Shown: in pieces, positions 1 to 64,000 of the stretch
Layout: each line of letters opens with the position of its first letter
How positions within the stretch are numbered: the stretch's first letter is position 1
Assembly: GCA_015680685.1 (NCBI GenBank)
Contig: MNCI01000808.1
Coordinates: 891,026 to 955,025, forward strand
Direction: 5' to 3'
DNA length: 64,000 nucleotides
From: Gnetum montanum
Taxonomy: Eukaryota > Plantae > Gnetophyta
Notes under the pieces: model-generated
What the model was told of the DNA's origin: nothing
Seen by the model: the letters and a program-made list of their open reading frames with translations, nothing else
Database searches by the model: none
Translations under genes and position numbers: made by a program

Positions 1-1747
1 CCCAAAGAAGGAATTGAGAAAGGAAAGCATCTCGGCAGCAGGGACGCCTGAATTCAAAGCCATGAACAAATCCACAAGCCCAACCATTCAGATTTTCTTG
101 AGAAAGAATCCTGGAGCCCCTCGTTCTAACCAGATATGGGTCACCTCTACTTCATCATATTTTAAGTAGATTTCTCCCCCTTGCCTCTTGGCAGTTACCA
201 CCGTCACCTCACGAGGCTTCTTCGCTCCTGCAGCAATGATCACAAAACATGCTTAGCATAAAAAAATAGAGAGAAGAAACTACGAAAACACATGAGCTCA
301 TGGTGCCTGTCTGTTAACCCACCAAGTCTATACGGTGAGAGGAATAGTGGGAGTTCAACCACCAGGACTGCTTCGAGCATGACCTGCTTAAAAGGTTCTC
401 TCCACTCCTTGTCCAACCAACCCTTCATCCTGAAATGACTGTAGAAAGAGGTGAGTGTGCATAGGTAGGAATAATATCCCTCCCTGCAATGAGCAATCAT
501 GGCTACCCACAAGCTCTTGGTAGAGGCAAATTCGTGTAGGGCTAGCTGTGTTGTGGCCAACTCACCCGGCTGGTCATGAACCCCGCTATCGTCAAGATAG
601 AACCTGGTGATAAGCACACACTATCAACACTCAGCCAAGTATGGGCAACATTGCATAACCAAGCAAAGTAAAGATGCAAAACTCACCCACCAACATAGTA
701 GACGGTTCCCTATGGGTTTTGAAAGTACATCGCCACGTGGTGCACAAAGTACAATGTTTTTTTATTGGTGATAACATTGGTATTCTAGCATATCCTAGAT
801 CTAGGCCAAGAGCCTCAACCTTGTGGAGTGTTGGGTAGACCCTCCTCCCAGCCTTCTTGTGGTTTCATCATTAGAAAGGTATCTCAAGATGGCCTCCATT
901 ATTCCGAACGCCTGCATCTCATCTAAGGAAGACCATACCATGAGACTAAAATGGCTGAGAAGAAATTGCAGGAAGTCTCACGCCCCATCCCTGAACCAAA
1001 CCACTCACTCTCCCAAACGTATCGGGGGAGGGAGAACGTTGGCCATAGGTCTGCCTACATGACATAGGAACCCTTCAAGGTCCAAAATGATCAACCTAGA
1101 CCTTGTCCCTACCCTACACGTCACAACCAATAAATACTGACATCAAATATGAACACAATACATGCACAACATAGAAACACTTAGCCGGTCATAAATGTAG
1201 CATAACATAGCCCCTTGTCTACACATAGCGTAACAAAGATGCGAAAGCCTAGCATAGAGAGAACATGCAAGTAGCTTATCATAGCAAAGAAATAACTAAT
1301 AACATGCTCAAACAAAAACACACGTCACGGTGTTACGTCACATATAAACAAATCCTCCCAAGGATTTTACGTCATGACATGACAAGGTCAAGCAACTTAA
1401 AATGCCCCAACCCTGGAGTAGCGAAAATTGCGGCAGCAGCAACAGCCTTGCATGCAATCACAATGAAACCCTTGCACAACAGCCATGACCAAAAGGAAAA
1501 AGAGGCCACGACAACACAAAAGCTAAAAAAACATGGCCATAGAAAATACAAATAGCAAAACAAATGAGATGCAAAACCAGAGCAGGAAGCAGCAGAGGGT
1601 GCAAGGAGAAAAGGATAGTGGAGACATAAAAACTCATTGAGTCAATGGTGTGCTCTCCTGCACTGAAATGCACGCTTGCGTCCCATGCCTTAGGGTCTTC
1701 TTCACCTCCCTAACCTTCGCAAGCACCAACTGATTCTTAGGAGCCAT
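1..1747 (-). pseudogene. Antisense accessory gene, copy 1 (exon 1 ~1638-1747, exon 2 687-1113, exon 3 323-603, exon 4 <1-227): FCP1/NIF-like then PMD-like
   Basis: ATG GCT CCT AAG (MAPKNQLVLAKVREVK); exon 2 reads RLIILDLEGFLCH...WFRDGA*DFLQFLLSHFSLMVWSS...FQNP; splice boundaries in matching phase (exon-1 donor mutated); internal stops. Confidence 0.8.
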
Positions 1748-1898
1748 AGCCCTACTTGCAAATTTACGACCTTCGCTTTAGAAATTCGCCTCGCTAATCG
1801 ATTAACACAATTTCTCCATGCTCCGAAATCATTGAGTGCTCCGATAAGGATTATGCACTTTTAGGGAGAAAATGGAAAAATTACTAGGATTAAATCCC

Positions 1899-1906
1899 TA
1901 TTTATG
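1899..1906 (-). promoter_or_regulatory. Degenerate TATA box (CATAAATA) of antisense gene, next to a (GA)n tract
   Basis: Positional homologue of TATAAAT at 9925-9931 in copy 2, about 150-170 bp upstream of the start codon. Confidence 0.5.
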
Positions 1907-2627
1907 GTAGTAGTGGAAAAATGAGAAAACTTTCTCTCTCTCTCTCCGATTAATGTGGGGCGCGGTGTGCAACGTAGCATGCTCACCACGACATCACGAC
2001 ACTATTAACATTTAAACCTTGGCACGCTTCAGGTCAATTAATCGCCTTCTCGAAAATAAAAATAATAATATAATAATATTTTTTTTGATTAAAGGTCCAA
2101 AAATACCTTAAACTAACAAACCTAGCATGGTTACGCTCCTTAGGACCCAAAAATAGTAATTTCGACTCATAACGATCACAGTCTGCAATGACGTTAAACT
2201 AACTATGCTCCTACATCAGCAGTCACCTGGCACACCTCGACATAGGTAGTAGCATATTTCCCAATAGTTTCATGTCTTCATTCTTGCACTGGCAGTTCGA
2301 TACACCTTGTACTCACAATTTCATTCTTTTTATCATTATATCAAGGTTTTGCATGTTACAATATGGCAATCTGAAATGACACAAAACTAGTGGTTTAGCA
2401 TTCATATATCGACAATGACACAGCTTCACACTTCACATCAACAATGTCCATATCTTCAAAAATTTTAGACTCTTGTGCCTTGGCGGTCCACCATGACCTT
2501 AAACTAGCAAACTCTCAATCTTTACATCGCCTTTATTTAGCAAGTCGCATCTCGGTGTTGCTTTGTAGATTTACATTTCACACAATCTCTAATGACCCTT
2601 ACCTAGGCTCTCATCTTATGATGGCAG

Positions 2628-5600
2628 GTCACGCAAGAGATGGGAACCCGTCATGCCCTTTCCATGCCTCTAACGTTATCATGGCCACAAGGTAAGATCA
2701 CGAGACAGTTGAACCCTGACACGATTGACTAGGGATTGACTACGATTAACACCGTAGCAACCTTAGAAGCACCCCCGGATTGGCCTAGACACCTAGTCCA
2801 TGCCCTAGATTTAGAGGCCAGGGATGTAACCAAGGACCCTCTTGTCGAGATACCCACGACCATGTCAAGAAGGGAGGTAAAGACATTGAGAGTTAGCTCC
2901 CTCCTAGACACACAAATACATGAGGGCATAGTTAAAAATTTGCAAGAGCACATCGATGTCTTCGCATGGTCATACGGCAACATGCTGGGTCTGGATCCAT
3001 GGCTGATTCAAGATAACATTTTCCTAGACCCCCACGTAAGGGAAATCAAGCAAAAGGCATGTAAGATCAAGCCAGAAATCACACTAGCCATGAGGGATGA
3101 AATCACTAAGTTATACCGATTAGGTTTCATCTGTGCAGTCAACTATTCAGAGTGGGTGTCCAACATCGTTGTGGTTTCAAAGAAAATAGGAGGGATACGA
3201 ATATGTATAGAATTCTATGACTTGAACAAGGCAATGATCAAAGAAAACTTTCCACTCCCGAGCATCAATCAACTCATCGACACCACAGTTGGTCATGGTT
3301 TGTTATCCTTCATGGATGGCTTCTCCAGATACAACCAAATCTGCATCAACCCAAAGCACCAGCTGTCAACAACCCTCATGACTCCATGGGAAACCTTCTG
3401 CTATATCATGATGTCCTTCTGGCTCAAGAATTCTGGAGTGACCTACCAACGAGCCATGACCTACATTTTTAGTGACTACATCCTAGAAACATTAAACAAT
3501 TACGTGGATGGTATAGCAGTTAAATCCAAAGAGGTAGCCTGTCACCCATGCGATCTAGAGTTAGTCCTCAAGTGCTATCAAAGGAACGATTTGCATCTTA
3601 ATCCCAAGAAGTGCATCTTCGGATTAAAGACCGAATGCATGTTAGGGTTTGTAGTATCAAAGGCTGGAATATAGGTGGACCCAGACAAAGTCAAGGCCAT
3701 CATCAACCTAGCACCTCCCACAAACCTTAAAGAGTTACGCGGTTTACAAGGTAGAGTGCAATTCATTCGAAGGTTTATAGTAAGGTTGACCAACAAGTTA
3801 TACCCCATGCAACATCTTCTGAAGAAGGGGGTTGACCTCGAGTGGAAAGCCCAATGTCAACAAGCCTTTGACAACCTAAAGAAGGAGCTCTCGCACCTCC
3901 CAACGATGCACCCGTCACAAAGGGACAGGCCTTTCTTCATATACCTTGCCACCTCCGACGCATCCATAGCAACATTGCTATGTAAGAAGCAGGATGATGG
4001 CTCTGAGATACTAGTGTATTACATGAGCCATGCATTAATAGCATACAAGAAAAAATACAATGAGGTGGAGAGGAACTACCTAGCCTTAGTGTTCATGCTA
4101 AAAAGGTGGCAGCATTACCTATTCCTTAGCACAACCAACATCATTTGGAAAAGCAACATACTCCGGGCTATCACCGGAAACATATATGAAAGTAGCAAGA
4201 TAGCCCGACGGAAGTCCATAACCACAGAATTTGACCTACGCTATGTAAGTCAATCGTCGACAAAGGGCCAAGCCATAGCAACCCAACTTACGGTCTCGCT
4301 AGTCGACGACTAGGTAACCATCAATCCCAAGTTCCCAGATGAATATGTTAGCAATGTTTCCATCATCCCATCACATTTTGAGGTAACCTTACACTTTGAT
4401 AGTGCCTCAACCATGTGAGGAGTTAGTGCCACTACCATGATCACATTCCCCTCTGGGGAAATGTACCCATTTGCTTATCATTTCGCATTCCCTTGCACCA
4501 ACAACATGGTGGAATACGAAGGGCTACTTAGAGGCCTCTTAACTACTCGCACGCTACATGTACAACACCTGATGATCCAGGGAGATTCAAAACTAGTCAT
4601 GAATCAAATCACCGAAGTCTATGCCTACAAGGCTACGCATATGCAACCCTACTATGACCTAGCAAAAGTTTTACTAAAGAAATTCATAACCACTAATGTG
4701 CACCACGTGTCACGCAATGAGAATACTGTAGCAGATGCCTTAGCTACCCTTGCGTTAAACATCCCATCACATTCCTTGGCAAACATGCCAACTGCAATCA
4801 TAGAATGCATAGAACCTATCACTCGGGTGGAACATGTGGCGTTTGTTGACGCTGCGAACACCCCGGAGTGGTACGATAACATTAAAGCATATTTATAGCA
4901 TGGTGAACCCCTAGATGGATTGACATCGGCTTAGAGAGATGCAATCTGCAAGCATGCTCGATAATATGTGCTCATGGGAAATGATGCCCTATGCCAGCGA
5001 TCCTACGATGGGATATTGCTGGCATGCGTGGGTGGTGAGCAGGCACAAAAGGTAGTTAATGAGGTTCATGAAGGGCTGTGCAGTGGACACATAGCACCCC
5101 GGGCTATGGCTATGAAAATTAGATGCCTAGGGTATTATTGGCCCTACATGGAGCGTGACTGCCTGTCGAAAGTCAAGATGTGTGACACATGCCAGAGATA
5201 TGAAAATTTCATACACATAGCACCTATAGACCTGCACCAAACACAAATTATGTGGCCCTTCCAACGATGGGGACTAGACCTCATAGGGCCTACCACGCCT
5301 AAGTCCTTCGCAGGGCATAGCTTCATTATCACCACCATAGAGTATTTTACTAAGTGGGTGGAAGCTATTCCCATGAGGAAAAAGACATCTCAGCAAATCT
5401 ACCATTTCATCCTCAATAACATTGTAACTAGGTTTGGGCTTATGATGACTATTGTGACAGATAATGAACCATAGTTCAGTAGTAAGGAAACCCAGACCTT
5501 GTGTAGCAACCTAGGCATTAAGCAATCATTTTCTTCCCCTTATTATCAATAGGCAAACATGCAAGTAGAGGCTACAAATAAGTCCATCATCAACTTGCTG

Positions 5601-6110
5601 AAGTGGATGCTTAACAATAGCAAGAGGTGGTGGCACAAGAAAATACTGTACGTCCTCTAGGCCTATCGAATGACTTGCAGAACCACGACAAGTAAGATCC
5701 ATTACAGTCTCATTTATAGATCTGAAGCTGTGTTGCCACTTGAGTTGTAGGTACCCTCACTTCGAATGATCCTGTTCGACGTTGTGAGCGAAGCCCAGAA
5801 CAATGAATCATGAACCATCAACCTCTACTCAGTGGAGGAGGAACATGTGTAGACACTGAGACAAATCGAGCACTATCAGAACAAACAACAGCAGAAGCAC
5901 TATGTAGAACCGCATCGATGACCAACGCAGAAGGGAGACCTTGTCCTCAAGGCCATCTGTGAGCACGTAAGTAAGTTCTCAGCCAACTGGAAAGGTCCTT
6001 ACATGATCACTAAAGCCTTTGGGAATGGAGCCTTCAAATTGGAAGACATGTATGGCAACGAGTTTTCCAACCCAGTGAACCACGTGTACCTCAAGTCGTA
6101 CTATGTCTGA
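2628..6110 (+). pseudogene. pol: pol without protease: RT - RNase H - archaeal-type RNase H (aRH) - integrase, with in-frame stops
   Basis: RT SFMDGFSRYNQI, YVDG (YVDD); RH YLATSDASIA; aRH TNNMVEYEGL, IQGDSKLV, HVSRNENTVADALA; INT HEGLCSGH..CDTCQ, GLDLIG, VTDN, NWKGPY; ends TGA at 6110, no chromodomain. Confidence 0.95.
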
Positions 6111-6119
6111 GGTGCAATG

Positions 6120-6490
6120 ACAACAACACTCATCATCTGCTACGACGATAAACTGGTAATTACACCAGGAAGCATCCACAATGATGATAAACTAGCAGCA
6201 CCGAGCAGAGTCCACTACGATGATAAACTAGTAGTCGCACCAGGCAGCGTCTGCAATGATGATAAACTAGCAGCACCGAGCAGCGTCTTCTACGACAATA
6301 AATTGGCAGCAACCATCCACCATGACATGAAACTAGAACTATTAGTCCACTATGACTATAAACTGGCATTGCACATCCACTACAACGTAAAACTAGCATG
6401 TATGGTCTACTGGGATCTTAAACTAGCACAACGGTCTGCTGGGACCTTAAACTAGCACATAGTCTACCAAGACCTTAAACTGGGTTTGCG
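6120..6490 (+). repeat. Post-INT array of about 11 units (28-39 bp) with core RTC-N6-GAY-N3-AAACTRG
   Basis: e.g. gtc cactat gac tat aaactggca; gtc tgctgg gac ctt aaactagca; gtc taccaa gac ctt aaactgg. Confidence 0.9.
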
Positions 6491-7475
6491 TCTCACCCTC
6501 AACATGCACCACCACCAGATACACATCAAATGAAGAGGCGTGATATCGGTGCATGGGTGGGACGTCGCCGCTCTAGGACGCAGTTCTCGACACAAGGAGA
6601 ACATGGTTTGAGGCATATGCACTGCCACCTTTGATGTCATGCTGACCCTTCCAAGACATCGTATGATGTCATATGGGGCCTTCAAACCTACCATCTCCAT
6701 GGCCCACCTCCCTGATGATAGCTCCTGGGCCCGTTCTTTCTTCTAAGGTGCTGACAGTATTATGGCCTAGCAACAATATTCTTGTGCTTTAGTTCCCTAC
6801 CAAGGTTTCATCTAGTGCAAAATTTAGTTATGTGGTAGCTGATCTCATAGCTGAACTAAGCATGCATTTCTTTGGTAGGGATTTCAGTGCATCCGTGTCC
6901 CTGGTGCCTTGGGGACTAGCTCCCCCCACAACCAGTGCTACTAGGACCGCTACTAGCCTCCTTGCTTTGGGCATCTCACTCTAGCAATGGTGCCCAAGAG
7001 TAACAACAATGCCAGCAGCCCACAAGACATCGTCCCTATAGATGCATCCCCCTACAGCAGCAAAGGCTACAATATCGCAAAGTGAGTCTGTAGACTAACA
7101 TGGTTGTTTGAGAGTGCAAATTCTGGCACGTGCGTAACACAGCTTGCTGTGCGGAAGGCTTCAGTAGGAAAGTCAGAACCCTCCATGGATGTAATACAAC
7201 TCATCCTGCTGAGGGGACACCTGCCTACAAGAGGTTGAAGAATAGCGCCAGCCAGAGATGAAAACACAAATGAGCCCCTTAGAGCACTCCAATGAGGGAC
7301 TTGACTAAACATCATCTCTGCTCTCTGCCTTAACCTCCGCAAAACCAATGCAATAATCTCAAGCATGGCCAAGTGACATCACAGCACACACCAAGTGACA
7401 ACCTTAGCATTTCTCCTGCTGTGGTGTTTCGTATTCTTTGCTGACGTCCATCAAGCCTATTCTCCAAACGTTGAC

Positions 7476-7486
7476 AAAGAGGGGCC
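7476..7486 (+). other. Polypurine tract
   Basis: aaagaggggc-caa directly before TGAAACACC; same motif at 42625-42637. Confidence 0.8.
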
Positions 7487-7488
7487 AA

Positions 7489-9304
7489 TGAAACACCCTA
7501 AAAAATGTGAGGTCATCCTGGCCTCACCAAGCTCTTGTAGTCTGCACAACAATATGGTAGTTCATCGGAAGAAGAACGTTATGAGTCTAGGTCAGCTAGT
7601 TCGGCAAATTTTCTACTTTGAGCATGGACAGGTCCTGTACCATCCTGCCCACCCATCAAAGTAGCCTGAACAACGGGCAACTTGCTCAGAAACAGTGTGC
7701 AGAATCGACGGTAGCATCCTGGGTGCACAAGAAATAGTTTGGCAAGTTTTCTAAGTAACGAAGCCTACTACGCTACGCTACCCTAAGTAGCGTAGCACAC
7801 TTCAGAAAATGATGGTAGAACGAAGTGCTATGCTATGCAATGTCACATAGTGTAGCATACCAAAAACTTTGCTAACCACTCCCCTCGCCCAATTTCAAGT
7901 TCTGCAGTGATGTCCCTTTTCATCAAGAAGCAGCGGACCATGTCTGCTGCTACGCTACACTAAGCTACATGGCGCAGCAAGGCGTAGCAATCCTATAGAA
8001 GAGACAAAAGGCAGTTCAAAAGGTGGAATCAAAAAATTTCACAAAACTGGCATTGTAGGAGAATGGGTTGCAAATCAGCAAAACTGTCATGATTAAGGCT
8101 AGTTGCTACAGTACGTAGCGTAGCATAGCACAGCGAGTATGTGACATATGGCAGGATGCACGGCAAGGTGTTGTGTCATGCCAAGCAAGCCACGTCACAA
8201 AGCACAGCGTGGCATATGGGTGGTTGTGCGACATCAATGCACTCCACTCAATCGGACTGTTGGCACACATCTCTAGACGCTGACGATGCAGTTGTGGCAT
8301 AGTACGATCATAGTTATTGCATAGCAGGCATGCATCGCAATGGTCTTGTAAGCCCAACGGTCACAGATGCCTCGAGTAATGCCAGTAAGGTAACACAAGC
8401 CTGTAGCACGTAGCATTCAAATAACCTTTTTTTGCTCACCTTCAACTCTATAAATATCTTGGCAAATAGCATACAACAGGTCCAAAATTTTTTGCTAAAA
8501 AAGATACCTGCAATTTGGCAAAAGCTAGCAATCTATAAATTTGGCAATTTCAAAAGAGTTCACATCCTTCTGGAAGCAAACAACTTCCAAGTAGTGGGAA
8601 CTATAGACCTTTGAAACAAAGATCCCCCCCCCCTTGCCGACATTGTAATAATCAAAATCATCTATTTAACACTGTAAATGGAGAGTCTCTCTCGGTTGGC
8701 GTAAGGTCCCCATCTCTGTTCTACTACCTTGGTAGAGTCCCGCATTATTTTTACGTGAAGTCCATGTCCAAGTGCATAGCTCTTTCTTTTTCCCGGCACA
8801 CCTCAGTTACACTTGGGACATCCACACTTCGTCACACTGTGTAGCCGATTGTATCCACCTTGACTAGATGAATTTGTAGCTTTGGAGAAGTGCATGTTTC
8901 TAACCATACTTTACTTTACCCCTCATTTACTATCTAGCTTCCTTGCGTTATTTTCTGTCTTATTTACCTTTAAACATCATCTTGTATTACTGTCGCATTT
9001 CTGTTTTATTTACCTTTAAGCATCATTTCGTATTACTGTCGCATTTTTGTTTTATTCATCTTTAAGAATTATTTCGCATTACTATTGCATTTTTTTTACA
9101 GTTCCTCCCTTTCTTTATCTACCCATGAGCATTATCTCGCAGTTTGCATTATTTACATTGAAAAAGGCTATATTAACGCCGATGTAAGTCCCTGTCTGAT
9201 CGACCAGACCGTTCAGGGCACCCCATGCCCGCACACACCCAGCACCGCCCTTCTGCGGGTACGGGGTTGGAACTGTCATGTCTGCTGACACCCCCCTCGA
9301 CATT
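7489..9304 (+). repeat. 3' LTR of copy 1 (about 30 bp short of the terminal CA)
   Basis: Starts TGAAACA; homologous to LTRs 22128-23803 and 44442-46157 on the minus strand; TATAAATA near 8449. Confidence 0.85.
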
Positions 9305-9924
9305 AAGGTTATGATGGACTATTAGAGCACAAGAGTGTAGAACTAGAAGAGCGTAGAAAGGCTGAAGGTGTAAAACCGCTGATGTAAAGTGTGAAGCCGT
9401 GTGGCTATCGATATGCAAATGCAAAACTACTAGTTTAGTGTCATTTCGGACAACCAAACTACCACATGAAAAATAATAGTATGCGAAACGGGAAGCTTGC
9501 GAATATGAAAAGTGCCAAATCGTTAACATGAAAATACAAACAACAGACATGAAATTGTTAGAAATTGCAATATTGCCTATGTGGAAGAAGACACAAAAAT
9601 TTCCAATGCAAGCATGTGGTGTTGTTAGTTTAATGTCATTGTGGCCCGTTAGGGATGCTACCATGCTAGAGCTACTTAGTTCAAGGTCTTTTCAGATCGA
9701 TCGTATTGCAATTGGTAGGATTTCTAGTTTAAGGTCTTTTCGGACCCTTAACCAAAAACAAATATATTTTTTGTTTTTGGGAAGGTAAGTAGCTGGCTTG
9801 AAGTGTGTCAAGGCTTTAATGCTAATAGTGTTATGATGTCTTGGCGAGCATGCTACGCTATACAGCATGCTCCGCATTAATCGAAGAGAGAGAGAGGAAA
9901 GTTTCCCTGCCTTGTCATTATGGC

Positions 9925-9931
9925 TATAAAT
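9925..9931 (+). promoter_or_regulatory. TATA box of antisense gene, copy 2
   Basis: ggcTATAAATggg after a (GA)n tract, about 170 bp before exon 1. Confidence 0.6.
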
Positions 9932-10099
9932 GGGGGTTAAACCCTTGCAATTTTGCCATTTTTACCATAAGAGTGCAGAGCCCACATCGGAGCACAAGGT
10001 GATTTCGGAGCACGGGCCGATTGTGATAGCACGGAGAGATTGCGATAGCGGCTAGCAGAGTGATTTTTTAGCTAAGAGCATGCATCTACAATTGAGACC

Positions 10100-13000
10100 A
10101 TCGCTCCTAAGACTCATCTGGCACTCGCAAGGGTTGAGGAGGTGAAGGAGGTCCTAGGGCATGCACCTCAAGCACCCATTGTGGTACGACATAGCATGCC
10201 GTTGACCCAGTAGGTTACTGTATACCTTTTGCCTCTTTGTATTTGTGCTTTCCGTTGTCTTTTGCTCTTCTTTTACATTCATTCTTGGCTATCTACATTT
10301 TATGTGGTCAGGTTAGTTTAACCTTTGTATCGCTACCATCACCATCTCAATTGTGGCAGATGTATGAACATTATGTTGTGGTTACATGCAGGGTTGCTGA
10401 AACTGCCACTGCCGTGGTTGTTACAACCACGGGGGCTGGGGTAGTTTAAGTTGCTCGACCCTAGCATGCCGTAACATAAAACCCCCGAGAGGGCTAGGCC
10501 ACATAGAATGTGGTGACATGACACATGTTTCATTAGAGCATGTTGTCAATTGCTTTGTTTTTATGCTAGGCTTATTCGCATGTTCTTGCTATGGCAAGCT
10601 TTCACGCCCTTGCTACGCTATGTACTGGCAGAGGGTCATGCTATGCTATGTACATGGACTACTAGAATTTATGTGGTTGTGCATGTATTACCTTTAATTA
10701 TGCTACTAACTTTCACTTAATTGTGACGTTTAGGGTAGGGCCGAGGTTCAGGCTTATCGTTTTGGACATTAGAGGGGTCCTATGCCATGTGAGTAGACTT
10801 GTGGCCAACACCCCTCCTCCCCAGATATGCATGGGGGTGCAAGGGGTTTGGTTTAGAGATGGGACATAGGACTTCTTGCAATTCTTTCTTGAATACTTTA
10901 GTGTGATCATCTGGTCCTCCTTGGAGGAGGTGGAGGCATCCGGCATAGTAGAAACCATGCTTCTTGGGACAAGTCTCGGCATTTTGAGATTTTTTACCGA
11001 CAGGGTAGTCATGAGTAGTCACAGAGAGGGGTCCAGCCAACACTCCATAGGATTGAAGCATTTAGCCTAGATCTAGAACATGCCTAAATACCGTTGCTAC
11101 CACCATTACAACACATTGTTCCTCGCATGCTACATTGCGACGGGCTTTCAGAACCCACAGGGGACTATCTATTGGAATAGTGGGCAAGTTTTGCAGCCTT
11201 TCTCCACTATGTTGTACAATGCTAGCCATATTAGCCGAATGCTAAGAATATGTTTTTGTCACCAGGTTCTTTATCAATGATGATGGGGTTCACAACTAAC
11301 CAGGTTTGCTGGCTATCGCGTAGCTAGCACTACAAGAGTTCTCTTCTGCTAAGAACTTGTAGGCAAGTGTGATCGGTCAGTGTAGGGGGGAATACCATAC
11401 TTACCCAAGTATATTTCATGCTTCCTACACTCACTGTAAGGAGAAGGGTTGGCTGGATGAGGAATGGGAAGAACCCTTCAAGCCAGTCACGGTTGAAAAA
11501 GTCATGACGGCTGAACTCCCACCGTTCCCATTGCCATATAGACCTGGTGGGTTAAAGAGTAGGTGTCACATGCTTGAGTGTTTCTGTAACCCATGCATTT
11601 TTTGTGTTGTCATGCTAAGCATGTTTTATGAAAATTGTTACAAGGGTGAAGAAACCCTAGGAGGTGATGGTGGTGACTACCGAGATGCATGGGGCAAACA
11701 TCTATTTCAAATCTGACGAAGTAGCAGCATGTTAGTGCTCGTTAGACCAGGGGGCCTCTAACTCCTTGCTCAAGAACATCCAAAGGATAGGGCTCATGCA
11801 CCTATTTATGGTCCCAAACCCGAGTGTTCCTGCTGTAGAGATGCTTTTCCTATTCAACTCCTTCTCTGAGAGAGCAAGATGCTTCCACATGTGCGTACAG
11901 GGTGTGTAGGTGATCATTGAAATCAATGATCAACTATTCATAGACATTTTTGGTGTTCCTACTGATGGCGTCCCCATAGGGTCGAAGCGCATGCAGGAAC
12001 TGCCCTTTGGATGAAGGATATTGAGGACTGGTTGAGGCTCGTTAAGGAGAAAAAAGGGTTCTTCATGGATAAGCGTAAGGAAAGCCCTACCATGGAGATT
12101 TACCCAATCTTCCATGCTCACACATTCCCTTAAATGCTCACCTAGGGAAAGGTCCTAGGACTGGAGCAAGCCTAGATAATGTGGGAGGTTATGAAAGAGG
12201 GGGCCTATTACAACTGGGCTAGCTTCCTATGCAAGGGCTTGCAAGATGAGATTTTGGGACTTCGTGAAAAGATAGATTCCCACTCCAACATACACTATTC
12301 TTTCTACATCGGCTGTCTGGAATGCTTCATGGAGTTTCTGGTGGTCCAAGAGGATGGAGCATGGGCCGTACGAGATCGCAACCAGATTCCCAGGCCATGG
12401 ATTCGCCAAATCCTCAAAACCATGCAAGCCCAAGATCTCTTAGAAGTAGTCAAGGAGTCATTTTCTGTAATGACCAAATGTTTGGTAGCTCACAGCATTC
12501 GTGGTCAAGATAGCATGGGAGAGACGCCCCCTGTTATAGTCGATAGCGTGACGCAGGGAGAGCCTCTCATAGCAGAGACCGTACCTAATGAGTTGCGAAG
12601 GAAGAGACCTCCCCCACCTAGGGAAACCCTCTATGTCAAGGGAGAGGAGGGACGAAGACTACGTCTTAAGCTATAAAGGACACAACCCCCCATTAGTAAA
12701 CACTTTTGTGTAATGCTTACTTTACTATTGCTTGCTACGCTAACCTACGCTAGATGGTTTAGCATAGCATTTTCTTTGAGCTAATTTGTTTTGAACTGAC
12801 AAAAACATGCTTCTTTGCTAGTAGAGGAAGAAGAAGAAGAAGAAGAAGGTGATGAGGAAGTGTCTTCCCTGAGGAAAAAAAATAAAGACATGGAGGCCCC
12901 AGTCTCGGAGGAAAGATCCCAGGTTAAAAATGAGGGAGCTCCTGTTTCTAGGGTAGGGGCTCTAGTCATTAGGGAGCCTCCTATCAATGAAGAGGCATCT

Positions 13001-13649
13001 CCCTCGAATAAAAAGGATGTTGGGCTCCTAAAAGGAAAGGCATGAATGCATGAGGAAGGGGCTTGTATGGACTTGGTAGGGCCCTCCACCAGGGCTATAG
13101 CCATCATCTTGCATTAGCAAGAAAAAAGATCGCAGCCGGATGTTGGTGAGTTTGGCGATACGTCTATCTTGTTGTAATCCATTTTTTCCATTTTTGATAA
13201 GCTTAGTCATGTAACAGATGCTACTACTGATGTTGTGGGACCCTCTCCTATTCATGCAGATTCATAGGCTATGAATGCGGATTCATATTATGGACGACTG
13301 TGGACTGTGAATGCTGAACCTAGCGACAGGTGTTGGATGGACATCACGATAGAGGAGATCTGGCATCACCTCAGGCTCGATCTAGACCAAATACCTCTTG
13401 AGACCGATGCAGGCCTTTCTCAAGTTAGTTGCTTTGCTATGTAGATGTAGATGCTTATGCTACGTTGTAGTTTGCATTTGAAACATAACTCATTACTTCA
13501 TTCTTATGATGTAGACTCTAAACGAGGGTGCAAGGTTTGTAACGGGACGGAATGAAGAACTCGTGGAAGGCAAGATAGGGGAGGATGGCACATAGGTAGC
13601 TTAAGCGGAGGTGAATGACGAAGGTGATGTAAATAAAGACAATCCATGA
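10100..13649 (+). pseudogene. Antisense accessory gene, copy 2 (exons ~10100-10209, 10734-11183, 11266-11546, 11644-12695, 12825-13145, 13218-13423 with internal deletion, 13515-13649): FCP1/NIF-like + PMD-like
   Basis: RLIVLDIRGVLCH, WFRDGT*DFLQFFLEYFSVIIWSS, LKHLA*I*, YNTLFL, FQNP; FNSFSERARCFHM..IEINDQLFIDIFGVPTDG, YNWASFLCKGL, IGCL; LRRKRPPP; start codon mutated to ATC; coiled-coil exon mostly deleted. Confidence 0.85.
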
Positions 13650-13799
13650 TAACATGAGATTTTCTTTTGAAATTTTTGAAATGTTGAAATTTTGTAAAAG
13701 TTTCGCAAACATTGCCAACAGGTGAAAGTTTTGAATAACATGAAAACCTTTAGAAAAGAAACTAATTTTGCATTTACTTGAATATCACGTAAAGATTTC

Positions 13800-14400
13800 A
13801 TGCTTTCGTATGCTAGTTTTAGGCCATTTTGGGCCATTGCTATTTTTACACCATTGCGGGCCATTGCGTAACATGCTAAAAGGATTATATGTTAATGAAG
13901 TGAAAAGCAACCATGCTAGTTTTAGGCCATTTTGGGCCATTGCCAAAAGAGATGGTGCATTACCAAAGAAAAAACGATGATGCTAGCTTTAGGCCATTTC
14001 AGGCCATTTCCAAAAGAGATGACGCATTACCAAAGAAAAAACGATGATGCTAATTTTAGGTCATTTCGGGCCGTTGCCATTTTTAGGCCATTTCAGGCCA
14101 TTGCGTAACATGCCATAAGGATTATATGTTAATGAAGAAAAAAAAAACCATGCTAGTTTTATGCCATTTTGGGCCACTGCCAAAAGAGATGGTGCATTAC
14201 CAAAGCAAAAACGATGATGCTAGTTTTAGGCCATTTTGGGACATTGCGTAACATGCTAGAAGGATTATATGTTAACGAAGAGAAAATAAACCATGCTAGT
14301 TTTAGGCCATTTTGGGCCATTGCCAAAAGAGATGGTGTGTTACCAAAGCAAAAATGATGATGCTTGTTTTAGGCCATTTTGGGCCTTAGTGTAGCATGGC
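13800..14400 (-). repeat. Post gag-PR array; core GGCC-N6-GGCC-TA-AAACTAGC organised in higher-order units
   Basis: tgctagttttaggccatttt/cgggcc repeated about 10 times with recurring intervening blocks. Confidence 0.9.
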
Positions 14401-14477
14401 AGAAGGAAGAGATGTTATCAAAGCGAAAGGCAGTGAATGCACAAGGGATGGTAGCCGAGCAGGAAGCAATAGGATTG

Positions 14478-17400
14478 CTACGCTATGCATAGGTGCTTCT
14501 TAACCTGTCGTGGGTTGGTTGGAGTGTAGAGCCGAGGTTTTTCACCAAGGCTCTAATTTACATCATCATCCTCTGCTTGGAAGGGTAACTCAACCCATGC
14601 ATTTTCGATTTGGGAGTTGGCTCCCTGGGCTAACCCCTCCATTGGGTGGTTAATGCATGCATGATCAGGTGCCTCATGCTTGGAGGTGGTGACCTCTGAG
14701 CCCTACTCCATGTCTACGTTACTGATTGCTTGCGTTGCTACCTCATCACCACGGATCATCACCTCCCTACCTACGTGTTGTAGGTGGAATTCCCAGTGTA
14801 TAGGTGAGGAGACAGCTCTAAGTTGCACTAACCATGATCTTCCCAAGTTCAAGTTAAACCCGGGCATTTCCTCGACCATGATGAATGTTTCCTCTATGGG
14901 GAACTGGTCCCCTGCTACGAAGTTTACATGAACTGTGCCCTTCACCAGGATGTGTGCCCCATTAAAGGACCTTAGAAATGACATTGTTGTGGGTTTGATC
15001 TGGTCGACCAATCCTAATTTATCTAAAATAGGAAAGGGAATGATGTTTGTGGTGGCCCCATCATCCATGTGTACCCTTCGGATCCGGTGTTGGCCGACCC
15101 AAATTATGATGAAGAGAGGTGCCATAGTCACCTGACCCCCTTCATGATCTTCCCTAATGGCATCATCATTGAAGGTCAATCGAGGTGTTCTAGACCCTGT
15201 GGGTACAGAGGGAAGCATAACCAAATGGATCACTTCCTCTTCCGCAGACATATTCTCATCAACCAGAATCGTCGTTTACATGCAGATTAGAGCCTCGCGG
15301 TGGGGTACAGATGTCATGATTAGGTCGTACAAGCTCAGCGTGATGTTTTTCTACTTTAGAACTTGCTAAGGGTGTCCATAAGGTCTTGGTCAACCCCTTG
15401 TTTGAAGATGAATCTCCTGAGGAGAGGTGACTTTGGATCTGGATTTAGATCCATGTCGGCAGAGTGATGCAGGCTACGTAGTCATGTCAACCTTCATCTT
15501 TGGGAGTGAAGCTACAGGTGCAAGGGACAAAGGTGGAGGCCTGGGAAGACCTTTGATGATACTCCCATTGGACATCTCATCCATCCAGTGTACTGCTCGC
15601 CTTGTGGGACGAGGAGGCTATTCAGCCTTGTTGCGCAAGGTAGGGGCTATCGAAGGTGTCAGGCCCCTGATGACAAATGGAGCTAAAGGCATTAACTGAT
15701 GGGGCCACGTGGCCCCACCAATAGGTGGCACAAAGACAGGTGCCCGTCGTGGGACTTTTAGGATGAAAAGTTGTTGCACATTTTGATTGGTCTCCCATGA
15801 TACCGGTGCACTACGTTGAGGCACACTGATCATGAATGGCTGCTAAGGTAACCTAAAGTGGTCATCGATGCCAATGGTGTTGATTGTGTAGCCAACATTG
15901 TTGGTGTTGAGGGGGTCTCTATAGACATACATAGACTAGTTTTTAGGGTGGATTAGATTGCTTTCATCAAGAACTAGTTTCCCTAGGTCGATTAATCTTT
16001 GGATGTCATCCTGCAATGATAGACAATAATCCGTGTTGTGGTCACACTGTTGGTGGTAATCACAAAACCTATCTAGTCTGAAACCCTTAGGAACTAGATG
16101 CTCATTTGGCAAGGCTAAAGAGAGATTCCTAAGGAGCTCATAGTATCATTGATGCCTTGCATTTTTCTCTTTTGACATCCACTTATGTTGGATGTATCCC
16201 GCTGCAAGAAGCTACCTCAGAAGCTCTAAAGGCTGTAGAGGTAGTGGGGTGTACTTTGAGTGGTCTTTGCACTCAAAGTTGGGTTTGGGTTATGCAGATG
16301 TCTCAGGTGTGGGTGTAGTAGATTACGACATGTGGCCCAATTTGGGTGCAGGGTTAGCCACTTGTGTGTCTAGTTTCTTACTATTCTTTCTACTATTGTT
16401 GCTAGGTTTTGGCTTGGCCTTAGTCGCCACAGTGGCCACCATGGTTGTTGGGGCTTTATCCTTTTCCTTCTTTGCGAAGGTGCTCTTGTAAGTGATGTAG
16501 GCTGGGTCTTTGCTTACCTCGGCTACATCCTGTAAGCTCTTAGTTTGGGCAAAAGCTTGACTAAGAGAGCGAGGAGCGAGGTAGTACAGTTTTCACTTGA
16601 TGAAGTCATTCACTACACCCTTAAAGATGGCTAGCAACTGGGCCTCCACGATGGGCTCGCAGATTTCATTAAGGGTTGCGCTCCAACGTTGAATAAAATT
16701 TTGGACTTGTTCTAGTGGGTCTTTCTTCACACTTATCAGCTAATCCAGTGTGCTTTTTAGCTTCAAGTTGTACTTGAAGTGTGTTACAAACTATGTCAGC
16801 AGCTCTTCCAAATTTGAAATGGATGAGTGTGGCAACGCATAGTACCAATCTAGAGCTTTCCCTGCTAGGGACATAGCGAAGACGTGAATGATCGTGTCCG
16901 ACCACTGTTGCAATAGCAAAGATTCAGATCTAAAATTGACGAGATGCACGTTAGGATCTCCCTTCCCATCGTACTTCATGAAGTATGGGAGAGACATCCC
17001 CAGGGGTAACGTCAAAGCAAGGATTGCAGGGTTGACGGGGTCATCTTGGTAAAAGTCCATAACTTGCATCGTGTCGAACCCAGCAGCTTTGAGGCATTTT
17101 ATTTCCTCAGTAAGGGTCTGGATGAGCTAAAATGCTTGGTCCAGACATGGCGTTGTAGATGGTTGAGGGGCTGCTGAGGTAGCTCCCACATGTGGCATGG
17201 CGGGGGTGATAGTGTGACCCATCGACGATACCACCAGGGTGACCCCTGTAAGCGGTGCAGCCTGTGTTGTCCACCACCTAGTAGGCAGTGTTGTTAGGGT
17301 AGTAACCGCTGGTTGGGCTGCTAGATGAACCCCTTGCATCGTTGGCAGCATAGAACATAGCCTTTGTGTTGGGTTGCGCATTCTGCGAGGCTTGGTGTGT

Positions 17401-17935
17401 TTGAGAGTGCACATAGTGAGACATATGCGATGGTTGTAGAATAGGCAAAGAAGCAACTAGGCCCACCATGTGGATGGGCTGGGACCCCTCCACAGTGGGT
17501 GGAACTAGCGTGAATGTAGGAATAGGGGTAGAAGTAGAAGTCATGTATGTTTGCAAAGTTGGTATGGTATGCACATGTGGCAGGGTAGCCATAATTAGCA
17601 TATGCTACCTTGCAAGGATCAACTGTTGAACAGTTTGCAATGGGATAGTAGTTGCAAACGGTACAGGAAAAATAGGCAAGAGTGAGCATTGAAACGCCAC
17701 GGGATTGGCGTGGCTACCCATAGTAGCTATAACTATAGGTTGTAGAAGCGTAGGCGTAATCAAAAAGGGAGTGGTAATAGAGCACGGCTTCGCCCAGAAG
17801 GACTAGGTAGGAGGAACAAGAGTAGGGCCAGTTGGACCTTCCTCATCCGATTGGGAATCTAGTTCCCCCTGGCTATCTTGGAAAGCATCATCTTGATTGG
17901 ATGTTATGTCTGGTTCCTCCCTAAGGCTAGCCAAC
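14478..17935 (-). pseudogene. gag: gag-protease ORF (second tandem copy), ending at a TAG stop conserved between copies
   Basis: KYDGKGDPNVHL (retrotransposon gag), RFCDYHQQCDHNTDYC knuckle, PR VHMDDGATTNII..NLNLGRSWL. Confidence 0.9.
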
Positions 17936-20900
17936 TCAGTCCATAAGTTTTCACTTAGGAGATCAACTTGTTGAGCTGACCCCTCTATCATGTAGTCAGT
18001 GTGGGTTGCCACAAGTTCTTTATTCTCAGAAGTTATGACTTCTGAGCCTTCTTCCATGCCTATCTGTGGATTTCTTGTGTTTCTACTTCATCATCATGGA
18101 TCACCACTTCTCTGCCTATGCAAGGAAGGTGGATCTCTTAGTGTATGGGCAAGGAGACAGCCCTAAGTTATGCTAACCATGATCTCCCCAAGATCAGGTT
18201 AAACTAGGGCATTTCCTTTACCATAATGAACGTTGCATCTATGGGGAACTATTCCCCTACTATGAAATTTATGTGAATGGTGCCCTTTACTATGACTCGC
18301 ATCCCATTGAACGACCTTGGGCATGCCATCGTTGTAGGCTTGATTTGGTTGATCAAGCCTAGCTTGTCTACAATGGGGAAGGGGATGACATTCATGGTAG
18401 CCCCATCATCAATGTGTATCCTTCGAATCTAGTGTTGACTAACCTGAATTCTGATGAACAGAGGTGACGTAGTCACCTAACCCTTCTCAAGGTCTTTCTT
18501 AATGGCATCGTCATGAAAGGTTAATTAAGGCTGTTTTTACCCTGCAAGTGCAAAGGGAAGCATGACCAAGTAGATCACTTACTCCTTTGCTAGCATGTAT
18601 TTGTTGACCAGAGTCATTGTCAACATGCAGATCAGAGCCTCGTGATGTGGAGAAGATGTCATGATCAAGTTGTACAAGCTTAGAGTAGTGTTTTTTTGTT
18701 TTAGAGCTTATTTGACCTATGTGAGGGCATCTAAGAGATCTTGGCCACCCCCTGGTTTGTTGATGCTTTCCTCCTCTTCTATATGTCCCAGAAGACAAAT
18801 TTCTTGAGGAGAGGCGACTTTAGATCTAGGCTCAGATCCTTGTTGGGAGAGCGATGCAGATAGCATGGTTGTGTTAACCTTTGTCTTTGTCACAAATGTA
18901 GGAAGTGAGGACATAGGCTTGGAAGTGCCTGGGGTGGTACCCCCATTAGACATTTCGCCTGCTAAGTGGACTTCTCGCCTTGCGGGGTGAGAAGGTTGCT
19001 CAGCTTTTTCACATGAGACAAGGGCTGACGAGGACATCGTCCTCCTGATGACGAACAGAGCTAAAGGTGTTATCAGCTGGGACCGGGTGGCCCCACCAAC
19101 AGGTGGCACAAAAGTGGATGCCTGTGGTGGGACTTTTAGGATGAAAGGCTAGTGCACATTTTTATTAGTCGCCCGTGGTACTAGTGCACTACGCTGAGGC
19201 ACACGGATTACGAATGGATGCTAAGGTGGCCTAGGATCATTGTCGATGCCGATGGAATTGATTACGTAACTGACATTATTAGCATTGAGGGGGTTTGTGT
19301 AGACATACGCAGATTTGTTTTTGGGGAGAAATGGGTTGCTTTCGTCTAGAACCAGCTTCCCTTGGTCGATTAATCTTTGGATGTCGTCCTACAATGCCAA
19401 GCAGTAATCCATGTTGTGGCCACACTGTTGGTGGTAGTCACAAAACCTGTCTAGCCTGAAACCCTTAGGAATAGAAGGCTCATTGGGAAGGGCCAAAGAG
19501 GGGTTCCTAAGGAGTTTGCAATAGTGTTGATGTTTCATAGTTTATTCTTTCAACATTTTTTTGTGTTAGATGTATCCCACAAGGTGTTCTTGTAAGTGAT
19601 GTAGGCTGGGTCTTTGCTTGCCTCAACCATGTTTTGTATGCTCTTAGTCTGGGCGAAAGCCTGACTAAGAGGACAAGGAGCAAGGTAGTACAATTTGGAC
19701 TTGATGAACTCATTCACTGCGCCCTTAAAGACGGCTAGCAGGTGGGCCTCCATGATGGGCTCATGGATCTCGTTAAGGGTTTCACTCCAACACTAGATGA
19801 ATTTTTGGACTAGCTCTAGGGGATCTTACTTCATGCTCATCAGCTAGTTCAACATGGTTTCTATCTTCAAGTTGTACTTGAAGCACATCACTAACTAGGT
19901 TAGTAGCTCTTCCAAAGTTGAAATGGATGAGCATGGCAATGCATGGTAGCAATCCAATGCTTTCCTGGCTAGGGACATGGAAAATATGCGAATGATAGTG
20001 TGTGGCCATTACTGCAATAGTAGACACTCAGACCTAAAAGTGACAAGGTGCGCATTGGGATCTCCCTCCCCATCGTATTTTGTAAGATGCAGGAGAGACA
20101 TCCCTAGGGGTAGTATCAGAGCATGGATTGTAGGGCTGATAGGGTCATCCTGGTAGAAGTCCATGACTTGCACCATGTCAGACTTAGTAGCTTTGAGGCA
20201 TTTTATTTCCTTAGTGAGGGTCTGGATGAGTTGAAACGCTTGGTCCAGACTATGCGATGTTGTAGACGGTTGGGGTGCTGCGGAGGCCATGCCTGTAGGT
20301 GGTATGGCGAGGGTGGCTATGTGACCCATCAATGGTGCCGTTGGGACAACCCCTATGAGTGGTGCTACTTGTGTTGTCCACCACTTGGTAGGTGGTGTTG
20401 TGCACCACTCGGCAAGTGGTGTTGTTAATGCGACGATTACGGGTTGGGCTACTGGATAGACTACTTGTGTCACTAGCAGCGTGGACCATAGCCCCATGTT
20501 TGACTATGCCGATTACGAGGCTTGGTGTATTTGAGAGCGCACATAGTAAGACATTTGCGATGGTTGCAGAGTAGGTAAAGAAGCAAATGGGTCCCACCAT
20601 GTGGACGGGTCGGGGCCCACCACAATGGGTGGAATAGACATGAATGTAGGAATAGAGACAGAAGTCATGCATGTTTGTGAAGTTGATACGGTATGCATAT
20701 GTGGTAGGTTAGCCNGCGCATGTTTGTGAAGTTGATACGGTATGCATATGTGGTAGGTTAGCCATGGTTGACGTGTTATGTGCTACAGTAATAGACTGCT
20801 GAACAGCCTACAAAGGGATAGTAGTTGCAAATGGAACAGGAAAAATAGGCAAGAGCAAGCATTGAAACGCCGCAAGATTGGCATGGTTACCCATAGCAGC

Positions 20901-21446
20901 TGTAGTTGTAGCTTGCAGAAGCATAGGCATAATTACAAAGGGAGTAGTAATAGATGACAGCTTGGCCTAGAAGGATTTGGTAGGAAGGATAGGATCAGGG
21001 TCGATTGGACCTCCCTCATCCGATTAGGAATCAAGTTTCTCCTGTCCATCTTGGAAGGCATCATCTTGGTTGGATGTTATGTTCTATTGCTCCCCAAGCC
21101 TATCCAACTGTATTAATTGGTCCAAAAGCCTTTGGTATTCTTATGTTAAAGGTAAAGAAAGGCTAGGAGTAGGTACAAATGCCTTCCCGTTGCAATAAGT
21201 GAACTCGAAGCTACGTTTGTCCTCGAGTTCATGTATGTTAAAGGGTAGATTGGCCTGCACCTTCGCATAGAGGAAATTGTAATGCTCATGTTGTTGGGCC
21301 AATCCCTTAGGTCCTCAATTTTGGATTCTAAGAGATTGACACATTTCCGGCATTGGGTTCAGCAGTTTTTCGGCACCAGTAGTGCCTTGAACTGTGATGG
21401 GAACTTCAACGTTTTAGGTATGGGTAGTAGTAGTTGAAAAAGTCAT
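17936..21446 (-). pseudogene. gag: gag-protease ORF (first tandem copy; internal deletion near 19580)
   Basis: MTFSTTTT start at 21446; KYDGEGDPNAHL; CDYHQQCGHNMDYC; IDDGATMNVI. Confidence 0.9.
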
Positions 21447-21534
21447 TGCAAGCTGAGTAGTTTTACAAAAGGGCACAAAAAAATGCAAAAAGAACAAAAA
21501 TACTAAAAAGCAACAAAAAATAAAAGAAAAGGTT

Positions 21535-22040
21535 TTACGTCTTGCTGGATTCTCAAGGAACCGTCGAAGCGACCGATTTTTACCACACAAAGCGTAAATA
21601 ACTGCAAAAGGGTGTCATATTTACGCTAATGCGCGATGAGGTATAGAGCGCATGCAAGACTACCGTAAGATAAGCTTAAATAACTAGCAAAGGTTTTGGA
21701 TCTCACAGGGTCCCCAAGGGATCATTGAAGTGACTGATTTGTACCATGCATGATGGGGCACAGAACGCATGCAAGATCGTGAGGCAAGCAAGTTAACTAG
21801 CGAAAAAAAAGGCTTTATGTTTCGCAGGGCTCCAGGGGAACCGTCGAAGCAACCGACCTATACCACATGATACACTAATGCGTAATGAGGTATAGAGTGC
21901 ATGCAATACTATCGTCAAATAGGCTAGTAAACTGGCAATTGGAGGCCTTGTTTTCTATAGGGCTCCCGAGGAACTATCGAAGAGACCAATCTACACCGCA
22001 CAAAGTGGAAACAACCGTGAAAGGGTGTCACGTTTACGCT
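21535..22040 (-). repeat. 5' UTR repeat, four diverged units of about 120-170 bp
   Basis: ggaaccgtcgaagcgaccgat-like core near 21557, 21718, 21837 and 21970. Confidence 0.75.
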
Positions 22041-22104
22041 TATGTGAATCAAGGTGTAGAAGGCTCACAGAAATACCGTGACACATGGAAAAGGCACCAA
22101 AAGT

Positions 22105-22121
22105 CCCTCCTTCTAGTTCCA
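22105..22121 (-). other. Primer binding site, tRNA-Asn(GUU) type (degenerate)
   Basis: tggaactagaaggaggg, 6 nt after the LTR terminal CA; plant tRNA-Asn 3' end CCCTCCTTCTAGCGCCA. Confidence 0.8.
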
Positions 22122-22127
22122 AAAAAC

Positions 22128-23803
22128 TGTAGTGACCAAAAACATCAGCAGCTAGAAAATGCCGAGGGGTCAGCGGGCATGACAGTCTTGACCCCCTATC
22201 GGCGGAAGGGCCATGCTAGGTGTGTGTGCAGATATGGGGCATCCTAAATAGTCTTGTCGATCAGACAAGGACTTAATCGGTATCTCTATAGCCTTTTGCA
22301 ACATATAATTTGAAAATGAGGATAAAATGCGAAATAATTCTTGAAAGTAAATAAAATAGGAAATAATGAAACACGTAATAGTAAGCAGGAAAGAAAGTAA
22401 AATACAGTAGAAAAATACACCGCTCCAAAGCTACAAGTTTGCTCTATCAGGGTGGATATAGTTGGTTGCATAGTGTGACGAAGTGTAAAGATCTCGAGAG
22501 TAACTAGGGCGCACAGAGCAAGAAGGTTGTGCACTTGGGTGCAAACTTAGGCGCTGACAATGTGGGGTTTCTACCAAGGTGGTAGAAGGGGGGCAGAACA
22601 AAAGGTGAGCTGGAATGCTAATTGTTTGCATTGTCAAACAGAAAGCTTACAAAGATTGATGCTGCAATGCACCAGTAGGAGAAATTGAGTGCCAGGGAGG
22701 GGAAAAGTTGGCTACTTTTCAGAGAATTCGAAACCTGAGCCGGACCAGAAGCCGAGGAAGAAGTAGAAGAGAAAGCAAAGAGAGAGGGCCAAAGAGCTAG
22801 AAGCTAGAGTAATCGGAGAGGATCCTTGAATGTTGGTCATTGGTGTATTTATACGACTAAGGGCATGCAAAGGGGACGGTTCAAATGCCACATGCCCTAG
22901 GACTTCGTTGACTTCCTGGTGTCACACGTGCTAGTATGACCATTGGACATGCATGACCATTTTGACTGTGAGTCTGCAATGCTGCAACTATGAGCCTACC
23001 ACGCCGTAATTACACTGTCAACATCTGGAGACATGTGCCAATGGTCAAATTAGGTAAAGTGCATTGATGTCGCAAAACCACCCACATACTTTGCTATGTG
23101 TCATAGCATAGCACATTGTCCTGCGTTTCACCACACATATGCTACATGCTTGCTACACTATGCTACGCTATGTAGCGTAGCGTCTAGCCTTAGTCGTGAA
23201 AACTTGGCCAATCTACAAACCTTGCTTTCTACATTGGGGAACTTACAACCTTGTCGATTTTTCCCTTTGAGCTACCTTCTATCTCTTCTACAGGATTGCT
23301 ACGTGTTTCTATGCCATGTAGCTCAGCATAGAGTAGCAGCAGACATGGTCCGCCGCTTTCTAACAGAAAGGGACATTTGAAGGACTTGATGTTGCGTCGT
23401 GAAACTGGCTGTACGGTTGTTGCTACGCTACACTATGCTATGTAGCGTAGCGTAGCATGGCACTCTACTTTGCAATTTTTTTCTAAAGCTTGCTACGCTA
23501 CATAGCGGGGAATAGGGTAGTGTAGTAGATTTCGTGACTTAGAAAATTTTCCAAACTATTTTGTGTATCCATAATGCTACTACCAACTCTGTGCATCATT
23601 TCTGACTAGGTTGTCAATGGGGCAGACTACTTGGGTGGATAGGCAGGGTGACCTGTAGAGCTTGTTCATGCCCAAAGTAGAAAATTTGCCAAACTGGCCA
23701 ACCTGAACTTAGAGCGTTCTCCTACTAATGAACTTCCATAACGGTGCACGAATTGCGATGCCTGGTGAAGCAAGAATGACCTTACAATTTTTGGGATGTT
23801 TCA
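22128..23803 (-). repeat. 5' LTR of copy 2 (about 1.68 kb)
   Basis: TGAAACATC...GGTCACTACA termini, followed by PBS. Confidence 0.9.
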
Positions 23804-23809
23804 CCAAAT

Positions 23810-24535
23810 ATGCATTTTTTTGGGTTTAGTCATAGGTTTTGCCTTAGACATTGTTTGAGGATCAACTCTAGGTCCTCTGGGTGATTCTCTGACTTCTTAG
23901 ATTTAACAGCTATGTCATCTACGTAGTCGTTCAATCTCTCTAAGAGGTAATCACTAAAGATATACGTCATGGCACATTAATAAGTTGCTCTAGTCTTTTT
24001 TTAGCCTGAAGGGCATCATGGTATAATAGAAAGTTCCCTAGGGGGTCATGAAAGTTGTAGTCAGTTGATGTTTTAGGTTAATATGAATTTTATTATACCC
24101 CAAAAACCCATCCATGAAGGATAGTAATGCATGGCCAGTTGTTGTATCGATAAGTTGGTTAATACCTGGCAATGGAAAATTATCTTTAATCATTGCCTTG
24201 TTCAGATTGCGAAAGTTTATACAAATGTGTATTCCTCCCGTTTTCTTAGAGACAATAATAATGTTTGATACCCAATCCGAATAATTAACCGTATGGATGG
24301 AACTAGCTTGATATAGCTTAGTGATTTCATCATGCACTGCCAACGCAATTTCAGGCTTGATCTTCCATGCTTTCTGTCTAACTGCTTTGATATTCAGGTC
24401 TAACATGATGTTGTGCTGTATTAGTTATGGTTCTAAACTTGGCATGTCTTCGTACGACCATGTGAACACCGTAATGTTATTTTGGAGCACTCGGGATATG
24501 CTGCATTGTGTTTGTTGGTCAAGGAGAGAACTAAC
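23810..24535 (-). pseudogene. Reverse transcriptase fragment of the same lineage
   Basis: SFMDGFLGYNKI, NDYVDDIAVKS; collinear with about 2890-3580. Confidence 0.9.
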
Positions 24536-24539
24536 ACTT

Positions 24540-24860
24540 TGTCTACACACTGCCATCAATCTGCATGCTGTAGACTTTGTCTACACGCTACCACCAATCT
24601 CCAAGCTATAGACTTTGTCTGCACGCTGTAGGCCCTGTCTACATGCTGCCACACTAATTTGCACACTATAGACTTGGTCTGCACACTGCCATACTAAGTT
24701 GCATGCTATAGAATTGGTCTGCACACTACCACCCTAAGTTACACGCTGTAGACTTTGTCTGCACGCTGCCACCTCAGCTTACACGCCGTGAGTAGTTTCT
24801 GTACGTTGGTCGTGGAAGCGTGTACGTTGGGATCTAGTCTGCATGCTGTGTAAACAAGTT
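24540..24860 (+). repeat. Tandem repeat of about 38 bp upstream of a gag
   Basis: ctgtagactttgtctgcacgctgccac-like unit, about 7-8 copies. Confidence 0.8.
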
Positions 24861-24943
24861 GCATGTTGCAAACTTAGGTGTACGTTGATAAGTATACCTA
24901 TTTTACATCCCTTCCACCATGTTATATTCAGAACCGTTTCATC

Positions 24944-26960
24944 ATGAACACTGCGAATCCCAACGCTTCAACCAAGCCCATCACAGATATCGTAGGCCCC
25001 ATGGCCATTCAAAAACCTATAGTACAACCCATGGTAGGACCTCACCAGTCTCTCAGACTGCAAGGGAGGAACTCATCATTTAAAATTATAACACATGAGA
25101 AATATAATTTCATATGCGTAAAAATACAAGCCGGCTTAGCTGTGGACCAAACCGAAATGGATGCTAAGAGACAATATGAACTATTTCATAGCGGAGGACA
25201 TGAGTTCATCCCTTCCCCACATGAAATCATCCCTCTCCCCGATTACTACTCTGAGCTCATCTCACAGCTCCTCCTAGCAAGGAATCAGCATCTAGACCAG
25301 CCCATGTAAAACCCCCAAATAGAGGAAGAAGACGATTTCGCAGCTCAGCCCGAACATGAGGATTCATATCATACCGTCAGCCCACAAACTTACGTAAACC
25401 CATTATTTCATCCATTCATGGGGGAGACAATGTCCCTCTAGCCATTTATAATCACTCAAGCACATATGCCTCAACAAGAGGCATCCACTCTCATCCCCAC
25501 TCCTCCTGTGACCGATGCATAATTCAATACGCTTCCCCTTGATATTCCTCCCACTACCACAGTATCCCCATTCTTACAAGTACAACCTCCTCAAAATAAT
25601 GTAGGAGTATCCTTCCCACCCCGAGTGATTGGGATGCTACATCTAATACCAGCTTCTACATCGACTCACTATATACCGTGGCTCCAAACCCAACGAGCAC
25701 CCTTCACCACTTCAACTCAACAAGTTCAGGGTGTTCTTGCACAAAACGTGATCGGGTAGTGGGCTGCGACTGGTGTTCAACTGCATCAACCCCCTCACTA
25801 CAATGTACCACCTCATACAATTCCACCCCTGAACGTCCCTCAAGTGCAATAGCAACAACAACCCTAGCAAACCTTTCCCTACAATGCACCACCCTTAGTA
25901 CCACCTGCTATGAATATTCCACAAGCACAACCTCCAACTACACAACTCTCCTCCTTCCAGCCCACCGTATAACAATCTAGTTTGTATACTACACAAAATC
26001 ATCAACCTACTATCTCACCTAGTGCCCAAGACTGGACTAATGCCAAAAAGCTAATGCAAGAGCTAACGGATGAGGTCAAGCGCCTCAAAACAGCTGCCAA
26101 CGGAGAGCTTAAGGTAGTGGATTTCTATCAAGATGACCCTATCAACTTTTCGGTTCCACCTCTAACGTTACCTAAAGGTGTTTCCTTACCCATGTTAACT
26201 AAGTACAATGGGGAGATAGACCCCAACACCCATCTTATAAATTTTAAATTAGAATGTGTGTTACTTTAGGTGTGGCCACATGCCATTCTGCAAATGTTCC
26301 CCATGTCCCTCATAGGGAGAGCACTTGATTAGTATCGGGCTTTGCCCCGAAACTCAATATCTTCTCTAGAAGATTTATTAAACCAATTCGTTACCAGGTT
26401 CAAGTATAACTTGAAGCCTAAAGAAACACTTGACAGTCTCATATAGGTCAAGCAAGCACCGCTTAAGCCTGTTCAAAAATTTATTCAGTAGTGGAGTGCT
26501 GCCCTCAATGAGCTCCACGAGCCAATCCTAGAGACGTATCTTCTCACCATCCTAAAAGGGGCCGTCAATGATTTTGTCAAGTCCAAATTATATTATCTCA
26601 ATGCATGCACTCTTAGTCAAGCATTTGTACATATCAAGAACATAGAGGAGGCAACCCAAAATAGCCACAACCCTGCCTATTCAGCCTTTAAAAACCAACA
26701 TAATAAGAAAGATAGAGAAAATGCTAAAAAAACTATAGCAGCAGTAGCGGAAACACAATAAGCGAATGCGGGACAACAAGGAAAACCGCCTACTACCCCT
26801 ACTAATTACGCTAGACCTGCACCTGCAACTGCACCCGAATCGTCCACATCACAAAATCCTACACCGGGTTGTGCGAGAAACTTCAAGAAAAGGGACCCCT
26901 CTCAATACACATCGTTGCCCATGAAACCCTCATAATTATTTGACAAACTCTTGAAGGCTG
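24944..26960 (+). pseudogene. gag: gag of a related subfamily, truncated before the zinc knuckle
   Basis: VVDFYQDDPINF, LTKYNGEIDPNTHL, homologous to the other gags in the window. Confidence 0.85.
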
Positions 26961-27237
26961 GACTAATGAAACATAAAAAATTTTCCCCCGCAGTAATCCA
27001 AAGACATGATTAGTTCTATCAATTGGTTTAGAACCCAAGCCTGGAAACTCCAGATGAGCCCTCAGTTCCGATGGCGTTTGGGCTGAGCTCATGGAGGATG
27101 AGATCATGCAACGCCTGTTAATCAGCCTAGAACAAATTGCTTTTGCGGTAAAAGCAGGACCTGCGTAGGTAAGCCATGTTATAGTTGTATTATTCTTATG
27201 TGTAATTTCGGTGGCAATGCTAACAAATCGTAGGATC

Positions 27238-27435
27238 GACATGAAGAAGGTCCTCATGAAGAGGAGCATGTTGGAGATGATGGCCCTCACGAAGAGGATC
27301 CTCATGAGAAGGAGTCCTGCGGAGAGGATCATCATTACAAAGAGGATGTGTGTGAGGAGGATCCTCATAGAGAGGATCACCCCCACAAAGAGACACCATG
27401 TGAAGAAGGTCTTTATGAGGATGATCCTCATTGGG
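27238..27435 (+). repeat. 18-bp degenerate minisatellite (catgaagaggatcct-like; would encode an H/E/D/P-rich tract)
   Basis: Recurrent gaggatcctcatgaag-like units. Confidence 0.65.
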
Positions 27436-27626
27436 TAGAAGTGGAGATAAATGATGCAAATGAAAGTTGTAACAAAGGGGATGTGTAGTGTGGCTATATT
27501 AACCAACATTTTGCTATAATGAAATGGAGTAAAGGATAATGTTCTCTGATTGATGTGATAAAAATTTTAGTTTTTGATTTTATGAAGGAAAACGTATTGT
27601 TAGAGGGGTTACATGTTTTAGGCCAC

Positions 27627-28790
27627 TAAAACACTATGAAAATTTTGAGGCCTCAATGGTTTAGAAAAATCGTGTGACTTAGGAAAAGATTTACGACAAG
27701 ACATAGCTTGACAAGTTCTCTTTTCAGCTAAAGGTCTATTCCTCCATGCTACACAGCGCAACGCAATAAACTCCAGAGGACAGATAAAGACTAGGGATGC
27801 ACAATGACAAGCTTTCAACTTTGCAAGCTTTCTATATTATGAAAATATTTGCATTAGTCCAGCCTTCAAGACTAGGCATATTACGCTGCATTATGCAACA
27901 TAGCGTAACATTACATAACACAACGTAATGCCAGAAGGTGGTCCATTGCAACAATAGAGATGAAAAAAATTCAGGACCTTGACAACCCAGCAAAATCTCA
28001 AGGCTTAAGCAATAATCTGCAGCATGCCGCACATTTCAAGTTTTCTTTTTCGGGTAAGGGGCCTATTACACTGCATTACGCAGTGTAGCATAATGAATCC
28101 CAGAAGAACTGAACAGATACAAAGGAAGCACGGCGACAACACTTCAATTTTTGCAGATTCACTATTTTACGCTAAATTACGCTATGCAGCGTAATCTAGC
28201 ACGATGCAGCATAATCAAAGAACATTTTGTCACCGAAGTTCCAATAAGAGTGGTTTACGACACATTACGCCGCAGAGCGTAATACAACGTGGCGTCGCAA
28301 GCTTCAAACACAAATGCATCAAGTTAACGACATATTATAGGTTCAGGACACACATCATCTAAACCGCATTTTTCTCCTGACCCTCACCTTATAAATATTC
28401 CAGTTGACAAAGATCAAAGGGATTGGCAAAAATTTTCCTAAGATTAACAAATTTTCTCTGTGAGTGATTTTCTTCCATTGGTAATCATTGACGACTTTTG
28501 GCAAAGATTGACAAGGGAGCAAAAGAGCATCAGTGATCGTAAGAATATCGAAGGTGATTGGCAAGAACCTTTGATCAGAAACAGCCGGTTGATGGACATT
28601 TTGCTTCGAGTCTAACCTCCTTGTACCCATATTCGCTAGAACAAGGTAGATCGACCTTTTCTTGCTTTATCTTTAAATAGCTTTCTTGTTGTTGGCACAT
28701 GCTTTGCCTAAACCGAAGTCTGCCTATAATCATTGTATCCAATATATTTTTTTCATGAGTTAAATCCCAGATCTTGGGATTGCCTGCTTT
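27627..28790 (+). repeat. Truncated LTR related to LTR 32786-34049
   Basis: Collinear with the reverse complement of about 33120-34049, preceded by a ggccac PPT-end remnant. Confidence 0.7.
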
Positions 28791-28799
28791 TAGTTTTGG

Positions 28800-31700
28800 C
28801 GACACGTATGGATGAGGAGGCTTATTACAACATTCCTCTATGCTACCATCTTTTCCCTAAAAGGGTAGTTCAACCTAAGCTAAGGTTTCATTGGCCACTA
28901 TTTCAGCCCATTTAACTGTTGGGGTAGGGATTTGATCTTCAGGGATCTCAATCTCTAAACCCTATTCCATTTCCACATTGTTAACCGCTTGAAGAGTCAT
29001 CTTATCAGCATGGATGATCACTTCCCCTCCTACATAGGGAAAGTGAATCTCTTGATGAATGGGTGATGAGACTACCCTTAATTGAGCCAACCAAGACCTC
29101 CCTAAGATTAAGTTGAAACAAGGCATCTCCTCGACGATGATAAACACTACATCTGTGGGGAATTGATCCCCTACTAAGAAGTTGATTTGCACTATTCCTT
29201 TGACTTGCACTCATGCCCTGTTAAATGACTTCAAACATGACGTTGTCGTGGGATTTATCTGGTCGAGAAAACCTAACTTGTATGTGGAAGAGGATAACAT
29301 TGATAGCAGCCCCATCATCTACGTGTACTCTCCGGATTCTATACTGGTCAACCTGGATAGTGATGAACATAGATGCTGTTGTTACCTGACCATTTTCTAG
29401 ATCATCCTTAATGGACTCATCATGGAATGTCAATTGGAAAGTCCATGGTTGTTCAGTGGTGGGGGGAAGCACGATCAAATGGATTGCTTCTTCATCCACT
29501 GCTAAGCTCTCGCCCACAAGTATGGATGCTAACATGCAAACCATGGCTTCACGATGTTTTCGTGATGTCATCAGCAATTCATAGAGGCTCAGCATTGTAT
29601 TTTTCTATGTAAGAGCCTGCTTAACTTACATAAAAGCATTGAGGAGATCAGGCCTATGATATGATTGTTTGTTACCCTTCTCTTCTTCCATTCGTCCTAG
29701 GAGATAGATCTCTTGGGGAGGAACAATTTCTTGTTGAGGGTTTCATTTTCTTGGATTGGGAGAAGATGTTCGTGTTTGTGTAGCATCATCATTTTTAGAG
29801 GGTGGGGTCAAGGGCGCTGAGGTGAGGGATGTAGGCTTGGGAAACTCTAGCATAAGTCGATCCTTGGCTGCATTACCTATCGTACATCCTTCTCCTTTCC
29901 TTTTAGGTTAATAGGGGCATTGACTTAGATATTTTCCCCTACATAGTAGGAGAAACTGATGGCTTTGGCACCCTGATGACAAAGTGTTCCCTATGTGCGG
30001 GAACGGGCTGGGCCGCGGCTTTATTGATGATGGGTTGCAGAAAGGAAGTTAAAGATGGGACTCGGAGGATAAAAGGTTGTCGCTGAGCCACACCCATCAA
30101 TGTTGATGGGATTATCGTCTAAGATGGATAGGGAGGCACATGCCACACAAAGGGTTAATTTGGCTATGCCTGGCTATCGCCCTCTCTAGCCACTACATTG
30201 ATAGTGTACCCTACGTTATTTTCATTTAACGGTTCTTGGTACACATGCATGGACTGGTTTTCTGGATGGATTGGACTAGTGTTGTCTAGTATTAGTTTAT
30301 CTTGATCGATCATGCATTAAATGTCATATTTTAACACCCAACAGTAATCTGTGTCATGACCACACAGTTGGTGGTAGTTGTGAAAATGATCTAGCCTAAA
30401 GTTCTTGGGGACTATCCGTTCATTAGGTAGGGCCAAGGAGGGATTCTTGAGCAGCTCACAATGCTGTCTATGGTGTTTTATACCTTCCTCAGATACCTTC
30501 TTATGTTGAATGTGGCCAGTTCCCAGTAATTTCTTCAGAATTTTTGAAGGCTTTACAGGCAGAGCCGTGTATTTTAAGCGATATTTATGCTCAAAATTAG
30601 GCTTTCACTGTGAAGATGCCTCAAGGGCAGGTGATGTTTCTTGATCGGCACTATTTGAGCTAGTTGTGGACTCAACAGGTGCCATAGATACTTTCTTGTT
30701 GTTATTCTTCTTCTTGGCCCCTTTGGCTATAGCTGCTACCATAGTTGTTGTAGCTTTTCCCCTGTCTTTGCTCTTGTTGTGGGCATTTTTGTAGACCACA
30801 TATGCTGGGTCTTTGCTAGCCTCGGCTATGTCTTGAATGCTCTTAGTATGAGCAAAGGCTTGGCTGAGGGAGAGGGAAGTGAGGTAATACAATTTAGGCT
30901 TGATGAATTCATTGACTATCCCCTTGAAGATTGCTAATAGATGGGCCTTCGCGATGGGTTCATGGATTTTGTTCAAGGTGGCGCTCCACCGCTATATAAA
31001 CGTTTGGACTAGTTTGAGTGCATCTTCCTTAACTCCCATTAACTAGTCCAATGTGACTTCTGGTTTTAGGTTGTATATTAAATGAGTCACAAATTGAGTT
31101 AGCAGCTCTTCCAAGGTTCAGATGGAAGAGCGTAGAAGTGCATGATACCAGTCTAAAGCCTTATCCATTAGGGACATAGCAAAGACACGGATGATAATAT
31201 GTGGCCATTATTGTAGTAACAATGACTCTAACCTAAAGGTAACTAAATGGGTGTTAGGATTACCTTCCCCATTGTATTTTGTAAAATGGGGGAGTGGCAT
31301 CCCAGGAGGTAACGATAAAATGGGTACTGTCAGACTGATAGGATCATCATGGTAAAAATCCATGACCTGTATTGTGTCAAAACTAGTAGCCTTGAGGTGT
31401 TTAACCTCCTTGGTAAGGGTTTGGATAAGCTGGAAGGCTTGATCCAGACTCGTGGAAAACGAAGTTGGTTATGGAATAGCAAGGGGAACTACATTAGGTG
31501 GTGAGATAGGGGTAGCAGCATGGCTTGTGATTGATGTAGTCAGAACTTTCCTTGTAGGTAGTACTACCTGCATCATCCACCACCTAGCAGGTGGTACAAG
31601 TGGGGCTACCATGGTTGATTGTGCCATAGGGTATGCTTTTTGTGTAGCTGGGGGCATAGGCAATCACCCTACAGTCAAGTTTACTAGTTGCGGGACCTGG

Positions 31701-32530
31701 CTTTGATTGTGTGAGAGATAAGACATTTGCGTAGGCAGTGTAACAGGGGGTGATGTATTTGGGACCCACCACGTGATAGTGGCAGGTCCTAGGATAAATG
31801 GTTGTGCGGTAATAACATCTGGGATGGTAGAAGCAGTATATAACTATGAAGTAGGTACTATGTGCACATGTGGTGATGTAGGTGTAGGTATACGATGAAA
31901 CAGGTTGGCTAACTAGGCTTGTGGAGGAATGGTATGTGAAAGAATAACACCTAGGAAGGTAGCCAGAAAGAAGAAATGCTAATGGGCCGCATGTGCAACA
32001 CAGTCGACAGTAGACAATGATAATGGCGTAGTGACCATAAATAGTGGATGTACACGGGACGCTATGGAGGGAGGAGCCATGACAAAGTTAGCATGACTGC
32101 CTCCCTTGGAGTGGGCATCTAGGTCTTCCTGCCCATCGTGGGATGCTTCCTCATAAAAAACCTCGTCTCATTATTCCATTGATGCTTTATCCATTAAGAG
32201 TTGATCTAGCATCCATTGTTGCTAGTCCATCAGGGGTATGAAAGCATCAGGCAAAGGCACAAATTCCTTCCCGTTACAGTAGATGAACTCGTATTTGCGT
32301 TTTGCTTCGAGTTCCTATGGGTACATGGACAGGTTCACTACAAGCTTGGCATAAAGGAAATTTTAGTGTTCTATGCACTGAGCATGTTCCTCACGCTCTT
32401 TATTTTGAATCCTAAGGGATTGGCATGGCCACACCAGACTAGCCGGTGACTCAGCAACAGTAGGCATAATCTGCATTGTCCAGGGGTTTTTGAGATTAGT
32501 GGTGGAAACGGTGGTAGTTGGCATAGCCAT
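28800..32530 (-). pseudogene. gag: gag-protease
   Basis: KYNGEGNPNTHL; HNYHQLCGHDTDYC; VHVDDGAAINVI; NLILGRSWL. Confidence 0.9.
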
Positions 32531-32746
32531 TCTTTACACAATTAGAAATTAATGATAATAGGGCTAAAGATCACAAAGGCAAAGGCAGATTAAAGGTAGA
32601 TGCGGGCTTTCTATCCTGCTGGATTCTGAAGGAATCATTGGAGTAACCGATCTGTACCACACGATCACGTAAATAACCATAGAGGTATTACGTTTATGTC
32701 AGTCGACAATGGGTATAAACAGCTTACAAGACTACCCATGAAATGC

Positions 32747-32779
32747 AGATCAGAGGTTCAAGCCCTCGTTCTAGCGCCA
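32747..32779 (-). other. Extended tRNA-Asn primer binding site (about 33 nt)
   Basis: Plus strand agatcagaggttcaagccctcgttctagcgcca resembles the tRNA-Asn T-arm, acceptor strand and CCA. Confidence 0.75.
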
Positions 32780-32785
32780 GAAAAC

Positions 32786-34049
32786 TATAATGGTGCAAAA
32801 CATCGGTTGCTGGAAACACCGAGGTGATTTCTATGTACGCAGTTTTAATCCAGGATCCGCACAAGGGCCGTGTAGGAGAAAATGAATCTGGGGTGCCCTG
32901 AATAGTCTTATCGATCAGATAGGGACTTACTCAATCAGTAAATTTTGTTAACAATCGTGTAATGAGGCGACGACTTAATATAAAAATATGTTGTTGATTT
33001 ACGAGAAAACAAGATCTGCTCCAAGATTGGATTTTGGAGGTAATGAAGGCAATGTAAATTATGCAAAATGATTGTAAAATTCAATGTAAACAAGGTGTAA
33101 TGAATTGAATCTGGAACATGCACAATCCCAAAATCTAGGATCCAACTTATAGATAAATATGATGAATACAATGGGATTTGCAAGTAGACTTCAGTTTGGA
33201 TGAAGTGTCTGCTACAAAGAAGAAGCTAATTAAAGACAAAACAAGAAAAATCCAATCTACCTTGTTCTAGCCAATTTGGGGACAAGGGAGTTGGGCTCGA
33301 AGCAAAGTATCTGCAAACTTGAAATATCTGGTCAAAATCTTCTCTCGGTCCCTGTTGATGCTCTTCTATTGCCCACTCTTTCGCGTAGGCTCACCAGTAT
33401 TTGCCAAGATAAATTGTTAAGAAATTGCCCACAATTGTCAATCCTTTGAGCATTATCTGCTGGGGTATTTATAAGATTAGGATTAGGAGAAAAATATGGT
33501 TTAGATGACACATGTCTTGGGCCCACAAAGTACCGTTGAGCTGATTTGTTGTAAGTGAAGTTTGTAACGCTACGTTGTGCTATGCTCTGTAGCGTAGCAG
33601 AGTGTAACCACCCTTCAAGGAAACAGTTTATTTGCCCTTGTCTCTTACACTGAATAAACTATCCTGCAACTACGCTACCATACGCTGGGAAGTGTATCGT
33701 GGTGTAATGACTGCCACTATTTGAATTTTGTAACCCTTGTTGCTGCGGATAAGTCAACTGCATTGCTTGCGTTATGCTGCGTTACACTGTGTAGCGTAAC
33801 ATGGCATAGTATAAAGAAAGTTAAGATTTTCAATCATGGCTAGCTTGCAAAGTTGAAGTGTTGTTGTTGCGCATCTGTTGTTTCTATTTAGTCCTCCTGA
33901 AGTCTACTACGCTGAGCTGCGTAGTATAGCGTAACAGGCCCTTAGCCAAAAGAAAGAAAACTTGCTAAAATGTGCCACTTGTGGAAATCCTTGCTTGAAC
34001 TTCAAGATCTTGCTGAATCATCGAGGTGTCAAAATTTCACATTGTTTCA
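32786..34049 (-). repeat. 5' LTR (about 1.26 kb)
   Basis: TGAAACAAT start; end 6 nt before the PBS. Confidence 0.85.
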
Positions 34050-34172
34050 CTTGTTACGCTATGCGCAGGAAGAGGGTTATGCTATGCTATATGCATAAAT
34101 TGCTAGACGTTGCTACGTTGTACATGTATTGCACTTAGACATGATGCTAACACTTGTTGATGGATGGCATAG

Positions 34173-37100
34173 GGCATGGTTGAGGCCCAGGCTGATTGTT
34201 TTAGAAGTTAGAGGGGTCATGTGTCATGTGAGCAGACCTATGGCTAATGCTCCTCCTCCCTAGATACATATGGGAGAGCAAGGGGTTTGCTTCAGGAAAG
34301 AAGCATAAGACTTCCTACGATTCCTCCTCAACCACTTCAGTGTGATCATTTGGTCATCCCTAGAGGAGGAGGAGGCAGCTGACATAAGAGAAGCCATTTT
34401 TCTTGGGGCAAGCAAAGGAATTCTGAGGTTTCTAACCAATGGGATGATCACGAGGGGTAGGGAGAAGGATCCAGTCAGTACCAAACAAGGTTAAGGTGCT
34501 TGGCCTGGATCTGGGAGATGCTCGAGTATAGCTACTACCACTGTTTCAATACACTGTTTCTTGCACATTTTATGATGATATGCTTCAAGAACCCTCAAGG
34601 AACTATCTACTATGCTAGCAGGTGAGTTTTACAGCGTTGTTCTACTATGTTTGTGTGACACTAGCCATAGTGGCCTAATGCTAATAGTATGCATTTGCTA
34701 CCAAGTTCTTCATCAACGAGGATGGGGTTCATGACCTACTGGGTCTATTGGCCATAGCACAAATAGCCCTATAGGAGTTCTCTTCTACTGAGAACCTGCA
34801 AGCAAGTGTGATCGATCAATGTGGAGGTGAATACCACACCTACCTAGGCGTATATTCTACTCTCTATAATCAGTGCAAGGGGCAGGGCTAGTTGGATGGA
34901 GAGTGGGCAAAACCCTTCAAACCAGTCACGATTGAACAAGTTCTGGTTGAACTCCCATAGTTCCCACTGCCATACTGACCTGGTAGGCTGAGCTGTAAGT
35001 GCCACATGCTTAAGTGTATTTGCAATTTTTGAATTCTCTACATTTTTTGCTAAACATTTTTTTGAACTATTGCAGGGGCGAGGAAGCCTCAGGAGGTGAT
35101 GGTGGTAACCACTGAGACACAGGGGATGAATGTCTACTTCAAGTATTGGGAAGTAGAGATGAGCCAACATTGGTTGAATGGTGGGACCTTGGACTCCCTG
35201 GTCTAGAACATCAAAAAGGAGGGACTTATGGATCTATTCCTGGCCCTAAATCCGAACGTTCCTGTAGCCAAGATGCTTACCCTAGTAGAATCCTTTTTCA
35301 ACAAGGTGAACTGCTTTCTCCTACGTGTGCATGACGTGTGGGTGATCATTGACATTAATGACCAGCTATTCGTAGATCTATTCAGTGTCCCTACCAAAGG
35401 CATTCTGATAGGGTCGATGTCCAAGGAGTTGACCCTTCAGAAGAAGGACATTCAGGAGTGGTTAGGACTTACCAAGGAGCTTAAGGGGCTCCCTATGGAG
35501 AAGCTCAAAGAAGGACCTGTTAAGGAGTTTTACCCTCTTTTCCATGCTCGTGCATTCCCCCAGCTGCTTACCTAGGAAAAGGTCCTGGGGCTTGAGCATG
35601 CTTGGATAATGCATGAGGTTATGGAGGAGGGGGCCCATTACTACTGGGCCAAGTCTCTATGTAAAGGCTTGCAGACTGAGATCTTGGCGCACCGTACGAA
35701 AACAGAGTCGCATTCCAACATCCATTACACCTTTTATGTAGGCTGCCTTAAGCATTTCCTGGAGTTCCTAGTGGTTCAGAAGAAAGGAGTCTGGTTCATG
35801 CGAAATCATGACCAGATTTCTAGATAATGGATCCACCAGGTCTTCTAGACCATCCGAGCCTAAGATCCCCAAAAAATAATTGGGGAGTCATTTTCTGTAA
35901 TGACTAAGGAGCAGGTGGCCCGCAACGTTCATGTCTAGGACAACGTAGGAGAGACGTCCCCCACCATGGACAGTAGTGTGTCATGTGGTGAACGTTTCAT
36001 AGCTGAGACTGGGGCCAGCACGTTATGGCAGAAGAGGCCTCCCCTAGCTAAGGAAACCCTTCGCATGGAGGAGGAGGAGGGGCAAAGACTATAGCTTAAA
36101 CTGTAGAGGACACAACATTCTATTGGTAAGTTCTTTTATTTAATGCTTACTTTCTTGTTGTCTGCTACGCTATGCTACGCTAGATGGCATAGCGTAGCGT
36201 AGCATCTGCCTTAGGCTAACTTGCTTTGAGTTAATGCAAACGTGTTTTTTGACCACCAGAAGAAGAATTAGAAGAAGAAGGTGATGAAGAGGTGTCGACC
36301 CCTAAGAAGGGGATGATGAATAAAGACACATAGGCCCTAGTCTCAGGAAGAAGGGCTTTGGTCAAGAAGAAGGAAGCTCCTGCGGCTAAGGAAGGGGCTC
36401 TCATTATTTGGGAGAATTCTTCTATTGAGGAGTCTCCCTTGAATAAAAATGATGCTGGTCTCCTCAAAGGAAATGCACCAGCGCATGAAGAGGAGGTCCG
36501 TAGGGACCCAGTAGAAACCATTTGTCAGGCCACCTTCATCATCTTCCATCAGCAAGAAAAGAGACAGCCATCAAATATTGGTGAGTTTGGAAATATGTTT
36601 TCCTTTTCATAGTCCATTTTGATCATTGCTAATATGTTTGGTTATGTGATAGGTGCTACCACTGATGCCACAGGATCCTCTCTGGTTCACATGGGATCCT
36701 AGGCTAAAATCCTTGACAAGTTTGTATATATGCAGGGGATTGGTGATGACATGATTAGTCACCCTCAGTAGGTGGATCGTGAAGTAGGTAAGTAGTAGTG
36801 TTTTCTGATCTCACGTTGTTATGCTAAAATTTCTTGCATTTTCTACTTATGCTATGCTAATGTGACTAGTGTGCACTTTGTGTCATGGAAGCCTCTTAAC
36901 TTAAATGGGACCTAACACGACCTTTGAAAGTTGGTGTTATGTCCACATTCCCACTGGAAGTGACCGAGGTATCTCGTCATGCATATGACGAGGTTTGCAA
37001 ATGCTCTTTGCACTCAGCACGCTCCCTCTCGGAATATAAGCATGCCAACAAGAACTTGTGGAAAAGGGTCTAGAAGGCTAAGCAAAGGAAGGCTGACCTG

Positions 37101-37936
37101 AGGGCTGAGGTGGAGGACCTCAATTCGAGGAACAAGTTCCTCATAGCCCACAACACTAACAACGAGGACTGGCGCATAGCTGTGGTAGACCACGCTAGGT
37201 TTTGGACAATTGCACATCAAAATGTCAAGACCACCTATGAACTAATAGAGCAATAGATGCAGATGGACCGTTTACACCAGAAGTGTCAGGATCTAAAAGA
37301 CTTCAGCACCAAGGTTTATGAATGGGGGTAGACCCAAAGAAACCATAAACATATGTATAAATAGGAAAATGCTGCCCATCATAAGCTATATGAAGATGCT
37401 ACTGTGGAGGAATTTATGTATGAAGCATTCATAAATGCCATCAACACTTCTAAGGCTTATGCCAGGTTCAAAGAGTAGGTAAAGGTCATAAAATCTCATG
37501 ACTAGAAGGTGGCCCTTCCCACAGGAGAGACCGCAACCATCTCCTTTTCTCTGGGACTACCAAGGTGGACACCCATTGAAAGGGAGAGAGCTGCTACAAT
37601 GGATGCTAGACCAGGAAAATGGTGTTGGGTAGATATCATGGCAAAGGAGGTCTGGCATTGCCTCGATCTCCGTTTAGATGAGATATCGTTCGAGATGGAT
37701 GAGGGCCCTTCTCAGGTTAGTCACTTTCTACTGTGTTAATTTATGCTCTATTGTACTTTGCATTTTTTGTTCTAGCTGATAGCTTTGTTCCCATGATACA
37801 GGCCCTAGATGAGGGTGCAGTGCCCATACAGGGAGGAAATGAAGAGTCAACGAGGAACAAAGCAGGGGAAGGCGATCCACAAGGCAATGATGCAGGAACA
37901 AAAGGCTAAAACAATGTGAATAGAGACAACCCATGA
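34173..37936 (+). pseudogene. Antisense accessory gene, copy 3 (exons 2-8, including coiled-coil exon)
   Basis: RLIVLEVRGVMCH..DFLRFLLNHFSVIIWSS..FNTLFL..FKNP; VESFFNKVNCFLL..DINDQLFVDLFSVPTKG..YYWAKSL..VGCL; donors gtgagt, gtaagt; ends AAC CCA TGA. Confidence 0.85.
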
Positions 37937-38119
37937 CTGCATGGTATTTTTTTAAAAATTCAAATTTTTAGATTTTTGTGTAATAAATTTTGCAAACATT
38001 GTTTAAAAGAAAATAATTTTGAATAAAGTAAAAAGGATTTTGCGATACAGAAATTGATTATGCTCTTACTTGCACCTTGCATACGTGCTACATTTTGTAT
38101 AAAATGTTCATGTTTTTAT

Positions 38120-38560
38120 GTGCTAGTTTTAGTCCATTTCGGGGCATTACATAATATGCCAAGGGGATGATACATTAACGACATAAGTAATGAATAACTA
38201 GTAACTTATGCTAGTTTTAGGCCATTTCAGGCCATTGCTAGTTTTAGGCTATTTCGAGCCATAGCGTATCATACTTTTAGGCCATTTTGGGCCATAGCAT
38301 AGTTTTAGGCCATTTCAGGCCATTAAGTGAATGCACATTGCTAGTTTTAGGCCATTTCAGGCCATAGCGTAGCATTGCTAGTTTTTCACAAGGATGGTGC
38401 ATGGGGAGGAAGCGGTGGGTTGCTACGCTAGGTGCAATTGCTTCTTGACCCAATGCGGGTTGAGCAAAATGTAAGGCCAATATGTAAAAGCACATTCATA
38501 GTTGTAGGCCATTTCAAGCCATTTCACATTGCTAGTTTTAGGTCATTTTGGGCCATGGCA
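38120..38560 (-). repeat. Post gag-PR hairpin-motif array (27-bp core)
   Basis: gctagttttaggccatttcaggcc repeats; includes a duplicate of the gag-PR stop region at about 38390-38480. Confidence 0.9.
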
Positions 38561-38603
38561 TAGAAGTAGATGAGCTGTTGGTGGGGAGGAAGCAGTGGGG
38601 TTT

Positions 38604-39556
38604 CTATGCTAGGCAAAGTTGCTCCTTGACCCAACATGGGTTGAGTGAGATGTAAGTTCGAGGTGCTCTACTAGGACCTTCATCTACATCGTCATCCCCA
38701 CTTGGAAGGGCAACTCAGTCCATGCACTTTCATTTTGGGGATAAGCTTGCTGAGCCGACCCCTCTACTGGGTAGTCAGCGTAAACTGCGACAGGTGCTTC
38801 ATTCTCAGAAGTTATGACCTTTGAACCTTGTTCCGTGCCTACGTTATGGATTGTTTGCGTTGCTACTTCATCACTGTGGATCACCACTTCTCTTCCTTCA
38901 TAAGGCAAGTGGATCTCATGGTGTATTGGTGAGGAAACAACCCTAAGTTGTGCTAACCATGATCTCCCCAAGATCATGTTAAACATAGGCAATTCTTCAA
39001 CCATGATGAATGTTGCGCTTGTGGGGAACTGATCCCCTACTATGAAGTTTATGTGAACCATGCCCTTTACCATGACTCGCACCCCATTGAATGACCTCAG
39101 GAATGACATCGTTGTGGGCTTGATCTAGTCAACCAAGTCCAACTTGTCCACAATGGGGAAGGGGATGATGTTCGTGGCAGCCCTATCATCAACATGTACC
39201 CTCCAGATCCAATGTTGGCCAACCCGAATTATGATAAAAAGGGGTGCTATACTCACCTGACCCCTTTTGGAATCTTCTCTAATGGTGTCGTTGCAAAAGG
39301 TTAGTTGAGGCTGTTCTGACCCTATAGGCGTGGGGGGATGCATGACCAAGTAGATCACTTCTTCCCCTTCTAGCATGTCTTCATTGACTGGAGTCATTGT
39401 CAACATGTGGATCAGAGCCTCACGGTGTGGGATAGATGTCATGATTAGGTTGTACAAGCTCAATGTAGTGTTTTTTTGTTTTAGAGTTTGTTTGACCTGA
39501 GTGAGGGCATTCAAGAGGTGTTGGCAACCCTCCTATTTAACGCTCTCATCCTCTTC
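38604..39556 (-). pseudogene. gag C-terminus and protease
   Basis: VHVDDRAATNII, NMILGRSWL, conserved terminal TAG. Confidence 0.9.
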
Positions 39557-41205
39557 CAACCCTTTGCCTATCATTTCACCTTTCACTGTACTAACAACAT
39601 AGTAGAGTATGAAGGTCTCCTTAGAGGTCTTGTGGCAACGCTGGCTTCAGACATCATACAGCTGGTAGTCAGAGGTGACTCACAACTAGTCCTAAACCAA
39701 GTTACAGACGTCTATACATGTAAAGCTCAACATTTACAACCATACTGCGATTTGGCGAAACACTTAATAGGGCAATTCGAAAGTATGGACATGCAACACG
39801 TTTCCAGAAATGACAATACTATTGCGGATGCATTAGCAACCTTAGCATTAAATATCTCACCTGACATGTTTCATACGTTTCCAAGCTCCATAACCAATTG
39901 TGCTGAACCAATCACCGACACCCTTAACACGTTGCCGATTTCATCCGTTAGTACAACACACGCGGTGGAATGGTATGATGACATAAAAGAATACCTTCTA
40001 CATGGTGAGGCACCACAACATCTAACAAATGCGCAAAAGGACACTGTACGAAAGCGTTCCAGGCAATACACCTTAGTAGGGGACACATTGTGTCGCAGAT
40101 CTTACGAAGGTATATTACTAACATGCGTCAGTAATGCTAATGCCCAAACGGTTGTTGAACAAATGCACGAGGGATTATGCGGGGGACACATTGCGCCTAA
40201 AGCCATGGCAACGAAAATAAGACGATTAGGCTATTATTGGCCGCATATGGAATATGACTGTCTCTCCAAGGTTAGAATATGCGACACTTGCCAAAAGCAT
40301 AGTAACCTAATCCATGTCCCACCAAACGAGTTGCACACGGCGCAGATCACGTGGCCCTTCCAAAAATGGGGTTTGGACCTCATCGGACCAATCACACCCT
40401 CGTCTTCCGCAGGGCACAGTTTCATCATAATCACTACTGAATACTTCACGAAGTGGGTTGAGGCTGTTCCCCTCCGAAAGACCACATCTAAACACGTGTG
40501 CAATTTCATCCTCGAAAACATAATAACCCGTTTTGACATTCCCATGACAATCATCACTGACAACGGGCTGCAATTTAGCAGTGCCGAAACAAAAAATTTT
40601 TGCGACAGTCTGGGGATCAAACACTCGTTTTCCTCCCCTTACTATCCTCAGAGCAATGGGCAAGCAGAAGCAACAAATAAGACGATCATTACAATACTTA
40701 AGAAAATGCTAACCTAGAGAAAAATAAAATGGCACGAGCAATTAGTGTATGCATTATGGGAATACCGCACCACACACTGAACGTCAATAGGTAAAACGCC
40801 ATATAGTCTTGTTTACTGTTCAGAAGTTGTCTTACCTTTAGAATTACAGGGACCATCATTAAGGATCACATTCTCCGAACTCCTCGACGACGAGAAAAAT
40901 AATAATCTGCGTATCATTGACCTCGATTCGGTGGAAGAAGAATGCGTATGCATGCTCAACCAGATCGAATGGTATCAAAAGCAACAACGACAGCGACATC
41001 GACATGACATCAACAAACGCCCCATCAAAGAAGGCAACCTCGTGCTCAAAGCTGTTCGGGAACACCCAGACAAGTTCTCAGCCCAAGAGGGCCTTACGTG
41101 GTCATCAAAGCATTCGATAATGGTGCATTCAAGCTAGCTGACATGGAAGGGAATGAGTTTGCCAATCCAACAAATCATTTGTACCTAAAACCGTTCTACA
41201 TCTGA
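39557..41205 (+). pseudogene. pol: aRH - integrase
   Basis: TNNIVEYEGL, RGDSQLV, HEGLCGGH, CDTCQ, GLDLIG, ITDNG, SNGQAE. Confidence 0.95.
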
Positions 41206-41224
41206 ATACAAGTTCAGGTACGTG

Positions 41225-41600
41225 TAAGTCCTGGAATTACGACTATAAACTGATACCACAGCAGTCCTAGAATTACGACTATAAACTGATACCACAGCTC
41301 ATCCTGGAATCATGACGGTAAACTAATACCACAAAACAGTCCTAGATTATGACTTAAAACTAATACCGCAGTGTCCACAATGACGGTAAACTAGCACCCA
41401 TCTGACATGACAATAAACTGCCATCATCCTAACCAATCGGGTCCGCTAAGACTATAAACTAGCTTGCCTCTCCATAGTCCACTAAGACTAGAAACTGGCA
41501 ATGTAACGTCCGTCACGATGCTAAACAGGCAATGTCCAACAGGTTATGACATAAAACTAACCCATGAAAGTCTGCCAAGACTATAAACTGGCAAGTTCAC
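41225..41600 (+). repeat. Post-INT hairpin-motif array
   Basis: gtc cacaat gac ggt aaactag; gtc cgctaa gac tat aaactag; gtc tgccaa gac tat aaactgg. Confidence 0.85.
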
Positions 41601-42637
41601 ATCTGGCACATCACTCCGCCGCCATGCTCATTCATCAGCTTCAATACACCACTCACCATCAATCGCCTTTATCAGCATTGCTATCATCTAAACACAATGC
41701 CTGTCTTCCTTCAGCATCTATGCACCATTGGCCGCCATGTAAGTCTAAGCTCGTCTATTCGCTCATGGTTTTTCTTGTCTCCTTGGCGTTATGTTTGTAG
41801 GATGACACCCAGAAGTTTCGCACAAAGATGCACTTCGCCATAAGCAGCATGGTAAGACAATGTTCGCAGCATACCTGGCAGGACTAAATCAAACCATTCA
41901 CTAGTACATCCCCATTCATCGACAAAATTCTTTATCCATTCGCCAACACATTTTACCCCGGCATCCCCTCAACACGCCTAGTACATCTAAAACATTGTAC
42001 CACTGTAAAGCAGCTGCAACACACAGCACAGCAACTGTGCATGAGTACAAAAGCAGGGCAAAAGTATACGCCGCAAAAAAAAACTGAGACCCCGGGCACT
42101 TCCCATATAAGTCCCAGGCGGGAAGGCAGTTGTCTCAAAACCAAGTACTCATGTCTAAAATGGTCAAAAAAAATCCAGTTCCATGGCTTTGGCTCCTCGC
42201 CAACAAGTTCCCTAGAACACTAAACATGGGTCCTGTTCTCCCAAAGCATGTAACACATCCTCCCGTAGCTTTGGCCCCGCCAACAGGATTCCCTTGAAAG
42301 CTAACCGAGGGCCCTGTTCCGCCCAAGGACGCACATTGCATGTCTGAACTCCGAGTCTGCTAAAACATTGGCTATTGGCAAAGATCAGCATGCCACATAT
42401 CCAAACATCCCCTGTCCATGACACAATTCATTGGGTAGTCACCAATCCCCGCGATCTCTATCCTCCTATTAGCTACAAATTTCACTTTCCCGATCCCATG
42501 TACTATTGAACACGGTACTATGACATCTTGTCAAGTGGCAGCGGGAAACGTCTTTACCAAGTTGCTTGTGGTATTTTGCACTTCTTTGTCGACGCTTCTC
42601 GGGTCGATTCCTCCAAGCATCAACAAAGAGGGGCCAA

Positions 42638-43750
42638 TGAAACACCACAAAATTCGGCACTTAGTACTTTTCCAGCATGGCTACAGTGGGTGTCACGCAT
42701 TGCAAATTTGGAGGTCAAACAGCTTCATTTTCACTAAGTGTCCGGCACCAGCGTATATGCCCAGAGTCTACGCTCAAGGACATCCCCAGCGTAGATGCTC
42801 GAATCCACAGCGTATACGCCCACCAGCATATATGCTCAAATTTTCAGCATATACATCCAACGTAAGCATTCCAACTCGCACGCCTGGTGTATGCACTTAA
42901 CTTGTACGCTCGACAGGCATGGCAAACGTTTACGCCCAGCACAGAATGTCCAAGGGCAGAATGAAGACAACACCGAAGAGTAAGAATTGAAGCAAGTCGG
43001 CATCCATCAGTGTATACACCCAGCGTATACGCTCGCATCCATTAGCGTATACGCCCAGCGTATAATCCCGCATCCACAACGTATATGCCCAGTGTATACG
43101 CCCAGCGTCCACCATCTCCACCCAAGTTAACACGCCCGCCTCATTCAGCGTATACGCCTAGCGTATACACCCGCCCCACAGCGTATACGCCTGCCCCATA
43201 GCATATACGCCCAGCATATACGCCCAACACTTGTAATATTGTACATTTGTAAATTGTGTGCACCCGGTCAATGCGCCATGTGTCGCCCAACCCGAGTCTA
43301 GCGTAACAACCTTCTTACGCTGCTCAAAAGAGCTAAAACCTTCTTACGCTGGGAAGCCTTGTATGCTACAGATATAGTCTGTATGCTCCACTCGCCCTAC
43401 AGACCAGCCGAGTCATCCTTGTATACGCCAGGGCTTTTCGTCCACCTTGTGTTCCCACACCACTGCGTCAGACCGGTGCACTGTACTTTGACTCTACAAT
43501 ACTATTGTTTACATTCGCTGCATAAGTTCTTTTACAGTTTTATGTCAATTTGGCCCACGCATTGTTTATGCCTGTTTATGCCCATGCTTGGTTTGCATCC
43601 GTTTACGCTTTACGCTGCTCTGTTACCTTGTTTACGCTCGCACATCGTTTACGCATAACCCAACGTATTAGCATTTTGTGTACGCACGGGGAAATCCTTG
43701 TCTGATCGGCGTGCGGACCACCCAACGTACTCTACCTTTGTTGCATTTCA
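42638..43750 (+). repeat. 3' LTR (about 1.1 kb) with many GCGTATACGC palindromes
   Basis: PPT aaagaggggccaa at 42625-42637, TG...CA termini. Confidence 0.75.
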
Positions 43751-44418
43751 GCACGCCCTCAGGCGAAGGCAGGGTCTTCTGTACATGTCTTGCGACCCCA
43801 TGGCCTCTGTTTTTCCTTCCAGCCAGAGACCGACGATTTCAGGCGGTATAGAACCATGATAGGAACTTCAACGTTGAAGGTGTTAGCGATAGTGTTCGAA
43901 AAAGCCATTGTTAAGAAAGTAGTTATGCAAAGGAGTGCAAAAAGAACAAGGAAACTAGAAAATAACAAAATGAAGGCTTTACATCTTGTCGGGTTCTCGA
44001 GGAACCGTTGAAGCGACTAATCTGCACCACACAAAGTGTAAACAACCGCAAAAGGGTGTCACGTTTATGCTAGTGCGCAATAGGATGTAGAGCGTGTGCA
44101 AGACTACCATAAGATGGGCAAGTCAACTAGCAAACAAGGATTTGCGTCTCATAGGATCCCCGAGGAACCATCAAAGTGACCGATCTGTACCATGCACGAT
44201 GGGGTACAAAATGCATGTAAGACTACCATAAGATAGGCTAGTTAAATGGCAATCAGAGGCCTTGTGTTCTGTAGGGCTCCCAAGGAACCTTCAAGGTGAC
44301 CGATCTATACTACACAAAGTGCAAACAACCACAAAAGGATGTCATGTTTACACTTATGTATATTAGGGTGCAGAAGGCTCACAGAACTACTGTGACATGC
44401 AAAAAAGGCATCAAAAGG

Positions 44419-44435
44419 CCCTCCTTCTAGTGCCA
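44419..44435 (-). other. PBS, tRNA-Asn type
   Basis: tggcactagaaggaggg. Confidence 0.85.
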
Positions 44436-44441
44436 GATAAC

Positions 44442-46157
44442 TATAGCGAATGAAAATGTTAGTGGCTAGAAAATATCGAGGGGTCAGCAGGTGCGATAGT
44501 TTTGACCCCATATCTACGGGAGGGCCATGCTAGGTGTGAGTGGGTACGGAGCACCCTAAACAATCTGGTTGATTAGACAGGGACTTAGTTGGTGTCTATA
44601 TAGCCTTTTGCAACGTGTAGTTTGAAAATAGAAATAATAGCACGATGTAATGCTTAAACGCAAAGAAGGCATAAAATAGTGTAAAAAGTAGTAATAAGCA
44701 ATAAACAAAGTAAAATGCAGTTATAAGTAGGAAACAAAGTAAAATGCAGTTAGAAAAATTCACCGCTCCAAGGCTATAAGTTTGCCCTATCAGGATGGAT
44801 ATAGTTGGTTGCATAGCATTGCAGAGTGCAGAGATACCAAGAGTAACCAGGACGTGTACGGAAAAGGTGACTATGCGCTTGGGCACGGACTCAAGAGCTG
44901 ACAATGCGGGAATTCTACCAAGGTGGTAGAAGGGGGATAGAGCAAGATGCCAGCTGAGAATGCTAACTATTTGCAGTGTCAAATAGGAAGCTTATAATGC
45001 TCAATGTTACAATGCTCACTCGCTTGTCTGTTACAGAAAGGTCTCTAGGGCCAACCATTTGTAGCAAAGAACCTGAATGCCAGAAAGAGAGGGAGAGAGA
45101 GAGAGCCAAAGAGTGTCAAAATACGAGAAGTTCAAAATTCCCCAGACCCAAGAAAAATTTGAAGGAAGAGAGAGCTTTGAACGTTGCTTGTTAAGGCATT
45201 TATAGAGCCAAGGGCATGCAAAAGGGATGGTTTGGATGCTACATGCCTTGGGCCCACGTTGACTTGTCTGTGCTGCACGTGCTAACAGGATCATTGTAAT
45301 GCGAGTTTGCCATGCTACAACTGTGAGCCTACCACATTTTGATTGCACCATCAGCATCTAGAGACATGTGCCAATGATTCAATTAGATGAAGTGCATTAA
45401 TGTTGCATAACCACCAGCATGCTTTGTAGTGTAGCATGTCCGATGTAGCGTAGCATGTTGTCCCACGTTTTGCTACATGTGTGCTGCATCCTTGCTACGC
45501 TATGCTATGCTATGTAGCGTAGCGTGGTGTAGCGACTTGCCTTAGTCGCAAAAAATTTTCCAATCTGCAAACTTTGCTTCTTGCATTGTGAGACTTGCAA
45601 ACTTGCTGATCCTACCCTTTGAGCTACCTTCTATCTCTTCTACAGAATTTCTATGCCTAGCTACACTATGTAGCTCAGCGTAGCATAGTAGCAGACATGG
45701 TCCACCACTTCATGAAGAAAGGGACATTCCTGAAGGACTTGAAGTTGTACGATGGAATAGGCTGTATAGTTTTTACCATGCTATGCTACACTACGTAGCG
45801 TAGCATACCATGGCACTTCATTATGCAACTATTTTCTGAAGCTTGCTACGCTACATAGCGAGGCGTAGCATAGCGTAGCAAAATTCGTGACTTAGAAAAC
45901 TTGCTGAACTATTTTTGCGCATCTTGGGTGCTACTGTCAACTCTGTGCATTGCTTTTGAGTAGGCCATTGTTTGGATAAAATACCTAGGTGGACAGGTAG
46001 GATGATGCATAGAGCCTATTTACACCTAAAGTAGAAAACTTGCCAAACTGGCCAGTTTGCATTTAGAGCGTTCTCCTACTAAAGAACTACCGTAGCACTA
46101 CATGAACTACAAGGCTTGGTGAAGCACGCATGCCTTTGAAGTTTTTGAGGTGTTTCA
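44442..46157 (-). repeat. 5' LTR of copy 3 (about 1.72 kb)
   Basis: TGAAACACC start; collinear with 22128-23803. Confidence 0.9.
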
Positions 46158-47224
46158 GTGCCCAAGGTTACAGTGCCAAAAAGGTTGGACTGAATCATTC
46201 CCAAAGGAAGCCTGAAAGTCCCAAGATGTCAAAAAGTCCAAAAGCCGGCCAAAAGTCCAAAGGGCACATGAAAGGGGCGATTTGGACATCACATGTCTTG
46301 GGTCCATGTTGACTTGTCTATACTTGCACATGCCTGCATGACTTTTGGACATGCATGAATATTGTAATTACAAGCCTGCCATGCTGTAATTGTGAGCCTT
46401 CCATGCCATAATTTCACCATCAACATCTCGAGATGTGTGCCAATGATGCAATTAGGTGAAGTGCATTGATATCACACAACCACCCATCATGCTTTGCTAT
46501 GCTTTGTAGTGTAGCATCTTTAGTGTAGCATAGCATCTTTTCATACTTGCTACGCTATGTAGCATAGCAGCTAAACTTAATTACAAAAACTTTTCCAATC
46601 TACAAAATTTTCCTTTTGCACTACGAAACTTATGAACATTTTTATCCTGCCCTTTGAGTTTCCTTTTGTTACTTCCATAGAATTTCTTTTGTTGTAGATG
46701 TTGTTGAAGCTTTCGGACATCATTGCTGGTGTACGATGTCCAAAGTAGGAAGGTCAACAGCAACCTTGGCAGCATCGGCATAACGGAGCCGATGTTGAAG
46801 GTGCCAGGAGTCGTCGTGAGTGCGAATGCTTTGTAATCCCTACCAAAGGCATGCATTCTCAGTTTAGCTATGGGATGAGCTACCACATAGCTAAATGCTA
46901 TTGGCAGGGGGCTAGAGGATAACAATATTGTGGCTAAGCCACAATAGTGCTAGAACTCCAGCAGCAGGCATTGATCCAAGAACTACCATTAGGGCAATGG
47001 GTCGTGGTAATGGTAGGTTCGGAGGGCTAGTGTGATGTCGTACTACATCTCTGGAGGTGTAGCACAATTCCAAGGGTGGTGGCATCACATACGTTCTAGA
47101 TCATGTCCACATTGCATCATAAACTGCATCCTGGAGCTACAACGCCACACCCCCGTGTCAGCACTGTGCACGTTTATTCGATGTGTACTCGGTGCAAATG
47201 CACGCTAGGGATGTGACGCGAACC

Positions 47225-47470
47225 CGGTTTAAGGTCCTGGTAGACCGTGTGCTAGGTTAGGGTCCTAGCAGACCATTATCCTAGTTTAAGGTCCTAGTAG
47301 ATGATACATACTAGCTTAACATCATAGCGGACATGCCATGCCAGTTTATAGTCATAGCGAACTAGTTGTGCCAGTTTTATGTTGTAGCGGATGGTTGCTG
47401 CCAGTTTAACATTGTAGCAGATGATGCTTGTTTTTGTGAGTCTATCATTGTAGTGGATGCTGCTTGTTGC
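47225..47470 (-). repeat. Post-INT hairpin-motif array
   Basis: Homologous to 6120-6490, with fewer units. Confidence 0.85.
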
Positions 47471-47479
47471 TACCATGCT

Positions 47480-48415
47480 TTAGATGTAGTATGGCTTGAG
47501 GTACGAGTGATTCATTGGGTTGGCAAACTCATTGTGGTCCATGTATGCCAGCTTGAAGGCTCCATTCCCGAAGGCTTTAGTGACCATGTAAGGGCCTTCC
47601 TAGTTGGCTGAGAATTTGCTCATGTGCTCACGGATGGCCTTGAGGACAAGGTCTCCCTTCTGTACTAGCTGCCGATGTTGGTTTTCATGGTGCTTTTGTT
47701 GCTGCTTGCTTTGGTAGTGCTCTATGTGGCTTAGTGTCTACACGTGCTCCTCCTCTATTGAGTCGAGGTCAATGATCCACGACTCATTGTTCTAGGCTTT
47801 GCTCACGATGTCAGATAGAATCATCCAGAGTGATGGTACTTACAACTCAAGAGGCAACAAAACTTTAGATCCATAAACAAGGTTGTAAGGAGTCTTACTT
47901 GTCACAGTTCTGCATGTCGTCCTGTAGGCCCATAGAATGTAGAGGATTTGTTTGTGCCACCACCTCTTATTGTTGCTAAGCATTCGCCTCAGCAAGTTGA
48001 TGATGGACTTATTTGTAGCCTCCACCTGTTTGTTCGCCTATGGGTAATAAGGATAGGAGAATGATTTCTTGATGCCTAGATTACTGTAAAAGGTTCAAGT
48101 TTTCATATGACTAAACTATGGCCCATTGTTGGTCAAAATAGTCATTGGAAGCCCAAATCGCGTTACGATGTTGTCCAGGAGGAAGTGGAAGATTTGTTGA
48201 GATGTCCTCCTCCTCAGGGGAATAGCTTCCACCAACTTAGTAAAATACTCAATGGTAGTGATAATGAAAATATGCCCTATGAAGGACTTAGGCGTGATAG
48301 GTCCTATGAGGTCTAGTCCCCATTGTTGGAAAGGCCATGTGATCTATGTTGGGTACAAGTCCATGGGTGAGACATGTATGAGATTTGTGTGTCTTTTGCA
48401 CATGTCACACATTCT
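47480..48415 (-). pseudogene. Integrase core and C-terminus (N-terminally deleted)
   Basis: WPFQQWGLDLIG, VEATNKSII, KGPY; collinear with about 5180-6110. Confidence 0.9.
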
Positions 48416-49446
48416 CTAGATAAACGGTATAATGATATAAAGATTAAAAGCTTTCTAGTTGAATGTCATGGAGGACCGCCAAGGCGTAAGAGTGTGAAGC
48501 TTATTAAAAAATGTAGACTACTGACATGAAAACATGAAACTACTAGAAATTGCAAAACTACCAATGCGAAAGTGTGAAACTACTAGTTTAACATCATTGT
48601 GGACTGTGAATGTATAACAAGGTCAAAACTACTAGTTTAGGGTCTTTTCAGACCATTAAAGGTGCAACTACACTAGGATTGCTAGTTTAAGATCTTTTCG
48701 GATAGGTAACGTTATGATTGCTGGGGTTGCTAGTTTAAGGTCTTTTCAGACCCGTAACTAAAATATATATATATATTTTTTTGGGAAAGCAAACAATTGG
48801 CTTGAAGCATGTCAAGGTTTTAATTCCAATAGTGCTACGATGTCGTGGTGAGCATGCTACACTGTATGGTGCACTCCACATTAAACAGAGAGAGAGTGTG
48901 GCAAGTTTCCCTGGTAGGCTACTATCCTTCCTTTGCTTTTTCGCGATTCTATCATGGTTTTTATTTTCTTCTTTCATTGTGTATCCTAGTCTTAGTCATT
49001 TGTGTTTTCTGTCATTGCATTTTTTTGGCCTTTGCATCGCCATTGCAATTTCAGCTGTGGCGGATGCATAAATGCTATGCCATCATTGCATGTAAAGTCT
49101 CTTAAACTGCCATTGCTGCTGTTGTCATAACTGCGGGGGCTTGGATAGTTTAAGTTACTTAGCTTTCGAATAGCATAGCGTAGGTCCCTCAGGAGGGTTG
49201 GGCCATGTGTGATGCGACAGTGTGACAAGTATTTTGTTAATGCATATTGTTAAGCATCCTATTAGGGCTAATTGCTTTGTTGCTATGCTAGGCTATTTTT
49301 TCTATGCTAGTGCTTTTATGTTCTTGCTACTCTATGTGCGGGAAGAGGGCTATGCTATGCCATATCCATGAACTGCTAGGTATTGCTATGTTGCATGCGT
49401 ATTGTACTTAGACATGATTCTAACACTTGCTAGTTGTGTTGTGTAG

Positions 49447-52400
49447 GATGGGGCTAAGGCCAATTCTGATTGTCTTAGAAATTGCAGCGATCCTGTGTTA
49501 CGTAACCAAACCCGTGGCCAATGCCCCTCCTCCCCAGATACGTGTGGGGAAGCAGGGGATGTGGGTCAAGAAAGGAGCATAGGAGTTCCTACAATACCTC
49601 CTCCAACACTTCAATGTGATCATTTGGTCATACCTAGAGGAGGAAGAGGCGGTCCTCATAATAGAAGCCATATTGCCTAAGGCAAGCCAGGGAATCTTGA
49701 GGTTTTTGACAGATGGAGCAATCTTTAGCAAGAAAGGAAAAGGATCTAGTCAATGCCCCATAGGGTTGAGGTGTTTATCCTAGATTTGGGATATGTCTGA
49801 GTACAGCTACTACCATTCTTACAACACACTATTCATTGCACGTTATATGGCAACGTGCTTCCAAAATCCACCAAGAATTGTCCACTATGCTCGCGGGTAA
49901 GTTTTTTGCAACTTTTTTCCGCTATGTTATGCAACGCTTGCCATATTGGCCAAATGCTAATAGTATGATTTTATTACCAAGATCTACATCAACAAGGAAG
50001 GCGTTCATGATCGATTGGGTCTACTGGCTATAGCACGTATAACCCTGCAGGAGTTCTCTTCTACTGAGAACCTATGGGTGGGTGTGATTGGTCAATGTAG
50101 GGGTGAATACCACACCTACGCACACATATACCTCATTCCCTATGATCAGTGCAAGGGGTCTGGTTGGCTGGATAAGGGGCAAGCAAAACCCTTCAAACCA
50201 ATCATCGTTGAACAATTTCTAGTTAATCTTCTATTGTTCCTATTACTGTAAATACCTGGTAGGCTAAACAATAAGTGTTGCATGGTTAAGTGTCTTTGCA
50301 ATCTTTGGATTTTCTACATTTCTATGCTAAACGTTTCTTGTGAAAACTATTATAGGGGAAAAAAAGCCCCAGGAGGTGATGGTTGTAACCGCCAAGACAC
50401 AAGGGGCAAATATCTACTTCAAGTATGGAGAAGTAGATATGAGCCAACACTAGATAAATGGTGTGGCCTTAGACTCCTTGGTCTAGAATATCCAAAAGGC
50501 TGGGCTTATGGATCTATTCCTAGCCCCAAATCCAAATATTCTTGCTGTCGAGATGCTCTCCCTAGTCAACTCCTTTTCCGAGAAGGCGAGCTACCTTCGC
50601 ATGCGCATATAGGGCATACGGGTGATCATTCAAATCAATGACCAGCTGTTTTTGGACCTCTGCTGTGTCCCTGCCGATGGCATCCTCATTGGGTCAAAGT
50701 CCAAGATGGAGCTAACCCTTCAGATGAAGGACATCGAGGAGTGGTTAGGGATTTCCAATGGGCGAAAGGAGCTCCCCATGGAGAAGCTTAAAGAAAGAGC
50801 CACTAGGGAGGTTTACCCTATCATCCATGCTCGTGCATTCCCCCAGTTGCTCTCCCAAGAAAAGGTCATGGGGATCGAGCAAGCTTGGGTAATGTGTGAA
50901 GTTTTGGAGGAGGGGGCTCACTACAACTGGGCCAAATTTTTATGTAAAGTCTTGCAAACCGAAATCTTGGGGCTCCATAAGAAAATGAAGTCCTGTTGGA
51001 ATATCCATTATGCCTTTTACATAGCCTATCTAAAGTATTTCATAGAGTTCCTTGTGGTTCAGTAGAATGGAGTCTAGATCATGCGAAATTGTAACCAGAT
51101 TTCCAGACCATGGATTACTAGATCCTCTAGACCACCTGAACCCAAGATCTGATAGAAATAATTGGGAAGTTGTTCTCTGTGATGACTAAGGATCAGGTGG
51201 CTCACAATGTTCGTGGCCAATATAGCATAGGAGAGACACCCCCCACCATAGATGGTAGTGTGTTGCGGGGGGAACGTTTCATAGCCGAGGTTGCAGCTAG
51301 TAAGCTATAGTGGAAGAGGCCTCCTCTAGCTAAGGAAACTCTTCGCATAGAGGAAGAGGAGGGGCAAAGATTGTAGCTTAAACTGTAGAGGATGCAACCC
51401 GCTATTGGTAAATGCTTTCATTTAATGCCTACTTTGTTATTTTCCACTACGCTAGGCGTCGTAGCATAGTGTAGCACCTACCTTAAGCTAACTTGTCTTG
51501 AGCTAATGCAAAAATGTTTCTTAACTACCAGAAGAAGAAGAGGAAGAAAAAGAAGGCGATGAAGAGGTGTCTCCTAAAAGGAAAGGCACCAGCACATGAA
51601 AAAGGGATCCTTAGGGACCTAGCAGGAACCTTTGGCTAGGCTACTGCCATCGTTTTGCATCAGCAAGAAGGGAGACCGTAATTTGATGCTGGTGAGTTTG
51701 GCAATATATTTTTCTTATAATAACTCATTTTGGCCATCTTTGACATGTTTAGTTATGTGATAGGTGCCACCTTTGCTGCTACAAAACCTCCTCTGTTTCA
51801 CATGGAATCATCGGCTGAGGTCCCTGATAAGTTTACGTTCATGCAGGGAATCGTTGATGACATGATCAGCCATCTTTAGAAGGTGGACCTTGAGATGGAT
51901 AAGTAGTAGTGTTAGGTGCTCTTGCATTGTTGTGCTAGAACTTCTTGAGTTTGCTACTTTTTCTATACTAATGCGATTGGTATGCTCTTAGTGTCATAGC
52001 AGCCTCTCGACTCAAATGGGACCCAGTACAGCCTTTGAAAGTAAGTGTCGTGCCTACATTCCTACCTAAAGTGATCGAGGTGTCTCGTTGTGCATACAAC
52101 AAGGCTTGAAAATGTGCTTTGCACTCGGCACACCAATATGGAAGTATAAGCGTGTCAATGAGGACCTGTGGAAACGGGTCCAAAAAGTCTGAGCAAAAGG
52201 AGGCCAACCTGAGCATCAAGGTGGAGGATCTCAAGTTGAGGAACAAATTCCTCATATCCTGTGATACTAATAATGAGGACTGGCACACAGTTGTTATATA
52301 TTACACCAGATTTTGGACTTTTTTGTGTCAGAACGTTGAGGCCACCCGTGAAATAATAGAACAGCCAATGCAGATGAACTTGTTAGCCCAGAAGTGTCAG

Positions 52401-53046
52401 GATTTAAAATATTTCAGTGCCAAGGTTTACAAATGGGGGAAATCCCAGAAAAATCATAAACATATGTATAAACTAGAAGATTCCACCGATTGAAAATTGT
52501 ACAAAGATGCTACTGTGGAGGCATTTACATAGAAAGCATTCATAAATGCTATTGACGCTTCAAAGGCCTATGCCAAGTTCAAAGAGAAAGTAAAGGTTAA
52601 AGAATCTTTTGACTAGAAAGTGAACCTTCCCATAGGAGAGACTACGACCATCTCCTTTTCCCCGGGAGCACAAAGGTGGACAACCACCGAAAGGGAGAGA
52701 GCTGCTACAGATGCTGAACCAAGAGAAAGACATTTGGTGGATATCATGCCAGAGGAGTTCTGACGTCACCTTAGGCTCAGTTTAGACTAGATACCCTTTG
52801 AGACAGACGTGGGCCCTTCTCAAGTTTGTTTCTTGCTGCTGTATTAATGCTTATGCATTGTTGTGACATGCGTGCATTGCTTTAGCTGACTACTTCATTC
52901 TTACGATGCAGGCTCTAGATGAGGGCGCAAGGCCCATAGAGGGAGGGAATGAAGAATTGGCAGAGGATAATGCAGGGGAAGGCAATGCAGAGGGAAATGA
53001 TGCAAAAGTTGGTGATGAAGATGATGCAAGTGGGAGCAACCCATGA
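49447..53046 (+). pseudogene. Antisense accessory gene, copy 4 (exons 2-8; TATA and exon 1 deleted near 48925)
   Basis: ILIVLEIAAILCY..EFLQYLLQHFNVIIWS..YNTLFI..FQNP; IQINDQLFLDLCCVPADG..HYNWAKFL; coiled coil SEQKEANLSIKVEDLKLRNKFL; acidic last exon ending AAC CCA TGA. Confidence 0.85.
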
Positions 53047-53199
53047 AAGCATGGGATTTTTTTAAAAAAAATTTCAAATTCTTTGTAAAATCTTGCAAAC
53101 ATTGTCTAAGAGACCAGAATTTTGAATAAAGAGATGAATTGGTTCCCACGCTAACTTGTATGTTGTGTTTGCATTGAATGTCATGCTAAACATTTGCTC

Positions 53200-53465
53200 T
53201 TCTGTGCAAGTTTTAGGTTGTTCCAGGCCGATGCTAGTGTTAGTCCATTTCGGGCCTTTGCTAGTTTTAGGCTGTTTCGGGCCAATGCTAGTTTTAGGCC
53301 ATTTCAGGCCAATTCTAGTTTTAGGTCATTTCGGGCTAATGCTAGTTTTAGCCCATTTTGGGCTGATGCTAGTCTTAGGCTATTTCGGGCCTTTGCTAGT
53401 TTTAGGTCATTTTGGGCCTTTGCGTAAACACACATTGCTAGTTTTAGGTCATTTCGGGCCATTGT
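53200..53465 (-). repeat. Clean 27-bp tandem array (about 9 units) after gag-PR
   Basis: gctagttttaggccatttcgggccNNt. Confidence 0.95.
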
Positions 53466-53509
53466 GTAAATCCACAAGGATGGTGCATGGGAAAGAAGCA
53501 GTGGGGTTG

Positions 53510-54942
53510 CTACACTAGGGGTAGCTGCTTCTTGACCTAATGCGAGTTGAGCAAAACATAAGGTTGGAATGCTCTACCAGAGCCTTCATCTACATCATTG
53601 CCCTCACTTGGAAGGGTAACTCAACCCATGCATTTTCATTTTTGGGCTTAGCTTGTTGAGCTAATCCTTCTGCCAGATGATCAGTGTGAGCTATGACAGG
53701 CGCTTCATTCTCAGAAGTTATAACCTCTGAGCCTTGTTCCATGCCTACATTGTGGATTTCTTGCGTTGTTACTTCATCACCATGGATCACCAACTCTCTA
53801 CCTACGTAAGGTAGGTGGATCTCCTAGTGTATGGGTGAGGAGACAGTCCTAAGCTATGCTAACCATGATCTCCCAAGGATCAGGTTAAACCTAGGCATTT
53901 TCTCGACCTCGATGAATGTTGCGTTTGTGGGGAACTGGTCCCTTGCTACGAAGTCTATGTGGACTATGCCCTTCACCACGACCCATGCTCCATTGAATGA
54001 CCTCAAGCATGACATCGTTGTAAGGTTGATCTGGTCAACCAACCCCAACTTGTCCACAATAGGGAAGGGAATGACGTTCATGGAAACCCCATCATCAACG
54101 TCTATCCTCCGGATCTGGTGTTGGCCGACCTGAATTATAATGAATAGAGGTGCGGTGGTCAGCTGACCCCTTTTGAGATCTTCCCTAATGACGTCGTTGT
54201 AGAAAGTTAGTTGAGGGGGTTCTAGCTCTACAGGTGCGGAGGGGAGCATGACCGAGTAGATCGCTTCCTCTTCCACCGGCATGTCTTCGTTGACTAGAAT
54301 CATTGTCAACATGCAGATGAGAGTCTCACGATGTGGGATGGATGTCATGATTAGGTCGTACAAGCTCAATGTAGTGTTTTTTCATTTTAGAGCTTGTTTC
54401 ACCTAAGTTAGGGCATCTAAGAAGTCTTGGACACCCCCCTGTTTAATGATTTTCTCCACTTCTATTCATCCTAGAAGACGAATTCTTGAGGAGGGGTGAC
54501 TTCGAATCTAAGTTCAGATCCTTTTTGGCAAGTAAATGTTCGTCTTTGGTGATGAAGGCACAAATGCAGGGGGTGAAAACGTAGGCTTGGGAAAACCTTG
54601 GGTGGTACTTCCCTTCGACGTCTCACCTGCAAAACAAACTTCTCACCTTTTAGGACAAGAAGGTTGTTCAGCTGTCTTGCGTGGGATGGGGAATATCGAA
54701 GGAGTTGGCCCCTGATGATAAATGGAGCTAAAGGCATTAATGGGTGGGGTATTGTGGTTTTGCTAACAAGTAGCACAGAGATGGATTCCCATGGAGGGAC
54801 TCTCAGAATGAATGGTTGTTGTGAGCTTCGGCCAACCATTGGTGGTGTTGGTGCACTATGCTAAGGCACACAGACCACGAATGGCTGCTGGGGTGGCCTA
54901 GGATCACTGTCAATACTGATGGCATTGATGATGTAACCAGCT
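53510..54942 (-). pseudogene. gag C-terminus and protease
   Basis: IDVDDGVSMNVI, NLILGRSWL, conserved terminal TAG. Confidence 0.9.
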
Positions 54943-56199
54943 ATTGTCACATTTAGCCATTTCATGGAACAGTGGAACTATCATATTCAAAATTGGAATA
55001 ACGAATGTTTGAGAATTTAAAAAAGTAAATATGTAGCTTAAAAGTTATGGGAGAGATTCCAGATTTCTGTAACAAAGAGAATACAGATGTTTTGGATTAC
55101 TGAAAAAAGAAATTTTGCATGTTCAATGTTTAACAAGAGAAAATCAGAACGAGAAGTTTACCTGCTACTACGGTATCCCACAATAATTTATCCTGACTTT
55201 CTTGAGTTTGATTAACATATCCAAGTTACAGAATATCTTATGCAGCATTCAGTTGCTTTGAAGCCATATCATTTCTCTTGGAATTCTTACGGTTTTCTTT
55301 ACAGTAAGTCTTGATTTGCTATTTTGGATTGGATCTGTTTAAAGTTTCTAAAACCTTGACATCATGGAGACAATAATTGTAATATGCTTGTTATGAAGCC
55401 TTCGAAACACGGCCGCTCGGTTTCCCCACAAACGATAGAATTAGTAGTTAAATGCCTAGGGTTTGGATTTAAATAATTCGAGATCTGTTGTCCATGCTCT
55501 AGGTTAGATAAGCTCTTTTTTTTGATGTTCCGATGAAACATGTAGTATGCGCAGCAAGCATGTTTAAGAAACTATTGAAAAGTAATGAATCGGTTGCTGA
55601 AAGAGTGAAGTGAGACTTCATTATAGAGGCGCAGGAAAAACAGGGATGGAATTTTTGCTAGATTGGAGCTAATCTGGTGCTGTTGCAAAGTTTCTGTGAC
55701 CAAATTGTCACATTTTCAATAGGGCACTATTATTCCTCCATAAAGAAAAAGGTTGCAGCACCAGATGCACAGGCAACACTACGGAATATCATTGGAGTCG
55801 GTGATGCCGCCATAGCAAGTATGCTGCCAAATCTCGTGAACGTCGTAGGCGATCATATGCTTGTTGTCATCATCACGAGCACCGCAGGTGTAGTCCACGG
55901 TCCAAGAATCACTTTCGCCCTCATACAAGAGGTCATTGGCAATGTCCACGCCAGTGCCGCGAATCATCACGGTCGAACCAAAATTTAGAGCTCTAAATAG
56001 CAAATCCTCCTCATCATAGTCGCTGCGACCATAGAGGCCAACGACAGACACCGCCTCGAAGTTCTGCATGGCTGCAGACCGATAACACGGTTTTTAGCAA
56101 CTTGAAAACAAAGTCGAGGAGGCCAGTGTCGCCGATACGGAGCTAGAAGGCATCATGAACTTCCTAGTGTGGCATACACTTGTGGCTAGCCTTGCTCAG

Positions 56200-56345
56200 T
56201 GCCTCCACGATCACCTACTCCTTCCTAACGTAACTCCGCTATCCCTGGGCATCAAGGTGGCAAGCATCAAAAACAACATCACCATCACCAATGACAAAGT
56301 GTTGTTGATCAATGACGAGATCGAGCGCATGGTCCAAGGAGAAGA
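56200..56345 (+). pseudogene. HSP70-like fragment with internal deletion
   Basis: [14 protein letters not shown] resembles [36 protein letters not shown] resembles [22 protein letters not shown]. Confidence 0.6.
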
Positions 56346-56849
56346 CAGGACAAAGCAAAGGTTACAATAGCCACATATTTTTATGGAACACACGGAAAAA
56401 TTACCAAATGCGGTGGTAGAGCCTTCTTTTGTGGTGGCAGTTGATATACAGTTCTGGCAGGGGGGGATAATTTGAAACCATTTATCAGTAGTTCTAGGCC
56501 TTGCACCTTCACATTCAGACTTCATATTTTGAACCACCACCGGATTTAAATTTCTGTTTCCAGCAAAGTTTACATGGGTTCAAAGTGCAAGTACAGATTT
56601 ATTTATTTACATAAGGTTACATGGATTGGCAGCCACCTCAACCAACGTTACATTAAGGTGTATACAAAATTACCTTTTTACTACTACCCATTTATAAAAT
56701 TACTAGGGCTTCAATAATATTTAACTTTTTAAAAAATTATAAAATAATAAAAATAAAAATAACAATTAAATGGAGCTCTAGGATTTATTTTTAAAAATAT
56801 TATTATTGCTTATGAAAGCAATATTTGTAAAGACACATGTCAATATTAG

Positions 56850-58132
56850 CATGATCTTCTCCTAAATTTCCTAACTTGTTGGGCAAGTAATCTACTAACT
56901 TGTTGGGCAAGTAATTAACTCCCTTATTTGGGAGAAATGTTAGCTAAGATATTTTGGAATGTAACCACCTTATGAAACCTATAAAAAGGCTTCAGGGGTA
57001 AGAACAAAAAAGATCACAAGGGGGGAAAGACTTGGAATCACACTTGGGCTCTCACTTGGAGACACACTTTGGATTGTAGGAAGAGATTGTAAGAAGACAT
57101 TGTGAAAGATTTCTTGTAAGATGACTGGCTAAAGAAAAGATTTCAGCCTCTTTGTCATAGTCCTATGAGTTATGTTTTATTTTTATTTTTTTAAAATTGT
57201 TTAGCCAATGGTTTAGATAGTATCATCCTTGGCAAGTAATTTTGGGATTTTTAGATTGCTCTTATTGTTCTTGTTGCATAATTGAAAATTTCTATTAAAA
57301 TTTTACCATAGAAGCACTTTTTTTTGAAAGCCTTAAGAGCATTTTAGTAGTTAATTTGATTATTATGAAACGTATAAAAACTACTATTGGGATTGTTGTA
57401 AGAGAGCCTCTACTTGTAGTCATGCAGTTGAACGATTCAATAGTCAAGAGGGTTCAGAAAATTTTTGATATTTTGATGGGACCAGAATAGCTTCTTTTAT
57501 CTTTAAAGTGATTCTCCGTACGTGATAGTTTATGTAGCGATTTTTTGGTAGCATAGTAGGATTGTCTTAAAGAAATTGCTTATTTGAGCCTTGGAAGTTT
57601 GAACAATTCGTAGTTATTGAATTTAGGATAGCTTTATTGCAAAGTGTTTACTCGTGTCATTTTACCTTGTTTAAACATTTGAGGTCTACAAAAATCTACT
57701 TTCTTTTTTGTCTATTTCCATTGAATCTTGCTCTATTTCTAGTTTTCTTGTGGAACTATCTCTTTCTCTGGGGAAAATTAGAAGTAGATTCATGGAGTTG
57801 TGCTTAAATGTTTTTGCAAAATTTTATTTGTTACAAGTAGGTATTATAAGGACCGCATAGACTAGGCAATTGAACAAAATAGGAACTCTCAACAACTCAC
57901 AGTACTTGGCAAAGTTGGCTGAATCTCTTTAAGATAAGTCATTTGTAGTTTACACACAACGTAAACGTTTCATTTTTCACAACTGCACACCGCAATAGCA
58001 CACACACATACTCACATTAACTACTGAGTCTATTTGGAGGTATCTGGGCCTTGGTGTTGCCAGAGACTAGCAAGCACCTAAATCCTATTCGAGGACACTC
58101 GTTGGCAGTCGTGTCCCAAACGGTCGCCAACA
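56850..58132 (+). repeat. LTR of a second, AT-rich family (5' boundary approximate)
   Basis: Ends GGTCGCCAACA followed by PBS; TATAAAA near 56979. Confidence 0.75.
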
Positions 58133-58139
58133 GTTCTTT

Positions 58140-58157
58140 TGGCGCTAGAAGGAGGGC
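58140..58157 (+). other. PBS, tRNA-Asn type
   Basis: Perfect tggcgctagaaggagggc. Confidence 0.9.
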
Positions 58158-58224
58158 TGAAAATTTATCCTCTAGGTTCATAAGCCTTATAATTTTAGCA
58201 CATAAACAATTCTTTGTTACTATA

Positions 58225-59490
58225 TGTTGGCAACCGTTTGGGACGCGACCGCCAACGAGTGTCCTCGAACAGGATTTAGGTGCCTGCTGGTCTCTGGCAA
58301 CACCAAGGCCTAGATACCTCCAAATAACTCAGTAGTTAATGTGAGTATGTGTGTGTGCTATTGTGGCGTGCGGCTGTGAGAAATGTAACGATTGCGTGTG
58401 TGTAAACTACAAATGACTTACTTTAAGAGATTCAGCTAACTTTGTCAAGTACTGTGAATTGTTGAAAGTTTCCTATTTTGTTCAACTGCCTAGTCTATGT
58501 GGTCCTTCTAATTCCTGCTTGTAACAAGTAAAATTTTGCAAAAACATTTCAGCACAACTCCGCAAATCTACTCCTAATTTTCCCTAGAGAAAGAGGTAGT
58601 TCCACAAGAAAACTAGAAATAGAGCAAGATTCAATGGAAATAGACAAAAAGAAAAGAAAGAATATTTGTGTGAACCTCAAATATTTAAACAAGGTAAAAT
58701 GACACGAGTAAACACTTCGCAATAAAGCTATTCCAAATTCAATATCTACGAATTGTTCAAAATACCAAGGCTCAGCCAAGCAATATCTTCAAGACAATCC
58801 TACTGTGCTACCAAAAATCGCTGNNNNNNNNNNNNNNNNNNNNNNNNNNNNNNNNNNNNNNNNNNNNNNNNNNNNNNNNNNNNNNNNNNNNNNNNNNNNN
58901 NNNNNNNNNNNNNNNNNNNNNNNNNNNNNNNNNNNNNNNNNNNNNNNNNNNNNNNNNNNNNNNNNNNNNNNNNNNNNNNNNNNNNNNNNNNNNNNNNNNN
59001 NNNNNNNNNNNNNNNNNNNNNNNNNNNNNNNNNNNNNNNNNNNNNNNNNNNNNNNNNNNNNNNNNNNNNNNNNNNNNNNNNNNNNNNNNNNNNNNNNNNN
59101 NNNNNNNNNNNNNNNNNNNNNNNNNNNNNNNNNNNNNNNNNNNNNNNNNNNNNNNNNNNNNNNNNNNNNNNNNNNNNNNNNNNNNNNNNNNNNNNNNNNN
59201 NNNNNNNNNNNNNNNNNNNNNNNNNNNNNNNNNNNNNNNNNNNNNNNNNNNNNNNNNNNNNNNNNNNNNNNNNNNNNNNNNNNNNNNNNNNNNNNNNNNN
59301 NNNNNNNNNNNNNNNNNNNNNNNNNNNNNNNNNNNNNNNCCTTTTTATAGGATTCCAAGGTAGGTAGGGAAGTTACAAATTTAAAAATATCTTACCTAAC
59401 TTCTCTCCAAAGTAACATGAACAACCAATTAGGAGATTACTTGCCCAACAAGTTAGGAGGTTACTTGCCCAACAAGTTAGATAAGTTACA
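58225..59490 (-). repeat. Inverted copy of the same LTR (contains the N gap)
   Basis: 58225-58823 is the reverse complement of about 57535-58132; 59340-59490 matches about 56870-56990. Confidence 0.8.
58824..59339. other. Assembly gap (N run)
   Basis: Run of N. Confidence 1.
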
Positions 59491-61218
59491 AAATATCTTG
59501 GGTGGTTGCCACCATAAAAGAGATAAGGTAGTTGACAAGTGGCCTTGGCAATCTCAAAATATATATATATATATGAATACAAGCTATAGTACTCCATACA
59601 TATTTATCCCTTTGATTTTTATTCTTCCAAATGAGATATTAAGTCTTCTAAATGATATATAGGGAAGTTGCAATTTCCAAATATTCGAAAGTATCTCCAA
59701 AAATATCTCCCCTAACTTTTCTCTCAAGTAACCCAACTAACCAATTAGAAGATTACTTTCTCAACAGGCTAGGAGAAAGTTACAACAATTAAAATCTGCA
59801 ACTGATAAGTGTTTACATCATACATATCCTCAAGATTTTGGTTTTTTTTAATATAATTTAAATATGTAGGTAAATATCAACATTTATATTCAATAATTAT
59901 CCTTGAGGCTACGTTTCATTCATCATCATTTCATTTTTTTTAAAACATTTCACGGGACAGCAAATATGTTAGCTTTATGGGAGGATAAATATATTTCAAA
60001 GGTAAGGTTTTCTAACGTAGTTAACCGCGTTGCTTGATGCTCCTTCTGTGCGTAGCTCCCTCCCGCGATTTGTGTTGCTTCTCCACCGAACTGCTCCGTC
60101 CGTTATTTCTCTGCCACCACTCTGCATCGGATTGGCCCAAAGGTCGCGATTGCCACCGTTGGTTTGTTGCTGACATCGTCGAAACCCTGCAGCTGCTTTG
60201 CTACCGCCATCTCCATGTCTTCCGCGTCCGCCATGGCTGTGTGTCATCTATTGAACTCTCCACAAACACGATTGCAGTTAGAATAGCTTTTTCGCAGAGC
60301 TCAGTATTAGTTATATTAATGGTGAAATGACTTGAATTTGTGAACCCTCGGCAATGGTGTCTTGCCCCTATTCGTGGACAGCGTCCAAGTCCGGCGCATT
60401 CGTATTTTTGTTTTGCAGTTTTTGCTCGGAACTGTCCGGAGTTGCAGGCAAAGGCGTAGGCGTAGCAACCGGCTGCGCTCTGACCCTGCTTCATTCATTT
60501 TCTGTAGTCTTTGGCCAGGAAATTAAGCTTACTGCAGTAACAGAACAAAGAAACCCTCCGTGGCAAGTGTTTGGCAAAATTCCAAATAGAATATGGAGTG
60601 ATTTCTGGCGTTTTCTTAGTAAATTTTAGTAGCAAGCGTCACTGCGTTTTTGTTGCCATTGATACTGCGTTTTTCTTTTTTGTGTTTAACCCTATTTCTT
60701 CAAGTATTCAGTAACTATTTCTTCTTAACACAGAACCCATTTTCCCTGTTCTTGGCTTCTGTAAAAGCAGGACCAACATCATTTCATGCTTAATATATTT
60801 ATGTGACCAGGCCCTGTATGTTCTATGTCTACTACCGTTACTGAACCAGTCAAAGTTTGGTTAAATGTAATATGCTGAGATATTACATTCTTTGCCTAAT
60901 GTAGGGTTAAATTAAATATGTGTTTTATCTCCATGAAACTTATCCAAATTCCAGCACCCATTTCATTTTTATTCTTCTTAAGTAAATTGAAACTCCTGCT
61001 CCATGTAGTGGCTGAAAATGTGCCAACATCTCTGCCCCCCAAAAAGAGTTTAAATAAACCTCATTTTAAACTGGAGCATACTAAAATTTTATTGAATTTG
61101 TACAACTAAACAGAAATCTTTTTTGAGGAAAATTCTCATTTAACATAAGGTAAGATGGGACAAAAAACCTCATTCCTAAAAGAAAATCAAACTGTACAAC
61201 TATACATTATCAAGTCTC

Positions 61219-61737
61219 TCATATATGATCCTTGGGTGGAAATTGAATTGTGAGGGTTACCCTAGTGGGAATCCTCATCTCCTTCACCTCTTCATACAAG
61301 ATCTCTAATGTGATGTAGGCAGTCTTGTTGGCTTCTTGTTTGGTGGAGCTCTCACCTTGATCTGATGAAGCTTTTTCTCCAAGCTTTTCTTCACTTTCTT
61401 TTTGGGAGGAGTTCTGTTGTTCTTCTTCATTGACTCCTTCATTTTCTTCTTGAGTGGCCAAAGATTCTCCCCATCCCCATGATGATTTTCCATGAGTTGG
61501 TTGCTCTTCTTCTTTTTCTTCATCTTTGGAGAAATCTTGATATTTCCCCCAAACATTGGACTCAATATCCAAACCTCAAGTGAGAAAAGAAAATTCATCG
61601 GATAGCCAAGCCATAAAAGGGCATTCCTTTGGAGCTCCACAAGATTTAGCCTTTAGATAGGCCTTCAATACATGCTCAGGGCAACATCCCATCACATATG
61701 GAATAAAAGGCTTTCTCATTGCTCTCTTAAACTCCAT
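61219..61737 (-). pseudogene. Extra sense ORF downstream of INT (about 172 aa, one internal TGA); Cys-containing N-terminus, acidic C-terminus
   Basis: MEFKRAMRKPFIPYVMGCCPEH..CGAPKECPF..T*GLDIESNV..EEKEEEQ; upstream CTATAAAAGG near 61807-61816. Confidence 0.5.
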
Positions 61738-62082
61738 TAGCTCTCTCTAATCTTCACTACCAAAGTTGACATAAAAGATGATGAAATCTTAAACAATCTA
61801 ACCCTCCTTTTATAGGTGCCTAAATGTTTAACTTCCATCCATGTGTCTCCAACCAAGCTTCCTTCTTTTTAGGCATTCAAACCATTTGTCATAATCCTCA
61901 CCAAGTGGTGGATTAGTCACCCTCTCCACTTGTCAACTTTGTAGAATTCCACTTGTTTCACTTGTATGCTTCCTCTTGTCTCATTTGAAGGAAAGATAAT
62001 ATTTCAAATATAAGTAAAGCATAACTACTAGTAATATTTACATAATACTATATACATATATTATTTTCGTGTCATAACATCT

Positions 62083-64000
62083 TTAAGTTGTATGCAATTG
62101 TCCCAAATAATGTTTTATATGCAAAACATTATATGGAAACTGCAATTCCATGCCGTCCAAGGTTGATAATTTGTAGGTATCCTCTGATAATTTCTTTGAA
62201 ATTTGAAAGGGACCAATCCATGTCGATGTAAACTTATTTGGTTTCTTCATATTCCATAACAGGATAAGGTCTCCTATCTGGAAAGTTCTTCTCAAATATT
62301 TCCTATCAAACCATCTTTTAACTTGAGAGGTATTCTGTAACGAATTATCCCTTTCTTTATCTACTTCAGCTTCCCTTTTAATAAGTAAAGTCATGAAACT
62401 TCTATCTTTATCCGTCTTTTCACTATATCTTTGTACAAATTCATAAGCTAAGCTTATAATCTTATTTGTAATTCTTGCTGGTAAACCATAGACTAAGTTA
62501 TATGGTTATGTCCCAATAGCTTTCTTAAATCTAATTCGATCTGACCATAATCAATCCAATTTCCAGGATTCTCATCCATTGATTTCTTAATATAAGCGAT
62601 AAGCTTCTTATTAGTGGATTCCGCTAAACCATTTCCTTGAGGATAATAATTTGATGAAGAAAATAAGAAAATGGATTTTGCAGATGCCCATCTAATAAAC
62701 TCTTTGGATTTGAAGGCGGGTCCATTATCTGACACTAATACTTTGGGTACACCAAATCTAATTAGAATGTGGTCGTCTAGAAACTTAATCACGTCTGATG
62801 CTGAACTTCCTCTTAGAGCCTTTGCTTTAGACCATTTAGTAAAATAATCAATAGCTGTGGGAATAAACTTGTGTCCAACTCTTGAAGGAGTAATAGTACC
62901 AATAAAATCCAAACCCCATTGCTGAAATGGTGTATCCGCAACTACTGGTTTTAAAGGGGCTCTAGCCCTTTTAATCTTGGGCCCATGAACTTGATATTTA
63001 TAGCAGTTTTGAATCTTCGAACTAATGTCTTGATACATGGAAGGCCAGTAATATCCATATCGAAGTATATGTTGCATAGTTGACTTAGGGGATTCATAAA
63101 ATAAATTCAAATGATCATGGAATTGTTCCAAAATGAAACTAATTTGATCATTGTGAACACATTCCAATAGAACTCCCCGAAAATCTTTTCGATATAATAT
63201 ACCATCTTTAACAACAAATCTTCGTACTCTCTTGAAGAAAGCTCTTTTTTGACTTGCAGTTAAATTATTTGGGATTTTCCTTGTAGTAAGAAATTTGAGA
63301 ATATCATCATACCAATTCTCTTCATGGGTGTCAAGTGTGTAAAATTCACTTTCTTTAGTCATTAACTTGGCTAGTCCCATTCCCTTAATTGTCTTACATA
63401 TTTCCAATGAAAATCTAAAACTTTGAAACTTTATAAGCCATTTTCCTCTTTTCAATCCAATCTCATTTTGGGATAGAAATCGCTTGAATGCAGGTTCAAT
63501 TAGCATAATTTGTACTAATGAATTCTCCAAATAATATTTAAAATGCTGAAGTGCCTTGATGACTGCGAAAGCTTGCTTCTCTAAGTCTAAGTAATTTAAC
63601 TCTGAACCTTTCATTTGATACCCAAAGAATCCAATTGGTTCATCTTGACCTTCACTATCCTTTTTTGTAAGAATAGCAGCAATAGAATCATTTGAAGCAA
63701 AAGAGTATAACCAAAAATATTCTTTAAGTTTAGGCTTTACCAAATATGGAGCCTCTTGTATAGCCTTTTTGATTTCTGATAACGCTCTTTCTGACTCTGG
63801 TGTTTTCTCTACTTGGACGTCCTTTTTAAGAATATGTATCAAAGGCTTGGTAATTTCAGTAAACCCGGGGATGAACTTCTTCACAAAGTTTATCTTCCCA
63901 AAGAATGATCAAAGAGATTTCTTACTAGAGGGGTGCTCAATATTCTATACTGCTTGAATTTGGGAATTGTCTATGGCAATCCCTTCTTGACATATCACAT
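62083..64000 (-). pseudogene. pol: Gypsy pol 3' part (RT end, RNase H, integrase) of an aRH-less non-chromovirus lineage; frameshift near 62520
   Basis: LYSFASNDSIAA, EKQAFAVI, WYDDI, GLDFIG, VSDNG, GNGLAE, WIGPFQ; RH joins INT with no aRH. Confidence 0.92.

Follow-up and report, generated by a model that had tools for sequence, protein, structure and literature searches.

An antisense, intron-containing gene with a NIF/FCP1-like start in Tat-type LTR retrotransposons of Gnetum montanum

Plant LTR retrotransposons are already known to carry extra genes, which in surveys are single ORFs that adjoin an LTR and contain PMD, Transposase_28, or Athila-ORF1 domains, and the function of these genes is obscure. 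The locus analysed here, a 64-kb window (the whole stretch of G. montanum DNA under study), raises the question of whether such an element also carries a spliced gene on its antisense strand and, if so, what this gene encodes. A sequence-only reading of the window had proposed four antisense gene copies, and our alignments bear this out. The copies (c1 to c4; Table 1) have pairwise nucleotide identities of 63-76% (76% for c3 and c4, 63-70% for the other pairs), and each is antisense to the protease or pol of a Tat-type Ty3/gypsy element. They represent an antisense, intron-containing protein-coding gene inside an LTR retrotransposon. All four copies are dead relics, none in the window being intact: stops, frameshifts, and deletions are many, and exon 2 alone has 2-5 stops per copy, with one frameshift in c3 and a 24-nt gap in c1.

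Table 1. Positions of the gene copies, the parts of c2, and the neighbouring element ORFs in the 64-kb window
Feature	Position	Strand	Remarks
c1 aligned region	1-2127	minus	copy alignment
c2 aligned region	9713-13900	plus	copy alignment
c3 aligned region	33620-38000	plus	copy alignment
c4 aligned region	48914-53300	plus	copy alignment
c1 gene: exon 1, exon 2 (687-1113), exon 3 (323-603), exon 4 start	1-1747	minus	truncated at window edge
c3 gene, exon 2 to last	34173-37936	plus	upstream part not alignable
c4 gene, exon 2 to last	49447-53046	plus	includes 150-codon open stretch 50613-51062
c2 TATA-like box	9925-9931	plus	c1/c2 alignment; ~170 nt 5' of exon 1 start
c2 exon 1	10100-10209	plus	110 nt, phase 2 at end
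c2 intron 1	10210-10733	plus	GT at 10210, AG at 10732-10733
c2 exon 2	10734-11183	plus	450 nt with 3 in-frame stops; NIF/FCP1-like, catalytic Asp residues missing
c2 exon 3	11266-11546	plus	281 nt; no match to any family; dN/dS 0.19-0.47
c2 exon 4	11644-12695	plus	1052 nt with one frameshift; encodes conserved central domain, basic cluster at end
c2 exon 5	12825-13145	plus	321 nt, same length in c3; acidic run, then mixed charged sequence
c2 exon 6 start and remnants of last two exons	13218-13646	plus	~0.9 kb of 3' exon sequence retained by c3 and c4 is absent
Protease-containing ORF, element of c2	14706-15350	minus	convergent with gene 3' end
Protease ORF equivalents	38831-39475 and 53737-54381	minus	
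RT, RNase H, second (archaeal-type) RNase H, integrase, element of c1	2733-5633	plus	
Integrase remnant, element of c4	47957-48415	minus	collinear with c1 element past internal deletion

The elements were assigned to the Tat type because RVT_3 matches (E=1.9e-17 and 1.8e-16) sit between the RT_RNaseH_2 and integrase (rve) domains, that is to say, an archaeal-type RNase H (aRH) is present. In every copy with a retained flank, the gene is located between the protease ORF and RT. The collinear order of protease, antisense gene, and pol was pieced together from several copies: the gene is followed by RT in c1, the protease is followed by the gene in c2 to c4, and the gene is followed by the integrase in c4, whose integrase and 3' region are 78% identical to those of the c1 element. 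The c1 pol region begins ~600 nt past the upstream region of the gene, in divergent orientation. The elements are fragmented and nested, and no repeat pair above 82% identity was found in the 64-kb window. The gene occupies the antisense strand of the 5-6 kb that separate gag-protease from RT-RH-aRH-integrase.

The copies agree on the exon structure of this gene. The reported lengths of 450 nt for exon 2 and 281 nt for exon 3 recur in c4 (49447-49896) and c1, respectively. Of the up to 8 exons with consistent phases proposed earlier, exons 1 to 5 join in phases that agree with the frames carrying the conserved protein, and GT donors and AG acceptors are retained in most copies. In c2, a GT provides the donor that joins exon 1 to exon 2 in phase, and no GT is present at the equivalent place in c1; a version of the model in which the exon 1 ORF could not join exon 2 was dropped in view of this phase-2 donor at 10210. 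The TATA-like box is common to c2 and c1 (~1899-1906, minus strand), as had been noted, and the accompanying "MAPK" start holds for c1 alone, where the codon is ATG (1747); c2 has ATC at 10100. The complete gene would have ~8-9 exons, short GT-AG introns, and its own TATA promoter directed away from pol, and its predicted product would have ~1000-1100 residues.

Stop counts over the six frames are lowest in the gene frame. From these counts and the codon-position patterns, we rejected both chance ORFs and coding on the sense strand of the element. Between-copy dN/dS, named beforehand as the refuting test of the sequence-only reading, stayed far under 1, and this held for the internal branch as well: values were 0.13-0.47 in exons 2, 3, 4, and 7 (all exons tested), the bootstrap upper bound of pN/pS was below 0.9 in each of these exons, and shifted-frame controls for exons 2 and 4 gave 0.5-1.9. 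Substitutions on the internal branch are distributed 22/9/33 across the codon positions (p=0.0011), and changes private to c1, c3, and c4 are spread evenly over codon positions. The gene was under purifying selection while the element family diversified. These data bear on the alternative that the gene is a passively carried host fragment, acquired by transduction and never of use to the element, with a coding signal inherited from the host. LTR retrotransposons are known to capture host sequence (PMC7264820), and loose ends of RNA reads indicate that a diverged relative of the exon 2 core is expressed. However, purifying selection acted on the branch that separates the element lineages, after the gene had entered the element, and in all exons tested, and the location of the gene within the element is unchanged over four lineages with up to 37% divergence. 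We consider this alternative very unlikely.

Exon 2 encodes the N-terminal domain, which most likely is a HAD domain of the NIF/FCP1 type. The sequence-only reading had called it FCP1/SCP phosphatase-like, and the motif strings quoted in its support are present in the copies; the family relationship finds support, albeit weak, and the catalytic residues are missing. Because of the in-frame stops, the domain could be searched only as pieces of 35-66 residues. Pfam PF03031 (NIF) matched pieces of two copies (E=0.0057 for the best and 0.29 for the second) at profile positions 45-81, and did not match the other two of the four copies; the best piece scored 16.8 bits, below the Pfam gathering score of 21.8. 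In the ESM Atlas, all 30 of 30 neighbours of a 66-residue piece were NIF (score 0.93, 199/256 features, recognition 3164). No NIF protein was found among PDB sequences by profile or single-sequence search, and a match of a single NIF-like piece to SWP82 there (E=1.2) was judged to be chance. The profile of the NIF-like piece had no match in a set of 5.8 billion proteins (length window 36-115 residues), and the AlphaFold2 model, predicted for the 66-residue piece only, was all-helical and uninformative (pLDDT 63).

Comparison with the NIF/FCP1/SCP HAD phosphatases (PF03031) revealed that (i) the order and spacing of motifs I, II, and III are the same; (ii) the motif I signature DxDx(T/V) is absent, being D-L-E-G-F in c1 (the best copy), D-I-R-G-V in c2, E-V-R-G-V in c3, and E-I-A-A-I in c4, with the second Asp missing in 4/4 copies; (iii) motif II retains a Ser/Thr after a hydrophobic strand (V-I-I-W-S-S in c2 and c3, L-M-V-W-S-S in c1, and V-I-I-W-S-Y in c4), and motif III retains a Lys (c2) or Arg (c1, c3, and c4) ~40-45 residues past motif II; (iv) the acidic pair of motif IV (DD or DN) is replaced by A-C in c2, A-H in c3, and A-R in c4, and is not acidic in c1; and (v) an NP-containing segment is likewise present 3' of motif IV. 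The domain here differs further in its sub-threshold HMM score and in being encoded by a transposon. The absence of the catalytic Asp residues from all copies marks it as a predicted pseudophosphatase. The NIF/FCP1/SCP HAD family includes inactive members, such as TIM50.

Beyond the NIF-like domain, the central domain and basic cluster of exon 4, the acidic tract, and the helical tail are without family placement. Exon 4 had been likened to PMD/DUF1985, and this identity found no support: PF10536 (PMD), PF09331 (DUF1985), and PF04195 (Transposase_28) gave no match at E<=10 for any of the exon 4 pieces searched (50613-51062, 35207-35572, 35576-35824, and 12176-12673, the last being the longest open stretch of exon 4 in c2). 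The exon 4 profile retrieved no true relative and no PMD protein from 1.84 billion protein representatives, among which annotated PMD proteins of plants are presumably included; its sole return, P0001, is a translated tandem repeat and was rejected as spurious. No match was found among PDB sequences, and the AlphaFold2 model of a 150-residue exon 4 piece reached a pLDDT of 42.7. The sole, weak lead is a DUF1985-bearing cluster in the ESM Atlas (rank 4, 0.83).

These results weigh on the earlier proposal that an FCP1/SCP-like domain is fused to a genuine PMD, the product being a transposon counterpart of host modules of PMD and inactive phosphatase that acts on the Pol II CTD, transcription, or silencing. 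Exons 2, 3, and 4 join in phase, and short motifs of exon 4 may resemble those of PMD. Extra ORFs of the Tat lineage often have PMD with a coiled coil (PMC4408406), and PMD extra ORFs occur in 57% of Ogre elements (PMC6317226). Set against this and the Atlas lead, the failed Pfam and profile searches and the poor model make the fusion unlikely. The host modules in question, Arabidopsis MAIN/MAIL1 with PP7L and the PMD-phosphatase fusion MAIL3, share with the present gene the idea of a transposon-related domain combined with an inactive phosphatase. However, PP7L and MAIL3 are PPP-family host proteins (PMC7156037), whereas the phosphatase-like domain here is most likely of HAD type and lies in a transposon gene, and the PMD identity of exon 4 is unsupported. 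An extended form, in which the gene encodes an invented or captured multi-exon nuclear effector that combines a dead CTD-phosphatase fold with a very divergent PMD-type domain, is expressed from an intron splitting the element polyprotein, and mimics or antagonizes the host PMD and pseudophosphatase silencing modules or reads the phosphorylated Pol II CTD, seems quite unlikely.

RNA data bear on whether the exons belong to one product. No splice-junction reads were listed in the four RNA runs, and 7-8 X1 reads pass through predicted intron 2. The reads on c3 are nearly all less than 90% alike and fit only in part. Both the missing junction reads and the reads crossing intron 2 would fit at least 2 separate antisense units, with the NIF-like exon and exon 4 in different proteins, or a regulatory antisense RNA as the main product; antisense RNA roles have been discussed for such ORFs (PMC7264820). 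By contrast, consecutive exons have fitting phases in more than one copy, the short introns have canonical ends, and every exon tested is constrained at the protein level, so that separate units or an antisense RNA appear highly improbable.

The gene probably belonged, as a lineage-specific extra ORF (accessory gene), to an old family of Ty3/gypsy LTR retrotransposons of the Tat type. Profile searches of the 1.84- and 5.8-billion protein sets and a scan of metagenome contigs revealed no relatives beyond the window, and no published description of this gene family was found in the literature searched. Being antisense to the genomic RNA, its introns could not be spliced out of that RNA, which would explain how they outlast retrotransposition. 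The protein may have been a non-catalytic binding or scaffold factor, probably nuclear, and may have aided the element's own expression or its escape from host silencing.

The closest known counterparts are the antisense extra ORFs of the Tat lineage that carry PMD, alone or with a coiled coil (gymnosperm lineage III, lineage V, and the Ogre 3'R eORF), which likewise accompany a second RNase H, run antisense to gag-pol, and possibly share a helical C-terminal part. Those are described as single ORFs that match PF10536 and are flanked by pol and the 3' LTR (PMC4408406, PMC6317226). The present gene, in contrast, is not in this 3'R-type location but between protease and RT, has ~8 introns, begins with a NIF-like domain, and does not match PF10536. 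The antisense ORFs of Retand with Transposase_28 (TRP28), for which a regulatory role has been proposed, are also conserved accessory genes of the Tat clade; the gene here differs in having no PF04195 match. In Ogre, as here, gag-protease is set apart from pol, and RH and INT flank the aRH. The Ogre spacer is a spliced intron with a mean of 274 bp (PMC6317226), whereas the spacer here is 5-6 kb and harbours a gene on the opposite strand.

What distinguishes the present gene is its introns, its location in the spacer between gag-protease and pol, and its putative dead NIF/FCP1-type start. A selected gene with such a domain would extend the range of transposon accessory proteins, and it provides a concrete candidate for how the dominant elements of a large-genome plant handle host transcription or silencing. 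Retrotransposition assays rely on an antisense-intron marker, and the introns of this gene are its counterpart in nature. Relatives of the element integrase occur in Cryptomeria and Taxus.

Four copies of a multi-exon gene (c1 to c4), each lying inside a Ty3/gypsy long terminal repeat retrotransposon on the strand opposite to the protease and pol of the element, were located by comparing the window with itself (Table). The window consists of a mosaic of plant Ty3/gypsy fragments, old and nested, in which no pair of repeats exceeds 82% identity; the copies are 63–70% identical in nucleotides, with 76% for c3 and c4. A tblastn search of the window with the open pieces of the gene recovered exactly these copies and one faint match to the second-last exon (27079–27186, plus strand; 33% over 36 residues, E = 8e-5). 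This match is flanked by a reverse transcriptase remnant (23779–24535, minus) and a protease remnant (28965–29604, minus), the place expected for a fifth, far more decayed copy. Elsewhere, a run of N marks an assembly gap (~58800–59350) in an AT-rich stretch (GC 0.27–0.36 over 56–60 kb), and a Ty3/gypsy element of another kind (62496–63908, minus), which has RNase H and integrase domains without a second RNase H, is 37–40% identical to the Tat integrases of the window.

The host element carries RVT_1, RT_RNaseH_2, RVT_3 (the additional archaeal-type RNase H, aRH), an integrase zinc domain, and rve. The position of aRH between RNase H (RH) and integrase (INT) identifies it as Tat type. The nearest named relatives of its aRH–INT part are from Cryptomeria (45% identity) and Taxus (40%), with angiosperm Tat elements at 37–39%. 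The place of the gene follows from its flanks: (i) just past the 3′ end of the gene, c2, c3, and c4 each have a protease-containing ORF on the other strand; (ii) the RT–RH–aRH–INT block of the c1 element begins ~600 nt past the upstream region of the gene and is oriented away from it; and (iii) an integrase remnant adjoins the upstream region of c4, and the sequence past it is collinear with the post-integrase part of the c1 element (70–78% identical). Thus, the order of the element is gag-PR, the gene on the other strand, and then pol.

Positions of the gene copies and of neighboring element features in the window
Feature	Position	Strand	Remark
c1	1–2127	minus	window self-comparison
c2	9713–13900	plus	window self-comparison
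c3	33620–38000	plus	window self-comparison
c4	48914–53300	plus	window self-comparison
Exon 1 (c2)	10100–10209	plus	110 nt, ends in phase 2
Protease-containing ORF, c2 element	14706–15350	minus	opposite to gene
Protease-containing ORF, c3 element	38831–39475	minus	opposite to gene
Protease-containing ORF, c4 element	53737–54381	minus	opposite to gene
RT–RH–aRH–INT block, c1 element	2733–5633	plus	
Integrase remnant, c4 element	47957–48415		next to upstream region of gene

By contrast, the known antisense extra ORFs of Tat elements, with PMD or Transposase_28 domains, lie between pol and the 3′ LTR (PMC4408406, PMC11963269, PMC7264820). In Ogre elements, the gag-PR/pol spacer is a spliced intron averaging 274 bp (PMC6317226). 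On the element sense strand, ~200 nt past the protease ORF, c2, c3, and c4 keep a donor-like site (G|GTYAAG; ~14504, minus, in c2), a possible 5′ splice site for an Ogre-like intron spanning the whole antisense gene. A tandem array (13810–14428; units of ~67–170 bp, 68–89% alike) separates the c2 gene from its protease ORF, and the equivalent spacers of c3 and c4 also hold short repeats. Two tandem gag-protease units lie on the minus strand (14690–17936 and 18036–21109; 72–75% identical), only the first of which is followed by the antisense gene.

The predicted gene begins with a TATA-like box common to c1 and c2 and an exon 1 whose ATG is found in c1 only; its donor GT in c2 (10210) removes an in-frame stop, and the same place in c1 has no GT. 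The exon lengths are 450 nt for exon 2 (c2 and c4), 281 nt for exon 3 (c1 and c2), 1050–1052 nt for exon 4, where one-base and three-base alignment gaps explain the differences, and 321 nt for exon 5 (c2 and c3). Predicted introns 2–5 are ~70–130 nt each and retain GT–AG ends in most copies, and the phases of exons 1–5 are consistent with the reading frames of the conserved protein. Three or four more exons follow in c3 and c4, of which ~0.9 kb has been lost from c2. The coding sequence totals ~3.3 kb, in agreement with the ~1100 residues first estimated.

The gene was a real coding gene in the past. In the proposed frame, which has the lowest stop count of all six, differences between copies are most frequent at third and least frequent at second codon positions (local p-values down to 1e-6 in exon 4 and 0.001 in exon 2). 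With four sequences, the simple Nei–Gojobori method, and stop codons excluded, dN/dS was 0.20–0.38 for exon 2, 0.19–0.47 for exon 3, 0.13–0.37 for exon 4, and 0.28 for exon 7, with bootstrap upper bounds of pN/pS below 0.9; exons 2 and 4, over the same stretches, gave 0.5–1.9 in shifted frames. Substitutions on the internal branch (c1 and c2 versus c3 and c4) numbered 22/9/33 over the codon positions (p = 0.0011), so the ratio near 1 that the sequence-only reading had named as refuting it was not found there. The private changes of c1, c3, and c4 show no preference among codon positions, the pattern that post-insertion decay should give.

All four copies are now dead. Exon 2 has 2–5 stops per copy, a frameshift in c3, and a 24-nt gap in c1; exon 4 is frameshifted in c2 and c4; and the longest open stretches are 166 codons (12176–12673) and 150 codons (50613–51062). 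One exon 2 codon is a stop in all four copies, via three different stop codons; at this place, RNA reads that derive from diverged relatives have a sense codon in their overhanging ends.

Family searches were run exon by exon, in pieces. Exon 2 had been read as an FCP1/SCP-type phosphatase-like (NIF, PF03031) domain. Its motif order and spacing fit NIF, by comparison with SCP1 and FCP1. The 66-residue piece after the shared stop matched profile positions 45–81 of Pfam NIF in c4 (E = 0.0057) and c3 (E = 0.29), both below the gathering score, and c1 and c2 gave no match to this profile. NIF families account for all 30 of the clusters closest to the c4 piece in the ESM Atlas (score 0.93, 199 of 256 features, recognition 3164). 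Searches of PDB sequences and, limited by length, of 5.8 billion proteins found nothing for the piece. Homology to NIF is quite probable. All four copies lack the second Asp of DxDxT and the motif IV acidic pair, so that the domain appears to be a pseudophosphatase. Selection acted on the domain without these residues, so that their loss is older than the decay.

The proposed PMD identity of exon 4 was not borne out. Its pieces matched none of PF10536, DUF1985 (PF09331), and Transposase_28 (PF04195) even at E ≤ 10, a search of 1.84 billion representative proteins with a four-row profile of the region yielded nothing but a translated tandem repeat, and the AlphaFold2 model was unusable (pLDDT 42.7). 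The Atlas neighbors are unnamed Streptophyta clusters (0.89–0.86); a DUF1985-bearing cluster at rank 4 (0.83) is a lead only. PMD with a coiled coil is frequent in the extra ORFs of Tat elements (PMC6317226, PMC4408406), which makes a very divergent PMD plausible by analogy, if somewhat doubtful.

A literature search found no link of FCP1 or CTD-phosphatase domains with the extra ORFs of LTR retrotransposons, and the extra-ORF domain table of PMC6317226 has no NIF entry. The antisense introns would be retained since they lie on the strand opposite to the genomic RNA. A basic cluster at the end of exon 4 and an acidic tract suggest a nuclear protein, in which the dead NIF domain may have acted through binding, not catalysis; the element could have gained in its own expression or in the avoidance of silencing.

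The gene stretch itself appeared in none of the listed RNA runs. When reads of four same-species runs were mapped to c3 at 80% likeness, coverage was mostly 0–5 (maximum 14, in the run X1 only), nearly all reads were less than 90% alike with a partial fit, and no junctions were listed at the predicted introns. In X1, 7–8 reads cover positions within predicted intron 2, and the reads of this run over exon 2 show a strong bias in read strand. Reads of three oligo-dT runs match only a 37-nt core (34320–34356) encoding the motif II hydrophobic strand, beyond which they carry different open-reading sequence at either end; they come from a diverged relative that is expressed, be it a host gene or another element family.
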